Part shown: piece after piece, positions 1 through 64,000 of the stretch
Numbering within the stretch: the stretch's first letter is position 1
How the letters are laid out: every line of letters begins with the position of its first letter
Assembly (NCBI GenBank): GCA_001000865.1
Contig: LCIE01000002.1
Coordinates: forward strand, 32,992-96,991
Source: Candidatus Collierbacteria bacterium GW2011_GWC2_44_18
GTDB taxonomy: Bacteria > Patescibacteriota > Microgenomatia > UBA1400 > MFAQ01
Length of the DNA stretch: 64,000 bases
Direction: 5' to 3'
Notes under the pieces: model-generated
Databases searched by the model: none
Told to the model about the DNA's origin: nothing
What the model saw: the letters and a program-made list of their open reading frames with translations, nothing else
Translations under genes and position numbers: made by a program

Positions 1-81
1 GTGGTCCTGGAAATTAAATCCGTCAATCGCTTCGGTCGTACAACTTTCAAAAAACTTCCCGTCACCATCATCTCTAAATAA
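1..81 (+). CDS. 3' end of an upstream CDS (partial, runs off window start); frame 1 open to TAA at 79-81
   Basis: Open frame from base 1 (VVLEIKSVNRFGRTTFKKLPVTIISK*). No identifiable domain. Confidence 0.25.
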   Translation: MVLEIKSVNRFGRTTFKKLPVTIISK

Positions 82-83
82 TC

Positions 84-120
84 TCGTCATTGCGAGGTAC
101 TCCGTGGCAATCCAGAAAAT
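84..120. repeat. Family-A palindromic element (GTCATTGCGAG...GGCAATCCAGAAAAT)
   Basis: cgtcattgcgaggtactccgtggcaatccagaaaat. Shares the conserved ends of >25 copies in the window. Confidence 0.8.
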
Positions 121-134
121 GATAATATAAATAC

Positions 135-434
135 ATGACCCTCCCTCAAATTGTGTCTCTAGTTTCTACGATTCTCCTGACTTCCGTGGCTCTGGTTGTC
201 GGTATTCAATTGATTTTTATCCTTAAAGAACTCCGCTATTCACTTTCCAAACTTAACCAAACGATCGACACTGTCTCGGATACTGTAGACAAGATTGCTC
301 AGCCAGCGCTTGGCCTATTTGCCATCTTGGAAGGTTTTAAAGAGAGTGGCAAAATCATCGAAACTGTTTCCCGTTTCTTTGGTAAAGAAAAGAATAAACC
401 TGAGGGTGAAGAAATCTATGACAACACCATCTGA
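135..434 (+). CDS. small membrane protein, 99 aa, N-terminal TM helix
   Basis: ORF with hydrophobic N-terminus (IVSLVSTILLTSVALVVGIQLIFIL). Overlaps the next gene start by 17 nt. Confidence 0.45.
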   Translation: MTLPQIVSLVSTILLTSVALVVGIQLIFILKELRYSLSKLNQTIDTVSDTVDKIAQPALGLFAILEGFKESGKIIETVSRFFGKEKNKPEGEEIYDNTI

Positions 435-777
435 AAAATCCGGTCATGAAGGTGCCCTGTCCTCGTTTACTGTAGGGGTTGCTTTTGGCGTGGTTGTCGC
501 CCTCCTCTTCGGTACGGAAGAAGGTCGGAAACTAGTCAAAAGAGCTTTGGACGCAATCCCTGATAAATACAAAACTCCACCAGTTCACATTCCCCAAAGC
601 GCGCCCAGGATTCCTATCATCCCCATAGAAGAAACCTCCCATCACACTACCTTCGACGAACCGGAACCTTCGGACTTCTTTCATAACACCCCTTTCGGTA
701 ACTCTTTTGGCGAAGCTCCACCACCTCCAGCCCCTCACGTTCGCCCTACCCGCCCCGAACCTTTCAAGCCCAATTAA
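418..777 (+). CDS. YtxH-like (DUF948-type) membrane protein with Pro-rich C-terminus
   Basis: ATG at 418 in frame with ORF 295..777. Motif GVAFGVVVALLFGTEEGRKLVKRALD is typical of YtxH-family proteins. C-terminus is PPPPAPHVRPTRPEP. Confidence 0.5.
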   Translation: MTTPSEKSGHEGALSSFTVGVAFGVVVALLFGTEEGRKLVKRALDAIPDKYKTPPVHIPQSAPRIPIIPIEETSHHTTFDEPEPSDFFHNTPFGNSFGEAPPPPAPHVRPTRPEPFKPN

Positions 778-783
778 CCATCC

Positions 784-812
784 TGTAGGGGCGGACCCCC
801 GTGTCCGCCCGC
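784..812. repeat. Family-B REP-like palindrome (GTAGGGGCGGACCCCCGYGTCCGCCCGC)
   Basis: GTAG-initiated imperfect palindrome GGGCGGAC/GTCCGCCC. One of 5-6 copies (784, 8002, 32463, 44146, 52834, plus variant 44054). Confidence 0.8.
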
Positions 813-845
813 TAACCCCACCACCCTCGCAAACCACCCCATAGC

Positions 846-874
846 TTGACATCCAGCCTCATTTGTGGTACACT
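846..874 (+). promoter_or_regulatory. sigma70-like promoter TTGACA-N17-TACACT
   Basis: ttgacatccagcctcatttgtggtacact, located upstream of the ATG at 922. Confidence 0.5.
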
Positions 875-921
875 CCACCAGTAACTTTCTCGATTCCACA
901 TTCTTTGACAAGGAGATACTC

Positions 922-1428
922 ATGCCCCAGTTAACTGGCAAACAGATTTTGGCCGCCCTTATGAAGGAACCTGAATATTCGGCTATGCCGGAGCAAATAT
1001 TGGCCGCGATGGAGCCGTTCATGCTCGCTCTCCCCGAGGTCTTGAAAGACCTTCTCGACACACCCGTCACCATGCGCTCCATCATGGACTCCAAACTGAT
1101 CTTCCTTCGCTATTGCATGGCAAATGACTACGTCAAAAAAACCATGACAGTCACTGAGGTAGGTCCCGCTGGAAAAGTCTTTAAGGTGGACTCGATGGCC
1201 GGTATGATGCAGTCGATGTTAGAATCGGTTATCGAAATGCTTGATGAGGCAACGAAGGACATTCCTGCTCTGCTCCGTGCACAGGGTCTGACCGAAGACC
1301 AGATGATGGCTCATCCCAAAGGTGTTGGCCTCAAGCCCGATCTCCTAAAGCGGTACCGTACAGGTAGCCTAACCATCGCCGACCTTCTCGTAAAACAGCC
1401 AATGGTGATCATCAAGAACACCAATTAG
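922..1428 (+). CDS. hypothetical protein (168 aa)
   Basis: ATG at 922 preceded by AAGGAG RBS, in frame with ORF 865..1428. No recognisable domain. Confidence 0.6.
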   Translation: MPQLTGKQILAALMKEPEYSAMPEQILAAMEPFMLALPEVLKDLLDTPVTMRSIMDSKLIFLRYCMANDYVKKTMTVTEVGPAGKVFKVDSMAGMMQSMLESVIEMLDEATKDIPALLRAQGLTEDQMMAHPKGVGLKPDLLKRYRTGSLTIADLLVKQPMVIIKNTN

Positions 1429-1442
1429 CTATCCAATCGCCA

Positions 1443-1478
1443 AAAAGCGCCACCCAAACGGGGGGGCGCTTTTCTTTT
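1443..1478 (+). terminator. intrinsic terminator
   Basis: gcgccacccaaacgggggggcgc hairpin followed by ttttctttt. Confidence 0.6.
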
Positions 1479-1488
1479 GTCCCCACCT

Positions 1489-1526
1489 CGTCATTGCGGT
1501 TCGGAATACCGAAACTCGCAATGACA
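1489..1526. repeat. Family-A palindromic element, perfect terminal inverted repeat GTCATTGCG/CGCAATGAC
   Basis: cgtcattgcggttcggaataccgaaactcgcaatgaca. Confidence 0.8.
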
Positions 1527-1586
1527 ATCTTTTTGCATAGAAGCCAAGTCTAAAACACCCATCCTTGCTATATAATTTGTCTGAAC

Positions 1587-3422
1587 ATGACCATACACGA
1601 CATTCGCCAAAAATACTTCGACTTCATGGAATCGAAGGGGCACAAAATCATTCCTTCTAGTCCACTGGTCTTGGAAGGCGATGCCACCACTCTTTTTACC
1701 TCCTCCGGCATGCAGCCGATGATGCCCTATTTACTTGGTCAAAAACATCCGTTGGGTACCAGACTTGTTGATTCTCAAAAATGTTTTCGTTCTCAAGATA
1801 TCGACGAAGTCGGGGATAACCGCCACACCACTTTTTTTGAAATGCTCGGCAACTGGTCTCTTGGCGATTACTTCAAAAAAGAACAGCTAGGTTTCTTTTT
1901 CGCTTTTTTAACCGACAAAAAACTTGGCCTCGGTCTTGATCCGCATCGTCTCTATGTTTCCGTTTTTGCCGGCGGTTCCGGTGTCGAGAAAGATGATGAT
2001 GCCGTCATGATTTGGAAAAATCTCTTTGCCAAAGTCGGTATCCAGGCCAAAGAAGGTCAGCAGATTTTCCCTTACCCAGCCAAAAAGAACTGGTGGTCTC
2101 GCGCCGGCACTCCGGAACAAATGCCAACGGGGGAACCGGGTGGTCCTGATAGTGAAGTCTTCTTTGATTTTGGAGTCGAGAGAAAACTCCACGAAAACTC
2201 CCAGTGGAAAAACGAACCATGTCATATCAATTGTGATTGTGGGCGCTATGTCGAGATCGGTAACAATGTTTTTATGCAATATGTCAAACAGGCCGATGGA
2301 ACTCTCAAAGAACTTCCTCAAAAAAATATCGATTTTGGTGGTGGTCTTACTCGTCTAGAAGCAGCTATGAGAAATGATCCGGATATGTTCAACATTTCTT
2401 CTCTTGCGCCGGTGATCAAAGAAGTCGAAAAAATTTCCGCACATTCTTATTCCGTCGAGGAACACCGACCCTCGATGCGCGTCATTGCTGATCACCTTAC
2501 CGCAGCATCTTTCTTGATTAAGGATGGTGTTTTCCCGAGTAACAAGGGCCAGGGTTACGTCCTTCGCCGTCTTCTCCGCCGGGCGGCCATCAAGCTCTAT
2601 TTCTTAACCGACAATCGAGACTCGATTGTTATGTTGCCTGACATAGTCCGGGTGATCACCGAGTTTTACGACGATCTGTATTTTAATCCCGGCGATTTTC
2701 CCTTGATTCAAAATACAATTACCGTCGAGATCTCCAGGTTTAGTCATTCACTCGATCGAGGCCTCAAAGAACTCCAAAAGAATCCGCAGGTAGACGGCAA
2801 ATTCGCCTTCGATCTCTATCAAAATTATGGTTTTCCATTAGAGGTCACCGCCGAAATACTTTCCCAAATGGGCAAACAGGTCGATATTCAGCAGTTTCAA
2901 AAAGAATTTGAAAAACACAAAGAGCTCAGCCGCACCGCCTCTGCCGGCATGTTCAGAGGTGGCTTAGCCGACCACTCTGATGTCGTCACTGCCTATCACA
3001 CCGCCACCCATCTGTTGCATGCAGCTCTACGACAAATATTAGGTACTCACATCCAGCAAAAGGGCAGTAATATCACCTCCGAAAGATTGAGGTTTGATTT
3101 TTCTCACCCGGAAAAATTATCCGAAGTCCAAATCAAAGTGGTCCAAAATTTAATTAATCAAAAAATTTCCGAGAGACTTACCGTTACTAAAGAAGAACTC
3201 CCCAAAGAAAAAGCTTTGACTCAAGGTGCCCTTGCTTTTTTCGGTCAAAAATATCCAGATCAGGTCACTGTATATACTATTGGAGATAGGAAAAATTTCT
3301 TTTCCAAAGAGCTCTGTGGCGGACCGCATGTGGAAAGTCTGGCAGAACTTGCTAAGATAAATATAGTCAAACAAGAATCTCTTGGAGCCGGAACGCGCCG
3401 TCTCTATTTACAATTTGTTTGA
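1587..3422 (+). CDS. alaS: alanine--tRNA ligase, short form (611 aa)
   Basis: The N-terminal catalytic core (FTSSGMQPMMPYLLG, FRSQDIDEVGDNRHTTFFEMLGNWSLGDYFK), the editing-domain HTATHLLHAAL motif and the CGGPHV motif are all present. The C-terminal oligomerisation domain is absent. Confidence 0.9.
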   Translation: MTIHDIRQKYFDFMESKGHKIIPSSPLVLEGDATTLFTSSGMQPMMPYLLGQKHPLGTRLVDSQKCFRSQDIDEVGDNRHTTFFEMLGNWSLGDYFKKEQLGFFFAFLTDKKLGLGLDPHRLYVSVFAGGSGVEKDDDAVMIWKNLFAKVGIQAKEGQQIFPYPAKKNWWSRAGTPEQMPTGEPGGPDSEVFFDFGVERKLHENSQWKNEPCHINCDCGRYVEIGNNVFMQYVKQADGTLKELPQKNIDFGGGLTRLEAAMRNDPDMFNISSLAPVIKEVEKISAHSYSVEEHRPSMRVIADHLTAASFLIKDGVFPSNKGQGYVLRRLLRRAAIKLYFLTDNRDSIVMLPDIVRVITEFYDDLYFNPGDFPLIQNTITVEISRFSHSLDRGLKELQKNPQVDGKFAFDLYQNYGFPLEVTAEILSQMGKQVDIQQFQKEFEKHKELSRTASAGMFRGGLADHSDVVTAYHTATHLLHAALRQILGTHIQQKGSNITSERLRFDFSHPEKLSEVQIKVVQNLINQKISERLTVTKEELPKEKALTQGALAFFGQKYPDQVTVYTIGDRKNFFSKELCGGPHVESLAELAKINIVKQESLGAGTRRLYLQFV

Positions 3423-3446
3423 CAAGTCCCGGAGCCAGAATATTTT

Positions 3447-5546
3447 TTGGCTGTCGAGATTCATGAGTCACTGATCAAAACTGCCCTGTGGGAGATTCTT
3501 GAAGGCCAGCCGGAAATTATAAATGTTGGTTCATACGAATCGTGGACCGACGAAGAATCCCTTATCAACGGAGTCGATTCATCTTTGGATCAAGCAATCA
3601 AGGTTATCAAAGGCCAGCCCAAAAGAGTCATCTTTGGTTTGCCTGATTCCTGGATGGAGCTGGACAAAATTCATGCCACCAAAACTAAATTAATTACCCA
3701 TCTCTGCAAAGAACTGGGCCTCGATCCGATTGGGGTGGTTACCACCAACCGTGCTGTTGCCCACTACCTCAAAAAGAGGGAGGGCATGCCGCCGACTGTT
3801 GTTCTTCTTGAAGTCTATACTTCCAAGGTTGCCGTTTCCTATGTCTACCTTGGCGAAGTCAAGCAAACTGAAGAAGCCGCCCGGTCCGGAGACCTAGCCC
3901 ACGATGTCGAAGAGGGCTTAACCAGAATGGACCTGCCCAATTACCCTGCCAGATTTATTCTAACTAACGGTAACAGTCTAGAAGAGGAGTCCCAGCAAAT
4001 CACGGCTTTTCCCTGGACAGACAGACTACCCTTTAAGCACATTCCCAAAGTCGAGGTCCTTCCAATTGATTTTTCTATCAAAGCTATTGCTTTGACGGGC
4101 GGGGTCGAAGCCGTTCAGTTTTTGGGTCTTGAGGTTACCGAAGATAAAACTGTCGTCAAATCATCTGATGACGATTCCAATTTGGTTATCCCGGTCGAAA
4201 CCCCCTCTACCATGGAAGAGCTGGGTTTTGCCTACGAAGAAACTTCTGCCCCAGCCACAATTCCCATGGCTCCAACGACACTAGAAGTTGTCTCCGACGA
4301 CGGTTCTTCCCCAGAGACGTCCAACGACGAACCAGAGTTTGCCTTTTCTGGTGATGAGGCTGACCTTTCTCCAACGAAAAAACCCCATCTTAATTTTGTT
4401 CTTCCAGTTCTTCCTCGTTTCAAATCTCTCCACTTTCCCCATTTAAATTATCTTTTTTTGTTTACAGTTCCTGTCATCCTCGTTCTCGGTTTCCTCGCCT
4501 ACCTCTTTTTTGGTCAAGCTCAGCTCACGATCCATTTTGATCCGCAAAAAATAAATAAACAGTTGGGAATAGCCATTGCCGAAACTACTCTACCGGGAAT
4601 TCCTACTCTAATTGCTTCCAAGAAGACCTTTACCGGTTCCGCGCAAGAATCAATCTCCACAACCGGCACGGCTACTGTCGGTGATAAAGCCACTGGTACG
4701 ATCACCATTGCGAACAAAACGACAGTGCCAATCATTTTAAAATCAGGATCTACAGTAAAAAATGATACAGGTAAATACACATTTGTTCTGCAGGACGATG
4801 TCACTATTGCTTCTGCCAGCGCACTTGATAACACGAAAGCTGCGGGTGTCAAAGTTACCGCTGTGAAAATCGGCGCTGAATATAATTTACTTAAAGGAAC
4901 TGTTTTCAGTGTTGGTGACTATCTCAAATCAGTCGCGGCCGCCGTTTCCGAAGCAGATTTTGCCGGTGGTACCTCTCGCACTGTAAACGCCGTTTCCAAA
5001 GACGACCAGGATAAACTTTTGTCCATCGCCACCGAAAAAATAAAAACCAAGGTTCAAGGTGATTCGCAAGCGGCCAATCCGGGATTCAAAACTTTGCCTT
5101 TTTCCGATATTCAATTTACCAAAAAGCAGTTCGACCACAACCTTTCCGAAGAGGCCGCGACAGTGAGTTTAATTTTGGAAGGTTCTCTTGATGCCCTTGT
5201 TTACTCCGAGGATAGTCTCTACAACCTAGCCATAGGGGAGATCCAAAGCCAAATCCCAGCAGGTTCATTTACCAAAAAGGAAACAACTACTGTGAGCCTA
5301 GACAATCCCGCCAAGACCGATGGTCGGTACCAATCAAAAGTTACCATCGAGACCACTCTTTATCCGCAAATAGATGAGCAAAAAATGGCCGAATTTGTTA
5401 AAGGAAAACTCGTTTCCGGTATTCGCCACTTTTTTGAACCCATTCCCGGCTTTACCGGTCTGGATATAAAAATATTTCCTCCAATTCCTTTAATTACCAA
5501 GATTCTGCCGTTTCGAAACATTACTTTCGACCTGGTTAGCAATTGA
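3447..5546 (+). CDS. bitopic membrane protein (699 aa): N-terminal cytoplasmic PilM/FtsA-like segment, acidic linker, one TM helix, beta-rich extracytoplasmic domain
   Basis: TTG start per ORF track. Central TM helix LFLFTVPVILVLGFLAYLFFG. N-terminal region has weak PilM/FtsA-like character (VIFGLPDSWMELDKI...ELGLDPIGVVTTNRAVAHYL). ATGA overlap with the downstream sortase gene. Confidence 0.55.
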   Translation: MAVEIHESLIKTALWEILEGQPEIINVGSYESWTDEESLINGVDSSLDQAIKVIKGQPKRVIFGLPDSWMELDKIHATKTKLITHLCKELGLDPIGVVTTNRAVAHYLKKREGMPPTVVLLEVYTSKVAVSYVYLGEVKQTEEAARSGDLAHDVEEGLTRMDLPNYPARFILTNGNSLEEESQQITAFPWTDRLPFKHIPKVEVLPIDFSIKAIALTGGVEAVQFLGLEVTEDKTVVKSSDDDSNLVIPVETPSTMEELGFAYEETSAPATIPMAPTTLEVVSDDGSSPETSNDEPEFAFSGDEADLSPTKKPHLNFVLPVLPRFKSLHFPHLNYLFLFTVPVILVLGFLAYLFFGQAQLTIHFDPQKINKQLGIAIAETTLPGIPTLIASKKTFTGSAQESISTTGTATVGDKATGTITIANKTTVPIILKSGSTVKNDTGKYTFVLQDDVTIASASALDNTKAAGVKVTAVKIGAEYNLLKGTVFSVGDYLKSVAAAVSEADFAGGTSRTVNAVSKDDQDKLLSIATEKIKTKVQGDSQAANPGFKTLPFSDIQFTKKQFDHNLSEEAATVSLILEGSLDALVYSEDSLYNLAIGEIQSQIPAGSFTKKETTTVSLDNPAKTDGRYQSKVTIETTLYPQIDEQKMAEFVKGKLVSGIRHFFEPIPGFTGLDIKIFPPIPLITKILPFRNITFDLVSN

Positions 5547-6310
5547 TAATGTTATACAGCTATCGCAAGGCCACTCTGGATAACCCTCATCCTGGCAGGC
5601 GTATCCCCCATTACTTAAAGACCCTTCCGACTTTAGTGTCTGCCCTGGGGTTGGGGATTCTCGCTGGCGTTGCTTATCCCGTAGTCAGTTATCAGTTCAA
5701 AGACATAAAACTATTTAGTTCTTCTGATTCCGGTTTACTTTCCCCGGCTTATTACCAATCAAAAGCGGAAAATAGTTCTTCCCCCGTAATCATCAACGGT
5801 TTGGATTACACAAAAGCCAGTAACTGGTTCCCGGGAAGCATTCAAAACGAATTTTTTTCTGTCCCGACAACAGTTACAGAAGTTACAGATAATTCTCCGG
5901 ATTCATACACTCTTTCTATACCCTCACTCGGAATCATAAATGCCCAAGTCGCCATCCGAGACGAAGACCTAACCAAGCATTTGGTGCAGTACCCCCAGAC
6001 GGCTCTTCCCGGCCAAATTGGTTCTCCGGTCATCTTCGGCCATTCCACTCTGCCCCAGTTCTTTGATCCCAAAAAATATACCACAATCTTTTCTACTCTA
6101 CCAAAGGTTAAAGTTGGCTCCGATATTTTTATTACTTATGACGGCATAGAGTATACCTATCGCATCACCAAGACATTTGAGGTCAAACCAAATGAGTTGT
6201 GGGTTCTCAGGCAGGATTACTCGGACAAAAACCTCAAAGTCATTACTTGTGTCCCTCCAGGTACCACCCTACGCCGCCTCGTGGTCGAAGGTACTCTTAT
6301 CAACAACTAA
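5543..6310 (+). CDS. sortase family transpeptidase
   Basis: N-terminal TM helix. Catalytic His context PVIFGHSTLP and catalytic Cys context LKVITCVPPGTT (TLxTC-like). Sortase-sized at 255 aa. Confidence 0.75.
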   Translation: MIMLYSYRKATLDNPHPGRRIPHYLKTLPTLVSALGLGILAGVAYPVVSYQFKDIKLFSSSDSGLLSPAYYQSKAENSSSPVIINGLDYTKASNWFPGSIQNEFFSVPTTVTEVTDNSPDSYTLSIPSLGIINAQVAIRDEDLTKHLVQYPQTALPGQIGSPVIFGHSTLPQFFDPKKYTTIFSTLPKVKVGSDIFITYDGIEYTYRITKTFEVKPNELWVLRQDYSDKNLKVITCVPPGTTLRRLVVEGTLINN

Positions 6311-6344
6311 CGCCCTCCTGCGGAACGTCCTTTATAATACTCTT

Positions 6345-6734
6345 ATGTCCATTCTTTGCCTCGACCTGGGTACCGCCCACACCGGCATTGCCATCTCCCA
6401 AGAGGGGATACTTGCCACACCTATCGCCACAGTCTACGAAAAAGATGTCAACCAATTGGTCTCCAAGCTATTACCTTATTTATCAAAACATAATCCTGAC
6501 AAAATTATTATAGGTGTGCCGGAATATGGACCAATAGTCAAGTTTGCGACTGATTTAAGTGAAAAGATTTACGCCATCTTTCCCAAAGAGATAACTTTTT
6601 TCAGGGAAGACCTCAGCTCTCACACTGCCAGAAATGTCATGAAGGCACAAGGGAAAACTTTGGTCAGACGCAAAAAAGAAGAACACCAAACCGCCGCCGC
6701 CCTCATCCTCCAAGACTACCTCGACTCCCTCTAA
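6345..6734 (+). CDS. ruvX: Holliday-junction resolvase-like RNase YqgF/RuvX
   Basis: MSILCLDLGTAHTGIAIS N-terminal motif. ATG at 6345 in frame with ORF 6177..6734. Confidence 0.8.
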   Translation: MSILCLDLGTAHTGIAISQEGILATPIATVYEKDVNQLVSKLLPYLSKHNPDKIIIGVPEYGPIVKFATDLSEKIYAIFPKEITFFREDLSSHTARNVMKAQGKTLVRRKKEEHQTAAALILQDYLDSL

Positions 6735-6768
6735 CCCGTCATTGCGAGCGAAGCGCGGCAATCCAGAA
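6735..6768. repeat. Family-A palindromic element
   Basis: ccgtcattgcgagcgaagcgcggcaatccagaatttt. Confidence 0.8.
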
Positions 6769-6786
6769 TTTTGGTACAATCTAGTT

Positions 6787-6993
6787 ATGTTCAAGAATAT
6801 TATTGCTCCGGTACAAGCCTGGCTTCTCTCACGAGGTGTTTGCGTCGGTTGCGGCACCCCTCTAACAGATGGCCAAAGCAAACCTTCAACCAAGGTCAAA
6901 GATTGCGATCAAGTTACCTGCAAATGCGGTCGGGTTTTTGTTTACAACCCCAAGACAAACACCTATCGCCGTGCTCTCCTGAGCGAAATATAA
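6787..6993 (+). CDS. small zinc-ribbon protein (68 aa)
   Basis: CVGCG...CKCG pattern. ATG at 6787, downstream of the repeat element. Confidence 0.45.
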   Translation: MFKNIIAPVQAWLLSRGVCVGCGTPLTDGQSKPSTKVKDCDQVTCKCGRVFVYNPKTNTYRRALLSEI

Positions 6994-6998
6994 AATTT

Positions 6999-7985
6999 AT
7001 GTTTAAGCGATTTTTCACCGCTTTAACCCTACTTACCATTTTGTTCCTTACGTGGTATTTTCAGTCGGTTCAGCCCGTTACTCACGATGCAGGCACTATG
7101 GTAGATTTTGAAGTTAAACCTGGTGCTGGGGTAGACAGAATCGCCAATGACCTGAGTAGTGTCCGCCTTATCCGTTCTCGTATCGGTTTCAAAATCACTA
7201 TTATTCGCCTAGGGGTTGCCAACAAAATTCAGGCTGGCCTTTTTCGGCTTTCACCTTCCATGAGTGCGACAGAGCTGGCAGAGGCTCTCACTCATGCTTA
7301 TGCCCGTCAAATCCGAGTCACTATTCCCGAAGGGTTACGTAGCGAAGAGATAAATTCCATCCTCGACAAAGCTTTCAACAAGCTTGAGGGGAGCAATTAC
7401 AATCCACTGCAGTTCACTTCACTAACTCGTGGAAAAGAAGGCCATTTATTCCCCGATACCTACGATTTCGTTCCTGAAGCATCGGCTTCCGATGTCGTAA
7501 GGCGCCTCACCGGTAGATTTGATGAGGTTGTCTCTAACTTGAAAATCTCAGAGCAAAATCTTCCAAAAGTATTGATCTTGGCTTCACTGCTCGAAAGGGA
7601 AGCCGCCAACTCAACCGAGATGCCTTTGGTCGCAGGAGTCATAACCAAAAGATTAAATATTGGCATGGCCCTACAAATAGACGCTACTGTTCAATACGCT
7701 TTGGGATCGATCCGCTGTAAACAGATTAATTGTGATTGGTGGAAAAAAAGTTTAACCACAGAAGATCTCAAGATAAACTCACCCTTCAATACCTACCAAA
7801 ATCCCGGACTTCCCCCATCTCCTATTTCAAATCCCGGCAAAGATGCCCTTTCTGCCGCCACCAATCCGGTTGTCGGTTCAGCTCTGTATTATCTCCACGA
7901 CTCCACCGGCAAAATCCATTTTGCCGACTCTTTGCCTCAACATAATCAAAACATCTGCACTTATCTCAAAAAAGATTGTAAATAA
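6999..7985 (+). CDS. mltG: endolytic murein transglycosylase MltG/YceG
   Basis: N-terminal TM helix and YceG-like motifs (FPDTYDF, ASLLEREA, DATVQYALG, PFNTYQNPGLPPSPISNPG). Confidence 0.8.
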   Translation: MFKRFFTALTLLTILFLTWYFQSVQPVTHDAGTMVDFEVKPGAGVDRIANDLSSVRLIRSRIGFKITIIRLGVANKIQAGLFRLSPSMSATELAEALTHAYARQIRVTIPEGLRSEEINSILDKAFNKLEGSNYNPLQFTSLTRGKEGHLFPDTYDFVPEASASDVVRRLTGRFDEVVSNLKISEQNLPKVLILASLLEREAANSTEMPLVAGVITKRLNIGMALQIDATVQYALGSIRCKQINCDWWKKSLTTEDLKINSPFNTYQNPGLPPSPISNPGKDALSAATNPVVGSALYYLHDSTGKIHFADSLPQHNQNICTYLKKDCK

Positions 7986-7987
7986 CG

Positions 7988-8100
7988 TCGTCATTGCCTT
8001 TTGTAGGGGCGGACCCCCGCGTCCGCCCGCAAACCACCAATTGTCATTGCGAATCTCGGTACTCCGAGCCCTGCCTGCCGGCAGGCAGGTGTGGCAATCT
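7988..8100. repeat. composite repeat cluster: Family-A element, Family-B REP (8002-8030), second Family-A element with a CTGCCTGCCGGCAGGCAGG palindrome
   Basis: cgtcattgcc..gtaggggcggacccccgcgtccgcccgc..ttgtcattgcgaatctcggtactccgagccctgcctgccggcaggcaggtgtggcaatctc. Confidence 0.8.
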
Positions 8101-8108
8101 CACTCCAA

Positions 8109-8143
8109 CCACTAAAAAACCGGCATGCACTTCTGCACACCGG
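8109..8143 (-). terminator. intrinsic terminator for the minus-strand small gene
   Basis: Reverse complement reads aaccggtgtgcagaagtgcatgccggtttttt (hairpin plus T-run). Confidence 0.5.
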
Positions 8144-8152
8144 TTAAGTTCA

Positions 8153-8404
8153 TCAAATCAGCCAAAATCTCAGCGACTCTTTTAGCTTTGAGTAAGCCAC
8201 TTCAAAGGAGAGGTTCCCATTTACCATCATTAGCTTGATGTTGCGCCAAATCATTGAGTACATGAAAACAATTCGGACGCCAGTAATAACAAATATAATC
8301 CCCACTGCCCAGAAGCCCCACAGATGGAGTATCGTCACTGCCAAGGCTAAGATTCCAGATCTGAACAATAAAGTTAACACCACACTTTGCCAGAATTTTT
8401 TCAA
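8153..8404 (-). CDS. small membrane protein (83 aa), divergent from rpoB
   Basis: TTG start preceded by AGGAGG. Two hydrophobic helices. Confidence 0.5.
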   Translation of the reverse strand: MKKFWQSVVLTLLFRSGILALAVTILHLWGFWAVGIIFVITGVRIVFMYSMIWRNIKLMMVNGNLSFEVAYSKLKESLRFWLI

Positions 8405-8447
8405 TGTAGCCTCCTAAATTCAGAATTACCTATTATACAACTCCGTG

Positions 8448-8476
8448 TTGACAGCAAGCTATTTCAGCCTTATACT
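8448..8476 (+). promoter_or_regulatory. near-consensus sigma70 promoter TTGACA-N17-TATACT upstream of rpoB
   Basis: ttgacagcaagctatttcagccttatact. Confidence 0.6.
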
Positions 8477-8572
8477 ACATACACTGCTCTAAACTTGGCT
8501 GGGCTTTTTGCCAGTCAGGTTTTTGTATGTTGTCCATTGTTATTTACTCCTGCCTAAATCCAAAAAATCCGG

Positions 8573-11500
8573 ATGATCAAACAAAAAAAACGCGAAAATT
8601 GGGGCAATATAGCCTCAAAGTTACCAGAATCGAACTTGGCCCAAACCCAGCTAGATTCTTACAAACAATTTCTCGAAGAAGGCATCCGTGAATCATTACT
8701 CGAACTAAATCCCATCAAAGACTTTACCGGAAAGGTCTTTGAATTTGAGTTTTTAAGCAATCGTGTTGGTCTCCCCAAGTTTTCTCCTAAGCAGGCTATC
8801 GAAAAAGGTGTCACCTTCGAATCTCCTCTCTGGGCTACCGTCAAGTTGACGAATCTCCATACCAAAGCGACTCAGCAGCAAGAAATATTCCTTGGGGATA
8901 TTCCCATGATGACTTCCATAGGTACCTTTATCATCAATGGTGTCGAACGTGTGGTCGTTAACCAGCTCGTTCGCTCCCCGGGTGCCTACTTTACCCGCGA
9001 ATTTGACCCTCATTCCGGTCGAGCCATGCATCAGGCTGAGGTACGACCCATGCGCGGTTCCTGGCTTGAGTTTATTGTTTCTCGAAATGACTATATTTCC
9101 GTCCGCATCGATCGGCACCGTAAAGTTTCCGCTACTACCCTTATTCGTGCTTTGGGCTATTCAACCAACGAGGAGATTCTGGCCCTTTTTGCCGGTGTAG
9201 ATACCGACAAAGAACATCGCTACATTGCCTCTACTCTCTTAAAAGATAACAGTACCAATACCGAAGAAGCGATCTTGGACTTCTACCAGAAAGTGCGACC
9301 CGGAGAGCCAGCCGTTTTGGAAAATGCCAAAGCCCTTCTCCACCAGATGTTTTTTGATTCCCGCCGTTACAATCTTGGCTTGGTTGGCCGTTACAAGATG
9401 AATCGTAAGCTGGGTATCAACACCCCTGTCGACAAGCAACACATCACTCTCAGTAACGACGACTTCATTGGCTCTATCAAATACTTGATTGGTCTTCAAA
9501 ATGGCCAGGGTAAAGTGGACGATATCGACCACTTGGCTAACCGCCGACTTCGCTGTGTCGGAGAACTGGTTAATCAAACTTCCTTCAAAGCAGGACTTTT
9601 AAGGCTCGAGCGTTCCATCAAAGAGAAGATGTCTCTTGCCAAGCCTGACGAGCTTCCCACCCCCGCCGCCTTTGTTAATCCTCGTCCAATTATCTCCGCT
9701 ATCACCGAATTCTTCCGCCGCAATAGACTTAGCTCCATCTTGGATCAGGTCAACCCTCTTTCCGAAGTTGACAACCTGAGGCGTATTTCGGTTATGGGAC
9801 CTGGAGGTATCACCCGTGAAAGAGCCTCTTTCTCCATGCGTGATATTCACTCTTCCCAATATTCTCGTATCTGTCCAGTCCGTTCTCCTGAAGGTCCCAA
9901 TATCGGTCTCGTTACCTATCTGGCCCTTTACTCCCGTATCAATCCTTACGGTTTTCTCGAAGCCCCATACCTCAAAGTCAACATAGTTGAAAAAGCCGGC
10001 AAAACTACCTTCAAAATTGGGGCAGAAGTTGTCTACTTAGCCGCCGATGATGAGGAAGATGCTTATATTACCCATGCAGGAATCGAGCGAGACGGCGACA
10101 TTATTACCCAGAAGTGGGTACCTGTCCGATTCGGAGGTAAATTCATTGAAGCAGACATTGATAAAGTGCAGTACATAGATGTAATACCCAGACAAGTTGT
10201 CGGTACGTCGGCCGCTCTAATTCCTTTTATTCAGCAAGATGAAGGTACGCGTGCTCTCATGGGCACTCACCATCTCACCCAGGCCCTTCCATTGGTCAAG
10301 CCTACCGCCCCCATCGTGGGAACCGGTATGGAAGAAGTCACAGCCAAGGGTATGGGTTGGGTGGTTTCTTCTGCTTTCGACGGGGAAGTTCTTTCGGTGG
10401 ACGGTAATCATATTAGTCTTAAGTTGTCAGCCAAAGACGCGGTTAAGGCCGTCACCGAGATTTCTCCTTACGACTATGGCTTTGTCGAACTTCACAAAGA
10501 CATCGTCACCTACAATCTTCGCAAATATCACAATTCTTCTCAGGATACTTGTTATAACCAACATCCATTAGTCGCCGTCGGTGACAAAATTAAAAAAGGA
10601 GATGTCATCATTAACGGCCCCGCCTCCGAAAACGGCGAGCTCGCCTTAGGTCAGAATCTCTTAATTGCCTATGCCGCTTTCGAGGGTTTGGGTTATGAAG
10701 ACGCTATCGTCGTTTCCGATCGTTGTGTTCGGGAAGACCTGCTCTCATCAATCCACATTCATGAACACAGTTGCGATGTTATGGATACCAAGCTGGGTGC
10801 CGAAGAACTTACGAGAGATATTCCTAATGTTGCAGAGGTTGATCTCAGAAATCTTGGTCAAGACGGTATTATTGCTATCGGTTCCGTTGTGGGACCCAAT
10901 GATATTCTGATTGGAAAAATTGCCCCCAAAGGAGAAACCGAATTAACTGCCGAAGAAAGACTTTTGAGAGCCATTTTCGGCGAAAAAGCTCGTGAAGTTC
11001 GCGACACCTCACTTCGTATGCCTCATGGTGAACAAGGTGTCGTCGTTTCCGTGAGAACTCTCAGTCGTGAAGAAGGGGATGAGCTGGATGCCGGAGTCAT
11101 TACTCAAATAAAAATCAAAGTTGCTCAGCTTAGAAAAATAACTGTTGGTGATAAAGTTGCCGGAAGACACGGGAACAAGGGTGTCATCAGTAAAATTGTT
11201 TCTGACGCCGATATGCCCCATCTCGCCGATGGCCGTCCGGTAGATATCATTATTTCTCCTCTTTCTGTTCTCGCTCGTATGAACCTGGGACAATTATTGG
11301 AAGCCCAACTGGCTTTTGCGGGTGAACAGCTGGACAGACGTTTTTCTGTTCCTGTCTTTGAAAAAGTTTCTGAATCTCAAATTACCGACGTTCTCAAAGA
11401 AGCCGGTTTACCTGTTACCGGCAAATCTCAGCTTTACGACGGACGTACGGGAGAACCTTTTGCTCAAGAAACCGCCGTTGGTGTTGGCTATATCATCAAG

Positions 11501-12019
11501 CTCAACCACATGGTTGAGGATAAGACTCACGCTCGTTCGATTGGACCTTACTCTTTAGTCACCCAGCAACCTCTTGGAGGTAAGGCTCAGATGGGTGGAC
11601 AGCGTTTGGGAGAAATGGAAGTTTGGGCTCTCGAAGCTCACAAGGCCGCTTACTCGCTCCAGGAGATGTTAACTTTAAAGTCCGATGATGTTGTTGGTCG
11701 CTCCAAAGCCTTTGAAGCTATAGTCAAGGGTGAGACCATCCCCATGTCCTCAATTCCTGAATCTTTTAAGGTCCTTGTCAAAGAGCTCAACTCACTTTGT
11801 CTCGCTGTCGTTCCTACCGGCCAGGTCGTGGCCGCTGTCGAAGAAGCTATGCCGGTCAAGCCGGAAATAGCCGCTGTTATTGACGAGGCTACTTCTATGT
11901 CCGATGAACTCAAAGCCTCGACTTTTGAAGAGGAGGATGAAAGTGGTGAGCCAATCGATGAGGTCAGTGAGGAATCTGCAGAAGCGGGAGATCCAAACCC
12001 GGATTTAGAAAATCAGTAA
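8573..12019 (+). CDS. rpoB: DNA-directed RNA polymerase subunit beta
   Basis: 1148 aa with hallmark RpoB motifs throughout (GDKVAGRHGNKGV, MNLGQLLE). Confidence 0.97.
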   Translation: MIKQKKRENWGNIASKLPESNLAQTQLDSYKQFLEEGIRESLLELNPIKDFTGKVFEFEFLSNRVGLPKFSPKQAIEKGVTFESPLWATVKLTNLHTKATQQQEIFLGDIPMMTSIGTFIINGVERVVVNQLVRSPGAYFTREFDPHSGRAMHQAEVRPMRGSWLEFIVSRNDYISVRIDRHRKVSATTLIRALGYSTNEEILALFAGVDTDKEHRYIASTLLKDNSTNTEEAILDFYQKVRPGEPAVLENAKALLHQMFFDSRRYNLGLVGRYKMNRKLGINTPVDKQHITLSNDDFIGSIKYLIGLQNGQGKVDDIDHLANRRLRCVGELVNQTSFKAGLLRLERSIKEKMSLAKPDELPTPAAFVNPRPIISAITEFFRRNRLSSILDQVNPLSEVDNLRRISVMGPGGITRERASFSMRDIHSSQYSRICPVRSPEGPNIGLVTYLALYSRINPYGFLEAPYLKVNIVEKAGKTTFKIGAEVVYLAADDEEDAYITHAGIERDGDIITQKWVPVRFGGKFIEADIDKVQYIDVIPRQVVGTSAALIPFIQQDEGTRALMGTHHLTQALPLVKPTAPIVGTGMEEVTAKGMGWVVSSAFDGEVLSVDGNHISLKLSAKDAVKAVTEISPYDYGFVELHKDIVTYNLRKYHNSSQDTCYNQHPLVAVGDKIKKGDVIINGPASENGELALGQNLLIAYAAFEGLGYEDAIVVSDRCVREDLLSSIHIHEHSCDVMDTKLGAEELTRDIPNVAEVDLRNLGQDGIIAIGSVVGPNDILIGKIAPKGETELTAEERLLRAIFGEKAREVRDTSLRMPHGEQGVVVSVRTLSREEGDELDAGVITQIKIKVAQLRKITVGDKVAGRHGNKGVISKIVSDADMPHLADGRPVDIIISPLSVLARMNLGQLLEAQLAFAGEQLDRRFSVPVFEKVSESQITDVLKEAGLPVTGKSQLYDGRTGEPFAQETAVGVGYIIKLNHMVEDKTHARSIGPYSLVTQQPLGGKAQMGGQRLGEMEVWALEAHKAAYSLQEMLTLKSDDVVGRSKAFEAIVKGETIPMSSIPESFKVLVKELNSLCLAVVPTGQVVAAVEEAMPVKPEIAAVIDEATSMSDELKASTFEEEDESGEPIDEVSEESAEAGDPNPDLENQ

Positions 12020-12045
12020 TTAAAGTAAACCTAAAAAAATAAAAC

Positions 12046-15000
12046 ATGAATAATATTGTCGATTTCTCAGGTTTGCAGATCAGACTCGCTAGCCCAGAAG
12101 ATATTCGTAGTTGGTCTTACGGTCTCGTAACCAAACCGGAAACTATTAATTACCGAACTCAAAAACCCGAAAAGGACGGTCTTTTCTGCGAACGAATTTT
12201 TGGACCCACCAAGGATTGGGAATGTTACTGTGGAAAATACAAACGAGTCCGCTTTAAAGGCATTGTTTGCGATAAATGTGGTGTCGAAGTTACTCTTAGC
12301 CGTGTCCGCCGCGAAAGGATGGGTCACATCGAGCTCTCTGCACCGGTTGCCCACGTTTGGTTCTTCAAGGGTGCTCCCAGTAAGCTTTCTTTACTACTGG
12401 ATATTTCACCAAAGGCTTTAACTTCAGTTATTTACTTTAGTAAATTCCTTATCATGTCGGTTAATGAAGAAGGACGCGAAGACGCTTTAAAGAGTATCGA
12501 AACTCAAAAAGAGGCCAAGCTCAACGAAGTCCATTCCAATTTTGACAAACAAATTGAAGATATCAAAGTACAGGGTGAAAAAGAAGTTTCCGAATTAAAA
12601 AAGAAAATTAAAGTTAAGGACGAATTAGAGCTTAAGACGGAAGATCTCAAGGTTCAATACAAACAAAAGGTCGCCTCGCTTCGTGAACAGATGGTAGTTG
12701 AGCTTGCTTTTACCGAAGAAATTTACAGCAAGCTTGGAACACTGATAGAAAGAATTCAAACCAATTCTTTGGTTTCCGATTCTGAATTTGCCAAGCTTGA
12801 AGAATACAGACTCGTTGATTGGCTTGAGGCTGGTATGGGTTCGGAAGCTCTTCTTGATGCTCTCAAAAAAGTCAATCTTGAAGAACTAGCTGCCAAACTC
12901 AAAGAAGATCTCAACAGTCCTTCGGAAGCCAAGAAGCTCAGAGCCACCAAACGGCTTCAGGTCGTTCGCGGTTTAGCTGACTCCAAGATCAAACCGGAAT
13001 GGATGATCGTTCAGACTCTCCCTGTAATTCCTCCCGATCTTCGTCCCATGGTTCAGCTTTCCGGTGGCCGTTTTGCGGCTTCTGATCTCAACGATCTCTA
13101 CCGCAGAGTTATCAACCGAAACAATCGTCTCAAACATCTCATCGACCTCGGTGCTCCGGAAATTATCTTGAGAAATGAAAAACGCATGCTTCAGGAAGCA
13201 GTCGACTCTCTGATTGACTCTTCTCAAGCTCGTTCTACTCGTCGATCCCGTACCGGTAAAACGCTCAAATCGTTGTCCGACATGCTCCGTGGTAAACAAG
13301 GCCGTTTCCGTCAAAACCTCCTGGGTAAGCGTGTAGATTACTCCGGTCGTTCTGTTATCGTCGTCGGACCTGAGCTCAAACTTAATCAATGTGGTCTTCC
13401 AAAAGATATGGCTTTAGAGATGTTTAAGCCTTTCGTTCTTCACGAGCTTATCAAGCAAGACATGGCTCCCAATGTTAAAGCCGCCAAAGTTTTGATTGAA
13501 AAACGCCAGCCGGAAGTCTTCGACATTCTTGAAAAAATTACTAAAAAACACCCTGTCCTCCTAAACCGTGCCCCCACACTTCACAAGCTTTCTATTCAAG
13601 CTTTCTGGCCAGTACTGGTTGATGGTGCCGCTATTCGTTTACATCCGGTAGTTTGTGGTGGTTTCAACGCTGACTTCGATGGAGATCAAATGGCCGTTCA
13701 TGTACCTCTTACCAAAAAAGCCATTATGGAAGCCAAGAAACACATGCTTCCTCAATACAACTTGGTCAAACCCTCAGCTGGTAACCCAGTTTCCATTCCT
13801 GACTCCAAAGAAATGGCCATTGGTGTTTATTATCTTACTTCGATCGATACCAAACTGGCCCCTTATACCATGCCTTTCTCCTCTCCTACCGAGGCCATCA
13901 CCGCCTACGAGACGGGAGCTTTGAATCCTCGTCAACCGATCAAAGTTCGCTTGATCGCCGGTAAGTCCGAACTTACGGAGACCACTGTCGGCCGCATTAT
14001 CTTCAATAAAATTCTTCCAAAAGAGTGGGCATTCATCAATCACAATCTTCCTCGAAAAGAAATTTCCGCCATGTTCCATCGAGCTATTAAAGAGATCGAC
14101 ATCAAACGTGTTGTCAGACTTATCGATGGTGTAAAAGATATTGGTTTTGCTTATTCCACCATTTCCGGTCTCTCCTTCGCCATTTCCGACAACGAAATGT
14201 ATTCTGGAAAAGACGCGGTGATTGAAGAGGGAAATAAAAAAGCCAAAGAGATCGAAGAGAACTACAATAATGGTCTGATAACCAACGAAGAAAGACGCAA
14301 GATCACCATTCAAATGTGGATGGACACCGCCGAAGACTTGGCCGAAAAAACCTGGCAAGAATTCTCCGAAGACAATCCGGTCCGTTTGATTATTGATACC
14401 GGTATGGGTCGTATTACCAAAAATACCATCAAACAGCTTTCGGCGATGCGTGGTGTTGGTGCCGATCCACTTGGAAATTTGATAGAACTTCCCACCAAAG
14501 GAAACTTCCGCGAAGGTCTAAACATCTTCGAATACGTTTCCTCCATTCGCAGTTCTAGAAAGGGTCTCACCGATACTGCCCTTCGTACCGCCGACGCCGG
14601 ATATCTTACCCGCCGGTTGGTAGATGTCAGTCATGATGCTATCATTCGAGCCGAAGACTGTGGTACTGATGAATTTGTCACTATTTCTACAGAGGATAGC
14701 CGAGGCAAGATCTTCGAAAAACGAATAAACTCCCGTTTCGCTGCCAAAAAAGTAATTTCTCCCGAAACTCACAAGGTTTTAGTTGGTGCCAGTGAGATGA
14801 TTACCGAAGAAGTCGCGGCCGAAATCGCCAAATCAGGAGTTAAAGAAGTCGAAGTTCGTTCTCCTCTTACTTGCAAGATGCGTTTCGGTCTCTGTGTAAA
14901 ATGTTATGGAAACAGTTTGGCCAGCAACTCTACCTCAGTCATTGGGGACCCTGCTGGTGTAACCGCCGCCCAATCCATCGGAGAGCCTGGAACCCAACTT

Positions 15001-15753
15001 ACTATGCGTACCAAGCACTCCGGAGGTGTCGCGGGAGTCGACGTGACTCAAGGGTTACCTCGGGTGACCGAACTTTTCGAGGTACGTCAGCCCAAACTGG
15101 TCGCCCCAATTTCCGAGGTTTCCGGTAAGGTTAAAATTGTCGAAACCGACAATGGTAATCTGGTTACCGTTACCCCTACAGGCAAAAAAGAAGATCGTAA
15201 GGAGTACCTCATTCCTTTAGCCATGCCTCTTAAGGTTGAGGATGCCGAAATGATCGCTGTTGGAACTCAGTTAGCCGCCGGCGGTGTCGATATCAAAGAG
15301 CTTCTCAAGATCAAAGGTCTCAGATCGGCCCAAAACTATCTCATTGGTGAAATCCAGGCTATCTACGAGTCTCAAGGAATCGGTATTCACGACAAACACT
15401 TTGAGGTCATCGTCCGCAAAATGTGTGACTATGTCCGTATAGACTCACTCGGAGATACCAGCTTGGTTGCTGGAGACGTCATAAGCCGGGGAAGTTACGA
15501 AATGGCTAACGAAGCGATCATTGCTCAAGGGGGAGAGCCTGCTACTGCTACCAACCTGATTCTCGGAACTATTCGCGCCGCTCTACATACCGATTCTTGG
15601 TTATCAGCCGCTTCCTTCCAGGATACCACTAGTGTCTTGACCGACGCCGCCACCCAAGGCAAGATTGATCATTTAGTCGGCATGAAAGAAAATGTTATTA
15701 TTGGTCGGTTGGTCCCCACAAGCAAGTTGCGTGCCAGGATCGAGAATATCTGA
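12046..15753 (+). CDS. rpoC: DNA-directed RNA polymerase subunit beta'
   Basis: 1235 aa with zinc-binding CxxC...CxxC N-terminus and the [12 protein letters not shown] catalytic motif. Confidence 0.97.
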
Positions 15754-15772
15754 TAAAATACACGAGCAAACT

Positions 15773-16195
15773 ATGCCTACAACTAACCAACTAATTAAAC
15801 ACGGTCGCATCAACGCTACTCGAAAAATCAAAACTACTGCTCTCCGCAAGAGTTTTAACTCGGTCAAGCGTCACATGGTCGCTACCCAGAGTCCCCAAAA
15901 GGCCGGTGTCTGTCTACAGGTCAAAACCATGACCCCCAAGAAACCAAACTCCGCCCTTCGAAAGATCGCCCGTGTGCGTCTTAGCAACAAGCAGGAGGTT
16001 ACCGCTTATATCATGGGTGAAGGCCACAATCTGGCCGAGCACAGTATTGTCCTCATTCGCGGTGGTCGTGTTCGTGACCTTCCTGGTGTCAAATACCACA
16101 TTGTTAGAGGTAAGCTCGATACCGGTGGTATTGAAAAACGTCGCACCAGCCGTAGTAAATACGGCTCCAAGCGCCCCTCACCAGCCAAAAAATAA
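15773..16195 (+). CDS. rpsL: 30S ribosomal protein S12
   Basis: [12 protein letters not shown]...[10 protein letters not shown] motif. Confidence 0.95.
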
Positions 16196-16196
16196 T

Positions 16197-16673
16197 ATGA
16201 GAAGTAAAAAAACCCCACCCAAAAAAATCCAATTTGATCCGATCTACGGCAGTCCTCTAATCGCCAAGCTAATCACTAGCGTTATGGAAGACGGCCGCAA
16301 GTCCGTCGCCGCCAAACAGGTCTACAAGGCGATTGATATTGTGGCCGAACAAACCAAGCAAGATGGAGTTGAATACCTTCACGCTTCTCTGGAAAACATC
16401 AAGCCTACCATCGAAGTCCGTTCTCGCCGAGTCGGAGGTGCTTCTTACCAAGTCCCTACTCCTATCCGTCCAGAGCGTCGTGACTCTCTCGCTATCCGCT
16501 GGCTAATCAATGCCGCCAAGGCGCGTGGAGCCAATCCTTACCGCACTCTGGCCGACAAGCTTGCGGCTGAGATCGTCGAAGCTCACGAAAATGCCGGTGC
16601 CGCCATCAAAAAGAAACTCGATACTCACAAAATGGCCGAAGCCAACAAGGCCTTCGCCCACTTCCGCTGGTAG
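16197..16673 (+). CDS. rpsG: 30S ribosomal protein S7
   Basis: S7-like sequence (MRSKKTPPKKIQFDPIYGS...) immediately after rpsL. Confidence 0.93.
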   Translation: MRSKKTPPKKIQFDPIYGSPLIAKLITSVMEDGRKSVAAKQVYKAIDIVAEQTKQDGVEYLHASLENIKPTIEVRSRRVGGASYQVPTPIRPERRDSLAIRWLINAAKARGANPYRTLADKLAAEIVEAHENAGAAIKKKLDTHKMAEANKAFAHFRW

Positions 16674-16764
16674 TCTTTCCCCGAGGAGTCTCCACCCTCG
16701 ACCCCTCCCCATCCTATTAGTGCTACAATATCCCATAAATCTCGCACTTTAACGGAGGCTATTG

Positions 16765-16968
16765 ATGCCCAATTTCTGTCCACTCGTAAATGGGATATGT
16801 AAAGCCACTTGCGTATTTTTCAACGCCAGACTCAGAACCTGCCTTATTCGTGATGCGGCTCTTGCCATACTTTCTCTGCCCAATAAGGTAGAAGCCATCC
16901 AGGAAGGCGTCGAAGATCTGCCCGACAAAATCGTCGATCAATTTGTCGAAATCAACCGAGAAGATTAG
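16765..16968 (+). CDS. small Cys-containing hypothetical protein (67 aa)
   Basis: GGAGG RBS then ATG; followed by an intrinsic terminator. Confidence 0.35.
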   Translation: MPNFCPLVNGICKATCVFFNARLRTCLIRDAALAILSLPNKVEAIQEGVEDLPDKIVDQFVEINRED

Positions 16969-16980
16969 GAGCCTAAATTG

Positions 16981-17004
16981 CAGGCCGCCCGAAGGGCGGC
17001 CTTT
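16981..17004. terminator. bidirectional intrinsic terminator
   Basis: ggccgcccgaagggcggcc hairpin flanked by A and T runs, between convergent genes. Confidence 0.6.
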
Positions 17005-17948
17005 TAAGTCTCCCTCTCCAAAAAATATTGAGTTAGGCAGAAGCGATATCCGGGACCTCGTTTGTATGATGCCACAATTTCTTTTTGTTCATCGGTCAGT
17101 TTTTCAAAATCTTTTTCGGTCAGATGGGCCAGAATCAAAACATCACTTCGTCTCAGTTCTATTCCTGTCTCTTTCTGTATTTGATCTAGTATCTCTTTCT
17201 GTACAGGCGCATATTTTTTATAAATATAATCTGATGTAAACTTATGAAAAACTTTTTCGGCGATAATCAGTGACAGAATATTCTTAAACCACTTTGTTCC
17301 ATATAGCGTCTGGACCGGCTCCCGACTAAAGGTAAAACCAACTCTGTAGTAAAACAATCCAAATGGTTTGCTCATAGAAGTCAGCACCGCGATGATATTG
17401 GGGTGTGTCATGTCAAACCTGTGTTTCTTGGTTAACCCTAGATATGCCATATCCACAACTACTTTGTTCCCCAAATCAGCAATTTGATTGATTAAAGAGT
17501 CCGGTAAAATATTGCCATCTCTGCCCGATGGGTTTGATATAAACCAATACCCGGGCATCAACGCCTTAATCACCTCTATATCCTCCTTAACTTCCTGCAC
17601 GGTTAGGCCCAGGCCAGCCGCGCATTCCCGGTAACCTTCGTACTCACCCTCTAAAGTGTAAATCGGAGAGTCGGGATGGTCCTTTTTAATCCTTGATAGT
17701 AGGTGATAGATACCTTCGCTCGAACCACTCGTTGGATAACGATAGCCAAATCCTTCTAATCCCTTGACGTCTTTTTTATAAAACTTAATCATCTTTTCAG
17801 TGATCGGTTTTTCGTAGTCATCCAATCCGGGTGAAATAGATTTCAAAAACTCTCCATGCGGAAAATCAGCTGTAATCTTCGAAATTAATTTTCGTATCTC
17901 CGGAAAATAGTAGGAGTACACCGCCCTAATTGTCTTTAATTTCTCCAT
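17004..17948 (-). CDS. PLP-dependent aminotransferase (class I/II fold; HisC/CobD-like)
   Basis: NPSGRDG, DMAYLGL and SMSKPFGL (PLP-lysine SxSK) motifs. 314 aa. Confidence 0.65.
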   Translation of the reverse strand: MEKLKTIRAVYSYYFPEIRKLISKITADFPHGEFLKSISPGLDDYEKPITEKMIKFYKKDVKGLEGFGYRYPTSGSSEGIYHLLSRIKKDHPDSPIYTLEGEYEGYRECAAGLGLTVQEVKEDIEVIKALMPGYWFISNPSGRDGNILPDSLINQIADLGNKVVVDMAYLGLTKKHRFDMTHPNIIAVLTSMSKPFGLFYYRVGFTFSREPVQTLYGTKWFKNILSLIIAEKVFHKFTSDYIYKKYAPVQKEILDQIQKETGIELRRSDVLILAHLTEKDFEKLTDEQKEIVASYKRGPGYRFCLTQYFLERET

Positions 17949-17972
17949 ATTTATTGATAATTTTTAACTCGT

Positions 17973-18040
17973 TGTCATCCCGCACCTTCCCGAGGAGTCT
18001 CCTTGTAGGTATTCCTGCGAGGAGACTCCTCATTGGTCTC
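17973..18040. repeat. Family-A variant palindromic element (GTCATCCCG...GGAGTCTCC/GGAGACTCC)
   Basis: Intergenic inverted repeat between the aminotransferase and the radical SAM gene. Confidence 0.55.
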
Positions 18041-18048
18041 CATCTCCG

Positions 18049-18924
18049 TTAAAGAATAATCGCCCCTTTGTACTGCCAATCGAATCTAATGTGCCCATCC
18101 GGAAAGAATATCATTTGCCGAATATCATCTGTACCCGGTTTAATCGTCAAAGCGTCCGTCAAGCACACATTCTGCCCGTCTATGTCAAAGATTCTTGAAT
18201 TGTGCCCATAAGAAAGTAGTAGTCTCCCGTGCTTCTCCGCCCATCGATTAATATCCGAGATCTTCTTCGCAGTTAGCATAAGGTTCAGTGTATCTGCCTT
18301 ATATTTTTCACTCTCCGATTCTTCGGGTGCCGCCACTGGTCGCAGCGAAACTTGCTCTACCCCCCATTTGTTGGCTGTTTCAACCATCTTTTGCGCCTCT
18401 TTTGGTGTGTCGATGTGATCTTTAATCAAGACCACCGAAAATCTCACTGAGTATCCAATCTTGTGTAGTTTATCGATTAATTTTCCCAAATCAGGGTAAG
18501 TCTTTTTTCCAGGCACATAATTTGCTCTATTCTTCTCTGGGTCATAATGCACCACCGATATCGAGATTATCGATAGGCCCAGCTCATACCACTCTTTCAA
18601 ATATTTGTCATATTTTTCTGACTGCTCCGAAAACAATATTCCATTTGTCTGCAGTTCCAGAATCGGAAAGTCATATTTCTGGAGGTGTTGGAGATAATCG
18701 GTGATTTGATCAGGGAATAATGTTGGCTCACCTTTACCCGTTAACAATACGCTGGTGATGTTATTTACTTGCGCCATCCGACAGGCTTTGTGAAAGTTTA
18801 TCCAGTTCACCTTCGTCGGTCTCATCCCAATCTCCTTTACCCCCGTCATTTTCGAGACACAAAACGGACACTTCGCATTACATATTGCATTGCCTGAAAC
18901 TACTGTAAACGTTTGTATCTTCAT
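18049..18924 (-). CDS. radical SAM enzyme (no SPASM domain), function unknown
   Basis: CNAKCPFC = CX3CX2C near the N-terminus. 291 aa. Confidence 0.75.
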   Translation of the reverse strand: MKIQTFTVVSGNAICNAKCPFCVSKMTGVKEIGMRPTKVNWINFHKACRMAQVNNITSVLLTGKGEPTLFPDQITDYLQHLQKYDFPILELQTNGILFSEQSEKYDKYLKEWYELGLSIISISVVHYDPEKNRANYVPGKKTYPDLGKLIDKLHKIGYSVRFSVVLIKDHIDTPKEAQKMVETANKWGVEQVSLRPVAAPEESESEKYKADTLNLMLTAKKISDINRWAEKHGRLLLSYGHNSRIFDIDGQNVCLTDALTIKPGTDDIRQMIFFPDGHIRFDWQYKGAIIL

Positions 18925-18934
18925 CTTAGTGTAA

Positions 18935-18963
18935 AGTATACACTATACCTCTCACCTTGTCAA
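18935..18963 (-). promoter_or_regulatory. consensus sigma70 promoter (minus strand) TTGACA-N17-TATACT driving the radical SAM operon
   Basis: Reverse complement reads ttgacaaggtgagaggtatagtgtatact. The ATG lies about 10 nt downstream. Confidence 0.55.
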
Positions 18964-18970
18964 TCCTCGT

Positions 18971-18998
18971 TCGTCATTCCGGGCTTGACCCGGAATCC
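18971..18998. repeat. Family-A variant (GTCATTCCGGGCTTGACCCGGAATCC)
   Basis: Near-identical copy at 27708-27736. Confidence 0.75.
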
Positions 18999-19075
18999 AT
19001 CCCCTGGTACAATACCCCATAACGTTTTCGTCGCGCACTCAGGTACTTTGATATACATCAAGGAGATATTTCAAA

Positions 19076-19471
19076 ATGAGGATATTTAGCTTTCTTTTAC
19101 CCCGTAGGCCACAGCCTCCGCATCCTGATACTCCCATTGAAACTTGGATCGTTGAGATATTAGAAGCTCCGGAAGGACCCGTCTTAAACAAAACTTTGAT
19201 CATTACCGAGAGCTGGTCTCGGGCCAACAGTCGACCTCCTCTCCATCAGGATCATCAGTTTGGGCCAAGCAAACCGATCGTTTTTGTCATTAATGAATTG
19301 CCTGGTTCTAAACGGTATCGTGTCTATACCAAATCAGACTTTGATATTCAGTTCGGCGAGATCACGACCAGAACACCTGAAGAAAGAATCGAGGTCAAAG
19401 ACAGTTACGGTAACATGCTTGCCGATGCCGTAGAAGAACTCAGACAAATACATGCCAGATTGCAGAAATAG
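19076..19471 (+). CDS. hypothetical protein (131 aa)
   Basis: AAGGAG RBS upstream; no recognisable domain. Confidence 0.5.
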   Translation: MRIFSFLLPRRPQPPHPDTPIETWIVEILEAPEGPVLNKTLIITESWSRANSRPPLHQDHQFGPSKPIVFVINELPGSKRYRVYTKSDFDIQFGEITTRTPEERIEVKDSYGNMLADAVEELRQIHARLQK

Positions 19472-19479
19472 AGGTTCTC

Positions 19480-20046
19480 ATGTTCGTCTTTCAAGGACAT
19501 CAAATCGTCTCATTGCTTGGCACTTTAGTCATGGTGGTGTGGTTCATTCTACCCCTGATCTTCAAAAAGCTGAAGATCATGCCTAAGATCGGGCGTGGAA
19601 TGAAGTTCCGGGATTATTTCTGGGTGTATGCGTATGCCCTGTTGATCCCGAACTCCACATACGCCTTCTTTGAACTTCGGCACCTAATCTTCATCGATCA
19701 CGTTGCCGATGTTCTGACTCCCTCTTCCTTCATGGTTTTTGGAAGCATTTCTTTGATCGGCCTCCTGACAACGATCTGGGGAATTCGGCTGGTGGTGGAC
19801 TATTATGCTAAATCCAAGATGGAGCGAGTCGTTTACACACTTGCTCTTTCTCTAATCTGTGGCTTCGGGGCCGTGATCGGCCTCCTGGACTTCGCCAGTT
19901 TCTCTGCAGTTCTCTTCCCTCCGGTTTTGATTCTCATCGCCATTGTATTGCTTGGGCATCCGTTCCTCATCCGGGTCGCCCTGGTCACGGCTACGTTTCT
20001 ATTTTTTCTGAATCTCCTTCTCGACTGCTTTCAAAAACCCACCTAA
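19480..20046 (+). CDS. polytopic membrane protein (188 aa, 5-6 TM helices)
   Basis: Hydrophobic helices throughout; terminator follows. Confidence 0.55.
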   Translation: MFVFQGHQIVSLLGTLVMVVWFILPLIFKKLKIMPKIGRGMKFRDYFWVYAYALLIPNSTYAFFELRHLIFIDHVADVLTPSSFMVFGSISLIGLLTTIWGIRLVVDYYAKSKMERVVYTLALSLICGFGAVIGLLDFASFSAVLFPPVLILIAIVLLGHPFLIRVALVTATFLFFLNLLLDCFQKPT

Positions 20047-20068
20047 CAGTGGGTTTTTCTTTTTGTGA
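20036..20068 (+). terminator. intrinsic terminator
   Basis: aaaaacccacctaacagtgggtttttcttttt. Confidence 0.65.
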
Positions 20069-20188
20069 TAAGCTCTTTGAATTTTATTTTGAGTTCGCTA
20101 TATGCTACAATTAGCCTCGTGAATATCTCTCCATTATCGGAGAGGTTTTGTTCGCCTATAACTAATAAATAATAACCAACAACTCAAA

Positions 20189-22312
20189 ATGGCCGCTCCT
20201 ACCGGAAAAAAAGTCCCTCTAGACCGTGTTAGAAACACGGGTATTATCGCGCACATCGATGCAGGCAAAACCACCACTACCGAACGTATCCTTTTCTATA
20301 CCGGAAAGTCTTACAAGATAGGCGATATTGATGAAGGCAACACCCAAATGGACTGGATGGAGCAGGAAAAAGAGCGCGGTATTACCATCGTTTCCGCCGC
20401 TACCACCGCCTTCTGGACACCAGTACTCCCCCATGCCCGTTTCAAAGAAGAACACCGTTTCAATATCATTGATACTCCCGGCCACGTCGATTTTACCGCC
20501 GAAGTCGAGCGCTCTCTCCGTGTTCTCGATGGGGGAGTCATCGTTCTTGACGCTGGCTCCGGTGTCCAATCTCAAACCGAAACTGTCTGGCGCCAAGCGG
20601 ATAAATATAAAGTACCCCGCATCGCTTTTATCAACAAAATGGATGTTTTGGGTGCCGATTACATGGCTACCATCAAAGACGTTCATGAAAAGTTAGGTGC
20701 CAAAACTGCCGTTATGGCTCTTCCCTTAGGTGTCGAAAACACCTTCCGTGGTATCGTTATGCTTCTTGAAAGACAAACCATTGTTTGGAAAGGTGACGAA
20801 ACTGGTGCGTTATATGAAGTGACTGAAGGTTTTCCCGAAGACATGAAGGACGAATGTGAGCTGGAACGCGCCAAACTTATTGAATCCATCGTCGAGTTCG
20901 ATGAGGCTCTCATGGGAGAGTATTTGGAAGGTAAGGAGCCAGCTATGGAAGCCCTCAAAAGTGCCCTTCGTGTAGCTACCTGCGCCAATCTTATTGTCCC
21001 CGTTTTTCCCGGCTCTTCCCTCCGAAACAAAGGCGTCCAGCCTCTTCTAGATGCTGTTGTTGATTTTCTGCCCTCACCTATAGACAAGCCCACCATCACC
21101 GGTATCAATCCTGAAACCAACGAAGAAGTTACCCGCAAAGCTGATCCTGGTGAGCCATTTTCCGGTTTAGCTTTCAAAATTCAAGCCGACCCTCATGTTG
21201 GTAAGCTCACTTATGTTCGTGTTTATTCAGGCAAAATTACCTCCGGTACTTTTGTCTACAACGCCAGTAAACACGAACGCGAACGCCTCGGTCGTTTGAT
21301 GCTCATGCATGCCAACACCCGTGAGGAAGTATCCGAAGCCAGTGCCGGAGAAATTGTTGGTATTGTCGGTCTCAAATCCACCAAAACTGGCGACACTCTT
21401 TGTGATGAAAACAAACCCCTGGTTCTGGAATCCATCAACTTCCCTGATCCGGTTATCTCTCTGGCTATCGAACCTAAGACCAAGGCTGATCAAGAAAAAC
21501 TAGATCTGGCTCTTGGCCGTCTGGCTGAAGAAGATCCTACTTTTAGAATCAAAACCGACCATGAGACTGGGCAAACCGTTATCGCCGGCATGGGCGAACT
21601 CCACCTCGAAATTTTGGTCGACCGTCTCCGTCGTGAATTCAAAGTTGAGGCGACCACTGGTGCCCCTCAAGTTGCCTATCGTGAGACTATTACCAAGTTT
21701 GCCAAAGGCGAAGGTAAATATATCCGTCAGTCTGGTGGACGCGGTCAGTATGGTCACTGCATTTTGGAAGTCACCCCCAAACCCCGTGGCGAAGGCTTCA
21801 CCTTCACCAACAAAATCGTTGGTGGTTCTATCCCTAAAGAATTCATTTCTCCCATTGAAAAAGGAGTTCGTGAAGCCTTGGACAATGGTATTATCGCCGG
21901 TTTTCAGATGGTGGACCTTGATGTAGCTGTTGTCGATGGAAGTTTCCACGAAGTCGATTCCTCCGAAATGTCTTTCAAGATCGCTGGTTCTATGGCAGTC
22001 CAAGACGCGGTCAAGAATGCTTCTCCGGTAATTCTCGAACCAATTATGAAGGTGGAGGTTACTACTCCTGAAGGTAATATGGGTGACATTATTGGTGATC
22101 TATCTTCTCGCCGCGCCCAAATCGCCGGTACTGCTCAGCGTGGCAATGCCCGTGTTATTACTGCTACAGTCCCGTTATCAGAGCTTTCAGCCTATGCTAC
22201 TGCCATCCGTTCTCTAACTGCCGGGCGGGCCTCATATTATATGGAGCCATCACATTATCAAGATCTTCCAAACAGTTTGGCCGCCAAACTATTGAAATCT
22301 CCGACAAATTAG
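20189..22312 (+). CDS. fusA: elongation factor G
   Basis: [20 protein letters not shown] and the rest of the EF-G layout. 707 aa. Confidence 0.97.
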
Positions 22313-22382
22313 GATAAAATCTGCTAAAATAAATAGGCTCGAAAAACAGTAATTACCAAATATATAAAAATAATTAACAAAA

Positions 22383-23558
22383 ATGGCTACTTATCAAAGA
22401 AATAAACCCCACGTTAACATCGGCACCATTGGTCACGTCGATCATGGCAAGACCACTCTTACTGCCGCTATTACCACCACACTCGCGACTCAGGGTTTAG
22501 CTGAGGCACTTCCTTTTGATCAAATTGATAAATCCCCGGAAGAAAGAGAGCGTGGAGTTACTATTCAGATTTCTCACGTTCCTTACGAAACCAAGAAACG
22601 TCACTACGCCCACATCGACTGCCCCGGCCACCGCGATTATATCAAGAACATGATTACTGGTGCCGCTCAGATGGATGGTGCAATTCTAGTTGTAGCTGCT
22701 ACTGACGGCCCTATGCCTCAAACTAATGAGCATTTACTCTTAGCTCATCAGGTGAATGTCCCTCGTCTCGTCGTTGCGTTAAATAAATGCGATGCCGTAG
22801 ATGACCCAGAACTTCTTGAGTTGGTCGAGATGGAGATCCGCGAGAAACTAAAGAAATATGGTTTCGAAGAAGACACCCCCATCATTCGCGTTTCTGCCCT
22901 CAAAGCCCTTGAAGGCGACAAAGATGCCCAGGCAGGCATTATGAAACTAATGGACACCGTCGACGAATGGATTCCAGATCCAGTTCGTGAGCTTGATAAG
23001 CCTTTCCTTATGCCAGTCGAAGACGTTTTCTCCATCAAAGGCCGCGGAACCGTAGTTACTGGACGTATTGAAACCGGCGTCATCAAAGTAGGTGAAGAAA
23101 TCGAAATCGTTGGAATAAAACCTACCGCCAAGTCCGTCGTCACTGGAGTGGAAATGTTCCACCAACAGCTCGAACAGGGTCAAGCGGGTGATAACGTTGG
23201 TCTTCTGCTGAGAGGTATCGAAAAAGATGACGTTCAAAGAGGTCAGGTTTTGGCCAAAACTGGATCTATCAAGCCTCACACAAAGTTCGAAGCCGAAGCC
23301 TATATCTTAGGTAAAGACGAAGGTGGCCGCCACAGCCCAATGTTCTCTGGTTACAAGCCTCAATTCTTTATCCGCACCACTGATGTAACTGGTGAGGTGA
23401 AGCTCGCAGAGGGAGTCGAGATGATCATGCCTGGTGACAACGCCAAAATGACTGTCGAACTTATTCAGCCCATCGCCATGACAGAGGGCCAACGCTTCGC
23501 TATCCGCGAAGGTGGTTTGACCGTCGGTGCTGGAGCCATTACCAAAGTGATCGCCTAA
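22383..23558 (+). CDS. tuf: elongation factor Tu
   Basis: [22 protein letters not shown] motifs. 391 aa. Confidence 0.97.
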
Positions 23559-23595
23559 AGCAAAGTTTTATTTAGCACCTTTATTCTTCTTAGTT

Positions 23596-23907
23596 ATGAC
23601 AGACCAACCACGCATTCGCGTCAAACTCAAGTCATTTGACCACCGTGTCATTGACGAAGCCGCCAAAAAAATTATTCAGGCAGCTCTTGTCTCAGGCGCC
23701 CAGGTGGTTGGTCCCGTCCCCCTGCCCACTAAGAAGAAGGTTATTGTCGTTACCGCTTCTCCTCACACGGACAAAGACTCGCGCGAGCAGTTTGCCATTC
23801 TTACTCACAAGAGGCTTATCGATATCGTTAATCCAACCAATAAAACCATTGACTCGCTTCAACATCTCGATCTTCCCGCCGGTGTCGGCATCGAAATTAA
23901 GATGTAA
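23596..23907 (+). CDS. rpsJ: 30S ribosomal protein S10
   Basis: [14 protein letters not shown] motif. Confidence 0.95.
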
Positions 23908-23954
23908 GTCCATGCCGAAAACTTTAAATTATTAAAAAAACTGCCCGCACCGTT

Positions 23955-23990
23955 TTCGGAGTCCCCGAAATCCGGGGGCGTTTTTTAGGG
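23955..23990 (+). promoter_or_regulatory. stem-loop plus T-run between rpsJ and rplC (possible attenuator or terminator)
   Basis: gagtccccgaaatccgggggcgtttttt. Confidence 0.35.
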
Positions 23991-24012
23991 TTAATACCCA
24001 TTATAAAAAAAC

Positions 24013-24576
24013 ATGTTAAACCAAGTATACGCAACCAAAAAGAGCATGACTCAGGCCTTCGTAGAAGGTAAGCGGATCCCCTTGACCGTTCTGACGGTGT
24101 CTCCTCACGTGGTTATTAGAAACAAATCCGTCGAACAAGACGGCTACTCATCGGTGGTCCTTACTGTCGGTGCCAAGGACTCGCACGAAATCCTTTCGGA
24201 AGAAATTATTGAGGCTAAAACAGAGCTGAACCTTTCGGAAATTTTGATCCCCGGCACCATCATCGACGCCACCGCCACCTCAAAAGGCAAAGGTACCTCC
24301 GGTGTCATGAAACGCTGGAATTTTGCCGGAGGTCCTCGGACTCACGGTCAGTCAGATCGAGAGCGCGCACCTGGATCAATTGGTAGAGGAACCACCCCCG
24401 GTCGGGTTTTGCCTGGTACTCACATGGCCGGACATATGGGCAACACCAATACCCATATCAGAAACCTCAAGATTCACTCTTTCGATCCTTCCACCGGCAT
24501 TCTTCAAGTTACCGGTTGCATTCCAGGTGGCCGAGGAGCCACCACTTTGATTACTGTCAGTAAGCTAAACAAATAA
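24013..24576 (+). CDS. rplC: 50S ribosomal protein L3
   Basis: Sequence and gene order. Confidence 0.93.
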   Translation: MLNQVYATKKSMTQAFVEGKRIPLTVLTVSPHVVIRNKSVEQDGYSSVVLTVGAKDSHEILSEEIIEAKTELNLSEILIPGTIIDATATSKGKGTSGVMKRWNFAGGPRTHGQSDRERAPGSIGRGTTPGRVLPGTHMAGHMGNTNTHIRNLKIHSFDPSTGILQVTGCIPGGRGATTLITVSKLNK

Positions 24577-24577
24577 T

Positions 24578-25177
24578 ATGGCCACCAAAAAAGCAATCAC
24601 TGCTACCAGTCAAGATCTCTCCGTCTTTTCTATTGAAGTCAATCCCTTACTGCTTGCCCAGGCGATTCACGTTTATCAAGAAAACAGTCATCGGGGTGTA
24701 TCAAAAACCAAGACCAGAGGAGAGATCAATGCCACCAAGAAAAAAGTCTACAAACAAAAAGGTACCGGTAACGCTCGTCATGGTGCCAAATCCGCACCTC
24801 TTTATGTCGGTGGAGGTGTTCCCTTCGGCCCCACCGGTCTCAAGTCTGCCCCCATGTCCCTAAACCAGAAGATGAAGTCCAAAGCCCTCATCGGCATGTT
24901 ATCCCACTACCAAAAAGAAAATCGAATTACTTTGATTGATTCCTCTGAAATCAAGGATTTGTCCACCAGGTCTGCTCTCGGGGTTTTGGGAAAGAGTGAG
25001 GCAGCTTTTGTCTACTTCAATGAGAAACCAGCTATCTTGAAAGCTGTTAGCAATCTCGAAAACATCATTATGCTGTCAGCCAGACGCCTCAATGCCTTTA
25101 CTGTTGCCAGCTCACCCAAACTTTTTTTAACCGCCGCCGCTTACGATCACTTAGTTACTCGTTTGAAACTTATCTAA
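24578..25177 (+). CDS. rplD: 50S ribosomal protein L4
   Basis: Sequence and gene order. Confidence 0.93.
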   Translation: MATKKAITATSQDLSVFSIEVNPLLLAQAIHVYQENSHRGVSKTKTRGEINATKKKVYKQKGTGNARHGAKSAPLYVGGGVPFGPTGLKSAPMSLNQKMKSKALIGMLSHYQKENRITLIDSSEIKDLSTRSALGVLGKSEAAFVYFNEKPAILKAVSNLENIIMLSARRLNAFTVASSPKLFLTAAAYDHLVTRLKLI

Positions 25178-25178
25178 T

Positions 25179-25487
25179 ATGTCTACTCCTTTAATTCATC
25201 AAAACACCATCATCAAGCCGGTCGTCACCGAGAAAAGTTATTCGCTTGCTTCTCAGGACAAGTATGTTTTTCAGGTTGATCCCGCCGCGAGCAAGTACCA
25301 AATTAAGAAAGCCGTCGAAGACCTCTTTAAAGTCAATGTCCTTTCTATCAACACGGTCAAACATGCTGCCAGAACCATCCGCTCCGCCAAAACCGGCCGT
25401 CACATTTCCCTTCCCGTCGACAAAAAGGCGATCGTACGTATCAAAAAAGGCCAGAAGATCGAAGTTTTTAACGCTCTAAAGTCATAA
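25179..25487 (+). CDS. rplW: 50S ribosomal protein L23
   Basis: Sequence and gene order. Confidence 0.92.
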   Translation: MSTPLIHQNTIIKPVVTEKSYSLASQDKYVFQVDPAASKYQIKKAVEDLFKVNVLSINTVKHAARTIRSAKTGRHISLPVDKKAIVRIKKGQKIEVFNALKS

Positions 25488-25492
25488 ATACT

Positions 25493-26248
25493 ATGAAAAC
25501 TACACTCAAAAGACTAGTTTCCTTGAATCCCAAGTCCTCCGGACGCAATTCTTCTGGTAAAATAACAGTCCGACATCAAGGTGGTCGCCAGAAACGTTTT
25601 CTGCGTCACATTGACTGGAAAAGATCTCTTACTCTACCTGCCCGGGTTGACGCTATTCAGTATGATCCAAATCGTACTTCAGACATTGCCCTTTTAGTTT
25701 ATGCCAATGGAGTCAAGGATTATATCCTTGCCCCTCAAAACCTTAAAATTGGAGACTCCGTCATTTTTTCGGAAACAGCTGAAATTAAGGCTGGCAACTG
25801 TCTGCCTCTAAAAAATATCCCTATCGGAATTGAAATTCATAATTTGGAAATCACTCCCGGCAAAGGTGCACAAATGGTTCGCAGTGCCGGTAATACTGCC
25901 ACAGTCCAAAGCAAAGAAGCTAACATCGTCGTGGTCAAACTTCCTTCCGGTGAAATCCGTCAGTTCGATGGTAATTGTCGAGCTACCATTGGCAGTCTCA
26001 GCAATCCTCACCATAAGGAAGAAATCCTTGGTAAGGCTGGCCGAAAGCGCCACATGGGTGTAAGACCCACTGTTAGAGGCGTGGCTCAGGATCCCCGTTC
26101 CCATCCCCACGGTGGCGGTGAAGGTCGTTCCGGAATTGGTATGAAGTCTCCCAAATCTCCTTGGGGCAAGAGGACTCTTGGCAAACGTACCAGAGACCGC
26201 AAAAAATACAGTAATAAACATATTATCAAACATCGTTACGCAAAATAA
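25493..26248 (+). CDS. rplB: 50S ribosomal protein L2
   Basis: Sequence (GRNSSGKITVRHQGG...SHPHGGGEG) and gene order. Confidence 0.95.
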   Translation: MKTTLKRLVSLNPKSSGRNSSGKITVRHQGGRQKRFLRHIDWKRSLTLPARVDAIQYDPNRTSDIALLVYANGVKDYILAPQNLKIGDSVIFSETAEIKAGNCLPLKNIPIGIEIHNLEITPGKGAQMVRSAGNTATVQSKEANIVVVKLPSGEIRQFDGNCRATIGSLSNPHHKEEILGKAGRKRHMGVRPTVRGVAQDPRSHPHGGGEGRSGIGMKSPKSPWGKRTLGKRTRDRKKYSNKHIIKHRYAK

Positions 26249-26263
26249 TTTAATTAAATCATC

Positions 26264-26548
26264 ATGTCCAGAAGTTCAATAAAAGGACCATTCGTAGACG
26301 AAAAGCTCATTGCAAAAATTGAGCGTCTTAAAGTGACTGGAAAGAAAGAACCCATCAAAACCTGGTCCAGAAGTAGCCAAATTCCACCAGAGTTCGTTGG
26401 CTTTACCTTCGCGGTCCACAATGGCAAAATTTTCAAAGAAGTTTTTATTACCGAAGACATGGTTGGTCATCGTCTTGGTGAGTTCTCTTTAACCAGGAAC
26501 TTTCGCGGACACGGCCGCATTGTTAAGAGAGTCTTATCCAAAACTTAA
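26264..26548 (+). CDS. rpsS: 30S ribosomal protein S19
   Basis: [12 protein letters not shown]...HNGK motif. Confidence 0.95.
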
Positions 26549-26554
26549 AGCTCT

Positions 26555-27040
26555 ATGGTCAATAAAATTACCAAACAACTCGTCATTGCCAAAGCCAGCC
26601 ACGTACTTTCTTCACCGAGAAAGACGAATCTTGTTCTTAAAGCCATCGTTGGTCGTCCCGCATTATTGGCCATCAAACAGCTCACTGTAAATACCAAAAG
26701 AGCCGGTAAGCCGATCATCCAGCTCATCCAGCAGGCGGTGGGGAACGCTGTCTCACAATTTCAAGCCTCTCCTGACAGTCTCATCATCGATTCTGCCTTC
26801 GCTACCAAAGGTCGTGTTCTCAAGCGCGCTCATATCGGTGGCCGTGGCCGCACCAAACCGTACGAAAGAACTACTTCACATCTGACCCTCTCTGTAAGAA
26901 TTCCCTCGACCAAGGTTTCCACGCCCGTCATTGCGAGGAGCAAGGGCGACGCGGCAATCCCCGCCATCGAGGAACCGAAGAGTGTTAAGAAAGTCTCTAC
27001 CACCAAAAAAGTCATCAAACCTACCAACAAATCAAAATAA
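26555..27040 (+). CDS. rplV: 50S ribosomal protein L22 with a ~45 aa Lys-rich C-terminal extension partly encoded by a Family-A repeat
   Basis: L22 core followed by an extension. The repeat cgtcattgcgaggagcaagggcgacgcggcaatcc (26926-26960) is translated in-frame as PVIARSKGDAAIP. Confidence 0.9.
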   Translation: MVNKITKQLVIAKASHVLSSPRKTNLVLKAIVGRPALLAIKQLTVNTKRAGKPIIQLIQQAVGNAVSQFQASPDSLIIDSAFATKGRVLKRAHIGGRGRTKPYERTTSHLTLSVRIPSTKVSTPVIARSKGDAAIPAIEEPKSVKKVSTTKKVIKPTNKSK

Positions 27041-27042
27041 CC

Positions 27043-27696
27043 ATGGGAAAAAAAGTTAATCCAATTGCCTTCAGAACCGGGTATATCTTCCCGACCAAAT
27101 CAGTTTGGTTTGCTAATTTCCATAGCTATGCCAAGTTTGTATTGGAGGATAACAAAATCAGGCGTTTCTTGGAAAACAAACTTAAGCTTGCCGGTATAAC
27201 GAGCATCGAGATCAAACGTTCCATCAACTCGGTTGACATTTACATGAATGTATCTCGTCCTGGAGTGGTCATTGGCCGCGGAGGGTCTTCATTGGAGATT
27301 CTCAAAAAAGATCTCGAAAAACTTCTTCGTATAGACCCCAAGGCCAAAAACGCCGTCAAGATCAATCTTCACCCACTTGAAATCAAGAGTCCCGACACAA
27401 ATGCTTCCATTATCGCCGACCGTCTTATTGGTCAGCTCGAACATCGCTATCCTTTCCGTCGTGCCGCCAATCAAGCCATTGAAAAGGTTATGGCTGCTGG
27501 AGCCAAAGGGGTCAAGCTAGTTTTTGCGGGCCGTATCGACGGAGCCGAAATTGCCAGAACCGAAAAATTCAAACAAGGACGTATTCCCACTCAAACCCTG
27601 CGCGCCAACATCGACTACATTGAGAAAAAAGCCCTCACTCGTTCTGGTTATGTCGGCATCAAAGTCTGGATTTATACCGGCGACATCATTAGCTAA
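27043..27696 (+). CDS. rpsC: 30S ribosomal protein S3
   Basis: KH domain (GRGGSSLEILKKDLEKL) and gene order. Confidence 0.95.
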   Translation: MGKKVNPIAFRTGYIFPTKSVWFANFHSYAKFVLEDNKIRRFLENKLKLAGITSIEIKRSINSVDIYMNVSRPGVVIGRGGSSLEILKKDLEKLLRIDPKAKNAVKINLHPLEIKSPDTNASIIADRLIGQLEHRYPFRRAANQAIEKVMAAGAKGVKLVFAGRIDGAEIARTEKFKQGRIPTQTLRANIDYIEKKALTRSGYVGIKVWIYTGDIIS

Positions 27697-27707
27697 TAAA
27701 CATCACT

Positions 27708-27736
27708 CTGTCATTCCGAGCTTGACCCGGAATCCA
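27708..27736. repeat. Family-A variant (GTCATTCCGAGCTTGACCCGGAATCC)
   Basis: Intergenic between rpsC and rplP. Confidence 0.75.
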
Positions 27737-27752
27737 GGAAAATAAAAAACAT

Positions 27753-28166
27753 ATGTTACAACCAGCCAGACGCAAATACAGAAAAGAGTTTAGAGGTAGT
27801 ATGGGTGGCGTGGCCACTCGCACCAACGAGCTTTCCTATGGAGACTTCGGTATCAAGACTCTTGAAAGTGGTTGGCTCTCAGCCAATGAGATTGAATCGG
27901 CTCGCCGAACCATTACTCACCACACCAAACGTGTGGGGAAGTTCTTCTTGAGGGTTTTTCCACACAAGCCCATTGGTCACAAAACCCCTGGTGCACGTAT
28001 GGGTTCTGGAAAGTCCGATGTCAGCGGTTACGTCGCAGTTGCGAAACCCGGTCAAATCTTAATGGAGCTCTCCGGGGTTTCTAGAGAAGTCGCCGCGGAA
28101 GCCATCCGTCTTGCCGGTCACAAGCTCTCAGTTAAAACTAAATTTGTCGAAAAAGAAAATGCCTAA
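27753..28166 (+). CDS. rplP: 50S ribosomal protein L16
   Basis: MLQPARRKYRKEFRG motif. Confidence 0.95.
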   Translation: MLQPARRKYRKEFRGSMGGVATRTNELSYGDFGIKTLESGWLSANEIESARRTITHHTKRVGKFFLRVFPHKPIGHKTPGARMGSGKSDVSGYVAVAKPGQILMELSGVSREVAAEAIRLAGHKLSVKTKFVEKENA

Positions 28167-28335
28167 ATCAAAATCAGAAAACACCATGACTCTTGAAGAG
28201 CTAAAGATCAAGCTGTCCAATATCAAGCTAAATATTCGCTCTGGGCAAGAAAAGAATACCAATGCCCACAAGAAGACCAAAGTTCAAATTGCCCAACTAT
28301 TATCCAAGAAACAACAACCAATAACCAAAAACTAA
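28159..28335 (+). CDS. rpmC: 50S ribosomal protein L29
   Basis: ATG overlapping the rplP stop. Sequence TLEELKIKLSNIKLNIRSGQ. Confidence 0.85.
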   Translation: MPKSKSENTMTLEELKIKLSNIKLNIRSGQEKNTNAHKKTKVQIAQLLSKKQQPITKN

Positions 28336-28336
28336 A

Positions 28337-28561
28337 ATGAAACACCTTCTAGGCATGGTCAAAAGTGACAAAAACACTAAAACCGCCATTGTTGACGTTA
28401 CCAGTTTTAAAGTCCACCCCAAATATCTCAAACGCATCAAGGTGAACAAATCATTTGCTGTTCAAAACGATATGGATGCCAAAGTCGGTAACCGTGTACG
28501 CATTGAAGAAACTCGGCCAATTAGTAAAACCAAACACTGGAAAATCACTAAAATTATATGA
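28337..28561 (+). CDS. rpsQ: 30S ribosomal protein S17
   Basis: Sequence and gene order. Confidence 0.93.
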
Positions 28562-28932
28562 TTCAACTAAGATCCGTTCTCAAAGTAGCTGACAACTCTG
28601 GAGCCAAAAAAATCAAGGTCATTTTAGTTCATGGTGGTTCTCACCGTCGTTTTGGCCACATTGGTGATATTGTTACGGCCGCCGTCGAGGGTGCTGATAC
28701 CAATGGCACTGTCAAAGACAAACAAGTAGTCAAAGCCGTCGTTGTCCGTACTCGCAAAGAGACACGTCGGCAAGACGGAACCTATGTCCGTTTTGATGAT
28801 AATGCTGCTGTTATTATTGATTCGATTGCCGGCAAACTACCTTTGGGTACTCGTATTTTTGGTCCCATTGCTCGTGAGGTCAAAGATGCCGGATTTGCCA
28901 AGATCGCCTCTCTAGCCCCCGAAGTCGTCTAA
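28558..28932 (+). CDS. rplN: 50S ribosomal protein L14
   Basis: [17 protein letters not shown] motif. Confidence 0.95.
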
Positions 28933-28938
28933 AATACA

Positions 28939-28976
28939 TCGTCATTGCGCGTCTCGTACTCGAGCCAAAGCAATCT
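28939..28976. repeat. Family-A palindromic element
   Basis: cgtcattgcgcgtctcgtactcgagccaaagcaatctc. Confidence 0.8.
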
Positions 28977-29001
28977 CAAACAAATAAACCACAAAAAGAA
29001 T

Positions 29002-29325
29002 ATGTTCAAATTCAAAATCAACGACACTGTTCAAATTACTGCCGGCAAAGATAAAGGCCGTTCCGGTAAGATCATCAAGGTTCTGCCTACCGACCAAAAA
29101 GTTTTGGTAGAAGGTATCAATCTTTACAAAAAGCATATCAAGCCCAAAGGTAACGAAGCAGGTACCATTCTCACCCTGCCCAGAGCCATCTCCGTCGCCT
29201 CGGTTGCCCTAATTTGTCCCAGCTGCAGCAAACCAACCAGAGTCGGCTTCGATGCCTCGCAAACCCCTAAAGTTAGAGTCTGTCACAAATGCCGCCAAAT
29301 TATCAGTTCTGTAACCAAAAAATGA
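29002..29325 (+). CDS. rplX: 50S ribosomal protein L24 with Cys4 zinc-ribbon-like C-terminus
   Basis: KOW motif (VQITAGKDKGRSGKI). C-terminal CPSC...CHKC. Confidence 0.9.
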   Translation: MFKFKINDTVQITAGKDKGRSGKIIKVLPTDQKVLVEGINLYKKHIKPKGNEAGTILTLPRAISVASVALICPSCSKPTRVGFDASQTPKVRVCHKCRQIISSVTKK

Positions 29326-29870
29326 CACAAACTCTCAAAGAAACATATCTAAAGGAAATTCGTCCCTCTCTACAAAAAGAGTTAGGTGTTACTTCCATCG
29401 AGGCTGTACCCAAGGTTATTAAGATCACAGTGAATACTGGCTCCAAAGATTTCAAGACCGACAAGGAACTTCTGACCAAGACCAAAGACTGGATGGGAAA
29501 AATCACCGGACAGGCTCCCCTAGAGACCAAATCCCGTTCCAGTATTGCCGCTTTCAATCTTCGTGAGGGTGAGGTTGTCGGTCTCAAGGTCACCCTCAGA
29601 GGCAATCGCATGTACGATTTTCTTCAAAAGTTAATTTCGGTCGTCCTACCCCGTCTTAAAGACTTTCAGGGGATTTCTCAGACCACCTTTGACAAAAGCG
29701 GCAACTACACTATCGGTTTCCCCGAACAGATAGTGTTTCCTGAGGTGGAATATGATAAAATCGGGAGGATTCAAGGGCTAGAAGTTACTATTTCCACCAG
29801 CGCGAAGGACCCCAAAACATCTTTGATGCTCCTCCGGGCCTTAGGCATGCCTTTTACCAAAGATGCCTAA
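29322..29870 (+). CDS. rplE: 50S ribosomal protein L5
   Basis: ATG overlaps the rplX stop. L5 sequence. Confidence 0.93.
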   Translation: MTQTLKETYLKEIRPSLQKELGVTSIEAVPKVIKITVNTGSKDFKTDKELLTKTKDWMGKITGQAPLETKSRSSIAAFNLREGEVVGLKVTLRGNRMYDFLQKLISVVLPRLKDFQGISQTTFDKSGNYTIGFPEQIVFPEVEYDKIGRIQGLEVTISTSAKDPKTSLMLLRALGMPFTKDA

Positions 29871-29914
29871 CAAAAATACGTGACACTGTGTCACTGTGAC
29901 ACCTAAATACAAAA

Positions 29915-30100
29915 ATGGCTAAAAAAAGCAAAATCGCTAAATCAATTAAACTCGCCGGTCACTCCACCCGAGATCACCGCCGATGTCAGCTTTGTGGCAG
30001 ACCTCGTGGTGTTATCCGCATCTTTGGGCTCTGCCGTCTCTGTTTCAGAGAAATGGCCCACAGAGGTGAACTTCCCGGTGTTTTCAAAATGTCAAAATAA
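29915..30100 (+). CDS. rpsN: 30S ribosomal protein S14 type Z (zinc-binding)
   Basis: 61 aa. CQLCGRPRG...CRLCFRE zinc motif. Confidence 0.93.
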
Positions 30101-30101
30101 T

Positions 30102-30491
30102 ATGGACACTACCGCAGATTTTCTTACTATCATTAGAAACGGCTACTTAGCCAAAAAGGATATCGTCGTTACTGATTCCTCCAAAATCAGAGAACAACTT
30201 GTCAAGATTTTGAAATCCGAAGCCTTTATCGAGGATTATTCCATCGAAGAGGCAAAACCGGTCAGTAAAATTATTATTACCCTCAGATACTTCGAAAAAG
30301 GACTTCCTGCCGTAACAGGCATCAAAAAAATCAGTAAACCGAGCGTCAGAATCTACTCAGGTTTCAGTAAAATTCCTCAGGTTCTTTCCGGCGCCGGCAC
30401 CACCATTGTCTCTACCTCTTCCGGTCTAATGACCGGCAAGATAGCCAAAGAAAAACACCTAGGTGGCGAAGTTATTTGTCAAATTTGGTAA
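30102..30491 (+). CDS. rpsH: 30S ribosomal protein S8
   Basis: MDTTADFLTIIRNGYLAKK motif. Confidence 0.92.
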   Translation: MDTTADFLTIIRNGYLAKKDIVVTDSSKIREQLVKILKSEAFIEDYSIEEAKPVSKIIITLRYFEKGLPAVTGIKKISKPSVRIYSGFSKIPQVLSGAGTTIVSTSSGLMTGKIAKEKHLGGEVICQIW

Positions 30492-30498
30492 AAAACAT

Positions 30499-31047
30499 AT
30501 GAGCCGCATAGGACGCAAACCACTACATCTTCCTTCTACCGTCACCTTCGAAAAGACAGCCACTACCCTGAAATTTACCGGTCCTAAGGGCACTTTGGAG
30601 TCTGTTCTTCCTGAAGGTATTAAGCTCGAAGAAAAAGATGGAGTCTTAAAATTCACTCGTGAAAGCGATATTCCGGCAGTCAGAGCTCTTCATGGTTTGG
30701 CTCAGCGCTTGGCACAAAATGCCATCCTCGGGGTCACTGACGGTTTCTTCAAAGACTTACTCTTGATTGGAACAGGTTATCGTGTTGCCCCCCACGCCGA
30801 TGGCCTCTCACTTTCCGTTGGTTACTCTCACCCCGTCATCTTCAATAAAGTTCCTGGCGTTACCATCACTACGGAAGGTCAAGATAAAATCAAAGTCACC
30901 GGTATCGACAAACAGCTTGTCGGTCAAGTGGCCGCTAATATCAGAGCGGTCAGAAAGCCAGAACCGTACAAAGGTAAGGGTATCCGTTATGCCGACGAAG
31001 TCGTTCTCAAAAAACAAGGCAAGACTGCCACCAAAACCGCCGCCTAA
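30499..31047 (+). CDS. rplF: 50S ribosomal protein L6
   Basis: MSRIGRKPLHLPSTVTFEK motif. Confidence 0.93.
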   Translation: MSRIGRKPLHLPSTVTFEKTATTLKFTGPKGTLESVLPEGIKLEEKDGVLKFTRESDIPAVRALHGLAQRLAQNAILGVTDGFFKDLLLIGTGYRVAPHADGLSLSVGYSHPVIFNKVPGVTITTEGQDKIKVTGIDKQLVGQVAANIRAVRKPEPYKGKGIRYADEVVLKKQGKTATKTAA

Positions 31048-31053
31048 AAACAT

Positions 31054-31398
31054 ATGAACAAACACTTAACCAGTCAACAAATCAGAGCCGGCCGGATTCG
31101 CGCCAAGCTTCTTTCGGTCACCACGAGACCCCGCCTGACCGTCAACCGCTCAAACTCCCACATCTTTGCTCAAATTCTTGATCAAAGTGGTAAAGTGGTC
31201 GTGGCTTTTGGTTCACAAGCCCTCAAGAAGTTCAAAGGCAACAAAACCGAAATGGCTACCGAAGTCGGCAAAAAATTGGGTGAAATGGCTAAAGAAAAAA
31301 AGGTCTCCACTGTCGTCTTCGATCGTGGTTCCTACCGTTTCCACGGCCGTGTCAAAGCTTTAGCCGAAGCCGTCCGTGCCTCCGGTCTCAAATTCTAA
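31054..31398 (+). CDS. rplR: 50S ribosomal protein L18
   Basis: Sequence and gene order. Confidence 0.92.
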   Translation: MNKHLTSQQIRAGRIRAKLLSVTTRPRLTVNRSNSHIFAQILDQSGKVVVAFGSQALKKFKGNKTEMATEVGKKLGEMAKEKKVSTVVFDRGSYRFHGRVKALAEAVRASGLKF

Positions 31399-31404
31399 AC
31401 CCAC

Positions 31405-31450
31405 CGTCATTGCGCGATTCGGTACTCCGAACCAAAGCAATCCAGAAAAA
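31405..31450. repeat. Family-A palindromic element
   Basis: cgtcattgcgcgattcggtactccgaaccaaagcaatccagaaaaa. A near-identical copy lies inside miaA at 60663. Confidence 0.85.
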
Positions 31451-31484
31451 TATAAAATATAAAATATAAAATACAAAATAAAAA

Positions 31485-32003
31485 ATGGCATACTCAGGCA
31501 ACACCAATAATTCCAATCGAGGCGGCGGTCGTCCCGCACCCGAAGGTTTCGAGCAGGTTCTCGAAATTCGTCGTGTCAGCAAGAAGACACAGGGAGGCAC
31601 CAACGTCTCTTTTTCTGCACTCGTGGTTACCGGTGACAAAAAAGGTAAAGTCGGTCTTGGTTTAGCCAAAGCCCCAAACGTAGCCGATGCTATCAAAAAA
31701 GCTATCCGTCTCGGTAATCGCGATCTTGTTCAGGTTCCTTTGGTCGAAGGCACCATTCCTTACGAAACTATCTCCAAGTACGGTGCCGCCAAAGTTCTCT
31801 TCCGCCCGGCCCCCAAGGGTACCGGCCTCATCGCCGGCTCTTCTGTCCGCGCAGTGGTCGAAGCCGCCGGTATCACCGACATTGTTTGCAAGGTCATGGG
31901 TACCAACAACAAAACCAGCAACGCCAGGGCTACTTTCAAAGCCCTCAAACAAATCGAAGTTCTAGCCAAGAAATATCAAATGCTCAAGGCACTTAGAGCC
32001 TAA
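31485..32003 (+). CDS. rpsE: 30S ribosomal protein S5
   Basis: Sequence and gene order. Confidence 0.93.
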   Translation: MAYSGNTNNSNRGGGRPAPEGFEQVLEIRRVSKKTQGGTNVSFSALVVTGDKKGKVGLGLAKAPNVADAIKKAIRLGNRDLVQVPLVEGTIPYETISKYGAAKVLFRPAPKGTGLIAGSSVRAVVEAAGITDIVCKVMGTNNKTSNARATFKALKQIEVLAKKYQMLKALRA

Positions 32004-32008
32004 AGACT

Positions 32009-32455
32009 ATGTTTTTATCCAACCTCCCCAAACTCAGCAAAACTCCCAAAAAGCGTCTCGGTCGCGGCTTTGGTTCAGGCGTCGGTGGTCACACCGTCGG
32101 TCGTGGTCAAAAAGGTCAAAAAACTCGTGGCAAGATGCCTCTCTGGTTCGAAGGTGGTCAGTTACCTCTTATTCGCCGTACTCCTTTCATCAAGGGTAAG
32201 CACCGTTTCCAGGTTATCAAGCTTCAGCCCATTACGGTCAACTTTGACCGCCTGGACAAGTTCGACGCCAACTCCGTCATCGATCCCTTATTCCTAGCTA
32301 CGGCCCTAAAGGTGAGCGAAAAGGAAGCCAAACGTGGCTTCAAGATTATCGCCACCGGTAAGCTCACCAAAGCCCTCCAAATCGCCGTTCCCGCCTCCGC
32401 AGGGGCTATCAAAGCCATCGAAACCGCCGGCGGCAAATATCTCCCCACCAAATAA
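32009..32455 (+). CDS. rplO: 50S ribosomal protein L15 (follows rpsE with a 5-nt gap; no L30 gene)
   Basis: GRGFGSGVGGHTVGRGQKGQKTRG motif. Confidence 0.93.
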   Translation: MFLSNLPKLSKTPKKRLGRGFGSGVGGHTVGRGQKGQKTRGKMPLWFEGGQLPLIRRTPFIKGKHRFQVIKLQPITVNFDRLDKFDANSVIDPLFLATALKVSEKEAKRGFKIIATGKLTKALQIAVPASAGAIKAIETAGGKYLPTK

Positions 32456-32462
32456 ATCCCTC

Positions 32463-32491
32463 CCGTAGGGGCGGGCCCTCGCGCCCGCCCG
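32463..32491. repeat. Family-B REP-like palindrome
   Basis: ccgtaggggcgggccctcgcgcccgcccg. Confidence 0.75.
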
Positions 32492-32513
32492 AAATCATTG
32501 GAAAGCCCCTCTC

Positions 32514-32542
32514 TTGAAAATCACCCTATATTATAGTATAAT
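32514..32542 (+). promoter_or_regulatory. near-consensus sigma70 promoter TTGAAA-N17-TATAAT driving the inserted cassette
   Basis: ttgaaaatcaccctatattatagtataat. Confidence 0.6.
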
Positions 32543-32579
32543 GTCCGTCATATCCTAATTCACTTTGACAGTAGTATCG

Positions 32580-32972
32580 ATGAAGAAGTTACTCGACAGT
32601 TTCTGTGTACTGATTAAGCAAGCCATCGAAGCCGCCCAGGACCTCTGGTACGGCAAGGTTCAAGTAAAGGCCAGCCCGTTAATTGATGAAGATGTCGCTG
32701 TAGACGATGCCTTTTTCACGGTGGTTGATCGTGTTATTCTGGCCGTTGAAGAGGGTAATCTCAAACTTGACAGGTCAAAAGTGATCGATGATTGCCTGTT
32801 TTTACTATACGAATACGAAAACAAGGTTGAATTCATCGTTGTTGAACCATACGAAAAGCAAGTTTTTAATTCAACCGAACCCAACTTCACCAACTTACGG
32901 CCATCACTCGTCACAATCGAACTCAAGAGACGACTGACAGAAGTCATGAAACAATGGTTCGAAGGTATCTAA
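32580..32972 (+). CDS. hypothetical acidic protein P1 (130 aa), first gene of the rplO-secY inserted cassette
   Basis: ATG at 32580 in frame with ORF 32565..32972. Stop TAA overlaps the P2 start (TAATG). No recognisable domain. Confidence 0.55.
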   Translation: MKKLLDSFCVLIKQAIEAAQDLWYGKVQVKASPLIDEDVAVDDAFFTVVDRVILAVEEGNLKLDRSKVIDDCLFLLYEYENKVEFIVVEPYEKQVFNSTEPNFTNLRPSLVTIELKRRLTEVMKQWFEGI

Positions 32973-33331
32973 TGGAAGACCTAATTAGTTTCATCGGTGG
33001 ACAGGCTGTAGCCGAGAAATCTTCTCAATATGATTTTCTGGTCAAGTTTTTTAAACTCGTCTCGAGATGTATCAATGCCGGCGAGACCAAACTTCGCTTG
33101 GAACATTCAAAGATTAAAGATCGGGTCTTTTTCCTCAAAATGGCCGAAGGTGGATATCTGGCCATCAAGCCGGATGAGCTTAAGATCTTTGAAGCCGATG
33201 AAGATATGCAAATCCTTAAGAAGGATTTTGCACTTCCGTACGAAAATCTTATAGCTACTTACACCGAGCTTAGAGCACGATTAGTTTATCGTCTCGCAAC
33301 CACTAAACTAAGCAGACAACCGTTAGGGTAA
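32972..33331 (+). CDS. hypothetical protein P2 (119 aa), translationally coupled to P1
   Basis: ATG at 32972 overlapping the P1 stop. No recognisable domain. Confidence 0.55.
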   Translation: MEDLISFIGGQAVAEKSSQYDFLVKFFKLVSRCINAGETKLRLEHSKIKDRVFFLKMAEGGYLAIKPDELKIFEADEDMQILKKDFALPYENLIATYTELRARLVYRLATTKLSRQPLG

Positions 33332-33340
33332 AATCATTAA

Positions 33341-33372
33341 CCTATCCACCCACCCCTAACCGGGTGGTTTTT
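33341..33372 (+). terminator. intrinsic terminator after P2
   Basis: cccacccctaaccgggtggtttttt. Confidence 0.55.
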
Positions 33373-33392
33373 TGTGGCTTATACTTGAAGCA

Positions 33393-34289
33393 ATGGATTC
33401 GATCAAAAAGATTATCACCGAACTCTCTGTGTTTTCCCCTCGGCAAGGCGAAAATGAAATCAAGGCGGCCAAATATATCGAATCTTTTCTCAGTTCCCAT
33501 AACGTCGACTTTTCGGTACAAACATTTAAAACTGAGGTGTCTATCACCATAAGTGCAGAGTTATTTTTAGATGATCATCAAATTCCCTGTTTGGGTGGCT
33601 CTTTTGAGAGTGGAAAAATCACGTCCGCCTCTCAGGTTCATTTTAGTCCTTATTCTAATTATATTGAAACCATAAACTACCCCTCTGATCCCGGCGTTCA
33701 TATTTCTAGAGCCAACAAATCATTATTAGAAAAGGCGGTTAAAATTTCCGGTGAGGTTATGGTCGAAGAGTTTTTCTTCCTCTCAAAAAACATTTTAGTG
33801 GGGAACGCGGTAAACCCCGAAAAAATAGTTTTCGCTCATTACGATTCACTTGGCGGTGGGGCTCTCGATAACGCCGGCAGTGTCGCCATCTGTCTAAATC
33901 TCTTAACTGAGAACCGTGATTTGATATCTGAGAACTTATTCGTTTTTGTCGGTAATGAAGAACTTTCCTACGACTCCCCCGAATATTGGGGCAAGGGTTA
34001 TCGCGAGTTTGAAAAACAATATCTGGATTTACTGAACTTCGCTAAAGAAATAATTGTCGTCGATGGGGTTGGCGTCACCACACCACAGACAATCACTGAG
34101 AACATAGAGGACGCCTTTCCCGTTCGGAATCTCAGCACTCTCATTTCAAAAGTTACTTGGATTTCCAGCATCCAGTCCGAAGTCCTGAAATGCTACCACT
34201 GCCTAGAAGACACCCCAGACAAATTAAACCAGGTTTTTCTCAGCCAATCCCAATCAATGATTAAACAAAAACTTCTAAACTCAGTCTGA
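33393..34289 (+). CDS. M28-family peptidase-like protein (possibly inactive variant)
   Basis: FAHYDSLGGGALDNAGSVAI resembles the M28 HxD...GAxDDxSG metal-binding motifs, with DD replaced by DN. Alternative start at 33372. Confidence 0.5.
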   Translation: MDSIKKIITELSVFSPRQGENEIKAAKYIESFLSSHNVDFSVQTFKTEVSITISAELFLDDHQIPCLGGSFESGKITSASQVHFSPYSNYIETINYPSDPGVHISRANKSLLEKAVKISGEVMVEEFFFLSKNILVGNAVNPEKIVFAHYDSLGGGALDNAGSVAICLNLLTENRDLISENLFVFVGNEELSYDSPEYWGKGYREFEKQYLDLLNFAKEIIVVDGVGVTTPQTITENIEDAFPVRNLSTLISKVTWISSIQSEVLKCYHCLEDTPDKLNQVFLSQSQSMIKQKLLNSV

Positions 34290-34312
34290 GCTGGTAGAAT
34301 AGATCTCACGAT

Positions 34313-35593
34313 ATGAATAATATATTAGCTCCTTTGCGCGCCCTATTTAAGATAAAAGATCTTAGAAACAGATTGATTTTTACTGCTATTGTCATCGCCA
34401 TTTTCCGTTTGGTTGCCCACATCCCCGCGCCAGGGATCAACTTAGCCGCCCTCAAAGGACTCTTCGATTCATCTGCCTTTCTTTCTTTACTAGATGTCTT
34501 TTCCGGTGGCACTCTGACAAATTTTTCCGTCATGGCCCTTGGTCTCAATCCTTACATCAACGCCTCCATTATTATGCAGATGCTCGGCATGGTAGTTCCC
34601 AAGCTGGAAGAGCTTCAGAAGGAAGGCGACTACGGTCGCCAAAAAATCAATCAATACACTCGTCTTCTTACTATTCCACTTTGTTTCTTTCAGGGTATCG
34701 CTTTGATCATGCTTCTCCGGGGACAAGGACTTACTACTACTGCTGATCCGCTAAAGTTGGCTTCTATTGTTTTCACTCTTGCCGCCGGCACTTCTTTTTT
34801 AATCTGGCTCGGTGAACAATTAAATGAATACGGCGTTGGCAACGGTATTAGTTTAATAATCTTCGTTGGTATCGTCACTAGACTACCGGTCGCCGCCGCT
34901 CAAGTTCTTACCACTATCGATCCTTCCCAGATATTTACTTATTTAATCTTTGGTTTTTTTGCGGCCGCCTCTGTCTACGCTATCGTCCGAGTTGGGGAAG
35001 CCGTTCGGGAAGTTCCGATTCAATCAGCCAGACGCGGGGCTTCCTTCACTTCTGTCGTTGGCAATCACCTACCACTTCGTCTCAATCAGGCTGGCGTCAT
35101 CCCGATTATCTTTGCCGTTTCTTTCATGTTGATTCCTAACCTTTTAAGCCGTGTCTTTTCTGGTTCCAGCCAACCAGTTCTTGCTCAAATCTCCAGAAAT
35201 GTTGGGCTTTTCTTGGCACCTAATACGGTTCTTTATAATGTTCTTTATTTTGTCTTGGTTGTCGCTTTTTGTTATTTCTATACTGCAGTTGTTTTTAATC
35301 CGGAAAAAATTGCCAAAGATCTTCGCTCTTCCGGCTCCTTCATTCCCGGTGTTCGCCCGGGTCCCAACACAGTTGATTATCTCAACTTTGTTTTAAACAG
35401 AATTACTTTGGTAGGAGCCTCTTTCCTAGGTCTTGTCGCCATCTTCCCCTCCATTATTTCCGGAGTTACCGGCATCACCTCCATCGCCATAGGAGGAACG
35501 GGTATCTTAATTGTCGTTTCTGTTGTTTTGGAAATTCTTAAGACAATCAACTCTCAGCTCTACATGTACAGTTACGACAAATTTCTAGACTAA
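34313..35593 (+). CDS. secY: preprotein translocase subunit SecY
   Basis: 426 aa, 10 TM helices, spc-operon position. Confidence 0.93.
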
Positions 35594-35596
35594 TAA

Positions 35597-35631
35597 TTGT
35601 CATTGCGAGGAGTACTCGACGCGGCAATCTG
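35597..35631. repeat. Family-A palindromic element
   Basis: ttgtcattgcgaggagtactcgacgcggcaatctg. Confidence 0.8.
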
Positions 35632-35645
35632 TAAATATACACTAA

Positions 35646-36206
35646 ATGAACCTCATTATTCTCGGACCACAAGGCTCAGGCAAAGGTACTCAAGCCAAGT
35701 TACTTGCCGAAAAGTTCGGATATGTTCATGTGTCATCCGGATCTCGCCTTCGTGAATTCGCCAAGAACGGAACCCCCAAAGGAGATTTAATCGCTGATCT
35801 CCTAACTACGGGGGAACTCATGCCCTTTGATACGGTCATGGAAGTTATCGAGCCGGATCTTCTGGGTGCCAAGCACGGTTTTATCTTAGACGGTACCCCT
35901 AGAAACTTAATGCAAGCAGAGTATTTGGAATGGTTTCTAAAAGAGCGTGGTCTTTCCATAGATAAGGTAATCCTTCTAAACATTCCGCGAGAAGTCAGTC
36001 TTGACCGTTTGCAAAAACGCGCCAAAATCGAGAATCGTTCCGACGATACTCCGGAAGCCATTCACGCAAGATTGGACATTTATGACAACGAGACCATTCC
36101 TGTCATCGAATATTTTCGCAAACAGGACAAGCTAATCGAAGTCGACGGCACTCCCGATATCCAAACAATCTTTTTGGACATCGTCTCAAAGCTAGAAAAC
36201 AAATAG
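35646..36206 (+). CDS. adk: adenylate kinase (short, lid-less type)
   Basis: MNLIILGPQGSGKGTQA P-loop. 186 aa. Confidence 0.93.
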   Translation: MNLIILGPQGSGKGTQAKLLAEKFGYVHVSSGSRLREFAKNGTPKGDLIADLLTTGELMPFDTVMEVIEPDLLGAKHGFILDGTPRNLMQAEYLEWFLKERGLSIDKVILLNIPREVSLDRLQKRAKIENRSDDTPEAIHARLDIYDNETIPVIEYFRKQDKLIEVDGTPDIQTIFLDIVSKLENK

Positions 36207-36210
36207 TTCT

Positions 36211-36250
36211 CGTCATTCCGAACCAAAACCCTACCTGTCGGCAGGAATCC
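36211..36250. repeat. Family-A variant element (GTCATTCCGAACC...CTGTCGGCAGGAATCC)
   Basis: Intergenic after adk. Confidence 0.7.
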
Positions 36251-36324
36251 CCACGGCTGAGATTACAGAAAAGGAGTGTGATATAATACCCTATATAGTC
36301 TTGTAATTTGATAAAGGAGCTAAC

Positions 36325-36687
36325 ATGTTTTTACAGATTCTCTACGCGTCTGATCGTAAGGTTGAAGCTGAAGAGTTTTTAAAGAATCTTATTCAACGGT
36401 CATTTTCTTGTATGATGTTGGGGGAAGAAGATACCCCACCGTTGGGAATAAGCAAACCTGTAGTTTTGGTCCTCATTAGCCCAGGACTTCTGGGGAGCGA
36501 GTATCTGAAAGGACTGATGGATTTGGCAATTATGTGTGATTGCTTTATGCCTATTATCATCGGGCAGCCAGAAGCAGAACTACCGCTCAGGGTCAAGATC
36601 TATTCTGTAATTAACTTAAACCATCCCTACACTCGTGCCGCCGAGTTTGAGCGTCTCGTCCGGTCAATTATGCATAAGTACCTCTAA
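36325..36687 (+). CDS. TIR-like (flavodoxin-fold) small protein, paralog 1 (120 aa)
   Basis: ILYASDRKVEAEEFLKNL resembles the TIR N-terminal FISYSxxD...A..L motif, and VVLVLISPGLLGSEYLKGLMDLAI resembles the TIR vvVlSpnY.S.WC.El segment. RBS AAAGGAG. Own terminator. Confidence 0.45.
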   Translation: MFLQILYASDRKVEAEEFLKNLIQRSFSCMMLGEEDTPPLGISKPVVLVLISPGLLGSEYLKGLMDLAIMCDCFMPIIIGQPEAELPLRVKIYSVINLNHPYTRAAEFERLVRSIMHKYL

Positions 36688-36709
36688 GCCTCCGGAAGGG
36701 GGCTTTTTT
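36687..36709 (+). terminator. intrinsic terminator
   Basis: gcctccggaagggggctttttt. Confidence 0.55.
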
Positions 36710-36748
36710 ATGTCTACAAGTTTCGCACTTACACCGTACCTAACAGAT

Positions 36749-36800
36749 GTCATGCCGGACCTGATAGGGCCGCTGGTCCCCGAAGGGGGAAATCCATCCC
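36749..36800. repeat. Family-A long variant (GTCATGCCGGACCTGATAGGGCCGCTGGTCCCCGAAGGGGGAAATCCATCC)
   Basis: Near-identical copy inside the CapA-fusion CDS at 52438-52493. Confidence 0.8.
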
Positions 36801-36834
36801 ATCACTCCGAATAAATAAATGTAAAATATACCCA

Positions 36835-37569
36835 ATGACAAAATACCAAGCCATGACCGAAGGGGGCAAGAAACTCGGCCACATCAAAGGCCTCTTGGCT
36901 GGCATGGTCAAAGAGGGTGTTACGCCTCTGGAAATCGATGCTCAGGTAGAAAAACTGATTAAGGAAGGGGGCGACAAGCCGAACTTCAAAATGGAGCCAG
37001 GTTACCACCACTCCACCTGCATCAACGTTAACCAAGGCATTGTCCACGGCATACCTGGCGATATTCCTTTCAAAGCAGGAGACGTAGTCAAAATAGACAT
37101 GGGCCTCTTCCACGAAGGCTATCACCTGGATACTTCTATTACTGTAGCTATTCCACCGGTTTCTCACTCCGTGGCCAAATTCCTAGAGGTCTGTCAGAGC
37201 TCGCTCGACGCCGCCATTTTCGAGGCCATTCCCGGGCATACCGTTTACGATATCAGCTTAGCTATGCAAACCGTGGTGGAGACAGCCGGGTACAACGTCA
37301 TCCGGGATCTCACCGGGCACGGAATAGGAAGGAAGCTCCACATGGAGCCATATATTCCTTGTTTTGCCGACAATAAGAGTAAGAAGTTTGTCCTTTCTGT
37401 CGACCAGACGGTCGCCATCGAGGCCATGGTCGCCATAGGGGATTGGCACTTGGTCGAGGACCCGGACGGTTGGACTCTTTCCACTCAGGACGGTTCTATT
37501 ACGGCTATGATCGAAGAAACCGTTTACATCACCCCCGAAGGCCCCAAAATCCTCACAGGCATTAATTAA
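36835..37569 (+). CDS. map: methionine aminopeptidase type I
   Basis: Pita-bread fold motifs (HGIPGDIPFKAGDVVKIDMG, HGIGRKLHMEP). Confidence 0.92.
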   Translation: MTKYQAMTEGGKKLGHIKGLLAGMVKEGVTPLEIDAQVEKLIKEGGDKPNFKMEPGYHHSTCINVNQGIVHGIPGDIPFKAGDVVKIDMGLFHEGYHLDTSITVAIPPVSHSVAKFLEVCQSSLDAAIFEAIPGHTVYDISLAMQTVVETAGYNVIRDLTGHGIGRKLHMEPYIPCFADNKSKKFVLSVDQTVAIEAMVAIGDWHLVEDPDGWTLSTQDGSITAMIEETVYITPEGPKILTGIN

Positions 37570-37659
37570 TTACCCCACCCACTCGTTTCTCTCGTTTCCC
37601 TCTCCTTCAGAAGGAGAGAGTGTCGAATTATTGAGACCGGTGGGGTAAGTCAACACACA

Positions 37660-37694
37660 AAAAACCCGCTTCTCCTGTGAGAAGCGGGTTTTAT
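37660..37694. terminator. bidirectional intrinsic terminator
   Basis: aaaaacccgcttctcctgtgagaagcgggtttta. Confidence 0.65.
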
Positions 37695-37695
37695 A

Positions 37696-37827
37696 CTAGG
37701 GGGCTAGAAAAGCTCGTAAAAGCTCCCCCAACCCTATCAAGCCCGTGCTGGCACAAAAACACCCAATCGCCAGCAGGAACAAAATAAACAAGACCACGAT
37801 TTTCCACAGGGGCATGGTTTTAAACAT
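37696..37827 (-). CDS. possible small hydrophobic peptide (43 aa)
   Basis: GGAGG RBS 4-5 nt before ATG. Peptide MFKTMPLWKIVVLFILFLLAIGCFCASTGLIGLGELLRAFLAP. Below the ORF-track size cutoff. Confidence 0.3.
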   Translation of the reverse strand: MFKTMPLWKIVVLFILFLLAIGCFCASTGLIGLGELLRAFLAP

Positions 37828-37981
37828 TTTTCCTCCAGAACATAAATTTTACGTGCTTAGATAACCCATATATTAGCACAAACCCCTCATTTTGTCAAGA
37901 CTATGGGGTAGCGTTACGTCACAATTCAATTCCATTATGCTAAAATACCCCATATTCTGCTTTTTAAAATTGGAGGTATTC

Positions 37982-38452
37982 ATGGCCAGTCTTATTATTC
38001 TTCACGCAACGGATGCTTCCGACGAAGCTGAGGGGCTTCAAACGCAGTTGTCAGGAGAAGGTATTACTGCGATGACTTTTTCGGAGGTTTTGCTCGAAGG
38101 CCCACTCAATATTGCCGAGCTAGTCGCCTCTTCAGCCGGCGTCATTTTTATTTTGACAAATGGTTTACTGAACGACATGGTTTGTCTAACTATGGCCAAG
38201 CAAGCCATGAAAGCTCAAAAGGGCTTGCCTGTGATTTTCGAGGACATCACCACTCCTGCTTGGTCCGGTCGACCATTCAGGTTAATGCCCAGTGATATGT
38301 ACGAAGTTGAATGGGGTTTCTTCGTAACCCAAATCCGTAGCTACATCAGCTTCGCGGAACTGTGTCGTTCCATTGATGATTCCATGGTAACCGAAACCGC
38401 GGAAGAAGTTTTATCGGAAGAAGGGATCGAATCTGGACCCGAAGTAGTTTAA
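37982..38452 (+). CDS. TIR-like (flavodoxin-fold) small protein, paralog 2 (156 aa)
   Basis: GGAGG RBS. ILHATDASDEAEGLQTQL parallels paralog 1 (ILYASDRKVEAEEFLKNL). Own terminator. Confidence 0.45.
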   Translation: MASLIILHATDASDEAEGLQTQLSGEGITAMTFSEVLLEGPLNIAELVASSAGVIFILTNGLLNDMVCLTMAKQAMKAQKGLPVIFEDITTPAWSGRPFRLMPSDMYEVEWGFFVTQIRSYISFAELCRSIDDSMVTETAEEVLSEEGIESGPEVV

Positions 38453-38460
38453 GTTCAAGT

Positions 38461-38482
38461 CCCCGTAAGGGGACTTTTATAG
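38461..38482 (+). terminator. intrinsic terminator
   Basis: agtccccgtaaggggactttt. Confidence 0.6.
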
Positions 38483-38569
38483 TACAATTGCCCTATCAAG
38501 TGGTCCTCCTCTCCTGGGTCTAGCAATCTGCGCTCAGGTTTGGTAGAATACCACTTGCACAACTTTTAT

Positions 38570-38788
38570 ATGGCTAAAAACCAGATGACTGAGGTAAACG
38601 GAGTCGTCTCCGAGTCGCTACCCAACATGCAGTTTAGGGTGACACTCGATGACGGCAGAGAAATCTTGGCTCATCTTGCTGGTCGAATGCGTCTCCATCG
38701 CATTCGCGTCATGCCCGGCGACAAAGTCAAACTCGAAATGAGTGACTATGACACGGACAAAGGCAGGATAGTTTATAGATCAAGCTAG
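38570..38788 (+). CDS. infA: translation initiation factor IF-1
   Basis: [41 protein letters not shown]...GDKV...YD..KGRIVYR, typical IF-1 S1-fold. Confidence 0.9.
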
Positions 38789-38835
38789 CTTCGTTTCCCT
38801 CTCAACAATAATTATTTAAATAAACTTAAACGCGC

Positions 38836-38949
38836 ATGCGGGTTCAATCCTCCGTCAGACCTCGTTGTAAAAATTGCAAAATTATTAAACGCCATGGTAA
38901 GGTGTTAGTTATTTGTACCAACCCTCGCCACAAACAGCGACAAGGATAA
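38836..38949 (+). CDS. rpmJ: 50S ribosomal protein L36
   Basis: [37 protein letters not shown] (37 aa), below ORF-track cutoff, found by manual translation. Confidence 0.85.
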
Positions 38950-38962
38950 ATCATAGAAAAAT

Positions 38963-39394
38963 ATGCCCAGACTTTCAGGTATCGACATTCCAAACGAAAA
39001 ACGAATTGACATTTCCCTTACTTATATCTACGGGATCGGAGAAAAAGTTGCCCACGACATTCTCAAAATAGCCAAAGTAGATCCTAGTATTCGCACCAAG
39101 AATCTTACCGGAGAAGAACTAAAAAATATTCAAGCCGCTATCGAAACAATGCCTACTGAGGGTGAACTGAGAAAAGTTATTCGCGATAATATCGAAACCT
39201 TAAAAAGAATTCAAGCATACCGAGGTGTGAGACACTCCATGGGCCTTCCGGTCAGAGGACAGAGAACCAGAACCAATGCTCGCACCCGAAAAGGGAAGAG
39301 AAAGACCATCGGTGCCATCTCCAAAGAGGCAGCTACTCCAGCAGCAACCCCATCGAAAGCCGCTCCAGCCAAGGCTACTACCGCAAAGAAATAA
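38963..39394 (+). CDS. rpsM: 30S ribosomal protein S13
   Basis: MPRLSGIDIPNEKRIDISLTYIYGIG motif. Confidence 0.93.
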   Translation: MPRLSGIDIPNEKRIDISLTYIYGIGEKVAHDILKIAKVDPSIRTKNLTGEELKNIQAAIETMPTEGELRKVIRDNIETLKRIQAYRGVRHSMGLPVRGQRTRTNARTRKGKRKTIGAISKEAATPAATPSKAAPAKATTAKK

Positions 39395-39403
39395 TTTCTA
39401 AAT

Positions 39404-39823
39404 ATGGCAGAAACAAAACCAACCACCAAACAGCAATCCGTTACTAAAGCCAAAAAGACGTCGGCGATCCACTTTAAGAGCGGTCAGGGGAAAATGTATG
39501 TCAAGTCTACTTTTAACACCACCTATGTCACTTTTACCGATACCAATGGGAACACTATTTGCTGGAGCTCGGCCGGCACTTGTGGTTTCAAAGGCGCCAA
39601 GCGTTCCACTCCTTTTGCCGCTACTACCATTATCGAAGAAGGCATCAGAAAAGCCAAAACCCTAGGTATGACTGGTGTCGACGCCTATTTGAAAGGTCCC
39701 GGTCCAGGTAAAGACGCTGCCCTTCGAGTTTTAAAGACATCTGGTGTCGAAATTAATATGCTGGCCGACACAACTCCCATCCCTCACAACGGCTGTCGCC
39801 CCAGGAAACACCGCAGAGTCTAA
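39404..39823 (+). CDS. rpsK: 30S ribosomal protein S11
   Basis: Sequence and gene order. Confidence 0.92.
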   Translation: MAETKPTTKQQSVTKAKKTSAIHFKSGQGKMYVKSTFNTTYVTFTDTNGNTICWSSAGTCGFKGAKRSTPFAATTIIEEGIRKAKTLGMTGVDAYLKGPGPGKDAALRVLKTSGVEINMLADTTPIPHNGCRPRKHRRV

Positions 39824-39832
39824 AATATTTAC

Positions 39833-39876
39833 CGTCATTGCGCGGTCGCCTAAGGCGACCAAAGCAATCCAGAAAA
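39833..39876. repeat. Family-A palindromic element
   Basis: cgtcattgcgcggtcgcctaaggcgaccaaagcaatccagaaaaa. Confidence 0.85.
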
Positions 39877-39920
39877 ATAAATATAAAATACACAATTTAC
39901 AATCTAAAATAATCTAAAAA

Positions 39921-40544
39921 ATGGCCAAATACATAGATCCAAAATGCAGACTCTGTCGCCGAGAAGGTGTCAAACTCTATCTCAAAGGCGCCCGCTGTCT
40001 CTCACCCAAATGTCCAATCGAAAAGAAGGGTGGTCAAGTGCCTGGCCAACACGGTAAGAAAAGAGCCCGAGGCCGAATTTCCGGATACGGCATCCAGTTA
40101 AGAGAGAAACAGAAGGCCAAACGTCTTTATGCTGTCTTGGAAAATCAGTTCCATGGCTACTATGAGCAAGCTATCAAATCTCGCGGAAATACCGCCGAGG
40201 TTCTTATTCAGCTTTTGGAGTCTCGTCTCGACAATATCTGCTATCGATTAGGTTTTGTTACCTCCCGTTCATTCGCTCGTCAACTCGTTACTCATGGAAA
40301 TGTTCTGGTAGACGGCAAGAGAGTCGACGTTCCCTCTTTTCAAATCAAACCAGGTATGGTCATTTCCCTTCCGGAAAATGCCGCCAAATTCGACTTCGTG
40401 GCTCCTAATCTGATCGAGAAAAATGCACCTGCCAAATGGCTCTCACGTGTGGGTACCCAAGGCAAAGTGGATCGCATGCCCACTACCGATGAAATTGGCT
40501 CCGATATTAAAACCAATCTAATTATTGAGTTCTACTCAAGATAA
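39921..40544 (+). CDS. rpsD: 30S ribosomal protein S4 (zinc-finger type)
   Basis: CRLCRREG...CLSPKC N-terminal zinc motif and an S4 domain. Confidence 0.93.
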   Translation: MAKYIDPKCRLCRREGVKLYLKGARCLSPKCPIEKKGGQVPGQHGKKRARGRISGYGIQLREKQKAKRLYAVLENQFHGYYEQAIKSRGNTAEVLIQLLESRLDNICYRLGFVTSRSFARQLVTHGNVLVDGKRVDVPSFQIKPGMVISLPENAAKFDFVAPNLIEKNAPAKWLSRVGTQGKVDRMPTTDEIGSDIKTNLIIEFYSR

Positions 40545-40568
40545 TTCATTAACAATTACTACATAAAA

Positions 40569-41474
40569 ATGTTAGCACCAAACTTCAAAATTACTCTAAA
40601 AGATAAAAAAGAAATCAATACCGCAGAGGTTGTTATTGAACCGCTTCCTCAAAACTTTGGCCACACCATGGGTAATGCCCTCCGCCGTGTCTTGTTAACC
40701 TCTCTTGATGGTGGAGCCGCCATCCGCGTCAAGATTGACGGGGTCTCTCATCAATTTTCCACTCTGACTGGTCTTCAAGAAGACATTGTTGAATTTATTC
40801 TTAATCTTAAGACCCTTAATTTCTTTGTCGACTCAGACGAACCAGTTGATGTCAAGCTCAAAGTTTCTGGAGTCAAAGAGGTTAAGGCCTCCGATTTAGA
40901 CCTTCCTTCCAATGTTACCATTGCCAACCCAGATACTGTTTTGGCCCATCTCACTTCCCCTAAATCCAAGTTGTCTGCCGTTATTACTGTCGGTAAAGGT
41001 CTTGGATATGTTGCTTCCGAAGAAAACGCCACCAATGAAATAGGAGTCATCCCCCTGGATGCCTCTTTCTCCCCCGTTCTCAAAGCTAACTATACCGTTG
41101 AAGCTGCCCGCGTCGGTCGTTCCAGCAACTTCGATAAGGTCAGACTCACTTTGACTACCGATGGTACCATTACCCCCGGAGAAGCAGTTAGAAGTGCAGC
41201 CCGCGTATTGACGAGTTTTTATGATTATGTAAACTCTGCTGAAGCCTATCAGGTGGAGAAGAAGTCGGCTCATGAAGCCACTACTGCGGGTTTCGTAGAT
41301 GATCTTGATCTACCTACTCGTGTCCTGAACGCTCTAAAAAAATCAGGAATTAATAAATTAGCCGATCTAAAGGCTCTCACTTTGGGTGATTTGAAAAAAG
41401 TCAAAAACCTCGGAGAGAAATCAGCCATGCAAGTGGTCGAAAAAGCTGCGGAAAAAGGCGTAATCATTCAATAA
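40569..41474 (+). CDS. rpoA: DNA-directed RNA polymerase subunit alpha
   Basis: N-terminal and C-terminal alpha-subunit domains. 301 aa. Confidence 0.93.
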   Translation: MLAPNFKITLKDKKEINTAEVVIEPLPQNFGHTMGNALRRVLLTSLDGGAAIRVKIDGVSHQFSTLTGLQEDIVEFILNLKTLNFFVDSDEPVDVKLKVSGVKEVKASDLDLPSNVTIANPDTVLAHLTSPKSKLSAVITVGKGLGYVASEENATNEIGVIPLDASFSPVLKANYTVEAARVGRSSNFDKVRLTLTTDGTITPGEAVRSAARVLTSFYDYVNSAEAYQVEKKSAHEATTAGFVDDLDLPTRVLNALKKSGINKLADLKALTLGDLKKVKNLGEKSAMQVVEKAAEKGVIIQ

Positions 41475-41477
41475 CTT

Positions 41478-41876
41478 ATGGGACGTCGTCATCACTCCAT
41501 CATTGCCAAGTTAAACAGGAACACTAAAGAGAGACAATCCCTCTTCAAAGTTCAACTCAAACAGCTCATCGAGCTTGGTAGTATCACCACTACAATTACC
41601 AAAGCCAAAATAATCAAACGTTTGTTTGACAGACTGGCTGCCAAAGCCTCAGATGGAACCTTGACCTCTCGACGTCTAGTGGCTGCCCAGCTAAGTAGTC
41701 CAAAGAGCGCCAACAGGCTAGTTGATCTGATTATTCCTGTTATGGGTGGTAGGCGAAGTGGTTTTACGACCATTCAAAAAACCGGTGTTAGGAGAGGGGA
41801 CTCTACCACCACTGCCTCCATTAGTTTGATCGTTCCACTACCCGAGACCCCCAAAAAAGAAATCAATAAAAAATAA
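41478..41876 (+). CDS. rplQ: 50S ribosomal protein L17
   Basis: MGRRHHS... motif. Confidence 0.9.
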   Translation: MGRRHHSIIAKLNRNTKERQSLFKVQLKQLIELGSITTTITKAKIIKRLFDRLAAKASDGTLTSRRLVAAQLSSPKSANRLVDLIIPVMGGRRSGFTTIQKTGVRRGDSTTTASISLIVPLPETPKKEINKK

Positions 41877-42304
41877 TGAAAACTACTACTCTAAAGGTCT
41901 CCGATCTTACCCACAATTGGCACCTGATTGATCTCGACGGTCTAATCTTAGGTCGGGCTGCTGTGAAAATAGCCACCCTGCTTACTGGCAAGGGTAAGGC
42001 TCTCACTGGAAACCATCTAGACAATGGTGATTTTGTTGTTGCTGTTAACGCCGATAAATTCAAGGTCACCGGTAAAAAAATGACCGACAAAATTTACTAC
42101 TCTCACTCAGGTTTTCCCGGTGGTTTTAAAGAGGTTTCTCTAGGAGATCTCAAAGAAAAAGATTGTCGTAAGGTCATCGAGAAAGCTGTTAAGGGCATGC
42201 TCCCCAAAAACAAATTCCAGCAGACACGATTACGCCGTCTTAAAGTCTTTCCCGGTGTCGATCATCCCTACGCCGTCGAACTTGGACTTAACAAGAAAGA
42301 TTAA
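41876..42304 (+). CDS. rplM: 50S ribosomal protein L13
   Basis: Sequence and position. Confidence 0.9.
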   Translation: MKTTTLKVSDLTHNWHLIDLDGLILGRAAVKIATLLTGKGKALTGNHLDNGDFVVAVNADKFKVTGKKMTDKIYYSHSGFPGGFKEVSLGDLKEKDCRKVIEKAVKGMLPKNKFQQTRLRRLKVFPGVDHPYAVELGLNKKD

Positions 42305-42307
42305 AAA

Positions 42308-42336
42308 CTGTCATTCCCGCGTAGGCGGGAAACGAT
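42308..42336. repeat. Family-A variant (GTCATTCCCGCGTAGGCGGGAAACGAT)
   Basis: Intergenic between rplM and rpsI. Confidence 0.7.
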
Positions 42337-42359
42337 ACAAATAACTAAACTCAACCAGT

Positions 42360-42839
42360 ATGGCTCAAAAACTATCAAAAAAATCAAAAATCGCCGTCAA
42401 GCCGGTTAAAACCATTCCAGTTAAAAAAGGTACCTTATCGATGCCCAAAGAATTTTTCTCTGCCATTGGTAGACGCAAAACCGCCATTGCTCGCGTTAGG
42501 ATTTGGCCTGGCAAACAGGAGCTAACGGTCAACGGCAAACCAATCTCCACCTATTTCAAAGGGGAAACCTTCAAAAAAATCTATCAAGCACCATTCATGG
42601 TTACCGAAACTCTGGGTCAATATACCGGTAGTATCAAAATCGCCGGATCCGGTTTAATGTCTCAAGCAGACGCTATCGTTCATGGTATTGCTCGCGCCTT
42701 GGTAAAAGTTAACTCTGATCAATTCAAACAGATTTTGAGAGACAAGGGTTTCATTACTCGAGACTCCCGTATGAAAGAGACCAGAAAAGCCGGACAGGGT
42801 GGTCGAGCCCGCGCCAAGAAACAAAGCCCAAAGCGTTAA
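42360..42839 (+). CDS. rpsI: 30S ribosomal protein S9
   Basis: C-terminal ...RKAGQGGRARAKKQSPKR motif. Confidence 0.92.
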   Translation: MAQKLSKKSKIAVKPVKTIPVKKGTLSMPKEFFSAIGRRKTAIARVRIWPGKQELTVNGKPISTYFKGETFKKIYQAPFMVTETLGQYTGSIKIAGSGLMSQADAIVHGIARALVKVNSDQFKQILRDKGFITRDSRMKETRKAGQGGRARAKKQSPKR

Positions 42840-42840
42840 T

Positions 42841-42868
42841 CGTCATTCCGAGCGAAGTCGAGGAATCT
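42841..42868. repeat. Family-A variant (GTCATTCCGAGCGAAGTCGAGGAATCTC)
   Basis: Immediately after the rpsI stop. Confidence 0.7.
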
Positions 42869-42883
42869 CAAACCACAAAATCA

Positions 42884-42903
42884 CCGCTTCGGCGGTTTTT
42901 TGT
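42884..42903 (+). terminator. intrinsic terminator after rpsI
   Basis: ccgcttcggcggttttttg. Confidence 0.6.
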
Positions 42904-42925
42904 ACCTGCCATAAACATCGTCAAT

Positions 42926-43920
42926 ACAATAGACTTGTCGCAAAATAAGCAACATCACCTCCCCCTCCCCAGATATCAGGTTAACAAGTGTCTTTGGTAA
43001 TTGGTCGGGTAAAGTTGTAGAGGGCATATCTGTCGGCAAGAATATGGAAGTGTTTGAGTGCTCCAATGACATGTTCTACTCGTACTCTGATTGAGGATAT
43101 GGTTTGATTGGTTAGCTTGTCCATCTCAGGAAGTTCTTTCTTGTATGGTTTCTTGATTGGAAGAATCACCTTAGAGTGTGAACTTGATTCTTGTAGTCCT
43201 ACGTATCCTAAGTCAGCCAGACAAGTGGCTCCGGGCGGAGCCCGGAGAACTGTGCCATCATCCACGCACAACTGTTTGTCATGTCGTTTTCCCTCCACTG
43301 TTTGGGAGACAGCCAAAATTCTTTTGGTGTGTGGGTGGATGATGATTTGATTCTTGATCGTATGTTTCTTCTTTTTACCAGAGTAATAGAACTCTTGATT
43401 TTTCTTTGGTCTTTGTACTGCTCTCTCGGTGGCATCAATGATGAACTCAGAGAGATCAGGACAGATCTCGAGCATTCCCGCCATGGTACGGATCTTTCTT
43501 TTAGGTAGCCTAAGTTCATATCCTAGTGTTAACCAAAGCACTTCCTCCATAAATACCTTCCATCGATGGATAGTTTCCTTGTCTACCTCGAAGATTGTTT
43601 GAGCCAGGCGGAAAGTGGGATATGTTTTGTAGTAAAACAAGATGAAGAGTAATCTCTCTGAAGAAGTTCGGAGTACCGACCTTCTTCCTGCTCCCATTCC
43701 TCTGTCTCTGTCCCATCTCCACAGTTTGTGGTGTCGACTCTGTCGAAATCGAATATCAAAAAGTGGTAACAGTTTGTTAAACTTTTCCTGACTCATTCCA
43801 ATTACCGCTGGAAAAAGATCAGGATGTTTGAGAAGATAGAGTAGATTCATGGGCAGGAACTTACTAATATGGGGTCCTGCCCATAATCTTATCAGAGCTA
43901 ATTATGCGACAAGTCTAATA
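42926..43920 (-). mobile_element. IS5-family insertion sequence (~1.0 kb) with terminal inverted repeats
   Basis: Left end aatagacttgtcgcaaaat (42928-42942). Right end reverse complement attagacttgtcgcataat (43905-43917). A single DDE transposase ORF fills the interior. Confidence 0.7.
42981..43850 (-). CDS. IS5/IS4-superfamily DDE transposase (289 aa)
   Basis: N-terminal HTH region. KKKHTIKNQIII and DLGYVG motifs are typical of DDE_Tnp_1-type transposases. Confidence 0.75.
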   Translation of the reverse strand: MNLLYLLKHPDLFPAVIGMSQEKFNKLLPLFDIRFRQSRHHKLWRWDRDRGMGAGRRSVLRTSSERLLFILFYYKTYPTFRLAQTIFEVDKETIHRWKVFMEEVLWLTLGYELRLPKRKIRTMAGMLEICPDLSEFIIDATERAVQRPKKNQEFYYSGKKKKHTIKNQIIIHPHTKRILAVSQTVEGKRHDKQLCVDDGTVLRAPPGATCLADLGYVGLQESSSHSKVILPIKKPYKKELPEMDKLTNQTISSIRVRVEHVIGALKHFHILADRYALYNFTRPITKDTC

Positions 43921-43940
43921 GAAGGGGGACATCCAAGTAT

Positions 43941-43981
43941 TTCTGGATTCCGAGTCGCACTACGCTTGCCCGGAATGACAA
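43941..43981 (-). repeat. Family-A element in inverted orientation
   Basis: Reverse complement of ttctggattccgagtcgcactacgcttgcccggaatgacaa gives ttgtcattccgggcaagcg...ggaatccagaa. Confidence 0.65.
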
Positions 43982-44001
43982 ACTGCGAAAGTCGTAATTC
44001 T

Positions 44002-44052
44002 GTTGAATTGGATACATATCAAATAATGCCCAATCATGTTCATGTTGGCTAT
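44002..44052 (+). pseudogene. remnant of an IS200/IS605-type or REP-associated (RAYT) HUH tyrosine transposase
   Basis: Encodes VELDTYQIMPNHVHVG, which matches the TnpA/RAYT HUH block (e.g. ILELEVMPDHVHLL). No intact N- or C-terminal parts. Flanked by REP-like palindromes at 44054-44075 and 44146-44174. Confidence 0.35.
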
Positions 44053-44053
44053 C

Positions 44054-44075
44054 GGGTCGACGCGGGGGTCGACCC
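44054..44075. repeat. Family-B-related palindrome GGGTCGACGCGGGGGTCGACCC
   Basis: Perfect inverted repeat with GC-rich loop. Confidence 0.6.
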
Positions 44076-44145
44076 CTACAGTTCGAGAATATGCAAAAAG
44101 ATTGAAAACAATCCATTAAATTGGGAAAAAGACAAATTGTATTCC

Positions 44146-44174
44146 CCGTAGGGGCAGGCCCCCGCGCCTGCCCG
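44146..44174. repeat. Family-B REP-like palindrome
   Basis: ccgtaggggcaggcccccgcgcctgcccg. Confidence 0.75.
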
Positions 44175-44252
44175 TATAAATCCAACCACAACACAAAAAC
44201 CAACCACGCCTCAAAATCATTCTTCCCGTAGGGGTTTCATTTATGAAACCCG

Positions 44253-45164
44253 TTATTTCACCCCACCATACAATCTTTCTTCCATCTCCCGATTCAATTC
44301 CACACTCGTCACCCCATCTCTTTCTGCATCAAAATACCCACCCATAATTCTGGACGCCAGCACCGGCGCAAACTCATTATCGTTCTTTTCGGTCCATTTA
44401 TAAGCCTCCTTGAATATTTTCAAAAATTGCTCTGCCAGATCCGGTCTTTTCAGTTTGGTATAAACACGGTGATAGAAATAGGCCACGTCATAAAACTTCA
44501 GTCCACCCATTTGTGCCGCCTCACCATCAACCAAGTAATACTCACTTTTCTCGGTCTTCATAATATTCCAAGGTGTAAAGTCTCCATGACTTGCTTCTAT
44601 TTCCATATCATCACTTCTTTCTTCGATAAATTGAAGAAGATCACGAGTGCTCCGTTTAATACTTTTTGACCACTCTCTGGCATTATCAACCAAACTTTTT
44701 GCCCCCACCATCTTCAAAGACTCTCGATCTTTTGGCAGCAGACTTGCTCTCGAGATTTCCATAATATTCTTGGCTATTTCCGCCACTTTGTGCAAATCCT
44801 TGACAGCAATATCGTTGTTTTTATTATCTATTTCGGCTAGCGGTTTACCAAAAACAAACTCTCCAATAAACCAATATTTATCTTGAAAATACCCTTCGTC
44901 GAAGATTTTGGGTGACTTAAATGTCGTCAAGTATTTTTTCCAAACAGAGGTAACATTTTTATTCCACACAGCCTCATTTATCGTTCTCTCTCCGATCTCT
45001 TCCGTACTGGCTAACTTCAGGAAAAGCTTCTCATTCTCAAACTTGACTTGACCGGTCACGTGCCGCCACAGTTGTTCCAGTTTTTGCACTTTATACCCTT
45101 TATTCTCAAAGTATCTCCCCACCTCCTCCAAGTTCAGTTTTCCATGCATTTCCTTACCGGACAT
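44253..45164 (-). CDS. APH/choline-kinase-family phosphotransferase (303 aa)
   Basis: HGDFTPWNIM (HGDxxxxN catalytic loop) and downstream D motif (YLVDGE). Confidence 0.65.
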   Translation of the reverse strand: MSGKEMHGKLNLEEVGRYFENKGYKVQKLEQLWRHVTGQVKFENEKLFLKLASTEEIGERTINEAVWNKNVTSVWKKYLTTFKSPKIFDEGYFQDKYWFIGEFVFGKPLAEIDNKNNDIAVKDLHKVAEIAKNIMEISRASLLPKDRESLKMVGAKSLVDNAREWSKSIKRSTRDLLQFIEERSDDMEIEASHGDFTPWNIMKTEKSEYYLVDGEAAQMGGLKFYDVAYFYHRVYTKLKRPDLAEQFLKIFKEAYKWTEKNDNEFAPVLASRIMGGYFDAERDGVTSVELNREMEERLYGGVK

Positions 45165-45232
45165 ATCTTTAAGTATAGTCTAATCGCACTCTATGTTATA
45201 ATATCCCATAACCCATCTTGAGGAGGTCTACT

Positions 45233-45631
45233 TTGATAATCCAAGTTCTAATAAAGAATGTCAGTCGTACCTTTTGTCCTGATTTGAAATCTCTCGGAAA
45301 GCTGTTACAGGTTGTCGAAAATACCTATCACTGTCCGGTTGAGGTGGTCTTTGAAACGGCACTTTCTTTCAGAGCATTATCGGACGGGAAAGTAATTCCC
45401 GTTAGTCCTGTCAATGTTCTTGTCCACAAGGATGCTTCTGATGGAAAACAGACCTACATTCCGAGAGCTTTTTCCTCGCAAGCAAATTTAATAAACAATA
45501 GGATTCAGGACCTTCTCTCGGTTTCAAAACCCTCAGAATTGAACCTGCCCGCCTCGGTGAAAATTCGATCAGGCGGAAAAATATACATATTTTTAGGACT
45601 GACTCCTGTCACTGAATCAGAATGGCATTAA
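45233..45631 (+). CDS. hypothetical protein (~132 aa)
   Basis: GGAGG RBS then TTG at 45233 (ORF track allows 45218). No recognisable domain. Confidence 0.45.
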   Translation: MIIQVLIKNVSRTFCPDLKSLGKLLQVVENTYHCPVEVVFETALSFRALSDGKVIPVSPVNVLVHKDASDGKQTYIPRAFSSQANLINNRIQDLLSVSKPSELNLPASVKIRSGGKIYIFLGLTPVTESEWH

Positions 45632-45646
45632 TCATTCCACCCTATC

Positions 45647-45668
45647 CCCTCACAAGAGGGGCTTTTCA
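45647..45668 (+). terminator. intrinsic terminator
   Basis: cccctcacaagaggggcttttc. Confidence 0.5.
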
Positions 45669-45683
45669 TATAAAATATCCTCA

Positions 45684-46265
45684 ATGAAAATTTGTGGATT
45701 AGATGAATGCGGCAGAGGAGCTTTCGCTGGCCCTCTCGTGGCCGCCGCCGTTATTATTAATACCGATCTGGTTTCTTTCCCGTCTCTCCTTCCTGTTCCG
45801 CTCCGCGATAGTAAAAAACTAACTGAAACTCAACGAATCAAAATCGTTTCCGAGTTACCCAAACTTCCCGTCATTTACAAAATAGAAGAGGTATCAGTTT
45901 CCGAAATCAATGAGTATGGCATGGGTTGGGCCAACCAGCAGATTTTTGAAAGACTTATCTCCGGTATTAAATCCACTGTTTATATTGTTGACGGCAATCT
46001 CAAGTTTGCTAACCCTTCGGTAAGAACTCTTATCAAAGGAGATGACAAGTGTTATCAGGTAATGCTGGCGAGTGTTATTGCCAAGGTTTACCGTGATAAT
46101 CTCATGGCCAAACTTCACCAGGACTTTCCGGAATACGGCTGGGACAGAAACTCGGGCTATGGCACCGTCGAACATATCCAAGCCATCAAACAGTTTGGCC
46201 AAAACCTCCACCACCGATCCCAGTATATCGCCACTTTTGTTAGTAAACATTCGTCAGCCGGATAG
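45684..46265 (+). CDS. rnhB: ribonuclease HII
   Basis: MKICGLDECGRGAFAGPLVAAAVII...DSKKL motifs. Confidence 0.9.
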   Translation: MKICGLDECGRGAFAGPLVAAAVIINTDLVSFPSLLPVPLRDSKKLTETQRIKIVSELPKLPVIYKIEEVSVSEINEYGMGWANQQIFERLISGIKSTVYIVDGNLKFANPSVRTLIKGDDKCYQVMLASVIAKVYRDNLMAKLHQDFPEYGWDRNSGYGTVEHIQAIKQFGQNLHHRSQYIATFVSKHSSAG

Positions 46266-46271
46266 TTTTCA

Positions 46272-49200
46272 TTGACATCTCCTTACCCTGTAATTAAACT
46301 AAAATCATCGATGGGAAAAATAAAAACCTTCTTAGGTTCTTTGCGTCCTTGGCAGTTGGTCGGAATCTTGCTGGTTTCCTTAGGACTGCTCGCTTCCGTT
46401 ATTCTTGCTTCGCAATACCTTCAGCTCTCAGCCAAACTAAAGCTAGGCTCAGACGCCGGGCTGTTGTTGACGGCGGATCGACAAGACTCGTTAGGGACGT
46501 TTCAGGATTCAACTTTCACTCTCAAGTCGGATCAAGATCTTACCGTCGCCGGTCTCAAGAATAGTGTGACTTTCTTTCCCGAAATAGACTTCGACATTAG
46601 GGAAATCAGCCCTCGTCAATTTAGTATTTCCCCCAAGGCTCCTCTAAAGAACAACAGTCTGTATCGCGTCAAGGTAGTTTCCGACCAAAAAACTTTTTCC
46701 TGGGCATTCCAGACCAAAAACGATTTCCGGGTAGTCCAAACCCTACCTCGTGATCAAGCCACCTACGTACCCATAAATTCTGGTATCGAGATCACCTTTA
46801 GTCACGATAATTGGGATGACATAAGTTTGAAAGATGGAAATTTTGAAATTACCCCTTTTGCCGAAGGTCGTTTCGAACGTCACAAAAGAACTATTTCCTT
46901 TATTCCAGAGGGACTTGTTCCAAATACACTATATACGGTAAAAATCAAAAAAGGTCTTAAACTCAAAGGAACCAATGAAGTTCTCAAAGATGATTTTGTT
47001 TATCGTTTTGAAACCCAGTCTTCTTCCGGAGATAAGACTCAAATAAATTTTTCCAGAAGTTTTTATGAATTTTCTCCACCCGAAACTCCGGCTTTCGATA
47101 TCTACACTTCATCGACCGGCGTGGGCGAGGCCTCGGTAAAGGTTTATCAATACCCCAATGTTCAAGATTTTACTTCCGACTTTACTACCAAGCTGGCTAT
47201 TCCGGCGTGGGCGACCAATTCACTTCGCTTAAATCGTCGTCCGGTTTCGGGGCTAAACAAAGTTCTGGATTTTCCGGCATCAATTCAAAAACAATCATAC
47301 ACCAATTATTTCTTACTTCCTCAAACTTTACCCAAAGGTTTTTACCTGATTGAAGCCACGATCGATAATATCACCACCCAAGCTTTGGTTCAAATAACCG
47401 ACCTCTCCGCCTATCTCACCGTCAGCGGTACCAAGACACTCGTTTGGGTCAACGATATTGGTACTGGCCAGCCTGTTTCTGGTGCAAGTGTCAGTTTCGC
47501 CGGCAAAGGACAAGAAACCGGTCAGGATGGTGTCGCTTACTTTGATACTCCGACCGAAAAGATAACAGAAAATTCCAATCTTATTGGAGTTAGTCATGGC
47601 AGTAATGCTCTATATTTACCTGTTCAAAATGTTAGGTACTACTACGATGCTGATTATCAAAATTCCCGTCGCGTGGCCGATAAATACTGGAACTATTTTT
47701 ACACCGATCGTCCGGTCTACCTACCCACTGACATTCTCAAGTTCTGGGGTTTACTTAGGGATCGGGACAATCTAAATCAAAATCAAAAATTCACCTTAGA
47801 AGTTACTCGGTCAGATTACACCAGCTGGGACTTCCATCCGATGGTGCTTTTTACCAAAGATTTCGAAACCAGTGATCTGGGAACTTTTATTGGCGACATT
47901 CCTTTGGCGAGCTACAATCCGGGCTGGTATGGTATCTCCCTTAAGATCAATGGCACTATCGTCTCCAGTTCTTCGTTTTCGATTGAAACTTACACCAAGC
48001 CAGCCTACAAACTTACCCTCACTCCTTCCAAAAAAGCCGCTATTGTCGGTGAAATAATCTCTTTTTCCGGTGAAGCTACCTTCTTCGAAGGCTCCCCAGT
48101 CGTGGGGATGGATTTAAAGGTTACCGGGGCTCAAAATAGTAATTTCACCACTGATTCTCTCGGTCGATTTAATTTCAATTACCTGGTCTCGAAAAATTCC
48201 TACAACTATTTACCGGAGTATCGAAATTTTGTTGTCCTTCCCACCCTTCCCGAGGAGGGTATGATTCAAGTGAATTCCTCTATTGCCGTTTTTGATTCAT
48301 CACTAGTCTTGGGTTATTCAAAAACTGAGTCAAAAAATTCCACTGGAAAGGTTGAGATCGATCTTCGTCAGGTTGATACCGGAAAATTTACTCAGTCTTC
48401 AGACATACAAGACATTTTTGCTCCGGCTTCAAACCGGCTGGTTACTGGCACCTTAGTGGAAAATCAATGGAATCGACGGGAAGTTGGTACCTATTACGAT
48501 TTTATTAACAAGGTAACCTCTCCCAAATATGCATACGATCGAGTTCAAACCAAAATTGCCGACATCTCTTTAACCACCGACTCAAAAGGGAAGGCGGTCT
48601 ACGAATTTCCTGTTGGAGAAAACAAGTCATACGACATTCTCTTATATGCCACTGACGATCAAGGAAGAACTACCAGCCAAAACGTTTATCTTACCGGCTC
48701 GGTCAACAATGCCGAGTTGAATAACTATGTTTATTTAAAAACCGACAAGGAGGGTCAAAATTCCAGCCGATATGCTATTGGCGAGTCAGTAAACCTCACC
48801 CTTATGCGAGGAGAATTACCTCTGGAGTCCTCCGGAAACGATAAATTTCTTTATTTATTTTCTCAAAGGGGCCTTAATTCGTATCAGTTAGCCAGCGATG
48901 GGAAAATAAGTTTCAAATATCCCACAGCCTTTGTACCCAATGTCTTTGTTCGGGCGGTGAGATTTACCGGGAAAACTTATCAAGTATCGGAAAATCTTTA
49001 TCTATACTTTGATACCACCTCCAAAAAACTTTCCCTGGGGATTACTCAAGATAAACCCTCATACCTTCCGGGAGATACCGCCAAACTTTCCGTACTGGTA
49101 AAAGATCAAACCGGATCCGGCGTCTCTTCAGAGGTCAATCTCAGTCTTACAGATGAAGCATACAACGCTTTAAATTCCACTTTTGTGGATCCGTTATCTG

Positions 49201-51530
49201 GAATCTATCGTTCCTTGGGCGACGATATTATTGCTTCATACCAATCTCATCAATATCCTCTGGATAGTTCCGGGGCTGAAGGTGGTGGTTGTTTCTTGGC
49301 GGGTACACAGATATTGATGGAAGACGGAAAAACAAAAGAAATTCAGGATATAAAGGTGGGAGATATAGTCAAGTCATTTCTAAGTCCTCTGTCGAGGAAA
49401 ATAGCAACTGCCAAAGTTTCCAAAGTTTTCACGCATCAGGTAGTAGGTTATTTGGTAATTAACAATCACCTAAGAGTCACCGGAGAACACAATTTATATA
49501 TCAATGGTCGGTTCATGACCGCCTCTGAGGTAAAAGTTGGGGATTTCTATCTTGATACTCATGGGGAGTACCAAAAGATATTCTCCATCGAAAGTCGATC
49601 TGGAATAAATACGGTCTACAATTTCACGGTAGAAAAATTAAACACATACTTCGCCGAAGGATTTTATGTCCACAACGAGAAGGGTCGCGAATTATTCGTG
49701 GACAATGCTTTTTTCAGCAGTGTCCGTACCGGTAGTGATGGCCGTGCCAGCGTTGATGTTAAGCTTCCGGATAATCTTACCTCTTGGAAAATTACCTCCC
49801 AAGGAGTTACTGCCGATCTGAAAGCAGGTGTCGACTCTTCTCTTCTGGTTGTTAAACAACCCTTCTTCGTAGATGTAGTCATGAACACTGAGTATCTGGT
49901 TGGCGAACGACCGGAAGTTTCGGTTCGTGCCTATGGTGAAGGACTATCCACTGGGGACCAAGTAATCCTAAAAATTCAATCTGATACTTTAGGAATAGAT
50001 AAAAGTCTTAACATAAAAGCCTTTGAAAGTTCTAAAGTGGATCTTGGTGTCCTCAAAGAAGGCTCCCACAAAATTACCATTTCGGGTATTTCCGGTAGTC
50101 TTACGGATAAGTTAATCAGAAAAATGAATGTAGTCAAGTCTCGCCTCAAAGCAGTCAAATCGGTCAGTGTTTCTTTGGCAGAAGGTACCAAGCCGGAAGG
50201 TTCGCCAGATTCGTCAACGACCTTAATCTTTTCCGACCAAAGCCTCGGTCGTTATTTCCCACCCCTTTCAAACCTGGCTTACACTTGGGGGGATCGCTCA
50301 GATCAGCGTCTAGCCCGCCATCTTTCGCAGTCTATCATCAAGAAGCTTTTCGACGATTCTATCAGTCCGGAAACACTCGACCTCACCGCCTTTCAAACTC
50401 CGGATGGTGGTTATGCACTCTTTCCCTACTCTGGAGCAGACCTGGAGCTCTCTGCCTTCGTAGCGTCCTTGGCAAAAGAAAAGGTTGATCTCATTGGTTT
50501 GGGAAACTATTTTTACAAAGAATTTTCCCAATCAAAAGACCTCGACACTGCCTCCATGTCGCTTTTTGGACTGGCAAGTTTAGACGAACCGGTACTACTA
50601 TTAATAAACAATCTTTCGGGCGAAAAAGATCTCAGCCCCTTGTCCAGAATCTACTTGGCTTTGGCTCAAGCCAAGATCGGGGATACCGAAATGGCCCGCA
50701 TTTTCTACAAGACTCTCATGTCGGAGTTTTCCGAAAAACAAGATTCATTAATCTTGATGAAAGTCGGATCAGACAAAGATAGTTATCTCCAGGCCACTTC
50801 ACTTACTTCTGCTCTTTCCTCCTTGTTGGGTGAGCCGGAAGCTGACAGTCTGCTTTCTTACACCCTGGCTAATAGCGCGAAAGACATCTTACTAGTTGCT
50901 CCTCAGATGATGGCCATTTCCTATCAGATCGAAAATATTAAACCCCAACCGGTCTCTTTTTCATACACTCTAAATGGCAAAAAGATACCCAAAAAACTTG
51001 AAAAGGGTCAAGTTTTCAAGCTTGAGTTATCGTCCACTGATCTATCCGGAATAAGTTTTTCCGATCTTGTTGGCAATGTCGGTTTGTCTTCAACTTTCGC
51101 GGTTCCTCTGGATCCAAAAACTGCCCCCATAAGTTCGTCGGTTCAGTTAGGTCGGAGTTACTCTGTTCGTGGTGCTATCACCAACACTTTCTCCACCAGC
51201 GATCTTGTCAAAATTTCACTTCCAGTTGCCTATGCGGATATCTCTCAAGACGGTTGTTACCAAGTCTCGGATCTACTTCCTTCGGGGTTGAGACCGATCA
51301 CTTCGATTTATAGTTTCGGGCTGGATTCCACAAAGACTTGGTATCCATACGAGATAAATGGCCAAAAGGTTAGTTTCTGTGTAGGAAATGGAAGTAAAGA
51401 AAAAACCATCAACTACTATGCGAGGGTCGTCTCCGGTGGCGACTTCAAAGCCGAAAGTGCCTTGATTCAATCCTTAATTTCACCTTCAGTCTTCAACCTT
51501 TCTCCCTCCGGCTCGGTCATTATCAAATGA
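46272..51530 (+). CDS. alpha-2-macroglobulin-family surface protein (1752 aa), thioester-less, with a Hint/BIL domain in place of the bait region
   Basis: N-terminal signal-anchor helix and repeated MG-type beta-sandwich domains (e.g. LVQITDLSAYLTVSGTKTLVWVNDIGTGQPVSGASV). The post-bait A2M block FVDNAFFSSVRTGSDGRASVDVKLPDNLTSWKI...LVVKQPFFVDVVMNTEYLVGE aligns with human A2M [32 protein letters not shown]...[21 protein letters not shown] (recalled from memory). No CxEQ thioester at the expected position (LAYTWGDRSDQ instead). Confidence 0.7.
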   Translation: MTSPYPVIKLKSSMGKIKTFLGSLRPWQLVGILLVSLGLLASVILASQYLQLSAKLKLGSDAGLLLTADRQDSLGTFQDSTFTLKSDQDLTVAGLKNSVTFFPEIDFDIREISPRQFSISPKAPLKNNSLYRVKVVSDQKTFSWAFQTKNDFRVVQTLPRDQATYVPINSGIEITFSHDNWDDISLKDGNFEITPFAEGRFERHKRTISFIPEGLVPNTLYTVKIKKGLKLKGTNEVLKDDFVYRFETQSSSGDKTQINFSRSFYEFSPPETPAFDIYTSSTGVGEASVKVYQYPNVQDFTSDFTTKLAIPAWATNSLRLNRRPVSGLNKVLDFPASIQKQSYTNYFLLPQTLPKGFYLIEATIDNITTQALVQITDLSAYLTVSGTKTLVWVNDIGTGQPVSGASVSFAGKGQETGQDGVAYFDTPTEKITENSNLIGVSHGSNALYLPVQNVRYYYDADYQNSRRVADKYWNYFYTDRPVYLPTDILKFWGLLRDRDNLNQNQKFTLEVTRSDYTSWDFHPMVLFTKDFETSDLGTFIGDIPLASYNPGWYGISLKINGTIVSSSSFSIETYTKPAYKLTLTPSKKAAIVGEIISFSGEATFFEGSPVVGMDLKVTGAQNSNFTTDSLGRFNFNYLVSKNSYNYLPEYRNFVVLPTLPEEGMIQVNSSIAVFDSSLVLGYSKTESKNSTGKVEIDLRQVDTGKFTQSSDIQDIFAPASNRLVTGTLVENQWNRREVGTYYDFINKVTSPKYAYDRVQTKIADISLTTDSKGKAVYEFPVGENKSYDILLYATDDQGRTTSQNVYLTGSVNNAELNNYVYLKTDKEGQNSSRYAIGESVNLTLMRGELPLESSGNDKFLYLFSQRGLNSYQLASDGKISFKYPTAFVPNVFVRAVRFTGKTYQVSENLYLYFDTTSKKLSLGITQDKPSYLPGDTAKLSVLVKDQTGSGVSSEVNLSLTDEAYNALNSTFVDPLSGIYRSLGDDIIASYQSHQYPLDSSGAEGGGCFLAGTQILMEDGKTKEIQDIKVGDIVKSFLSPLSRKIATAKVSKVFTHQVVGYLVINNHLRVTGEHNLYINGRFMTASEVKVGDFYLDTHGEYQKIFSIESRSGINTVYNFTVEKLNTYFAEGFYVHNEKGRELFVDNAFFSSVRTGSDGRASVDVKLPDNLTSWKITSQGVTADLKAGVDSSLLVVKQPFFVDVVMNTEYLVGERPEVSVRAYGEGLSTGDQVILKIQSDTLGIDKSLNIKAFESSKVDLGVLKEGSHKITISGISGSLTDKLIRKMNVVKSRLKAVKSVSVSLAEGTKPEGSPDSSTTLIFSDQSLGRYFPPLSNLAYTWGDRSDQRLARHLSQSIIKKLFDDSISPETLDLTAFQTPDGGYALFPYSGADLELSAFVASLAKEKVDLIGLGNYFYKEFSQSKDLDTASMSLFGLASLDEPVLLLINNLSGEKDLSPLSRIYLALAQAKIGDTEMARIFYKTLMSEFSEKQDSLILMKVGSDKDSYLQATSLTSALSSLLGEPEADSLLSYTLANSAKDILLVAPQMMAISYQIENIKPQPVSFSYTLNGKKIPKKLEKGQVFKLELSSTDLSGISFSDLVGNVGLSSTFAVPLDPKTAPISSSVQLGRSYSVRGAITNTFSTSDLVKISLPVAYADISQDGCYQVSDLLPSGLRPITSIYSFGLDSTKTWYPYEINGQKVSFCVGNGSKEKTINYYARVVSGGDFKAESALIQSLISPSVFNLSPSGSVIIK
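49290..49676 (+). other. Hint (bacterial intein-like, BIL-type) domain embedded in the A2M-family protein
   Basis: Begins GGG-CFLAGTQILMEDGK (block A). Has the TxxH block B (RVTGEHNL). Ends NTVYNFTVEKLNTYFAEGFYVHN (blocks F/G). The residue after the terminal Asn is Glu, not Cys/Ser/Thr. About 129 aa with no homing endonuclease. Confidence 0.75.
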
Positions 51531-53341
51531 AACTCTGGCAGTTATTTATTGGTTTTCTACCGATTATCGTCATTGCGACCTGCCTGCCGGCAGGCAGGGT
51601 TTTACTCGAACCGAAGCAATCTCCGAGCTTGAACCCTACACCTATTCGTGGGGTTAACCAACCCTTTGACACCTCCTTCGCTTATGATAATCGCACTTTT
51701 CTACCTGCCGTCGCTCAAAATACTGGCGTTGGTAACGGAACCTCTCCTAGGGTGGTTGTTCTCCCTCATCACCTGACCGCTTCTACCCTGATTGCTCAAG
51801 GCTTGTCGCTTTTAAAAACACCTCCACCCAAAACTATTGTTCTTTTATCTCCCAATCATGCCAACACCGGACAGTGCGCTATAGTTTCCTCCAAAAATAA
51901 TTGGGATACCCCATTTGGTCAGGTCCTAGTCGATCAATATCTATTGAATGATTTTCTGGACACCAAAACCATCTGTTTGGATGACTCGGCTGTGGCTATA
52001 GAACATGGTCTTGCCGGATTGGTTCCCTTCATCAAATATTATCTCCCGAATACAAAAATTGTTCCTTTTGCCCTTAAAAATGACCTCGATCCAATATTGT
52101 TAAATAATTTTACTCAAAAATTAGTTTCACTTTCTACAAAAACCGTTATCTTAGGCTCAATAGACTTTTCCCATGGTCTGTCCAAAAGTGAATCGACCAA
52201 AAAAGACGCTGTCACCGAGAAGTTACTATTGACCTTTAACTATCCGGAACTTCTCAAACTTTCATCCGAGTATCTCGACTCTCCGGTTTCTTTGGTCGCC
52301 ATTCTCAAAATTCTAGACTCGGAAAAAACCAAACCGAACATTCTAGCCCACAGTGACTCATCGGTTTTCAATAACCAACCAATGAACGTCACTTCATATT
52401 TTTTGATCTCCGGCGGCAGTAGTTCATCATCGACCATTCGTCATCCCGGACTTGATAGGGCCGTTGGTCCCCGAAGGGGGAGATCCATCCCCTCTGGAAA
52501 TTCCTTCACTCTCCTCTTCGGCGGTGACGTCATGCTTGGTCGCTCCGTCAATACCAGAATGATAAAGTACCAAGATTTCTTATGGCCATTCCAAAAAATA
52601 TCAGCTCTTCTTTCTTCTGCGGACTTATCTATTATCAATCTCGAGTCGCCTTTCCGTTCTGGTTGCCGACCGACCGATGGTGGTATGGTTTTTTGCGCCG
52701 ATCCTCGATCAGTCGAAGGTTTGGTTACGGCCGGCATCGATGTTGTTAATATCGCCAATAATCACATTTTCAATCAAGGCCAGGAGGGCATAGATGAAAC
52801 CATCGCCATATTAAATAATAACAACATTGCTTTCGTAGGGGCGGACCCCCGCGTCCGCCCGACAAACGACCCCCGCGTCGATCCGCAAAAATCGACATTC
52901 ACTCTCAAAAATACCAAAATCACTTTCTTGGGCTTTACCGACATTGCCTCCGTTTCCCAAGAAATTGCGACCGCCACTCCAGACAATATTAGAGCTCAAA
53001 TATCTGCCGCAAAAAAAGATTCCGATTTGGTTATCGCTACTTTCCACTGGGGCAATGAATATAGTCATCGGTCACTTCATCAGGTGGAACTCGCTCATCT
53101 AGCCGTTGATTCTGGTGCCGATGTCGTCATCGGCCACCACCCGCACTGGGTCCAGGAAGTAGAAACCTATTTGGGTAAACCCATTTACTATTCTCTGGGA
53201 AATTTAGTTTTCGATCAAATGTGGTCAGAAGAAACCAGGACAGGTCTAGTAGTCAAGTTAAACTTCTCTGGCAGTACCCTAATCAGTCAAGAACAAATTC
53301 CTATAAAAATTTTCGACTATGGTCAGCCAGCTACTCTATAA
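51527..53341 (+). CDS. fusion protein: MEMO1/AmmeMemoRadiSam-B-like domain plus CapA/PgsA-type metallophosphatase domain (604 aa), carrying three in-frame repeat insertions
   Basis: MEMO-like motifs LPHHLTAS, SPNHANTG, EHGLAGLVPFIKYY, SIDFSHG. CapA-like motifs LLFGGDVMLGRSV, NLESPF, NIANNHIFNQGQEG, TFHWGNEY, VVIGHHPHWVQE. ATGA overlap with the A2M gene stop. Repeat copies at 51568-51598, 52438-52493 and 52834-52861 are read in-frame. Confidence 0.65.
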   Translation: MKLWQLFIGFLPIIVIATCLPAGRVLLEPKQSPSLNPTPIRGVNQPFDTSFAYDNRTFLPAVAQNTGVGNGTSPRVVVLPHHLTASTLIAQGLSLLKTPPPKTIVLLSPNHANTGQCAIVSSKNNWDTPFGQVLVDQYLLNDFLDTKTICLDDSAVAIEHGLAGLVPFIKYYLPNTKIVPFALKNDLDPILLNNFTQKLVSLSTKTVILGSIDFSHGLSKSESTKKDAVTEKLLLTFNYPELLKLSSEYLDSPVSLVAILKILDSEKTKPNILAHSDSSVFNNQPMNVTSYFLISGGSSSSSTIRHPGLDRAVGPRRGRSIPSGNSFTLLFGGDVMLGRSVNTRMIKYQDFLWPFQKISALLSSADLSIINLESPFRSGCRPTDGGMVFCADPRSVEGLVTAGIDVVNIANNHIFNQGQEGIDETIAILNNNNIAFVGADPRVRPTNDPRVDPQKSTFTLKNTKITFLGFTDIASVSQEIATATPDNIRAQISAAKKDSDLVIATFHWGNEYSHRSLHQVELAHLAVDSGADVVIGHHPHWVQEVETYLGKPIYYSLGNLVFDQMWSEETRTGLVVKLNFSGSTLISQEQIPIKIFDYGQPATL

Positions 53342-53496
53342 GACCTGACCTCTAAAGTACTCAACTGTCCTCTCCTACCTTCCAGAGAAGTAAAAACCTA
53401 GGGTACTTTGCCACTTATCGTTGTTCGTATCACTTGTAAAATAATTATTAATATCTATAATTAATTCTGGTATTTAAATCGGGAAAATTATCAATT

Positions 53497-54444
53497 ATGG
53501 CTCCCATGAAAAAACAAAAAACCATTGTCTCCGCACTATGGCTGTTAATTAGTCTAGTTGTCATTTTTAGTGTTGCCCTTCTTCTCCAAAAAAGAAATTT
53601 CAGCGATCAAAGCCGAGCATCAAGTGGTACAGTTCTGGTCGGTCAGCTTATTAGATCCACTAGCTCCTCCTTATGCAGTAAATGCGTCCAGCAGTGCCCC
53701 GGTTCGGATAATGTGCTTCATGATTGCAACCCCATGGCTTCTAATGGTATCTCCATTGATAGTGTTTGCAACCAGGCCGGGAAAGTTGAAACTTGTGGCG
53801 GTAAGACCTATTGTTGTCCCAAACCAAAAGCCAGATGGACCGCCAATCTCACCGAATGTCCTGGAGCTACACCGGCGGTTAAACCACTCTCTCCCTACAG
53901 ACTTCTCAAGAAAGGCGGTCTCTGCACGGCTTTAGTCATAGACAAAGATCTGGCGGAACCATTAGTTGGCCAGCAGGTGGTGGCGACCGGAACCTTGAAG
54001 GAGCCATATTTTTATGCTTCAAAACTTTCTAGTTACACCCCAACTCCAACAAGAACCCCTACTCCTACAAAGACCCCCACACCTACTTCTTCAGACAATC
54101 AGCCACCCAAAATCATCACCACTTCATTGCCTTCCGGTTATGTAAATAAATCATACACTGCAAGTGTGGATGCCTCTGATATCGACACCGGCGATGCTTT
54201 AACCATGACGATATCTGGTTTACCTTTTGGGTTGAATACCGGTCCTTGTGGAGTTCCTGTCGGTGGGGGCAAAATCACCTGTTACATCTCCGGAACTCCT
54301 ATCCAGTCTGGACTTTTCAATATAAAGGTCTATGTCAGTGATAATCGAGGCGGATCCAGTTCGAAATCACTACCCCTATCTATCGTTACTCAGTCCACAA
54401 AAGTTACTCCCACACCAATTGGACCGCCGGTGGTCGCTCGCTAA
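53497..54444 (+). CDS. secreted Cys-rich protein with Pro/Thr linker and a C-terminal Ig/cadherin-like (dystroglycan-type) domain
   Basis: Signal-anchor helix, 10+ Cys in the first 120 aa, TPTPTRTPTPTKTPTPT linker, then a beta-rich domain (ITTSLPSGYVNKSYTASVDASDIDTGDALTMTISGLPFGLN). Confidence 0.55.
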   Translation: MAPMKKQKTIVSALWLLISLVVIFSVALLLQKRNFSDQSRASSGTVLVGQLIRSTSSSLCSKCVQQCPGSDNVLHDCNPMASNGISIDSVCNQAGKVETCGGKTYCCPKPKARWTANLTECPGATPAVKPLSPYRLLKKGGLCTALVIDKDLAEPLVGQQVVATGTLKEPYFYASKLSSYTPTPTRTPTPTKTPTPTSSDNQPPKIITTSLPSGYVNKSYTASVDASDIDTGDALTMTISGLPFGLNTGPCGVPVGGGKITCYISGTPIQSGLFNIKVYVSDNRGGSSSKSLPLSIVTQSTKVTPTPIGPPVVAR

Positions 54445-54449
54445 ATCTC

Positions 54450-54478
54450 AAAAAACCCGCCAAATGGCGGGTTTTTTG
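54450..54478 (+). terminator. intrinsic terminator
   Basis: aaaaaacccgccaaatggcgggttttttg. Confidence 0.7.
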
Positions 54479-54482
54479 AGAT

Positions 54483-54556
54483 TGGTCGGGGTACTCAGAA
54501 TTGAACTGAGATCGCGCGCACCCCATGCGCGCATACTGCCGTTATACTATACCCCG
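54483..54556 (-). tRNA. tRNA-Pro (anticodon GGG), 74 nt with encoded CCA
   Basis: Reverse complement CGGGGTATAGTATAACGGCAGTATGCGCGCATGGGGTGCGCGCGATCTCAGTTCAATTCTGAGTACCCCGACCA. Perfect 7-bp acceptor stem, 5-bp anticodon stem with loop AT-GGG-GT (U33, G37), 5-bp T-stem with TTCAATT loop, discriminator A then CCA. The D-arm pairing is off-register (TATA/TATG). Confidence 0.6.
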
Positions 54557-54598
54557 ATACTACACCCCGAAACGAACCTGTCTATTTTATCACTAAGC

Positions 54599-54675
54599 TC
54601 GTCATTGCGAGGAGTCAGGCAACCTGCCTGCCGTAGGTCGAAGATATCGTGTATTTCACGATCAGGTCTCACTCC
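54599..54675. repeat. Family-A long composite element (GTCATTGCGAGGAGTCAGGCAACCTGCCTGCCGTAGGTCGAAGATATCGTGTATTTCACGATCAGGTCTCACTCC)
   Basis: The 59-nt distal part recurs almost exactly inside the miaA CDS at 60172-60230. Confidence 0.85.
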
Positions 54676-54693
54676 ACAAAATAAAAATCCATA

Positions 54694-54721
54694 TTGCGAA
54701 AATAACCCAAATATATATAAT
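54694..54721 (+). promoter_or_regulatory. candidate sigma70 promoter TTGCGA-N16-TATAAT upstream of recA
   Basis: ttgcgaaaataacccaaatatatataat. Confidence 0.4.
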
Positions 54722-54750
54722 GACTTTAGATTAATAAATACCCGAAGGAA

Positions 54751-55812
54751 ATGCCAAAGAAATCCAAAAAAGTTAAAGAAGAAAAGTCTGTTGCCAAGCC
54801 GGCAGACAACAACGCTCGTCTCACTGCTGTCAAAATTGCTATGCAGCAAATTACCAAACAGTTTGGTGAAGGAGCTATCATGCATATGGGTTCCGATCGT
54901 GTCGACGAAAAGATACCGGTAATCTCTACCGGCTCAATTAGTTTGGACTTAGCTCTGGGAGTGGGGGGTTTCCCCAAAGGCAGAATTATCGAGATCTATG
55001 GTCCTGAAGCTTCAGGTAAGACCACCTTAGCCCTCCATGTCATCGCCGAAGCTCAAAAAGCGGGTGGTATCGCCGCTTTTATTGACGCCGAGCACGCAGT
55101 CGATCCTAGCCGTGCCAAGTCTATAGGAGTTGATTTGGACAGCCTCCTATTGTCACAGCCGGACAATGGTGAACAGGCACTAGAGATTGCCGAAACTCTG
55201 ATACGTTCCGGTGGAGTGGATGTTGTTGTTATTGATTCTGTCGCAGCCCTGGTTCCCAAGTCCGAGATCGAGGGGGAAATGGGGGATTCTTCCATGGGTC
55301 TACAGGCCAGACTCATGAGCCAAGCCCTTAGAAAGATTACCGGAGCCATTTCCAAGAGCAAGTGCATCGTTATTTTTACCAATCAGCTCCGTGAAAAAAT
55401 CGGTGTCATGTTTGGTAACCCCGAGGTCACTACCGGCGGGAAGGCCCTCAAGTTTTATGCTTCGATCCGCATCGATATGCGCAAAATTGGCAATATTCAG
55501 GAAGGAGATGAGATAATCGGTTCCCGTCACCGTGCCAAAGTAGTGAAGAACAAAGTCGCTTCGCCTTTTAGAACTGCCGAATTCGATGTTCTTAACGTCG
55601 GAGGTATCAGTAAACTAGGCGACCTCATCGACACCGCCATCGCATATAACGTCCTGGAAAAAGCCGGTTCGTTCATTAAGTACGATGGTGAGACACTGGC
55701 CCAAGGACGGGAGTCAGCGAAGACTGCTTTGGCCGAGCGTCCTCAGGTAATCGAGAAGATTAAGCAACAAGTCATGGAAAAGGTCAATGCCGGAATCCAG
55801 CCAGAAAAGTGA
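54751..55812 (+). CDS. recA: recombinase RecA
   Basis: [13 protein letters not shown] Walker A and the rest of the RecA layout. 353 aa. Confidence 0.95.
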
Positions 55813-56266
55813 GATCAGAAGTAGTCTATTAAAATACGCCGCCAACATACTCAGTCGACGGCCGTATTTTAGGTTCAAATTACGAGAAAAACTGTTTCTT
55901 CGGGCAGAAAAACTGAATTTATCCAATTCGGACTCGACAATAAATTCAATTCTGGACGATCTGGCTAAGAGTGGCTATCTAAACGACCAATATCTCTCCG
56001 AAGCCTTTGTCAGACGCCAGTTGTCCAAGCATTATGGCCCTAGGATTATTTCCCTCAAGCTCAAATTCTTGGGATTATCGCGGGAAGCAGTTACTGAAGC
56101 TCTCTCCTCCAGTGCGTCCTTGGAAGCTGAAATAGCCTCCATCAGGCAGTATCTTCAAAAATTTCCCCTTCTTGACCACCGGAAACTGATCTCCAAGCTC
56201 TACCAACGAGGCTATTCCGACCGTGCCATTAAAAGTGCATTTGACGGGGGCTATTTAGAAGACTAA
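55787..56266 (+). CDS. recX: regulatory protein RecX
   Basis: Immediately after recA (26-nt overlap). Three-helix repeat pattern typical of RecX. Confidence 0.7.
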
Positions 56267-56410
56267 AATACAGATACTAATCATGCTAGTCACTCAAAAT
56301 TACGCAATGTTCGATCTCAATCATAATACCAAGATCTTCTTCAAAAAAGCCTGTTTACAGGCAAGTTGCTAAGCGGCTGATTTTGCGTGTTTGTTTGCCT
56401 TCCATAGATT

Positions 56411-56436
56411 AGGCCTGCCTGCCGGCAGGCAGGTTT
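56411..56436. repeat. CTGCCTGCCGGCAGGCAGG palindrome (Family-A core module)
   Basis: aggcctgcctgccggcaggcaggttt. The same palindrome occurs at 8071-8090 and 51581-51598. Confidence 0.7.
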
Positions 56437-56459
56437 ATTAATATATTTTTGTCTAAACC

Positions 56460-58043
56460 ATGTCTATACTCTCAATTTTCCGTTCAAACATTTTCAAGAA
56501 TCTTTCAGGCTCCGAAAAAAGCAAGTCAGTCTCTTCAGCTCCTGTAGGGGCGATTCATGAATCGCCCGCAAAGGCAGCACCGCCAACGGTCTCTGTCCCC
56601 GTCGTCTCCACTCCTACAGTCGATACGGCTGCTATTATCGCCGCCGCCCAAGCTACAGCTCAGTCTCAGGCCAGAGAAATAATTATCTCCGCCAAAGACG
56701 AGGCCTTCAAAATAAAAGACCAAGCCATCAAGGATGCTCGAATTCAGCTGGAGGAAATCGAGGTTAGAGCCAAAAACCTGGCTCAAAAGCAACAAAGTAC
56801 TGCCACCATTGAAGAACAATTAAAACGGGAGAAAACAAATCTGGATCTCCAGACAACTCAAATTGAAGAGCTGAAGGCAAAAATTGTTTCTCAAGCCGAT
56901 TCAATGGTTGAAAAGCTCGAAAAAATTGCCTCATTAACCACCGAACAAGCCAAGAAGGAGCTTATTGCACAAGTTGAGAAACGTTCTGCCGTTGAAGCAA
57001 CAAGAGCCATAAAAGAAGCCGAGGAAAAAGCCAAGATCGAGGCAGAGGATCTCGCCAGGGAAATACTTGTCGATGCCATGAAGGCCGGTGCCACAGACTA
57101 TGTCGCCGAGTATACGATCTCTACTGTTCCAATTCCTGATGAAGAAACCAAAGGTCGAATTATCGGTAAAGACGGTCGCAATATTCGGATTTTCGAAAAA
57201 GTATCAGGATGTGATGTCTCTATGGACGACGGTCCCGATGAAGTCAAGTTGAGTAGTTTTGATCCTGTCCGTCGAGAAATTGCCCGTCTCACTTTAATTC
57301 ATTTAATCAAAGACGGTCGTATTCACCCGGCTCGTATCGAAGAATACTTTGAGAGATCAAAGAGAGACGTCGAACAGATAATGTTCCTGGAAGGCCAGAA
57401 GCTTTGCCACGCTGTCGGTGTTTACAACATGAATCGAGAGATCATTACCATGCTTGGCCGTTTCAAATTCCGCACCTCCTATGGTCAAAACATGATCAGT
57501 CATACTTTAGAAGAGACAAGAATTGGAATCAAAATAGCCAATGAAATTGGTGCCAATGTAGATATCGTTAGAATGGGTTGTTTGCTTCACGATATCGGCA
57601 AGATAATTGAAGGAGAGGGCAATCATGTGGAGCTTGGTGTTCAATACCTTAAGAAGTTCAATATTCCTCAAACCATTCTTGATTGTGTCGCCCAGCATCA
57701 TGAGGATGAGGAATTTAGTTCTAATGAATCGGTCATTGTCTATATCGCCGACGCCATCTCCGGTTCCAGACCGGGAGCTCGCCATGAGAATACCGAAGAG
57801 TACGGTAAGCGGATTAAGCATTTGGAGGAAATCGCTCGAAAGCATCCGGAAGTTGACGACGCCTACGCCATCTCCGCCGGGAGAGAAATCAGGGTTATTG
57901 TAAATCCAAGTAAAGCAGGTGATGAACAGTTATCTGTTATTGCACAAGCCATTCGCGATGAAATCAGAGACACCATGACTTTCCCCGGAACTGTCAAGGT
58001 TAATTGTATTCGCGAAACGCGCGCCTCGGAAATCGCATCGTAA
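56460..58043 (+). CDS. rny: ribonuclease Y
   Basis: Coiled-coil region, KH domain (GRIIGKDGRNIR) and HD domain (HDIGK...HHED). Confidence 0.88.
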   Translation: MSILSIFRSNIFKNLSGSEKSKSVSSAPVGAIHESPAKAAPPTVSVPVVSTPTVDTAAIIAAAQATAQSQAREIIISAKDEAFKIKDQAIKDARIQLEEIEVRAKNLAQKQQSTATIEEQLKREKTNLDLQTTQIEELKAKIVSQADSMVEKLEKIASLTTEQAKKELIAQVEKRSAVEATRAIKEAEEKAKIEAEDLAREILVDAMKAGATDYVAEYTISTVPIPDEETKGRIIGKDGRNIRIFEKVSGCDVSMDDGPDEVKLSSFDPVRREIARLTLIHLIKDGRIHPARIEEYFERSKRDVEQIMFLEGQKLCHAVGVYNMNREIITMLGRFKFRTSYGQNMISHTLEETRIGIKIANEIGANVDIVRMGCLLHDIGKIIEGEGNHVELGVQYLKKFNIPQTILDCVAQHHEDEEFSSNESVIVYIADAISGSRPGARHENTEEYGKRIKHLEEIARKHPEVDDAYAISAGREIRVIVNPSKAGDEQLSVIAQAIRDEIRDTMTFPGTVKVNCIRETRASEIAS

Positions 58044-58058
58044 ACATAAAATATACTG

Positions 58059-58415
58059 ATGAAAAACAACCATTTCTCCTACATAGAATTACAATCGACC
58101 AATATTGGGGAAACAAAGAAGTTCTATTCAGCAGCTTTTAATTGGGTTTTTACGGATTATGGTCCAGATTACGCATCATTTTCCAATAGTGGTGTCGACG
58201 GTGGTTTTGCGAAAGTAAACTCCATAACCGGAAGCGGAACACTATTAGTTCTTTATCACAAAGATCTGGGTTTAATCAGAAAACAAATAATTGATTGTGG
58301 AGGAAAAATTGTCAAAGATATCTTTGCTTTTCCTGGTGGCAAGCGTTTTCACTTTACCGATCCAAGTGGAAATGAGCTAGCTGTTTGGTCAGAATCACAA
58401 GAAGGTGAGATCTGA
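58059..58415 (+). CDS. VOC/glyoxalase-family protein
   Basis: 118 aa, beta-alpha-beta-beta-beta module pattern. Confidence 0.6.
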   Translation: MKNNHFSYIELQSTNIGETKKFYSAAFNWVFTDYGPDYASFSNSGVDGGFAKVNSITGSGTLLVLYHKDLGLIRKQIIDCGGKIVKDIFAFPGGKRFHFTDPSGNELAVWSESQEGEI

Positions 58416-58517
58416 GTACTGATATTGGGGTCTTGTGTCGAGACTTGCATATCTTGACACATTAGTGCTATCATCAATCCACAATTATCATTGATACTGC
58501 CCAATTAATTAAGAGAT

Positions 58518-58793
58518 ATGACCAAACAAACTCTCGTCAACATTGTTAGTAAAAAAGTCCATTTAACCAAAAAAGCCGTCAAAGAAACGGTAGATACCTT
58601 TTTTGAAGAGTCCATTGCTGCACTTGGGAAAGGTGAAAAAGTCGTAATTTCCGGATTCGGAACTTTCTACATTGGCAAGGTCGAGGATAAACAGGTTGTC
58701 CCCTTTGGGAATGAATCTAAGAGGCAAGTAGTCAAAGGACACAAAGTTATCAACTTTCATGTTGGTAAGCCTTTGAAGAAAAAAGTTGCCTAA
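58518..58793 (+). CDS. hup: DNA-binding protein HU
   Basis: HU/IHF fold (GFGTF...R...GRNP-like arm). 91 aa. Confidence 0.88.
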   Translation: MTKQTLVNIVSKKVHLTKKAVKETVDTFFEESIAALGKGEKVVISGFGTFYIGKVEDKQVVPFGNESKRQVVKGHKVINFHVGKPLKKKVA

Positions 58794-59938
58794 TGCCGTC
58801 AGTCTTCATCAACACTTTTGGTTGCCAGGCGAACAAGTCCGACTCCGAGCGTATACTTGGGGACTATCTCTCACGCGGGTACGTCGAAGTTGACAATTGG
58901 AGACTTGCCGACGAAATCGTCATCAACACTTGTTCTGTCCGTCAGTCAGCCGAAGATCGCGTTACCGGATTCCTTTTGAATGTGGACAAGTTTTTCGCTG
59001 GGAGTCAGAGACCAAAAATAATTCTCACCGGCTGCATGCTCCATTTCAATGAAAAAGAAATAAGGACCCTTCTGCCCCAGATCGACGAAATTCTACCTAT
59101 TGGCGAAGTCGGGTTCAATCAAAAGGCGATCAGAAAAGAAAAGGACAAGGCTTTTATTCCCATTTCCTCTGGCTGTAATTCTTTTTGCACTTTTTGTATT
59201 GTGCCATTTTCCCGAGGTCGGGAACGTTCTCGTCCAATTGACGATATAGTTCGGGAAGTTGCAGAGTTATCCAAAGAAGGCTATACCGAAATCACCCTGT
59301 TGGGTCAAAACGTGAATTCTTGGGGCTTGGAAAAAGTCGGCGTGGCCCTCAGGAAGATGTTCATGGACAAAGATACCTTCAACCCCGACATTATTCCTTC
59401 AAACCAGTCTCAATATTTCAAACCACAAGACACTCCACCCTTTGTTACACTACTAAGGGAAATAAGCAAAATTGACGGCATTCAAAAGATTAGTTTTTTT
59501 ACGAGCAACCCTTGGGACTTCTGGGACGAGTTGGTTGATGAAATTTCGGCGAATCCCAAGATAGATAGGTTCATTCATTTACCGGTTCAGTCCGGCAGCA
59601 ATCGGATTCTCAAACTTATGAATAGGGGATACACTCAAGAATCCTACCTCGATTTAATTAATCAGATTAAAGCCAAAATCCCTGATGCGGTTTTTGGCAC
59701 AGATATAATCGTCGGCTTTCCTGGCGAAACGGATAAAGACTTTCAAGATACTCTGAATTTAGTTAAGGAAGTGGGTTTCAAAGTAGCCTTTGTCGCCCGT
59801 TATTCGCCTCGTCCCGGTACGGTTTCCGCCAAACTTTTCCCGGACGATATTCCGGCCAGGATCAAGAAAGAACGCTGGGAAATTTTGGATCAAATTGCCA
59901 ACAAAGACAATCTCAAATCTCGACCCATCGTCCCCTAG
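58793..59938 (+). CDS. miaB: MiaB-family radical SAM methylthiotransferase (short, TRAM domain apparently absent)
   Basis: N-terminal MTTase Cys triad (FGCQANKSD...NTCSV) and radical SAM CNSFCTFC. ATGA overlap with hup. Adjacent to miaA. Confidence 0.75.
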   Translation: MPSVFINTFGCQANKSDSERILGDYLSRGYVEVDNWRLADEIVINTCSVRQSAEDRVTGFLLNVDKFFAGSQRPKIILTGCMLHFNEKEIRTLLPQIDEILPIGEVGFNQKAIRKEKDKAFIPISSGCNSFCTFCIVPFSRGRERSRPIDDIVREVAELSKEGYTEITLLGQNVNSWGLEKVGVALRKMFMDKDTFNPDIIPSNQSQYFKPQDTPPFVTLLREISKIDGIQKISFFTSNPWDFWDELVDEISANPKIDRFIHLPVQSGSNRILKLMNRGYTQESYLDLINQIKAKIPDAVFGTDIIVGFPGETDKDFQDTLNLVKEVGFKVAFVARYSPRPGTVSAKLFPDDIPARIKKERWEILDQIANKDNLKSRPIVP

Positions 59939-59943
59939 TTTCC

Positions 59944-59984
59944 CCGTCATTGCGAGGAGCGGAGCGACGTGGCAATCCATCTGG
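59944..59984. repeat. Family-A palindromic element
   Basis: ccgtcattgcgaggagcggagcgacgtggcaatccatctgg. Confidence 0.8.
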
Positions 59985-60019
59985 AAAATAATAAATAAAT
60001 GTGAAATGTACAATTTAAA

Positions 60020-61117
60020 ATGAAAAATATTTTAGTCATCTGTGGACCAACTGCCTCCGGCAAAACCTCTCTCGCCCTTTCCGTTGCTAAAGAATTAACC
60101 GAACGTCATTCCGGGCTCGGCCCGGCCGCTGGTACCCGAAGGGGTAAATCCACCATTCCGTCATTGCGAGGGCAACCTGCCTGCCGTAGGTCGAAGATAT
60201 CGTGTATTTCACGATCAGGTCTCACTCCATCAGGATCAGTCAACATCCTCTCCGCCGACTCCAGACAGATATACCAGGGTCTGGACATCGTCACCGGCAA
60301 GGACATTCCTGCAGATCTCCCTCCAAACATTAGTTTTTTTGGTTTGGATTTGGTCGAGCCAAACCAAGCCTACAATCTCGCGGACTTCGTCAGTTATTCA
60401 CAGAAAATTATTCAAAGCTCCATTAAAGAGAATGTCCCCTTAATCATTGTTGGGGGAACCGGTTTGTATCTGAAAGCTATTACTTCAGATCTTCTCAACG
60501 TCCACGTTCCTCCGAATATTGATCTTCGTCGTGATCTAGAGAGGTTAGACCTTAAGACTTTGCAGTCTCGTCTCTTGGAATTAAATCCCAATAAACTCGC
60601 CTCCCTAAACAACTCAGATCTCCACAATCCCCGCCGTCTCATCCGCGCCATCGAAATATCATCGTCATTGCGCGATTCGACTTCCATAGATACCCCTTTA
60701 GAGGGTACGAACCAAAGCAATCCATCCTCTCTGGATCGCCACGCTTCGCTCACGATGACAGATATTTCTTTTCTCTGGATCGGACTACATCAAGACAAAG
60801 AGATTCAAAAGGCAAAAATTCGCCAAAGGGTTTTAGATCGTCTAGACTACGGCGCCATTGAAGAGGTTGAAAACTTGATGATAAAGTATCCCAACCACCG
60901 CCCCCCCATTTTTACCAGTCTTGGTGTCCAAGAAACCAGCAAGTTCTTGCACCAAGAAATCACTCGAGAAACACTTATCCATTTATGGACTGCCTCCGAA
61001 ATAGCTTATGCCCGGAGACAGATGGTCTGGTTCAAGAAACAACCCGGTATAGTTTGGTATGATAAAAGTACGATAGACAGCCACCTAATCGCTAAGCTGA
61101 CAGAAATATATAAATAA
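60020..61117 (+). CDS. miaA: tRNA dimethylallyltransferase carrying in-frame insertions of four Family-A repeat copies
   Basis: P-loop ICGPTASGKTSLAL, SADSRQIYQGLDIVTGK and RRLIRAIE motifs. Extra segments RHSGLGPAAGTRRGKSTIPSLRGQPACRRSKISCISRSGLTP (60104-60232) and SSLRDSTSIDTPLEGTNQSNPSSLDRHASLTM (60663-60760) are encoded by repeat copies. Confidence 0.85.
   Translation: MKNILVICGPTASGKTSLALSVAKELTERHSGLGPAAGTRRGKSTIPSLRGQPACRRSKISCISRSGLTPSGSVNILSADSRQIYQGLDIVTGKDIPADLPPNISFFGLDLVEPNQAYNLADFVSYSQKIIQSSIKENVPLIIVGGTGLYLKAITSDLLNVHVPPNIDLRRDLERLDLKTLQSRLLELNPNKLASLNNSDLHNPRRLIRAIEISSSLRDSTSIDTPLEGTNQSNPSSLDRHASLTMTDISFLWIGLHQDKEIQKAKIRQRVLDRLDYGAIEEVENLMIKYPNHRPPIFTSLGVQETSKFLHQEITRETLIHLWTASEIAYARRQMVWFKKQPGIVWYDKSTIDSHLIAKLTEIYK
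60104..60232. repeat. two tandem Family-A elements inside miaA, read in-frame
   Basis: gtcattccgggctcggcccggccgctggtacccgaaggggtaaatccacc followed by gtcattgcgagggcaacctgcctgccgtaggtcgaagatatcgtgtatttcacgatcaggtctcactcc. Confidence 0.85.
60663..60760. repeat. two Family-A elements in opposite orientations inside miaA, read in-frame
   Basis: gtcattgcgcgattcgacttcc...ggtacgaaccaaagcaatcc, then the reverse complement of gtcatcgtgagcgaagcgtggcgatccagagagg. Confidence 0.8.
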
Positions 61118-61118
61118 A

Positions 61119-62114
61119 ATGATCAAAAAGAAACACATTGTCTTTGATTTCTCCATTGGCAGTATCTTTTGGGTGCTTTTTTCGCTCGCCGCCGCTTATA
61201 TCCTCATGAAGCTTACCAGTGTCATCGCTCTATTGTTTATTGCCATTCTCATCACCCTAGCGGTTTGTCCTTTGGTGGATCATCTTGAAAAGTACCGAAT
61301 AAACCGAGCTCTTTCCTCGATAGTTATATTACTAGCAACATTTGGAACCATTATTTTTGCCATAGTCTCTCTTGCAGCCCCTCTTTTGGATCAAACCCAG
61401 CTATTTCTTCAAAAGTTGCCGGCGATAATTGACTCCGTTAGTCCGATCAAGTTGGCCGACGGTTCACTAACAGCTCAGTTTGCAAACGTACCCGGGAAGG
61501 TGCTTACCTTTGCGCTGGATACCTTCTCCGCTTTCATTACCGCCTTTACTGTTATCGTTATCAGCTTTTACATGATCCAGGACCTCCACAATTTGGAGAA
61601 GCATCTCAAATTCTGGTTCGGAGACAAAGGTTACCGCTACTTCGTGATTGCTGAGAAATTGGAGATTCAAATTGGTTATTGGGTGAGAGGTGAACTATTG
61701 CTTATGCTGTTGGTTGGTCTTTTAAGTTACTTTGGTTATCTCATCATCGGACTTCCTTTCGCTATCCCCTTGGCCTTTATAGCTGGTATGCTGGAACTCA
61801 TTCCAAATATTGGTCCTACCATAGCTACGATTCCTGCCGTCCTCGTCGGTTTTTCTATCTCCACCGGTCATGGTGTCGCCGCTCTTGTTGTTTCCCTCGT
61901 TGTTCAACAATTGGAGAACAATCTTATTGTTCCGAAGATCATGCAACGGGTGGCTGGACTAAATCCCATCATTACTATCGTCGCCATCATGATTGGCTTC
62001 CAGCTAGGAGGCCCTCTCCTCGCCATCCTGGCTCTGCCCACCGTGCTCAGTGCCCGAGTCATTCTAGGCCACGTCAGGCTGAACAAAGACACCACCATCC
62101 CCGAAATCGACTAA
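61119..62114 (+). CDS. AI-2E family (PerM/UPF0118) transporter
   Basis: 331 aa, 7-8 TM helices in the typical AI-2E arrangement. Confidence 0.7.
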   Translation: MIKKKHIVFDFSIGSIFWVLFSLAAAYILMKLTSVIALLFIAILITLAVCPLVDHLEKYRINRALSSIVILLATFGTIIFAIVSLAAPLLDQTQLFLQKLPAIIDSVSPIKLADGSLTAQFANVPGKVLTFALDTFSAFITAFTVIVISFYMIQDLHNLEKHLKFWFGDKGYRYFVIAEKLEIQIGYWVRGELLLMLLVGLLSYFGYLIIGLPFAIPLAFIAGMLELIPNIGPTIATIPAVLVGFSISTGHGVAALVVSLVVQQLENNLIVPKIMQRVAGLNPIITIVAIMIGFQLGGPLLAILALPTVLSARVILGHVRLNKDTTIPEID

Positions 62115-62150
62115 TCCTCACCCACTCGGCAAGGAATCCCATAACTTAGA

Positions 62151-63686
62151 CTAGAGATCGTCATTACCAAAAGAAACGAGGTCGTCGTTATCAACTCCTA
62201 GTCCATCTGTGTCAGATGATCCCTGATTGAATATTTTTTCGTAGGGTGATAAGTCTTGAGCTTGATAGGTTTTGTTTCTTTGTTCGGACCGCTTCATGAA
62301 TTCATTCCATCTTCTACCTACATTTAACTGATCAGTTTTTAGAACAAAACCTTCAAGCGAAATTCTGGTGGGGATACTATCTCCCGGAACTCTTTCAATT
62401 TCCATATCGGTCGGTATGCTGAACTGCCATCCCATTTCACGATCAATTTGTTTTATCAACTTGCGAGCTTTCCACCTGACGACTTCGATGGGAAAGCGGA
62501 CTTCACTGTCAAAATCAAAAAAAGGATATTCACTATGGGCACGTTCGAGAGTGTCGAACATGTCGTTTTCCCCATCCTTGGTTTGATGCATCTGCTTTAA
62601 TAAATAAAACATGCGCTGAAGGTACTCGGGGAACCGGTCTTTTTTTGACCACCTTTTCGCCAGAAAAAGAGAGTGTGTGCCCAAATCGAAGAGTGAATTC
62701 AGCTGGATATAGTCAAACGACAAAGCTTTTCCTTCTACCACTGCTTTGATGAGTCTCATCATTCCCCTGGGTTTGGCCAAGCTTTCTCCCTGGATAGTCA
62801 TCCTGTCAAAACCATAAATAGCTTTATTGGCGACGTATTCGTTTTCGATTCGGGTGTGGCCGGTGATGGCTGTCGTTAGGGCATTTTGGGAATAATAAAG
62901 CCCTTCTGAGCCGAGACAGACTTGATTTTGAGTGGTATCCCGACCGGCACAATAGCGTGGGAAATTTAATTCATTCTCACCCATATACTCAATACCATCA
63001 ACATCCACCCCGATATTTATAGCCGCCTTTTTGTTTTTTCGACTATTGGCAACTAGGGCATCATAGTCATTCCAAGGGAACTCATTCTCCTGCATAGAAA
63101 AAGGCGCGTGAGCCACAATATCTAAGACTGCTCTGGCAGGACCGCCCTTGTGCCAGACTTTCCTGTTTTTGGGTAAAGGAATTTCCTGCCAATTATCTTG
63201 AGTGGGATGTTTGACACGGAGAATGATACATTCTTCTCCCTTTATTAGTCTATTTTCTGTTTTAAATCTATCAGGCTGGTTTTTTATCATCTCTCCCAAA
63301 GGTAAAAAACATGTTTTTTGGGGAAATTCCTTCTGTTCGAATGAAGCTGCAATTTCCATGGAAAAATTCATAATAATATGGTCGGCCAAAGAGGCAAAAT
63401 CATCTCTTCCACTGGGAGTTAAAATGCTTGCCGATCGTAACTGTTTAAATAAGCCCTCGATTTGGGTTCCAAAATATTCACGTACCTCCAAGTCTGGATA
63501 AACTTGTAATTGTTGCCTGAAGCCAAGTAATAATCTGGCGGTTGCTTTCCACCAGGTGTTTGGCTCGCCCTCTAATATTTGTGGGAATTCGGAAATTTGG
63601 TGTCTGACCAATTCCCTTGATTGCCGTAGTTGTTCAACTCCAGACATAGATTGATTCGTTATTTTACCATTACCCAAAACCAACAA
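62151..63686 (-). CDS. hypothetical soluble protein (511 aa), no recognisable domain
   Basis: Long uninterrupted ORF, acidic C-terminus (DTDGLGVDNDDLVSFGNDDL). Confidence 0.55.
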   Translation of the reverse strand: MLVLGNGKITNQSMSGVEQLRQSRELVRHQISEFPQILEGEPNTWWKATARLLLGFRQQLQVYPDLEVREYFGTQIEGLFKQLRSASILTPSGRDDFASLADHIIMNFSMEIAASFEQKEFPQKTCFLPLGEMIKNQPDRFKTENRLIKGEECIILRVKHPTQDNWQEIPLPKNRKVWHKGGPARAVLDIVAHAPFSMQENEFPWNDYDALVANSRKNKKAAINIGVDVDGIEYMGENELNFPRYCAGRDTTQNQVCLGSEGLYYSQNALTTAITGHTRIENEYVANKAIYGFDRMTIQGESLAKPRGMMRLIKAVVEGKALSFDYIQLNSLFDLGTHSLFLAKRWSKKDRFPEYLQRMFYLLKQMHQTKDGENDMFDTLERAHSEYPFFDFDSEVRFPIEVVRWKARKLIKQIDREMGWQFSIPTDMEIERVPGDSIPTRISLEGFVLKTDQLNVGRRWNEFMKRSEQRNKTYQAQDLSPYEKIFNQGSSDTDGLGVDNDDLVSFGNDDL

Positions 63687-63736
63687 AAGAAAATATAAAG
63701 AGTATACTAATGGTATTAGGTACTTTATAGGATATT

Positions 63737-64000
63737 ATGTTAGTTTTAATCTTACTTTTGGTTGTTGGATCCGGTCTTGTATATATTTCAAAATATAATT
63801 TCACACCCGTCTCGGTTAACTTGGGTGTGTATACACTTTCAAATATTCCGCTTTTTTATGTAATTGTCGGATCGATCGTAATTGGTCTAGTGTTATCATA
63901 TATTGCCTATTTGATTCATTCGATCTCGACCTCCATTAAGCTTCATGGAAAAGATAAGGAGATCAAAAATAGTAAAGATGAGATGCTTGAATCAACAAAG
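63737..64000 (+). CDS. small membrane protein, partial (runs off window end); LapA-like architecture
   Basis: Two TM helices then a polar tail (MLVLILLLVVGSGLVYIS...HSISTSIKLHGKDKEIKNSKD). Confidence 0.4.
   Translation, partial: MLVLILLLVVGSGLVYISKYNFTPVSVNLGVYTLSNIPLFYVIVGSIVIGLVLSYIAYLIHSISTSIKLHGKDKEIKNSKDEMLESTK

What the first reader, a model, noticed from the sequence alone, without database searches (positions are those of the whole stretch)
36325..38452. Two paralogous TIR-like small proteins bracket map inside the ribosomal superoperon
The ORFs at 36325-36687 and 37982-38452 share an N-terminal signature (ILYASDRKVEAEEFLKNL and ILHATDASDEAEGLQTQL) and a later hydrophobic strand, both resembling the TIR/flavodoxin-like fold. 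Each has its own RBS and terminator. Stand-alone TIR proteins act as NADase or signalling components of antiphage systems such as Thoeris, and no partner effector is visible nearby. An antisense 43-aa hydrophobic peptide ORF with a GGAGG RBS lies between map and paralog 2. The TIR call itself is low-confidence (0.45).
Basis: inference. Interest (0 to 1): 0.55.

Follow-up and report, generated by a model that had tools for sequence, protein, structure and literature searches.

The report
Glutamate-less TIR-fold paralogs flanking map
Two small genes on either side of the methionine aminopeptidase gene of a Collierbacteria (CPR) genome are real, distantly related TIR-fold proteins from a fast-evolving lineage-specific family, but they lack the catalytic glutamate and the partner genes of known TIR antiphage systems, so they probably act as non-enzymatic assembly modules.

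Summary
ORF1 (36325-36687) and ORF2 (37982-38452) are real genes under purifying selection, each with its own RBS and terminator. Direct ORF1-ORF2 similarity is marginal, but homology is firm through a family of about 40 small proteins.

The TIR call holds at family level. The family profile hits TIR domains in the PDB (E 1.7e-7). The ORF2 AlphaFold model matches almost only TIR structures. ORF1 is a TIR by sequence homology only: it has lost the alphaB segment and models poorly.

The NADase/Thoeris reading is not supported. The residue aligned with SARM1 E642 is hydrophobic in all 41 aligned members (ORF2 M71, ORF1 L64). No PADLOC model matches, and no ThsA-like partner was recognised within about 14 kb.

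The family usually sits at the map flank of Collierbacteria ribosomal superoperons, as one to three tandem copies, and is absent at that site in nine of 16 related genomes checked. It evolves about ten times faster than its neighbours.

The antisense 43-aa membrane peptide is a real gene, with a homolog at the same position in a divergent genome.

Best reading: a new Glu-less stand-alone TIR subfamily. The scaffold mechanism is inferred.

The parts
36279..36287 (+). Extended -10 promoter element (TGATATAAT) upstream of ORF1
   Evidence: Read directly from the sequence. It was not listed by the consensus scan, which requires a -35 hexamer.
36325..36687 (+). ORF1: 120-aa TIR-family protein with the alphaB segment deleted and Leu64 at the catalytic-Glu position
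   Evidence: It is 100% identical to NCBI hypothetical protein UW41_C0002G0077 of a Collierbacteria MAG.
36686..36711 (+). Intrinsic terminator of ORF1 (8-bp stem, GGAA loop, T6)
36749..36800 (.). Copy of a dispersed repeat of about 50 nt in the ORF1-map spacer (other copies at 52440-52491 and 60124-60152). Assemblies of the same population break here.
36835..37569 (+). map (methionine aminopeptidase), the anchor gene that the family flanks
   Evidence: Pfam Peptidase_M24 E 1.1e-34
37661..37692 (.). 14-bp bidirectional terminator shared by map (+) and the antisense peptide gene (-)
   Evidence: z -6.6 and -6.8
37696..37827 (-). 43-aa single-pass membrane peptide gene (MFKTM...GCFC...LR), divergent from ORF2. 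RBS GGAGG at 37832-37836. Promoter-like site at 37898-37870.
   Evidence: The L040 homolog has the same architecture.
37918..37946 (+). Promoter-like site of ORF2 (GTCACA-17-TAAAAT with TG)
   Evidence: This is a consensus match only.
37982..38452 (+). ORF2: 156-aa TIR-fold protein (subfamily A) with Met71 at the catalytic-Glu position and an acidic, disordered C-terminal tail
38457..38481 (+). Intrinsic terminator of ORF2 (8-bp stem plus UUUUA)
   Evidence: -14.3 kcal/mol, z -3.0

Best explanation
ORF1 and ORF2 are two anciently diverged members of a Collierbacteria-centred family of stand-alone TIR-fold proteins of about 120-160 aa. In most loci examined the family occupies the flanks of map in the ribosomal superoperon. 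Copy number there is 0-3, usually tandem between map and infA, and in this genome one copy lies on each side of map.

Shown here:
- Both are real genes.
- ORF2 has the TIR fold. ORF1 is a TIR by sequence homology only.
- The two are homologous to each other.
- The catalytic glutamate is absent across the family.
- No known defence partner was recognised nearby.
- The family diverges fast and recombines at the locus.
- ORF2-type genes recur next to divergently transcribed small membrane-protein genes.

Inferred:
- Because all examined prokaryotic TIR NADases need that glutamate, these proteins most likely do not cleave NAD+.
- They probably act as TIR-TIR assembly, adaptor or decoy modules, in the way animal adaptor TIRs and Glu-less plant sensor TIRs do.
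- They would form homo- or hetero-oligomers among paralogs in a rapidly evolving accessory function, likely conflict- or symbiosis-related.
For: **TIR identity**
- Family profile against PDB sequences: TRR-2 TIR E 1.7e-7, full length, with TRAM, BCAP and MAL next.
- ORF2 AF2 model pLDDT 80.8, pTM 0.73. Foldseek PDB top hits are TIR domains (TRR-2, TLR15, TLR10, TRAM, TIR-STING, MAL, SARM1, SPARTA).
- P0009 scores 28.9 bits against a TIR_2 gathering score of 28, and the multi-TIR_2 hits score E 1e-65 to 1e-175.

**Homology of ORF1 and ORF2:**

**Glutamate absent**
- SARM1 E642 aligns with the Glu of FVRRE in canonical TIR_2 protein P0070.
- That Glu aligns with a gapless hydrophobic column in all 41 family members, ORF2 M71 and ORF1 L64.
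- All examined prokaryotic TIRs require this Glu for NADase activity, and Glu-less plant TIRs are sensor-type partners (PMC7282519).

**Real genes:**

**Position**
- map-TIR-infA in L002, L016, L017 and L035-L037.
- Two tandem copies in L004, L005, L007 and L038-L040.
- Three tandem copies in L025/26 and L027/28.
- All 6 loci fetched context-blind from metagenomes show this layout.

**Fast evolution:** against L002, ORF2 dN is 0.38 and Map dN is 0.04. Divergence is incongruent: L002 has Map 92% and ORF2 54%, while L017 has Map 75% and ORF2 69-75%.

**No defence signature:**

**Small membrane genes:**
Against: - No biochemical or interaction data exist, so the scaffold mechanism is purely an inference from the missing Glu and from the nearest structural relatives.
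- A one-residue register shift cannot be excluded without coordinates. Subfamily B (not in this window) keeps a Glu one residue before the canonical position, so some paralogs might be enzymes.
- ORF1's fold is not confirmed structurally.
- The family is not confined to the map locus. P0029 (L023) lies elsewhere, and P0044 (L024, a 543-nt contig) shows no recognisable map or infA flank.
- Only 8-10 kb loci were inspected, so partner genes elsewhere in these genomes cannot be ruled out.
Confidence: 0.6

Rival explanations
1. They are enzymatic TIR sensors or NADases of an antiphage system (Thoeris-like or a new type). They would make a nucleotide signal for an effector encoded elsewhere, or deplete NAD+ themselves.
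For: - TIR fold.
- Rapid diversification, copy-number variation and presence/absence polymorphism typical of defence genes.
- Own promoters and terminators.
- Subfamily B paralogs in other genomes carry a Glu adjacent to the canonical position.
Against: - The canonical catalytic Glu is replaced by Met or Leu in both window proteins and by hydrophobic residues in all 41 members.
- No PADLOC or ThsB_TIR match.
- No effector recognised within about 14 kb.
- No relatives on IMG/VR viral contigs.
- The usual position is inside a housekeeping operon, not a defence island.
Confidence: 0.12
2. They are accessory factors of the translation or protein-maturation machinery. A TIR-like fold would serve as a binding module for Map, IF-1 or the ribosome, which would explain the fixed position next to map and infA.
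For: - Most loci examined place the family next to map, co-directional with it.
- In several relatives the genes follow map after 22-136 nt and could be co-transcribed.
Against: - The family is absent from this site in 9 of 16 Collierbacteria loci, including one with 93% identical Map.
- Copy number is 0-3, and dN is about 10 times that of map, secY and infA.
- The window has independent promoters and terminators.
- A housekeeping partner would be expected to be conserved and single-copy.
Confidence: 0.13
3. ORF2-type TIR proteins form a two-part module with the divergently transcribed small membrane protein. The peptide would be a membrane-damaging effector or toxin and the TIR protein its regulator or sensor.
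For: - An antisense small membrane-protein gene with a strong RBS occurs in the map-to-TIR spacer in the five distinct loci where that spacer is 340 nt or longer and is followed by an ORF2-type gene (W, L040, L002, L038, L007). The long spacers of L003 and L006 hold unrelated plus-strand genes instead.
- The W and L040 peptides are homologous, although their TIR genes are only 39% identical.
- The 87-aa proteins of L038 and L007 are alike by eye, with a shared C-terminal motif.
Against: - The membrane proteins fall into at least three unrelated sequence types.
- L017 and L035, the closest ORF2 orthologs, and many tandem arrays have none.
- The same spacer elsewhere holds unrelated cargo, a secreted 154-161-aa protein in L003 and a Zn-ribbon protein in L006.
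- Hot-spot coincidence is therefore a simpler reading.
Confidence: 0.12
4. They are not TIR proteins but another flavodoxin-like fold (a receiver-like or SIS-like domain) with an unrelated role.
Against: - Family-level sequence evidence is TIR-specific.
- ORF2's confident model matches TIRs almost exclusively.
- ORF1's model has low confidence because of the alphaB deletion.
- No Pfam receiver hit appears in any member.
Confidence: 0.03

Closest known systems
Pfam TIR_2 (PF13676) bacterial TIR domains, including multi-TIR_2/WD40 proteins
   Same: - Same domain family by profile. P0009 passes the gathering score over profile positions 1-121 of 122.
- The family profile retrieves multi-TIR_2 proteins at E 1e-10 to 1e-4.
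- Same betaA motif, xSP motif after betaC and hydrophobic-PV betaD.
   Different: - Stand-alone single domains of 120-160 aa.
- The S..W..rE catalytic Glu is replaced by a hydrophobic residue throughout.
- Most members, including ORF1 and ORF2, fall below the Pfam threshold.
Metazoan scaffold TIR domains (Hydra TRR-2, TLR10/TLR15, TRAM/TICAM-2, MAL)
   Same: - Best sequence-profile and structural matches.
- They also lack the catalytic Glu and act by TIR-TIR assembly (PMC7282519).
- TRAM shares the ILHAEDD-type betaA motif (alignment).
   Different: - Bacterial (CPR) origin.
- No receptor ectodomain, death domain or other partner domain.
- No evidence of oligomerisation.
- Similarity may reflect convergent loss of the active site rather than close kinship.
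Thoeris ThsB (TIR sensor) with ThsA
   Same: Small stand-alone bacterial TIR-fold proteins, sometimes in several tandem, divergent copies.
   Different: - ThsB needs its catalytic Glu and an adjacent ThsA effector (PMC7282519).
- Here there is no Glu, no ThsB_TIR or PADLOC hit and no ThsA-like gene nearby.
Plant sensor/executor TIR pairs (RRS1/RPS4)
   Same: Genomically paired divergent TIR paralogs in which one lacks the catalytic Glu (PMC7282519). RPS4 and RRS1 TIRs are among the Foldseek hits. Tandem A-B and C-B pairs occur in L004, L005, L007 and L038-L040.
   Different: - No NLR context.
- In this window neither copy has a Glu, and the two copies are separated by map.
- The analogy is conceptual only.

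Membership tests
TIR domain superfamily (Pfam TIR_2, PF13676) | The individual protein reaches the Pfam gathering score (28 bits) | tested here: not met
   ORF2 scores 13.7 bits (E 0.089) over profile positions 3-98 of 122. ORF1 has no hit.
TIR domain superfamily (Pfam TIR_2, PF13676) | The family-level profile specifically retrieves bona fide TIR domains, and close relatives pass the Pfam threshold | tested here: met
   - Profile A1 against PDB sequences: TRR-2 TIR E 1.7e-7, then TRAM, BCAP and MAL.
- P0009 (ORF1 subfamily) scores 28.9 bits, and P0029 carries a precomputed TIR_2 hit.
- The exhaustive HMMER search links the family to multi-TIR_2 proteins.
TIR domain superfamily (Pfam TIR_2, PF13676) | TIR three-dimensional fold (parallel beta-sheet with alphaA-alphaE), closest to solved TIR structures | tested here: met
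   This applies to ORF2. Its model has pLDDT 80.8, and 49 of the 50 best Foldseek PDB matches are TIR domains.
TIR domain superfamily (Pfam TIR_2, PF13676) | The same fold criterion applied to ORF1 | tested here: inconclusive
Enzymatic TIR NADases (SARM1, AbTir, ThsB, SPARTA type) | Catalytic glutamate at the SARM1 E642-equivalent position at the start of alphaC | tested here: not met
   E642 aligns with the Glu of P0070. That Glu aligns with ORF1 L64 and ORF2 M71, and with a hydrophobic column in all 41 members. This is a sequence-alignment test. Structural superposition was not possible.
Thoeris (ThsA plus ThsB) | A ThsB-type TIR model match, and an adjacent ThsA (SIR2 or Macro/SLOG) effector | tested here: not met
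   No PADLOC or ThsB_TIR hit. Genes within about 14 kb, read by eye from ORF translations, are ribosomal proteins, EF-G/EF-Tu, secY, adk, an M28-like peptidase, two small unknowns and a transposase-like ORF.
Scaffold or adaptor (non-enzymatic) TIR domains | Signalling through TIR-TIR homo- or hetero-oligomerisation without catalysis | not testable with these tools
   Only indirect support exists: the missing Glu and the nearest matches being scaffold TIRs. No multimer prediction or assay was available.
CheY-like receiver domains | Response_reg profile match and the acidic phospho-acceptor pocket | tested here: not met

The most novel reading that the evidence does not exclude
A CPR-specific, non-enzymatic TIR system. 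Tandem, rapidly diversifying Glu-less TIR paralogs would hetero-oligomerise. Together with the divergently transcribed small membrane peptides, they would form a minimal conflict module (abortive infection, or interference with a host bacterium's TIR immunity by an episymbiont). The module would be hard-wired into the map-infA junction of the translation superoperon.
Probability: 0.12. Interest if true: 0.75.

Novelty: new variant of a known kind. Interest (0 to 1): 0.45.

Why it matters
Bacterial TIR proteins are currently understood almost entirely as NAD+-consuming enzymes of defence systems or as secreted virulence factors. A whole bacterial family of stand-alone TIR domains that has replaced the catalytic glutamate would be a prokaryotic counterpart of animal scaffold TIRs. 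This family is under purifying selection yet diverges fast, and it expands in tandem inside the ribosomal superoperon of reduced-genome CPR bacteria. It offers a handle on lineage-specific biology of Collierbacteria, whose small genomes leave little room for dispensable genes.

The practical value today is modest. It gives a family-level annotation to proteins that carry no curated Pfam, NCBIfam or PADLOC hit, and it shows that a defence or NADase label would be premature.

Tried and rejected
- **Direct pairwise comparison of ORF1 and ORF2:** too weak to decide. It was replaced by leave-one-subfamily-out profiles.
- **Word-indexed homolog searches with single proteins:** only 2 relatives each. 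The alignment query added 3. The exhaustive HMMER search was needed to find the family.
- **Libraries with no hits:** NCBIfam and PADLOC gave nothing meaningful. Rfam over 30-45 kb had no relevant RNA. Pfam gave nothing for the small membrane proteins.
- **afdb50 fold library:** unavailable.
- **Related-locus scans:** Subfamily A patterns worked for metagenomes and found nothing on viral contigs.
- **Literature:** no paper links TIR domains with Collierbacteria or with CPR/Patescibacteria in this sense.
- **Idea rejected, dispersed repeats or an IS flanking both genes as a mobile cassette:** only the ORF1-map spacer carries a dispersed repeat, and one population variant has an IS30-like gene next to ORF1.
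- **Idea rejected, the family is exclusive to the map locus:** P0029 (L023) lies elsewhere, and P0044 (L024, a 543-nt contig) shows no map flank.
- **dS limits:** dS is saturated for most ortholog pairs, so only the inequality pN far below pS is used there.
Full report
**1. What is there**

The window comes from a Candidatus Collierbacteria (CPR/Microgenomates) genome. ORF1 is 100% identical to NCBI hypothetical protein UW41_C0002G0077 of a Collierbacteria MAG.

Reading the ORF translations by eye, apart from the Pfam calls for map and the peptidase, the region is the ribosomal superoperon: fusA, tuf, rpsJ...rplO, two small unknown ORFs, an M28-like peptidase, secY (34313-35593), adk (35646-36206), ORF1 (36325-36687), map (36835-37569), an antisense 43-aa ORF (37696-37827, minus strand), ORF2 (37982-38452), infA, rpmJ, rpsM, rpsK, rpsD, rpoA, rplQ, rplM and rpsI.

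- **ORF1** has an extended -10 (TGATATAAT, 36279-36287), an AAGGAG RBS and a hairpin plus T6 terminator.
- **ORF2** starts at the ATG at 37982, as its homologs do. It has a GGAGG RBS, a promoter-like site and a GC hairpin plus UUUUA terminator.
- **map** and the antisense ORF share a 14-bp bidirectional terminator with z about -6.7.

**2. Are they real genes and are they paralogs?**

Both are under purifying selection. ORF1 versus its 78%-identical ortholog gives dN 0.12, dS 0.53 and a ratio of 0.23. ORF2 versus the L017 ortholog gives pN 0.19 against pS 0.69.

Direct BLASTP between the two is marginal, at 11/32 identities and E 0.005. I fetched 15 Collierbacteria loci with Map as the query. 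The adk-map and map-infA gaps of the closer relatives hold one or two small ORFs beginning ILILHAxD..EAEEL. These align with ORF1 and ORF2 over their whole length.

- A profile built without the ORF2 subfamily scores ORF2 at 44.6 bits.
- ORF1 against the full-length relative P0009 gives E 7e-22.

They are therefore true but ancient paralogs, about 22-24% identical and in different subfamilies. Relative to every other member, ORF1 and its ortholog P0004 have lost about 12-13 residues corresponding to the alphaB segment.

**3. Fold**

Individually, ORF2 gives only a sub-threshold Pfam TIR_2 hit (E 0.089) and ORF1 gives none. At family level the assignment is clear.

- The 13-sequence profile searched against all PDB sequences returns TIR domains at the top: Hydra TRR-2 at E 1.7e-7 (full length), then TRAM, BCAP and MAL.
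- An exhaustive HMMER search of 1.84 billion representatives finds only 77 proteins at E 1e-3 or better. About 40 are small stand-alone proteins. The rest are mostly large proteins with several matched stretches. Those tested carry 3-7 Pfam TIR_2 domains at E 1e-65 to 1e-175, two of them with WD40.
- P0009, from the ORF1 subfamily, passes the TIR_2 gathering score over the whole profile.
- The AlphaFold2 model of ORF2 (pLDDT 80.8, pTM 0.73) matches TIR structures in 49 of the 50 best Foldseek PDB hits. These include TRR-2, TLR15, TLR10, TRAM, TIR-STING, MAL, SARM1, SPARTA, RPS4/RRS1 and BtpA.

**4. The catalytic glutamate**

P0070, a canonical TIR_2 protein found by the family profile, aligns with human SARM1 so that its FVRRE glutamate matches E642 in WVHKE. 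In the full-length SARM1 chains the matched stretch is chain residues 563-668, and counting along the aligned SARM1 sequence places that Glu at 642.

In the family-to-canonical HMM alignments and in MAFFT alignments, this glutamate falls in a gapless column. That column is I, M, L, W, T or V in all 41 family members. It is L64 in ORF1 and M71 in ORF2. Neither window protein has an acidic residue at plus or minus 1.

Subfamily B, which is absent from this window, has a conserved Glu one residue earlier.

All examined prokaryotic TIR NADases require the canonical glutamate, and Thoeris ThsB requires it for protection. Glu-less plant TIRs are sensor-type partners of catalytic TIRs (PMC7282519). 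The enzymatic signature is therefore tested and not met. The caveat is that I could not superpose coordinates.

**5. Context and evolution**

In most loci examined the family sits next to map.

| Layout | Loci |
|---|---|
| map-TIR-infA | L002, L016, L017, L035-L037 |
| Two tandem copies | L004, L005, L007, L038-L040 |
| Three tandem copies, all family members | L025/26, L027/28 |
| adk-TIR-map | Only this genome's ORF1 lineage and a divergent member in L003 |

All six loci retrieved context-blind from metagenomes with subfamily-A peptide patterns are map-TIR(s)-infA. Among the protein-based look-ups, P0029 lies elsewhere, and P0044's 543-nt contig shows no recognisable map or infA flank.

Nine of 16 Collierbacteria loci have adk-map-infA with no family member at the site, including one whose Map is 93% identical.

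The family evolves about ten times faster than its neighbours. Against L002, dN is 0.38 for ORF2 and 0.04 for Map. Divergence is also incongruent: L002 has Map 92% and ORF2 54%, while L017 has Map 75% and ORF2 69-75%. This points to recombination within the locus.

The spacers are unstable. A dispersed repeat of about 50 nt lies between ORF1 and map, and assemblies break there. One population variant has an IS30-like transposase directly upstream of ORF1.

No family member was found on IMG/VR viral contigs. No PADLOC or NCBIfam model matches. No SIR2, Macro or SLOG-type gene was recognised within about 14 kb.

**6. The antisense peptide**

The 43-aa ORF encodes a single-pass membrane peptide. 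A 412-nt random spacer gives an ATG ORF of this length in 40% of simulations, but with an SD-like 4-mer in only 2.5%.

L040 carries a 41-aa homolog (MFKNM...GCVC...LR, 14/38 identical, E 2e-6 pairwise, E 0.0013 among 2074 small ORFs). The L040 TIR gene is only 39% identical to ORF2. The homolog has the same position and orientation, and the same promoter-RBS-ORF-terminator layout.

In the five distinct loci where the map-to-TIR spacer is 340 nt or longer and is followed by an ORF2-type gene, it contains an antisense small membrane-protein gene with a GGAGG-type RBS. L039 is a near-duplicate of L007, and the long spacers of L003 and L006 hold unrelated plus-strand genes instead. The antisense genes are:

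- 43 and 41 aa in the window and L040
- 50 aa in L002
- 87-aa proteins with a shared C-terminal motif in L038 and L007

The closest ORF2 orthologs (L017, L035) have none. None of these proteins matches a Pfam family. The peptide gene is real. Whether it is functionally tied to the TIR gene or is co-resident hot-spot cargo remains open.

**7. Interpretation**

The shown facts are these. The family is a divergent, Collierbacteria-centred, stand-alone TIR_2-type family. The canonical catalytic Glu is lost family-wide. The genes are under purifying selection but diverge fast. Copy number at the map flank is 0-3. No known defence partner was recognised nearby.

The inferred mechanism is non-enzymatic TIR-TIR assembly, acting as an adaptor, regulator or decoy, possibly between paralogs. 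The animal adaptor TIRs that are its nearest matches work this way, as do Glu-less plant sensor TIRs.

Rivals, in order of my estimate:
- A translation-linked accessory factor. The position favours this. The polymorphism and the evolutionary rate argue against it.
- An enzymatic defence TIR with a non-canonical active site or a distant partner.
- A TIR plus membrane-peptide module.
- A non-TIR fold, which is essentially excluded for ORF2.

**8. Novelty and score**

This is a TIR domain, a known kind. However, a family-wide Glu-less, stand-alone bacterial TIR family that is usually embedded in the ribosomal superoperon and expanded in tandem is not described in the literature I could search. 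It matches no curated defence or NCBI model. I rate it a new variant of a known kind.

Noticed in passing
window 36749-36800; 52440-52491; 60124-60152 (partial 43921-43981): A dispersed repeat of about 50 nt, 91-93% identical between copies. The copy in the ORF1-map spacer coincides with contig ends in several assemblies of the same population (L030, L033, L034). The 52440 copy lies inside the long ORF 51527-53341, which may therefore be two genes.
   Followed up: partly
L032:21-1028 (population variant of the window locus): An IS30-like transposase (HTH_38 plus rve) sits directly upstream of ORF1 in place of adk. Identity to the window starts at 36260.
   Followed up: partly
window 32565-34289: The rplO-secY junction also carries lineage-specific inserts: two small unknown ORFs (135 and 125 aa) and an M28-like peptidase (Pfam E 7e-6). 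A similar set (small unknown ORFs plus an M28-like peptidase) occupies the same junction in L017.
   Followed up: no
window 42981-43850 (-): A 289-aa ORF resembling a DDE transposase (assigned by eye from the translation, not profile-tested) lies immediately after rpsI at the end of the ribosomal block.
   Followed up: no
L002, L007, L017 versus the window (secY-adk-map-TIR-infA): Map itself shows mosaic divergence. It is 92% identical in L002 but 75% in L017 and L007, while SecY is 93-95% in all three. This suggests recombination breakpoints around map.
   Followed up: partly
L038:1850-2113(-), L007:5145-5408(-), L039:2568-2831(-): A conserved 87-aa membrane protein with 2-3 predicted TM segments and the C-terminal motif KAWPHxTVxxKKxGKxIYKDVKY. 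It lies antisense between map and the TIR pair and has no Pfam match.
   Followed up: partly
Subfamily B members (L004:5254-5685, L005:5262-5705, L006:5734-6222, L007:5966-6400): This subfamily keeps a Glu one residue before the canonical catalytic position. Several members (for example L004b, L006, L005b) end in a Pro-rich tail such as LFWQFPELPKPN. It is always the downstream copy of a tandem pair.
   Followed up: partly
L003:4950-5435(+), L006:4846-5247(+), L002:3664-3924(-): The same spacers in other genomes hold unrelated cargo: a 154-161-aa protein with an N-terminal signal or TM segment, a 133-aa Zn-ribbon protein and an 86-aa 2-TM protein. The map flanks therefore behave as an insertion hot spot.
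   Followed up: no

What the first reader, a model, noticed from the sequence alone, without database searches (positions are those of the whole stretch)
43941..44174. GTAG-initiated REP-like palindromes and a decayed HUH (RAYT/IS200-like) transposase remnant next to an IS5 element
A second repeat family (GTAGGGGCGGACCCCCGCGTCCGCCC and variants) begins with GTAG, as classical REPs do; the GTAG start is what REP-associated tyrosine transposases recognise. Right beside two copies, an ORF fragment encodes VELDTYQIMPNHVHVG, matching the HUH block of IS200/RAYT transposases. This looks like a dead RAYT beside its REPs, within a small graveyard of mobile DNA (IS5 element, inverted Family-A copy) downstream of rpsI.
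Basis: partly seen in the sequence, partly recalled or inferred. Interest (0 to 1): 0.55.

Follow-up and report, generated by a model that had tools for sequence, protein, structure and literature searches.

The report
Dead REP transposase gene with REPs
Downstream of the ribosomal gene rpsI in this small groundwater bacterium lies the broken remnant of a known type of "REP-mobilising" transposase gene, still carrying its hairpin repeats; this is an ordinary decayed copy of a described family, not a new system.

Summary
Window 43996-44151 (+) keeps two blocks of a Y1/HUH transposase: the HUH strand (NSVELDTYQIMPNHVH) and the C-terminal helix (RICKKIENNPLNWEKDKLY). GTAG-headed hairpins lie at 44054-44079 (-), 44148-44173 (+) and 44228-44253 (+).

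A profile built from 121 intact relatives hits only this ORF in the window (E=1.1e-8). Related Woesebacteria carry an intact 167-170 aa gene in the same place, directly after rpsI. Those genes share the relic's layout: one REP inside the gene just after the HUH strand, and one REP whose GTAG supplies the TAG stop codon.

The family is TnpA_REP subclass 2.4, equal to RAYT group 4 (Quentin 2018; Bertels 2017). In-frame REPs inside the gene are already its published hallmark.

The window copy is dead:
- it lacks the N-terminal ~75 residues;
- it lacks ~47 central codons, including the WQ motif;
- the catalytic Tyr is replaced by Lys.

The IS5-type element (42932-43920) is a recent, unrelated insertion. 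IS-free contigs with 100% identical flanks carry the same relic.

Novelty is low: a decayed new member of a known kind, in a candidate-phyla-radiation (CPR) genome. I could not test whether an intact copy exists elsewhere in this genome.

The parts
42360..42839 (+). rpsI (ribosomal protein S9). This is the upstream anchor gene; in relatives the intact RAYT gene starts 8-26 nt after it.
   Evidence: ORF; Ribosomal_S9 Pfam on the identical gene of L200; 48% identical to L073 rpsI.
42841..42870 (+). CGTC-tagged hairpin repeat ('Family A'), CGTCATTCCGAGCGAAGTCGAGGAATC. A separate repeat family, not part of the RAYT system.
   Evidence: CGTCATTSCG occurs 16 times in the window, all on the + strand, against 0.21 expected. 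Compare the CGTC superfamily of Di Nocera 2013 (PMC3733652).
42932..43920 (-). IS5-family-type insertion sequence (989 bp): 21-nt terminal inverted repeats and a 289-aa DDE transposase ORF at 42981-43850. Recent and polymorphic in the population.
   Evidence: Inverted repeats, (I2). DDE_Tnp_4 1.5e-22 and HTH_Tnp_4. Absent from L200-L205, whose flanks are 100% identical; there it is replaced by 39 bp of a composite repeat, and no simple target duplication is visible.
43945..43980 (-). Inverted Family-A-like hairpin (TGTCATTCCGGGC...CTCGGAATCC). With 43921-43944 it is part of a composite repeat that now occupies the place of the RAYT N-terminal half.
   Evidence: I12; D3, D11.
43996..44046 (+). 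Relic block 1: beta-strand plus HUH motif, NSVELDTYQIMPNHVHV (H-V-H at 44035-44043).
   Evidence: Family HMM domain 1, profile positions 80-96 of 213, 18.3 bits. NCBIfam REP_Tyr_transpos E=0.0024. Alignment A2.
44054..44079 (-). Intragenic REP (reverse orientation), GTAGGGGTCGACCCCCGCGTCGACCC, directly after the HUH strand. The central deletion starts at its GTAG foot.
   Evidence: Same position and orientation as the REP inside the intact genes of L073, L206, L209 and L211. Hairpin -13.9 kcal/mol.
44080..44148 (+). Relic block 2: C-terminal helix with the Y motif, SSRICKKIENNPLNWEKDKLYSP. The catalytic Tyr position is Lys (44098-44100).
   Evidence: Family HMM domain 2, profile positions 175-194, 13.8 bits, with 'reYianNp' aligned to 'CKKIENNP'. 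Alignment A2. DNA alignment with L073.
44148..44173 (+). 3' REP GTAGGGGCAGGCCCCCGCGCCTGCCC. The TAG of its GTAG head (44149-44151) is the stop codon of the relic ORF.
   Evidence: Same arrangement in L206, L209 and L211, and 5 nt after the stop in L073. Hairpin -16.6 kcal/mol.
44228..44253 (+). Second-type GTAG hairpin GTAGGGGTTTCATTTATGAAACCCGT with an AT-rich stem, at the 3' end of the convergent APH-like gene (44253-45164, -).
   Evidence: A near-identical hairpin with compensatory changes lies inside a RAYT gene in L178 (GTAGGGGTTTGATTTATCAAACCC).

Best explanation
Window 43996-44151 is a pseudogene relic of a REP-associated tyrosine transposase (RAYT / TnpA_REP) of subclass 2.4 (= RAYT group 4). 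Its cognate GTAG-headed REP hairpins are still in place. In intact relatives the gene sits just after rpsI, encodes about 170 aa, and carries one REP in frame in the loop after the HUH strand. It ends in a REP whose GTAG supplies the TAG stop. By analogy with E. coli TnpA_REP, such enzymes bind the REP hairpin on single-stranded DNA, read the GTAG foot, and cut and rejoin with the HUH-bound metal and the Tyr of the YIxNNP motif. That activity is thought to spread REPs; this step is inferred, not shown here. In this genome the gene is dead. The N-terminal ~75 residues have been replaced by other hairpin repeats. About 47 central codons, from the foot of the internal REP to just before the Y-motif helix and including the WQ motif, are deleted. 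The catalytic Tyr is Lys. The REPs remain as stable hairpins. The dispersed copies of the same family sit mostly 8-18 nt after stop codons, in the sense of the gene, where they most likely act as RNA 3'-end hairpins (inferred). The IS5-type element is a later, unrelated insertion.
For: Homology:
- phmmer of the 52-aa fragment against 1.84e9 proteins returned six Y1_Tnp/RAYT-like proteins matching both blocks in order, at E about 1e-4.
- Those proteins hit NCBIfam REP_Tyr_transpos at 1e-8 to 1e-19, and hit IS200 far more weakly.
- A profile of 121 family members hits only this ORF among 1,837 window segments, E=1.1e-8.

Family signature:
- NHVH and xIxNNP match the subclass 2.4 motifs of Quentin 2018 Table 1.
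- The REP inside the gene between HUH and Y is that subclass's stated unique feature. It was seen here in 62 of 75 metagenome loci, with a matching extragenic copy in 23 of them.

Synteny and architecture:
- rplM-rpsI-RAYT is found in L073 and L206.
- REP(-) after HUH and REP(+) at the stop occur in L073, L206, L209 and L211, as in the window.

REP-RAYT link:
- Of the 119 loci holding the 26-mer, three have a RAYT-like gene, or its start at the locus edge (L096), within about 200 bp (L070, L073, L096).

Decay:
- Alignment A2 and the HMM alignment show the missing N-terminus, the missing WQ block and Tyr->Lys.

IS unrelated:
-.
Against: The fragment alone fails the curated cut-offs: Pfam Y1_Tnp 13.2 bits against 23, and NCBIfam 17.8 bits against 80. 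The phmmer E-values near 1e-4 are shared by three unrelated proteins, two of them zinc-finger proteins. The case therefore rests on the family profile, the co-linearity of the two blocks, the synteny and the REP architecture together. Synteny holds only on the upstream side: relatives have recA downstream, while the window has an APH-like gene. The ORF stays open for 100 codons and is identical in 20 contigs, so a residual role is not excluded. The mechanism of REP mobilisation and the RNA role of the hairpins are inferred from other systems.
Confidence: 0.9

Rival explanations
1. The 86-100 aa ORF (annotated hypothetical protein UW16_C0011G0010) is a functional mini-protein. It could be, for example, a truncated RAYT derivative that still binds REP DNA or regulates an intact RAYT elsewhere.
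For: The ORF is open through both blocks although two indels were needed to keep the frame. Short natural versions with the same HUH-loop-C-terminus layout exist (P0005 103 aa, P0008 117 aa). The sequence is identical in 20 contigs.
Against: It lacks beta1/alphaA, alphaC, the WQ block and the catalytic Tyr. What is left, one strand and one helix, cannot form the Y1 fold. Its N-terminal third is translated repeat DNA, and it differs between the IS-free and IS-bearing variants. No diverged orthologue of the short form was found.
Confidence: 0.05
2. It is a remnant of an IS200/IS605 insertion sequence (TnpA_IS200) rather than of a RAYT.
For: It belongs to the same Y1/HUH superfamily. The best Pfam model is 'Transposase IS200 like'. 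Two intact relatives also hit NCBIfam transpos_IS200 weakly.
Against: The motifs are NHVH and xIxNNP, not DH[VI]H and Y[IV]ENQ. Intact relatives score 68 bits against REP_Tyr_transpos and 26 bits against IS200. They are flanked by GTAG REPs, sit at a conserved chromosomal site, and no tnpB is present.
Confidence: 0.03
3. The similarity is chance. The hairpins are simply terminator or stabiliser stem-loops, and the HUH-like peptide is a fortuitous translation of intergenic DNA.
For: Curated cut-offs are not reached. The PDB search found nothing. Unrelated proteins reach similar phmmer E-values.
Against: Two separate blocks match in the right order (E=1.1e-8). The REP(-) and the stop-codon REP(+) lie exactly where intact genes have them. 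The locus is the one that holds the intact gene in relatives.
Confidence: 0.02

Closest known systems
TnpA_REP subclass 2.4 (Quentin, Siguier, Chandler & Fichant 2018, PMC6006769) = RAYT group 4 (Bertels, Gallie & Rainey 2017, PMC5581495)
   Same: NH[IFV]H HuH motif and YIxNNP-type Y motif. No C-terminal tail domain. A variable insert between beta3 and alphaC made of in-frame REP sequence. Flanking 'canonical long' REPs with a GTAG foot and a GGG/CCC stem base. Usually one copy at a fixed chromosomal site.
   Different: The window copy is a relic: no N-terminal half, no alphaC/WQ block, and Lys in place of the catalytic Tyr. The host is a candidate-phyla-radiation (Microgenomates) genome; CPR hosts are not among the phyla named in the parts of those surveys that I read. 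In the CPR relatives the 3' REP supplies the stop codon, a detail I did not see in the sections I read.
E. coli TnpA_REP / RayT (YafM; subclass 2.2, RAYT group 2; structure 4ER8, Messing 2012, PMC3479197)
   Same: The same Y1/HUH fold family. It recognises a REP hairpin with a 5' GTAG and cleaves ssDNA. NCBIfam REP_Tyr_transpos is the best model for the intact relatives.
   Different: Different motifs (DHLH, YIHYNP), a C-terminal extension, REPs with bulged longer stems, and no REP inside the gene.
IS200/IS605 TnpA (subclass 1.1)
   Same: HUH plus Tyr single-strand transposase core; hairpin recognition.
   Different: DH[VI]H / Y[IV]ENQ motifs, multi-copy insertion sequences with subterminal hairpins, often with tnpB. 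None of these is seen here.
GTAG-tagged REP superfamily (Di Nocera, De Gregorio & Rocco 2013, PMC3733652)
   Same: A 26-nt palindrome with an unpaired 5' GTAG. Mostly downstream of genes, occasionally in frame inside genes, and associated with RAYT genes ('REPtrons').
   Different: None of substance. The window also holds the other superfamily, CGTC-tagged, in higher copy number.

Membership tests
TnpA_REP subclass 2.4 / RAYT group 4 | HuH motif NH[IFV]H | tested here: met
   N-H-V-H at 44032-44043. Motif definition from Quentin 2018 Table 1.
TnpA_REP subclass 2.4 / RAYT group 4 | Conserved W motif 'WQ' (WQRNYYEH block) | tested here: not met
   Absent from the relic; it lies in the ~47-codon deletion. 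Present in the syntenic intact genes L073 and L206.
TnpA_REP subclass 2.4 / RAYT group 4 | Y motif YIxNNP with the catalytic Tyr | tested here: not met
   The relic reads K-I-E-N-N-P. The profile's Tyr aligns to Lys at 44098-44100. The motif frame is recognisable, but the active residue is lost.
TnpA_REP subclass 2.4 / RAYT group 4 | REP sequence inserted in frame inside the gene between HuH and Y (beta3:alphaC) | tested here: met
   REP(-) at 44054-44079, three codons after the HuH motif (HVH-VGY-REP). Same position in L073, L206, L209 and L211, and in 62 of 75 metagenome loci.
TnpA_REP subclass 2.4 / RAYT group 4 | Flanking canonical long REPs: GT[AG]G foot, stem base of three G-C pairs | tested here: met
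   44148-44173 GTAG|GGGCAGGC...GCCTGCCC. Dispersed copies at 785, 8003, 32465 and 52835.
TnpA_REP subclass 2.4 / RAYT group 4 | Complete PF01797 core / score above curated thresholds | tested here: not met
   Pfam Y1_Tnp 13.2 bits against 23. NCBIfam REP_Tyr_transpos 17.8 bits against 80, E=0.0024. Homology is nevertheless significant with a family-specific profile (E=1.1e-8). It is therefore filed as a pseudogene of the family, not as a functional member.
IS200/IS605 TnpA (subclass 1.1) | DH[VI]H and Y[IV]ENQ motifs; multi-copy IS with subterminal hairpins | tested here: not met
   NHVH and xIxNNP instead. There is a single locus in the window. Intact relatives score far better on REP_Tyr_transpos than on transpos_IS200.
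REP (GTAG-tagged repetitive extragenic palindrome) | 20-40 nt palindrome with 5' GTAG, repeated in the genome, mostly just downstream of genes | tested here: met
   Eight GTAG hairpins in 64 kb. Copies at 785, 8003 and 32465 lie 8, 18 and 10 nt after stop codons on the gene strand. Whole-genome copy number was not testable.
REP-RAYT system in this genome (active) | An intact cognate RAYT gene in the same genome | not testable with these tools
   None in the 64-kb window. None named from this genome among the top 120 homologues. The rest of the genome could not be fetched.
IS5-family insertion sequence | DDE transposase, terminal inverted repeats, target-site duplication | tested here: inconclusive
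   DDE_Tnp_4 and HTH_Tnp_4 and 21-nt inverted repeats are met. No clean duplication is seen: the comparison with the empty site shows 39 bp replaced.

The most novel reading that the evidence does not exclude
The lethal central deletion begins exactly at the GTAG foot of the gene's own internal REP. It leaves two inverted REPs 68 nt apart, which is REPIN-like geometry. RAYT genes of this subclass may therefore carry the substrate for their own destruction: the enzyme, or hairpin-driven slippage, would cut at the internal REP. That could make this a recurrent route both to RAYT loss and to new REP doublets born from the gene. Short natural forms with the same junction (P0005, P0008) hint that it recurs.
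Probability: 0.15. Interest if true: 0.5.

Novelty: new member of a known kind. Interest (0 to 1): 0.25.

Why it matters
On its own it matters little. It is a correctly spotted pseudogene of a described transposase subclass, together with its hairpin repeats.

It does extend the REP/RAYT partnership to the tiny genomes of the candidate phyla radiation. There the gene occupies a fixed slot behind ribosomal-protein operons. The relic also gives a clean natural example of RAYT decay with the REPs surviving.

It is useful for annotation too. The 86-aa 'hypothetical protein' should be marked as a RAYT pseudogene. Peptides such as VGADPRVRP, VGAGPRACP and GRTQGSAPT in predicted proteins are translated REP hairpins.

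Tried and rejected
- The word-indexed protein search with the 60-aa fragment found only the fragment's own annotated ORF.
- phmmer against PDB chains found nothing relevant.
- Pfam alone was non-significant.
- I tested whether dispersed copies of the 26-mer in other genomes lie inside RAYT genes. None of 134 copies in 119 loci had a HUH motif upstream in frame, so the dispersed copies are ordinary extragenic REPs or REP doublets.
- I first took the in-gene REP (116 of 121 proteins with VGA.../...APT/...SPL peptides; 62 of 75 loci at DNA level) for a possibly new feature. Quentin 2018 already describes it for subclass 2.4, so I dropped the novelty claim.
- I considered that the IS5-type element had truncated the gene. 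This is rejected, because IS-free contigs carry the same relic.
- The search for an intact copy from the same genome, by organism names among the top 120 homologues, gave nothing and is inconclusive.
- The MAFFT DNA alignment of the relic with L073 misplaced the HUH block. I used protein and HMM alignments for that block instead.

Full report
**What is in the sequence**

The window is a low-GC (about 45%) stretch dominated by ribosomal-protein and RNA-polymerase genes. The only database protein matching the flagged ORF is named for Microgenomates group bacterium GW2011_GWC1_44_10, a candidate-phyla-radiation (CPR) genome.

Between rpsI (42360-42839) and a convergent APH-like gene (44253-45164, -) the sequence reads, in order:
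- a CGTC-tagged hairpin (42841-42870);
- a stem-loop followed by a T-run that looks like a terminator (from reading the sequence; no terminator scan was run);
- an IS5-type element (42932-43920), with 21-nt inverted repeats and a DDE_Tnp_4 ORF on the minus strand;
- the rest of a composite hairpin repeat, including an inverted Family-A-like arm (43945-43980);
- the flagged ORF fragment.

So are two GTAG-headed 26-nt palindromes, at 44054-44079 (-) and 44148-44173 (+). The pattern GTAGGGGN5CCCCGCGN5CC occurs six times in the window against 0.01 expected. All copies fold as an 8-bp stem with a 6-nt loop, -14 to -18 kcal/mol, and the stems differ by paired, compensatory substitutions. Two more GTAG hairpins with other stems lie at 44228 and 56544.

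**Is the HUH match real?**

The fragment is too short for the curated thresholds. Pfam Y1_Tnp gives 13.2 bits (E=0.1), NCBIfam REP_Tyr_transpos gives 17.8 bits (E=0.0024), and PDB sequences give nothing.

An exhaustive phmmer search of 1.84 billion representative proteins returned nine non-self hits at E about 1e-4. Six of them are 100-290 aa proteins that match both the HUH block and the C-terminal block in the same order. The other three, two of them zinc-finger proteins, are unrelated. The six are Y1_Tnp proteins whose best NCBIfam model is REP_Tyr_transpos (1e-8 to 1e-19). IS200 scores much lower.

I built a profile from 121 family members and searched all 1,837 stop-to-stop segments of the window with filters off. 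It hits only this ORF, E=1.1e-8. The match is in two pieces, at profile positions 80-96 (ieldefvimPnHihg / VELDTYQIMPNHVHV) and 175-194 (nrireYianNpakWekDk / SRICKKIENNPLNWEKDK) out of 213. The profile's catalytic Tyr aligns with Lys at 44098-44100.

**Related loci**

These spread over Chloroflexota, Planctomycetota, Acidobacteriota, Gammaproteobacteria, Omnitrophota, Deinococcales, CPR and others. None of the 134 copies lies behind a HUH motif, and many form inverted doublets.

tblastn with the RAYT-like proteins found a RAYT-like gene, or its start at the locus edge (L096), within about 200 bp of the REP in three of these loci. L070 (Thermoanaerobaculia) is a classic gene flanked by REP doublets on both sides.

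L073 (Candidatus Woesebacteria) has rpsI, then 8 nt later a 170-aa gene, then REPs, then recA. A second lineage, 88% identical at the protein level, shows rplM-rpsI-RAYT-recA-recX in three samples (L206-L208). Another relative sits behind rpsL-rpsG (L211). The window's rpsI is 48% identical to that of L073.

All four intact CPR-type genes share one architecture. One REP in reverse orientation lies in frame right after the HUH strand (...HVHVIIIIGRTQGSAPT...). One forward REP sits at the end of the gene. In L206, L209 and L211 its GTAG provides the TAG stop, and in L073 it lies 5 nt after the stop.

The window relic has exactly this layout: REP(-) at 44054-44079 after HVH, and REP(+) at 44148 whose TAG (44149-44151) ends the ORF. 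What is missing is the N-terminal ~75 residues and about 47 codons between the foot of the internal REP and the start of the Y-motif helix, including the WQRNYYEH block.

**The IS element**

The annotated protein P0001 has a different N-terminus from the window ORF. Contigs that encode it (L200-L205, out of 20 contigs) have rpsI and the relic only about 100 bp apart. BLAST of the window against L200 gives 100% identity up to 42931 and again from 43921. The 989-bp IS replaces 39 bp of a composite repeat, and no clean target duplication is visible. The relic itself is identical in both forms. The IS is therefore a recent, polymorphic insertion and not the cause of the gene's decay.

**What the family is**

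A profile search of 5.8 billion proteins scored 8,000 candidates and found 7,998 at E<=1e-5. JGI names many of them 'REP element-mobilizing transposase RayT'.

In 116 of 121 top members, the segment between the HUH strand and the WQ motif, mostly the loop just after the HUH strand, holds peptides such as VGAGPRACP...GQPQGVAPT. These are translations of GTAGGGGC... and ...GCCCCTAC.

At DNA level, 62 of 75 metagenome loci have a GTAG hairpin in that loop. In 23 of them the same hairpin (at most 5 mismatches in 26) also occurs outside the gene in the same short locus, although stems differ widely between loci.

This is already published. Quentin et al. [quoted passage not shown] They call the in-frame REP insertions between HuH and Y a unique feature of the subclass. 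They equate the subclass with Bertels' RAYT group 4, and Bertels et al. 2017 report group 4 as slowly evolving and congruent with housekeeping-gene trees. Di Nocera et al. 2013 describe GTAG- and CGTC-tagged REPs, their position downstream of genes, and occasional in-frame copies inside genes.

**How it most likely works**

Shown here: homology, architecture, synteny, loss of essential parts, and hairpin potential with compensatory changes.

Inferred from E. coli TnpA_REP and IS608 biochemistry (named families, not tested here): the intact enzyme binds the REP hairpin on single-stranded DNA, reads the GTAG foot, and cuts and rejoins through the HUH-bound metal and the Tyr. That activity would spread REPs.

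The window copy cannot do this. Its REPs persist as stable stem-loops. The dispersed copies at 785, 8003 and 32465 lie 8-18 nt after stop codons on the sense strand, consistent with a role as RNA 3'-end hairpins (inferred).

The deletion begins exactly at the foot of the internal REP. That is compatible with REP-directed cleavage or hairpin slippage, but this is speculation.

**Verdict**

- the relic is RAYT subclass 2.4, not IS200;
- one REP is intragenic and one supplies the stop codon;
- the IS is a bystander.

This is a decayed new member of a known kind. I could not determine whether an intact RAYT survives elsewhere in this genome.

Noticed in passing
window 52835-52889: A perfect copy of the REP (GTAGGGGCGGACCCCCGCGTCCGCCC) plus a headless half-repeat lies in frame inside the 604-aa Memo/PGA_cap (CapA-like) ORF 51527-53341. 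It encodes VGADPRVRPTNDPRVDP within the PGA_cap domain. I did not check whether homologues lack this segment.
   Followed up: partly
window 56544-56569: Another GTAG hairpin (GTAGGGGCGATTCATGAATCGCCC) lies in frame at codons 29-37 of the RNase Y ORF 56460-58043 (VGAIHESP), upstream of the matched RNase_Y_N region. It may be a true in-frame insertion, or the real start codon may lie downstream.
   Followed up: no
window, 16 sites (e.g. 85, 1489, 6737, 18972, 42841, 60663): The CGTC-tagged hairpin family (CGTCATTSCG...) has 16 copies against 0.21 expected, and every one is on the + strand, the strand of nearly all genes here. According to Di Nocera 2013 this superfamily has no known dedicated transposase.
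   Followed up: partly
loci L001-L119 (genome-contig scan): The same 26-nt REP (4 degenerate positions allowed) occurs in at least 119 loci from species-representative genomes of many phyla: Chloroflexota, Planctomycetota, Acidobacteriota, Gammaproteobacteria, Omnitrophota, Deinococcales and CPR. It is often present as inverted doublets.
   Followed up: partly
L206 1465-1468, L209 513-516, L211 3504-3507; window 44148-44151: In CPR-type RAYT genes the TAG stop codon is the TAG of the 3' REP's GTAG head, so the gene end and the REP foot overlap by design. I did not see this detail in the sections of the papers I read.
   Followed up: partly
window 42932-43920 versus L200 3992-4030: The IS5-type element is polymorphic in the groundwater population. 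IS-free contigs have 100% identical flanks, and the IS replaces 39 bp of a composite repeat (GTAATGCCGGACCTGATAGGGTCGCTGGTCCCCG...) without a clean target duplication.
   Followed up: yes
window 36749-36803, 52440-52494, 60105-60159; 8067-8090, 51576-51599, 56411-56434: Further short repeat families are present: a 55-nt composite (GTCATGCCGGACCTGATAGGGCCGCTGGTCCCCGAAGGGGG...) and a perfect palindrome CCTGCCTGCCGGCAGGCAGG. The intergenic DNA of this small genome is densely packed with hairpin repeats.
   Followed up: no
P0066, P0003, P0043: Some family members have the in-gene REP region expanded into long tandem arrays, for example VGADLRVCPI repeated eight times in P0066 and CNSPINETGE repeats in P0003. 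The loop therefore tolerates large, repetitive inserts.
   Followed up: no

Follow-up and report, generated by a model that had tools for sequence, protein, structure and literature searches.

Two questions are raised by a locus of Candidatus Collierbacteria bacterium GW2011_GWC2_44_18: which protein works with its bacterial macroglobulin (A2M), and what a Hint domain is doing in the bait loop of that A2M. We analysed the locus within a window of 64,000 nt, to which all coordinates refer (Table 1). The best overall explanation, and in our judgement a fairly probable one, is an envelope module of A2M and a MEMO-CapA fusion protein that carries a BIL-type Hint domain and whose function we infer.

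Table 1. Positions of the features of the A2M/MEMO-CapA locus and of the gene 5' of it
Feature	Position	Strand	Basis
rnhB (RNase HII, 193 aa)	45684..46265	+	Pfam RNase_HII 3e-32; NCBIfam NF000595
Putative promoter-like site TTGACA-17-TAAACT, rnhB-A2M spacer	46272..46300	+	Consensus scan, 10/12 matches
A2M-family gene, 1739 aa, thioester-less, N-terminal TM helix	46311..51530	+	Pfam; homologue N-termini
A2M N-terminal TM anchor, about residues 16-38, WQLVGILLVSLGLLASVILAS	46356..46424	+	Sequence reading
A2M_BRD (bait-region domain), residues 818-952	48762..49166	+	Pfam PF07703
Flexible bait-equivalent loop ...SHQYPLDSSGAEGGG, residues 972-993, AE.GG motif	49224..49289	+	pLDDT ~30 in model
Hint/BIL-type domain, residues 994-1122, 129 aa	49290..49676	+	Pfam PT-HINT 37 bits, cutoff 27.7
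A2M domain (PF00207), residues 1133-1205, right after Hint	49707..49925	+	Pfam 7.4e-11
A2M C-terminal region resembling YfhM TED-end/MG10 (approximate boundaries)	50628..51527	+	Profile match
ATGA stop/start overlap, A2M gene/MEMO-CapA gene	51527..51530	+	Sequence reading
MEMO-CapA fusion gene, 604 aa	51527..53341	+	Pfam Memo + PGA_cap
N-terminal membrane anchor helix, residues 2-26	51530..51604	+	Predicted helix
20-bp perfect palindrome CCTGCCTGCCGGCAGGCAGG, in-frame, anchor-coding segment	51579..51598	+	Repeat scan
MEMO domain, residues 67-291	51725..52399	+	Pfam Memo 2.7e-21; TIGR04336
Disordered inter-domain linker, residues 301-323	52427..52495	+	pLDDT ~30; repeat match
CapA/PGA_cap metallophosphoesterase-fold domain, residues 328-564	52508..53218	+	Pfam 3.1e-63
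Palindromic repeat GGGCGGACCCCCGCGTCCGCCC, in-frame, encodes GADPRVRP in CapA loop	52839..52860	+	Repeat scan

Gene layout and protein architecture

The A2M gene and the MEMO-CapA gene meet in an ATGA, read directly and as described in the earlier note, in which the TGA stop of the former (51528-51530) overlaps the ATG of the latter (51527-51529). The same 4-nt overlap recurs in many relatives, including Tepidanaerobacter and Dehalococcoidia genomes, and the stretch 46311-53341 probably forms a two-gene, translationally coupled cell-envelope module. Its 5' end differs from what had been claimed. The TTG at 46272, the earliest one in frame in the mechanically derived ORF, is part of the -35 hexamer of the promoter-like site, whereas the N-terminus MEK[IVLA]K or MGKIK, seen in 9 of the 14 close A2M homologues listed, corresponds to the ATG at 46311. 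Because homologue N-termini place the A2M start there, the gap to rnhB is 45 nt, with the promoter-like site inside it, and not 7 nt. The suggested translational coupling of rnhB with A2M is unsupported given this gap and given that, among the metagenomic A2M loci, rnhB is found 5' of the A2M gene solely in close, Collierbacteria-like relatives; a 50%-identical relative (L160) has rpsI, not rnhB, at this place. The rnhB gene, whose product scores 174.8 bits against NCBIfam NF000595 (cutoff 167), is a bystander outside the A2M/MEMO-CapA module. It also falls outside the interval 46272-53341 that the earlier note had assigned to its module.

The A2M ORF contains the Pfam domains Big_5, MG2, A2M_BRD, PT-HINT and A2M, and its fold matches are C3, CD109, A2ML1 and ECAM at about 1e-13. 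A2M_BRD scores 30.7 bits against PF07703 (4.4e-07, cutoff 22.7), positions 763-980 of the A2M family profile match C5 beta-chain residues 392-611, and residues 1121-1199 of the window protein align with human A2M chain residues 727-806. The CxEQ motif is absent from this protein and from all 120 homologues analysed (0/120). The segment that forms the anchor has no Cys and thus no lipobox.

The 604-aa protein is a fusion of a MEMO-like with a CapA-like domain, as proposed earlier; Pfam, NCBIfam and fold searches agree on this. Memo reaches 76 bits (Pfam cutoff 27), TIGR04336 90.5 bits, which is above its cutoff, and PGA_cap 214 bits (cutoff 27), with the CapA-domain fold running on to residue 604, beyond the Pfam end at 564. 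In its AlphaFold model, which is a confident one (mean pLDDT 85.8), the best PDB neighbours are MslH and MEMO1. The MEMO domain resembles MEMO1 with a TM of 0.70 in Foldseek and retains the metal-site residues H81, H111, D213 and H216, according to a ligand alignment to MEMO1 H49, H81, D189 and H192. For the CapA domain, both the profile search (1.8e-25) and Foldseek (3.7e-19) put MslH first among PDB structures. This peptide epimerase has eight key residues (PMC10406935), of which six are kept here; its Asp91 is replaced by Asn and its His261 by Gly, so that epimerase chemistry is not assured. As judged from the alignments, the metal-site residues are intact in both enzyme domains.

A hydrophobic N-terminus is present in 52 of 53 A2M-linked MEMO proteins, and lipobox-like sequences occur in several of the N-termini read by eye. 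The A2M, MEMO and CapA proteins are all predicted to have N-terminal membrane anchors, and the topology of the fusion protein, with its own hydrophobic anchor, supports an extracytoplasmic placement of this partner.

The fusion gene also harbours repeats. CCTGCCTGCCGGCAGGCAGG has exact copies at 8070-8089 and 56414-56433 (0 expected by chance), and this palindrome is absent from homologues of the fusion protein. GGGCGGACCCCCGCGTCCGCCC, which encodes a CapA loop of lower pLDDT, recurs at 8007-8028 (exact), 789-810 and 32469-32490, and an inserted GC-rich repeat encodes part of the linker, residues 301-323.

The conserved partner of the macroglobulin

In 66 metagenomic A2M loci the sequence continues for 700 nt or more past the A2M gene. 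MEMO follows A2M immediately on the 3' side in 53 of them, a count that overstates independent observations because several contigs are near-identical. The distance between the two genes spans -56 to +159 nt and is mostly -4 to +6, apart from a single case of 987 nt; in the other 13 of the 66 loci no downstream MEMO gene is detectable. An overlapping A2M-Memo pair is also present in one Tepidanaerobacter (Bacillota) and one Dehalococcoidia genome, and the pairing is thus not unique to the window genome. CapA is fused to MEMO in 14 of the 53 cases and encoded separately within about 1 kb in 6 more; both Memo and PGA_cap domains are found in 51 of the 120 homologue clusters listed. CapA-fused forms occupy at least five separate places of a rough MEMO tree, and the fusion is directly preceded by A2M in five loci (L001, L002, L007, L011 and L063, the last three at only ~30% identity), while L010 and L028 represent unfused MEMO/CapA versions. 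A Hint-less A2M is paired with the MEMO-CapA fusion as well. The conserved partner of the thioester-less A2M class is therefore MEMO rather than the MEMO-CapA fusion, and CapA is a recurrent third component, either encoded close by in differing arrangements or joined to MEMO, the latter in several separate lineages. The earlier view of a MEMO+CapA fusion taking the place of PBP1c stands in so far as none of the flanking ORFs scanned with Pfam is a PBP1c, but it needs narrowing, as it is MEMO that is conserved and only 14 of 53 are fused.

In Patescibacteria, genes are tightly packed and many of them overlap on the same strand, and rnhB is an example of an incidental neighbour, which would fit a fortuitous order of A2M and MEMO-CapA with no functional link. 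This explanation is extremely improbable and already contradicted by the synteny survey: adjacency holds in three phyla and at protein identities as low as ~30%, and CapA recurs in different arrangements and has been fused repeatedly.

In a model by analogy with PBP1c, which takes up the idea of the earlier note, MEMO-CapA would be an enzyme working on its own in the envelope, where it makes or remodels a surface polymer or cell-wall peptide, while A2M shields the same compartment from proteases, the two being co-expressed and not acting on each other. Budd and colleagues are said to have noted in 2004 that proteobacterial yfhM pairs with pbpC, an analogy that speaks for such an arrangement. 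In the same direction point the very common stand-alone CapA proteins of Patescibacteria (>589 related stretches, most of them without A2M), the MEMO-CapA fusions with non-A2M neighbours, and the place of CapA/PgsA in the poly-gamma-glutamate machinery, where it affects D/L content (PMC6029982). We nevertheless consider an independent enzyme unlikely, since a conserved MEMO with a 4-nt A2M overlap across phyla is a pattern met more typically in subunits of a single complex, and since no pgsB/pgsC-like, peptidoglycan synthase or polymer-export gene was noticed beside the module when neighbours in the window and in the examined loci were looked over without a targeted search. On the other hand, of the 23 fusion loci in the collected genomes, 16 are without any A2M and have a DUF3160 protein or a conserved ~580-aa protein as neighbour, and MEMO-CapA is therefore not an enzyme reserved for A2M.

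An ECF sigma gene (Sigma70_r2 + r4; 103 bits against TIGR02937, cutoff 42.9) lies directly 5' of A2M in 27 of 64 loci, and in sigma-linked A2Ms the TM helix starts at median residue 74, compared with 26 or less elsewhere. The module could on these grounds be a signalling device in which A2M senses proteolytic attack and serves as anti-sigma of the adjacent ECF sigma, with MEMO as modulator, and the window lineage could be a derived one that lost both the sigma gene and the cytoplasmic anti-sigma tail; either proposition seems quite improbable to us. Known anti-sigma domains were not detected in A2M tails, and signalling cannot be the mode of the window copy, because tblastn detects no ECF sigma gene in the window and only about 15 cytoplasmic residues stand ahead of the A2M anchor, in place of the long tail of the sigma-linked relatives.

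The Hint domain in the bait loop

The most unusual part of the module is the Hint domain at the bait-loop position, which the earlier note mentioned in its title only and which the above-cutoff PT-HINT match corroborates. It is present in 59 of 120 A2M homologues, and all Hint-bearing relatives that have a taxon name belong to candidate phyla. The window copy has Cys1 (GGG/CFLAGT), a TxxH (VTGEH), a C-terminal His-Asn and Glu at +1; across the family, Cys1 and the terminal His-Asn occur in 59/59 Hint sequences, TxxH is invariant, and position +1 holds D, E, Q or N in 56/59 and a C/S/T nucleophile in 1/59. With Asp, Glu or Gln at +1 the domain is BIL-like and not a canonical intein. The best PDB profile matches point the same way, being the BIL domains 6Y75/6TMM (7e-17) and 2LWY (1e-14), while canonical mini-inteins match the Hint profile at 1e-6 only. 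In the predicted model Hint is a compact, confident domain with flanking loops of pLDDT ~30.

Canonical splicing of this domain is excluded by Asp/Glu/Gln at +1.

The insertion is precise: the loop reads AE.GG / [DEQ]KG.R around Hint, Hint-less relatives keep AE[RKG]GG[DE]GG.R, the AE.GG motif being common to both, and the residue after Hint aligns to human A2M chain residue 727. Hint identity and flank identity are correlated across relatives (Pearson r = 0.81), with means of 48% for Hint and 38.5% for the flanks. Close Hint-less relatives exist (P0140 and P0142), and Hint is therefore dispensable. These patterns suggest, with better than even likelihood, a vertically inherited BIL-type autoprocessing domain at the position of the human A2M bait region.

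It is also possible, if somewhat less probable, that Hint is a neutral, selfish, intein-like passenger that removes itself and religates its flanks, leaving a mature A2M the same as that of Hint-less relatives; this would concern Hint only and would fit either view of MEMO-CapA. The precise insertion at a conserved motif, flanks that reproduce the Hint-less loop, the nesting of Hint-less A2Ms among Hint-containing ones at 50-52% identity and the invariance of the splicing-type motifs Cys1, TxxH and HN are what one would expect of such a passenger. Dassa and colleagues in 2004 and Aranko and colleagues in 2013 reportedly found BIL domains that ligate their flanks without a +1 nucleophile, which would also favour it; PDB 2LWY, a top match of the Hint profile, is presumably the BIL structure of Aranko et al. 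2013. However, Hint lacks a homing endonuclease and shows no sign of mobility, its divergence follows that of the host, and its sequence is better conserved than the flanks. Of 59 sequences, 58 avoid a +1 nucleophile, though efficient splicing would result from it, the extracytoplasmic location is unusual among inteins, and A-type BIL domains are reviewed as cleaving without ligation (PMC7765530).

Known systems and a proposed mode of action

YfhM (ECAM)/PBP1c of E. coli and Salmonella is similar in that a large multi-MG A2M sits on the cytoplasmic membrane and its gene lies beside a single dedicated enzyme gene, and the C-terminal regions are homologous (family profile positions 1454-1746 against YfhM residues 1300-1607, 2.7e-13). 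YfhM is, however, a lipoprotein with a CxEQ thioester and without Hint domain, and its partner is a penicillin-binding protein, whereas the window A2M has a TM anchor and MEMO(-CapA) as partner. Pseudomonas MagD and E. coli YfaS are likewise thioester-less bacterial A2Ms that work with membrane-bound partner proteins. The mag operon consists of six genes of other families, none of which is seen here; the window-type module has two or three genes (MEMO, CapA, sometimes ECF sigma) and ranges over Patescibacteria, Bacillota and Chloroflexota.

The Tetrahymena BUBL BIL domain (PDB 6Y75, 6TMM), the best solved-structure match, shares the conserved Hint blocks, although in the deposited chains Ala stands in place of Cys1 and the C-terminal end reads His-Ala. 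It comes from a eukaryote, where it lies beside ubiquitin-like domains and probably transfers its upstream domain to target amines. A-type BIL or pretoxin PT-HINT domains (e.g. the Clostridium thermocellum BIL, PDB 2LWY) are alike in small size, absence of an endonuclease, Cys1, TxxH, C-terminal His-Asn, lack of a +1 nucleophile and a secreted host protein. They are described in hypervariable regions of non-conserved proteins (PMC7765530), while the window Hint, seemingly inherited vertically, keeps to a single conserved position in a protein that is itself conserved, an intein-like behaviour. Hint lies at a point topologically equivalent to the beta-alpha site of C3/C4/C5 and the human A2M bait region, and cleavage there would yield a two-chain molecule. 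Those proteins are processed by external proteases (furin or attacking proteases), whereas the window A2M carries its own autoprocessing domain, and its loop motif is conserved, not variable.

MEMO1 and the AmmeMemoRadiSam system protein B share fold, four metal-site residues and TIGR04336 with the window MEMO, but known members are cytoplasmic, and in prokaryotes their partners are AMMECR1 and a radical SAM enzyme, while the window MEMO is predicted to be anchored outside the cell, is paired with A2M and is fused to CapA. PgsA has the same N-terminal membrane anchor and external catalytic domain, and with MslH, the closest solved structure, it belongs to the Pfam family of the window CapA. 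The NCBIfam MslH model, however, scores only 78.7 (cutoff 700) on the window protein, CapA is here fused to MEMO, and no pgsB, pgsC or lasso-peptide genes were noticed near the module, again without a targeted search.

We propose that A2M is displayed, membrane-anchored and thioester-less, on the outer face of the membrane, where it might be a protease trap or shield; trapping is an assumption from the superfamily, because there is no thioester and the bait loop motif is conserved rather than hypervariable. After export, Hint would most likely form a thioester at Gly993-Cys994 and cleave at Asn1122, upon which either the flanks are joined again with no side-chain nucleophile taking part, a reaction reported for BIL domains, or a two-chain A2M remains, as in C3, C4 and C5. 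MEMO-CapA would be a membrane-anchored extracytoplasmic enzyme, with MEMO as metal-binding domain, and may be a dedicated accessory enzyme acting on A2M or on a peptide substrate beside it. Both CapA relatives that have been characterised have a link to D-residues in peptides, namely the epimerase MslH and PgsA, which is needed for a D-rich product: poly-gamma-glutamate of B. subtilis has a D/L of 5/95 without pgsA, compared with 75/25 with it (PMC6029982).

MEMO would in this explanation be the ancestral, obligate partner of the A2M class, to which CapA, as recurrent third component, was fused in the window lineage, and A2M and MEMO-CapA would be made in fixed proportion and might work together as a complex on the surface of the membrane. 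In the literature searched we found no description of a macroglobulin-MEMO pairing, which recurs in three bacterial phyla, Patescibacteria, Bacillota and Chloroflexota.

Gene layout of the module and its surroundings

Positions 45684-53341 hold three genes on the same strand (see table), and the best-supported reading is that the last two of them form an envelope module consisting of a thioester-less alpha-2-macroglobulin (A2M) with a built-in processing domain of the bacterial intein-like (BIL) type and a MEMO-CapA partner enzyme. The earlier note had included rnhB in this module, as a gene translationally coupled to the A2M gene across a gap of 7 nt, and this part has to be withdrawn. The short gap depended on TTG 46272, the mechanical start of the ORF, whereas the start region of nine of the 14 close homologues printed reads MEK[IVLA]K or MGKIK and corresponds to ATG 46311; the A2M protein thus has 1739 aa and begins 45 nt after rnhB, so that the 7-nt gap and the coupling fall together with the TTG start. 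The rejected TTG is part of a promoter-like sequence (a consensus match only) that stops 10 nt 5' of the ATG, and a transcript from it would have a very short leader or be leaderless. In addition, RNase HII is encoded upstream of A2M only in Collierbacteria-like loci, with nine matches among 77 metagenomic loci, and rnhB is an incidental neighbour rather than a member of the module. The overlap of the A2M stop codon with the ATG of the 604-aa gene (ATGA), on the other hand, is confirmed.

On the upstream side, the transposase gene and a 303-aa ORF, which has only a weak, sub-threshold APH kinase-like match, separate a 159-aa ORF from rnhB and the A2M gene. On the downstream side, the 315-aa ORF has no Pfam or PADLOC match and is not found at the corresponding position in the relatives whose gene maps were examined. 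ORFs of 353 and 159 aa, matched by size only, recur downstream in the Collierbacteria-like related loci L002, L081 and L088. Membership in a defence system was rejected, as PADLOC gave no match for the A2M, the MEMO-CapA fusion or two neighbouring ORFs.

The MEMO-CapA gene carries in-frame insertions of three short, GC-rich palindromes, and further copies elsewhere in the window, for which the chance expectation is 0, apparently lie in the spaces that separate the listed long ORFs. GADPRVRP, the peptide that the repeat in the CapA loop encodes, occurs at the same place in several homologues. These repeats look like REP/MITE-like elements that are tolerated in loop-coding sequence.

Features of the module and of its surroundings (positions in the window)
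Feature	Position	Strand	Remarks
159-aa ORF	42360-42839		
DDE transposase gene	42981-43850	-	DDE_Tnp_4/DDE_Tnp_1 and HTH domains; about 2.5 kb upstream of A2M
rnhB (RNase HII, 193 aa)	45684-46265	+	Pfam 3e-32; NCBIfam NF000595 174.8 bits, cutoff 167
Promoter-like TTGACA-17-TAAACT	46272-46300		
A2M gene (1739 aa)	46311-51530	+	ATG start set from homologue N-termini
MEMO-CapA fusion gene (604 aa)	51527-53341	+	
In-frame repeat, anchor segment	51579-51598		palindromic, GC-rich
In-frame repeat, inter-domain linker	52440-52460		palindromic, GC-rich
In-frame repeat, CapA loop	52839-52860		palindromic, GC-rich
Repeat copies elsewhere	789-810, 8007-8028, 8070-8089, 32469-32490, 36749-36769, 56414-56433		
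Promoter-like site	53434-53461		inside the 155-nt spacer after the module
315-aa ORF	53497-54444		hydrophobic N-terminus; follows the 155-nt spacer
recA, recX, RNase Y gene	54751-58043		downstream of the module

The macroglobulin and the Hint domain in its bait-equivalent loop

The A2M protein has Pfam matches to Big_5, MG2, A2M_BRD (residues 818-952), PT-HINT and the A2M domain (1133-1205). MG2, A2M_BRD and A2M each exceed the Pfam cutoff, which places the MG chain in the alpha-2-macroglobulin/complement superfamily; Foldseek aligns the modelled segment with C3, CD109, A2ML1 and ECAM at about 1e-13, and the family profile retrieves E. coli YfhM through its C-terminal part (2.7e-13) and the C5 beta chain through MG4-MG6. 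The CxEQ thioester motif is absent from the window protein and from the closest homologue clusters (0/120), which rules out a thioester-bearing A2M; since thioester-less members of the superfamily are known, its absence does not exclude membership. Two CxEQ strings do occur in the related loci L010 and L028, counted as string matches wherever they stand in the sequence.

Two genomic settings of bacterial macroglobulins are known, one with PBP1c and the other in the mag operon. In contrast to the YfhM/ECAM type, which combines a lipoprotein signal, a thioester and an adjacent pbpC, the window A2M has none of the three: its hydrophobic helix begins after about 15 residues, the anchor contains no Cys and hence no lipobox, and the flanking ORFs covered by the Pfam scan (rnhB, MEMO-CapA, recA and unknown ORFs) do not include pbpC. 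The lack of a thioester is shared with the MagD/YfaS type, but the latter belongs to a multi-gene mag/yfa operon, and by comparison with the gene content of the mag operon the partners found here, MEMO/CapA and, in relatives, an ECF sigma factor, are not of the mag type. The protein belongs to a thioester-less A2M class distinct from both the YfhM/PBP1c and the Mag types, and it would presumably act by trapping proteases.

Between A2M_BRD and the A2M domain lies a Hint domain of 129 aa, flanked by Gly993 and Glu1123, whose boundaries (994-1122) were set by motif, while the PT-HINT match itself spans 1009-1122 (37 bits against a cutoff of 27.7). It is present in 59 of the 120 A2M homologues, and all carriers with taxon names are Patescibacteria. 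The catalytic motifs are intact: Cys1 and the C-terminal His-Asn are found in 59/59, and C1, T64, H67, H128 and N129 are 100% conserved over 58 Hint sequences, which provides the block A Cys1, the block B TxxH and the block G His-Asn. The +1 residue over the 59 homologues is D in 24, E in 20 (Glu in the window), Q in 10, N in two, and I, A and S in one each; the nucleophile needed by canonical inteins is thus essentially absent, and a canonical intein (classes 1-3) is ruled out by a +1 residue that is not Cys, Ser or Thr. The best PDB matches of the family profile are BIL domains (Tetrahymena BUBL 6Y75, 7e-17; Clostridium BIL 2LWY, 1e-14), with canonical mini-inteins trailing at 1e-6 in the same search. 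The Hint fold, the C-terminal His-Asn, the lack of a +1 nucleophile and of an endonuclease, and the BIL similarity together assign the domain to the A-type BIL/PT-HINT group. However, whereas the settings typical of that group are hypervariable regions of proteins that are not conserved, or sites that precede a toxin domain, the Hint found here always occupies one position in a conserved loop, the protein itself is conserved, and a Pfam scan of the A2M protein found no toxin domain after the Hint. The domain therefore differs in setting, and its sequence suggests that it combines BIL-type chemistry with an intein-like placement, at one fixed site of a conserved protein.

The insertion is precise, as Hint-containing proteins read ...GAE-GGG / Hint / [DEQ]KG-R..F.D and Hint-less relatives ...AE[RKG]GG-[DE]GG.R..F.D at the same loop, and the window protein has ...SHQYPLDSSGAEGGG upstream and EKGRELF... 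downstream. The residue after the Hint aligns to residue 727 of the human A2M chain, which is the end of the bait region in the UniProt annotation, and in the family profile the segment before the Hint corresponds to the last part of the C5 beta chain. In the predicted model the Hint is compact and flanked by two low-confidence loops, and the bait position is a low-confidence flexible loop that carries the conserved AE.GG motif and the Hint in place of a variable bait. Between homologues, Hint identity rises and falls with that of the adjoining 400 residues (Pearson r = 0.81) and on average exceeds it (48% vs 38.5%), which indicates vertical inheritance under selection. Two A2M relatives, P0140 and P0142 (L160), at 50-52% identity, lack exactly the Hint and have a poly-Gly junction instead (GAEGGG-GGGGG-SLFRD). 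They are closer to the window A2M than several Hint-containing homologues, which points to a clean loss of the Hint or to its gain in sister lineages.

Autocatalytic cleavage at the N-terminus, the C-terminus or both characterises the A-type BIL/PT-HINT group. As to the outcome of processing, primary papers (Dassa 2004; Aranko 2013) reportedly describe ligation by BIL domains without a side-chain nucleophile. According to a review, A-type BIL domains cleave at their C-terminus and do not ligate (PMC7765530). Since these reports differ, the present Hint might, as far as its sequence goes, either splice or cleave.

The MEMO-CapA partner and the conservation of the pairing

The domain calls of the earlier note are sustained for the A2M and for the 604-aa protein, the latter matching Memo at 67-291 (2.7e-21, 76 bits against a Pfam cutoff of 27) and PGA_cap at 328-564 (3e-63, 214 bits against 27). 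Its AlphaFold model, built on 24 homologues and of good confidence (mean pLDDT 85.8), has two globular domains, an N-terminal helix (2-26) and a disordered linker (301-323), and the best solved Foldseek neighbours are MslH (3.7e-19) and MEMO1 (2.6e-12, TM 0.70). Residues H81, H111, D213 and H216 correspond to the MEMO1 metal ligands H49, H81, D189 and H192 and are invariant or nearly so, in a comparison that covers four residues, the fifth (C244) lying outside the alignment. The protein thus has the fold of the MEMO family (PF01875) with its His/His/Asp/His metal site, and TIGR04336 of NCBIfam exceeds its cutoff for this domain. In AmmeMemoRadiSam systems, protein B is encoded with AMMECR1 (A) and a radical SAM activase, whereas the membrane-anchored MEMO of the window comes without both, neither being found among the Pfam-scanned flanking ORFs or the called genes of three annotated relatives. 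Moreover, MEMO1 and the AmmeMemoRadiSam proteins are cytoplasmic, whereas the A2M-linked MEMO is predicted to face the outside: a hydrophobic N-terminus is present in 52 of 53 A2M-linked MEMO proteins, and several of those inspected have lipobox-like sequences. With these N-termini and anchor helices, all components are predicted to lie outside the membrane, and an extracytoplasmic position of the CapA-like domain, which the earlier note had named as a point to check, agrees with the helix that precedes it.

The 604-aa protein has the layout of CapA/PgsA (PF09587), a PGA_cap domain of metallophosphoesterase fold behind a TM helix. In the poly-gamma-glutamate synthetase complex, capA/pgsA stands beside pgsB and pgsC, an arrangement that the window locus does not have, with no ligase-type match in the Pfam-scanned flanking ORFs or in the called genes of the related loci L158, L159 and L160. 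The MslH residues D11, E44, N87, H88, H259 and H295 are retained (compared with PMC10406935), but D91 is replaced by Asn416 and H261 by Gly509, so that the two His/Asp catalytic dyads are not both present, and the MslH equivalog model NF038314 reaches 78.7 bits where its cutoff is 700, which sets the domain apart from MslH proper. MslH acts as an epimerase on the C-terminal residue of a peptide (PMC10406935), and the poly-gamma-glutamate of B. subtilis has a D/L ratio of 75/25 with pgsA and of 5/95 without it (PMC6029982). Since these two characterised family members are both tied to D-residues in peptide-like substrates, a peptide-directed activity of MEMO-CapA outside the membrane is a reasonable, if unproven, expectation.

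Both Memo and PGA_cap are present in 51 of the 120 fusion homologue clusters listed, and the named clusters are Patescibacteria. In a survey with one genome per species, which yielded 23 loci with the fusion, A2M lies directly upstream in five (L001, L002, L007 of Kerfeldbacteria, L011 and L063), with only about 30% identity in L007, L011 and L063, and L010 and L028 are unfused versions. Sixteen fusion loci have no A2M; beside the fusion they encode either a DUF3160 protein or a conserved but uncharacterised protein of about 580 aa, neither of which is a disguised A2M, as the family HMM found no match even at E = 10. The DUF3160 protein (about 870 aa) adjoins the fusion in L019, L035, L051, L054 and L061, and the ~580-aa ORF, with an N-terminal hydrophobic segment in the two inspected, in L016, L026, L034, L041, L043, L045, L053 and L062. 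The MEMO-CapA enzyme may serve different large secreted partners.

Seen from the A2M side, 66 of 77 metagenomic loci had at least 700 nt of downstream sequence, and a MEMO gene follows A2M immediately in 53 of the 66, mostly with a gap of -4 to +6 nt, a count that overstates independence because several loci are near-identical. The pairing of A2M with MEMO is upheld, whereas the MEMO-CapA fusion, which the earlier note had named as the partner, is less constant: MEMO is fused to CapA in only 14 of the 53, and six more loci have a separate CapA gene within about 1 kb in various orientations. Overlapping A2M-Memo pairs are also found in one Tepidanaerobacter (Bacillota) and one Dehalococcoidia genome, and the Hint-less patescibacterial A2M of L160 has the fusion downstream and directly follows rpsI (159 aa) instead of rnhB. 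When MEMO domains are arranged in a rough neighbour-joining tree, the fused forms are scattered among the unfused, in at least five separate places. A2M-MEMO forms the conserved core, and CapA is a recurrent third component that has repeatedly been fused or separated.

A sigma factor link in relatives and possible roles of the module

An ECF sigma gene immediately precedes A2M in 27 of 64 related loci; it codes for about 188 aa in L099, L100, L104, L107, L111, L127, L129, L137, L140, L151, L152 and others. The TM helix of the sigma-linked A2Ms starts at a median residue of 74, against 26 or less without the sigma gene, and their cytoplasmic N-terminal extensions of about 40-120 residues are as expected for an anti-sigma factor. 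A sigma gene 5' of such a single-pass membrane protein is the usual layout of sigma/anti-sigma pairs. No known anti-sigma domain was detected by Pfam in the long tails of the relatives. The window itself has no ECF sigma gene by tblastn; the gene 5' of A2M is rnhB, and the A2M tail has about 15 aa. The linkage in relatives suggests a possible protease-sensing signalling route.

A more far-reaching reading, which we consider quite improbable, is that the Hint supplies the reactive group of the CxEQ-less A2M. An N-S acyl shift in the Hint would create a backbone thioester at Gly993 in the bait-equivalent loop, and an external amine, belonging to a protease, to the wall of the cell itself or to the surface of a host cell, would resolve it in place of splicing. 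In this way an intein-like domain would bring about covalent capture or attachment. The secreted MEMO-CapA would prepare or edit the loop, and in relatives the A2M would report the event to the ECF sigma factor via its cytoplasmic tail. We favour the two-gene envelope module, in which the macroglobulin and its partner enzyme may form a complex.

In the open-access literature we came across no account of A2M-Hint proteins, of A2M-MEMO cassettes or of anti-sigma factors of the A2M type, and nothing on a patescibacterial macroglobulin of the present architecture. Our data point to a third class of bacterial macroglobulin, which has a secreted protein of the MEMO family as its fixed partner and was found here in Patescibacteria, in one genome of Bacillota and in one of Dehalococcoidia. 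The biochemical roles of MEMO and of CapA/PgsA, both of them widespread families, are still a matter of debate, and a conserved, simple extracytoplasmic partnership with one defined, large protein provides a concrete substrate or partner hypothesis for both. The interest of the module lies mainly in this handle on MEMO and CapA function and in the Hint-in-bait-loop architecture, an unexpected union of two well-studied protein machines. An intein-like domain with a fixed place in a macroglobulin's bait loop would either extend protein splicing to exported envelope proteins or reveal a macroglobulin that cleaves and activates itself, in analogy to complement proteins of two chains.
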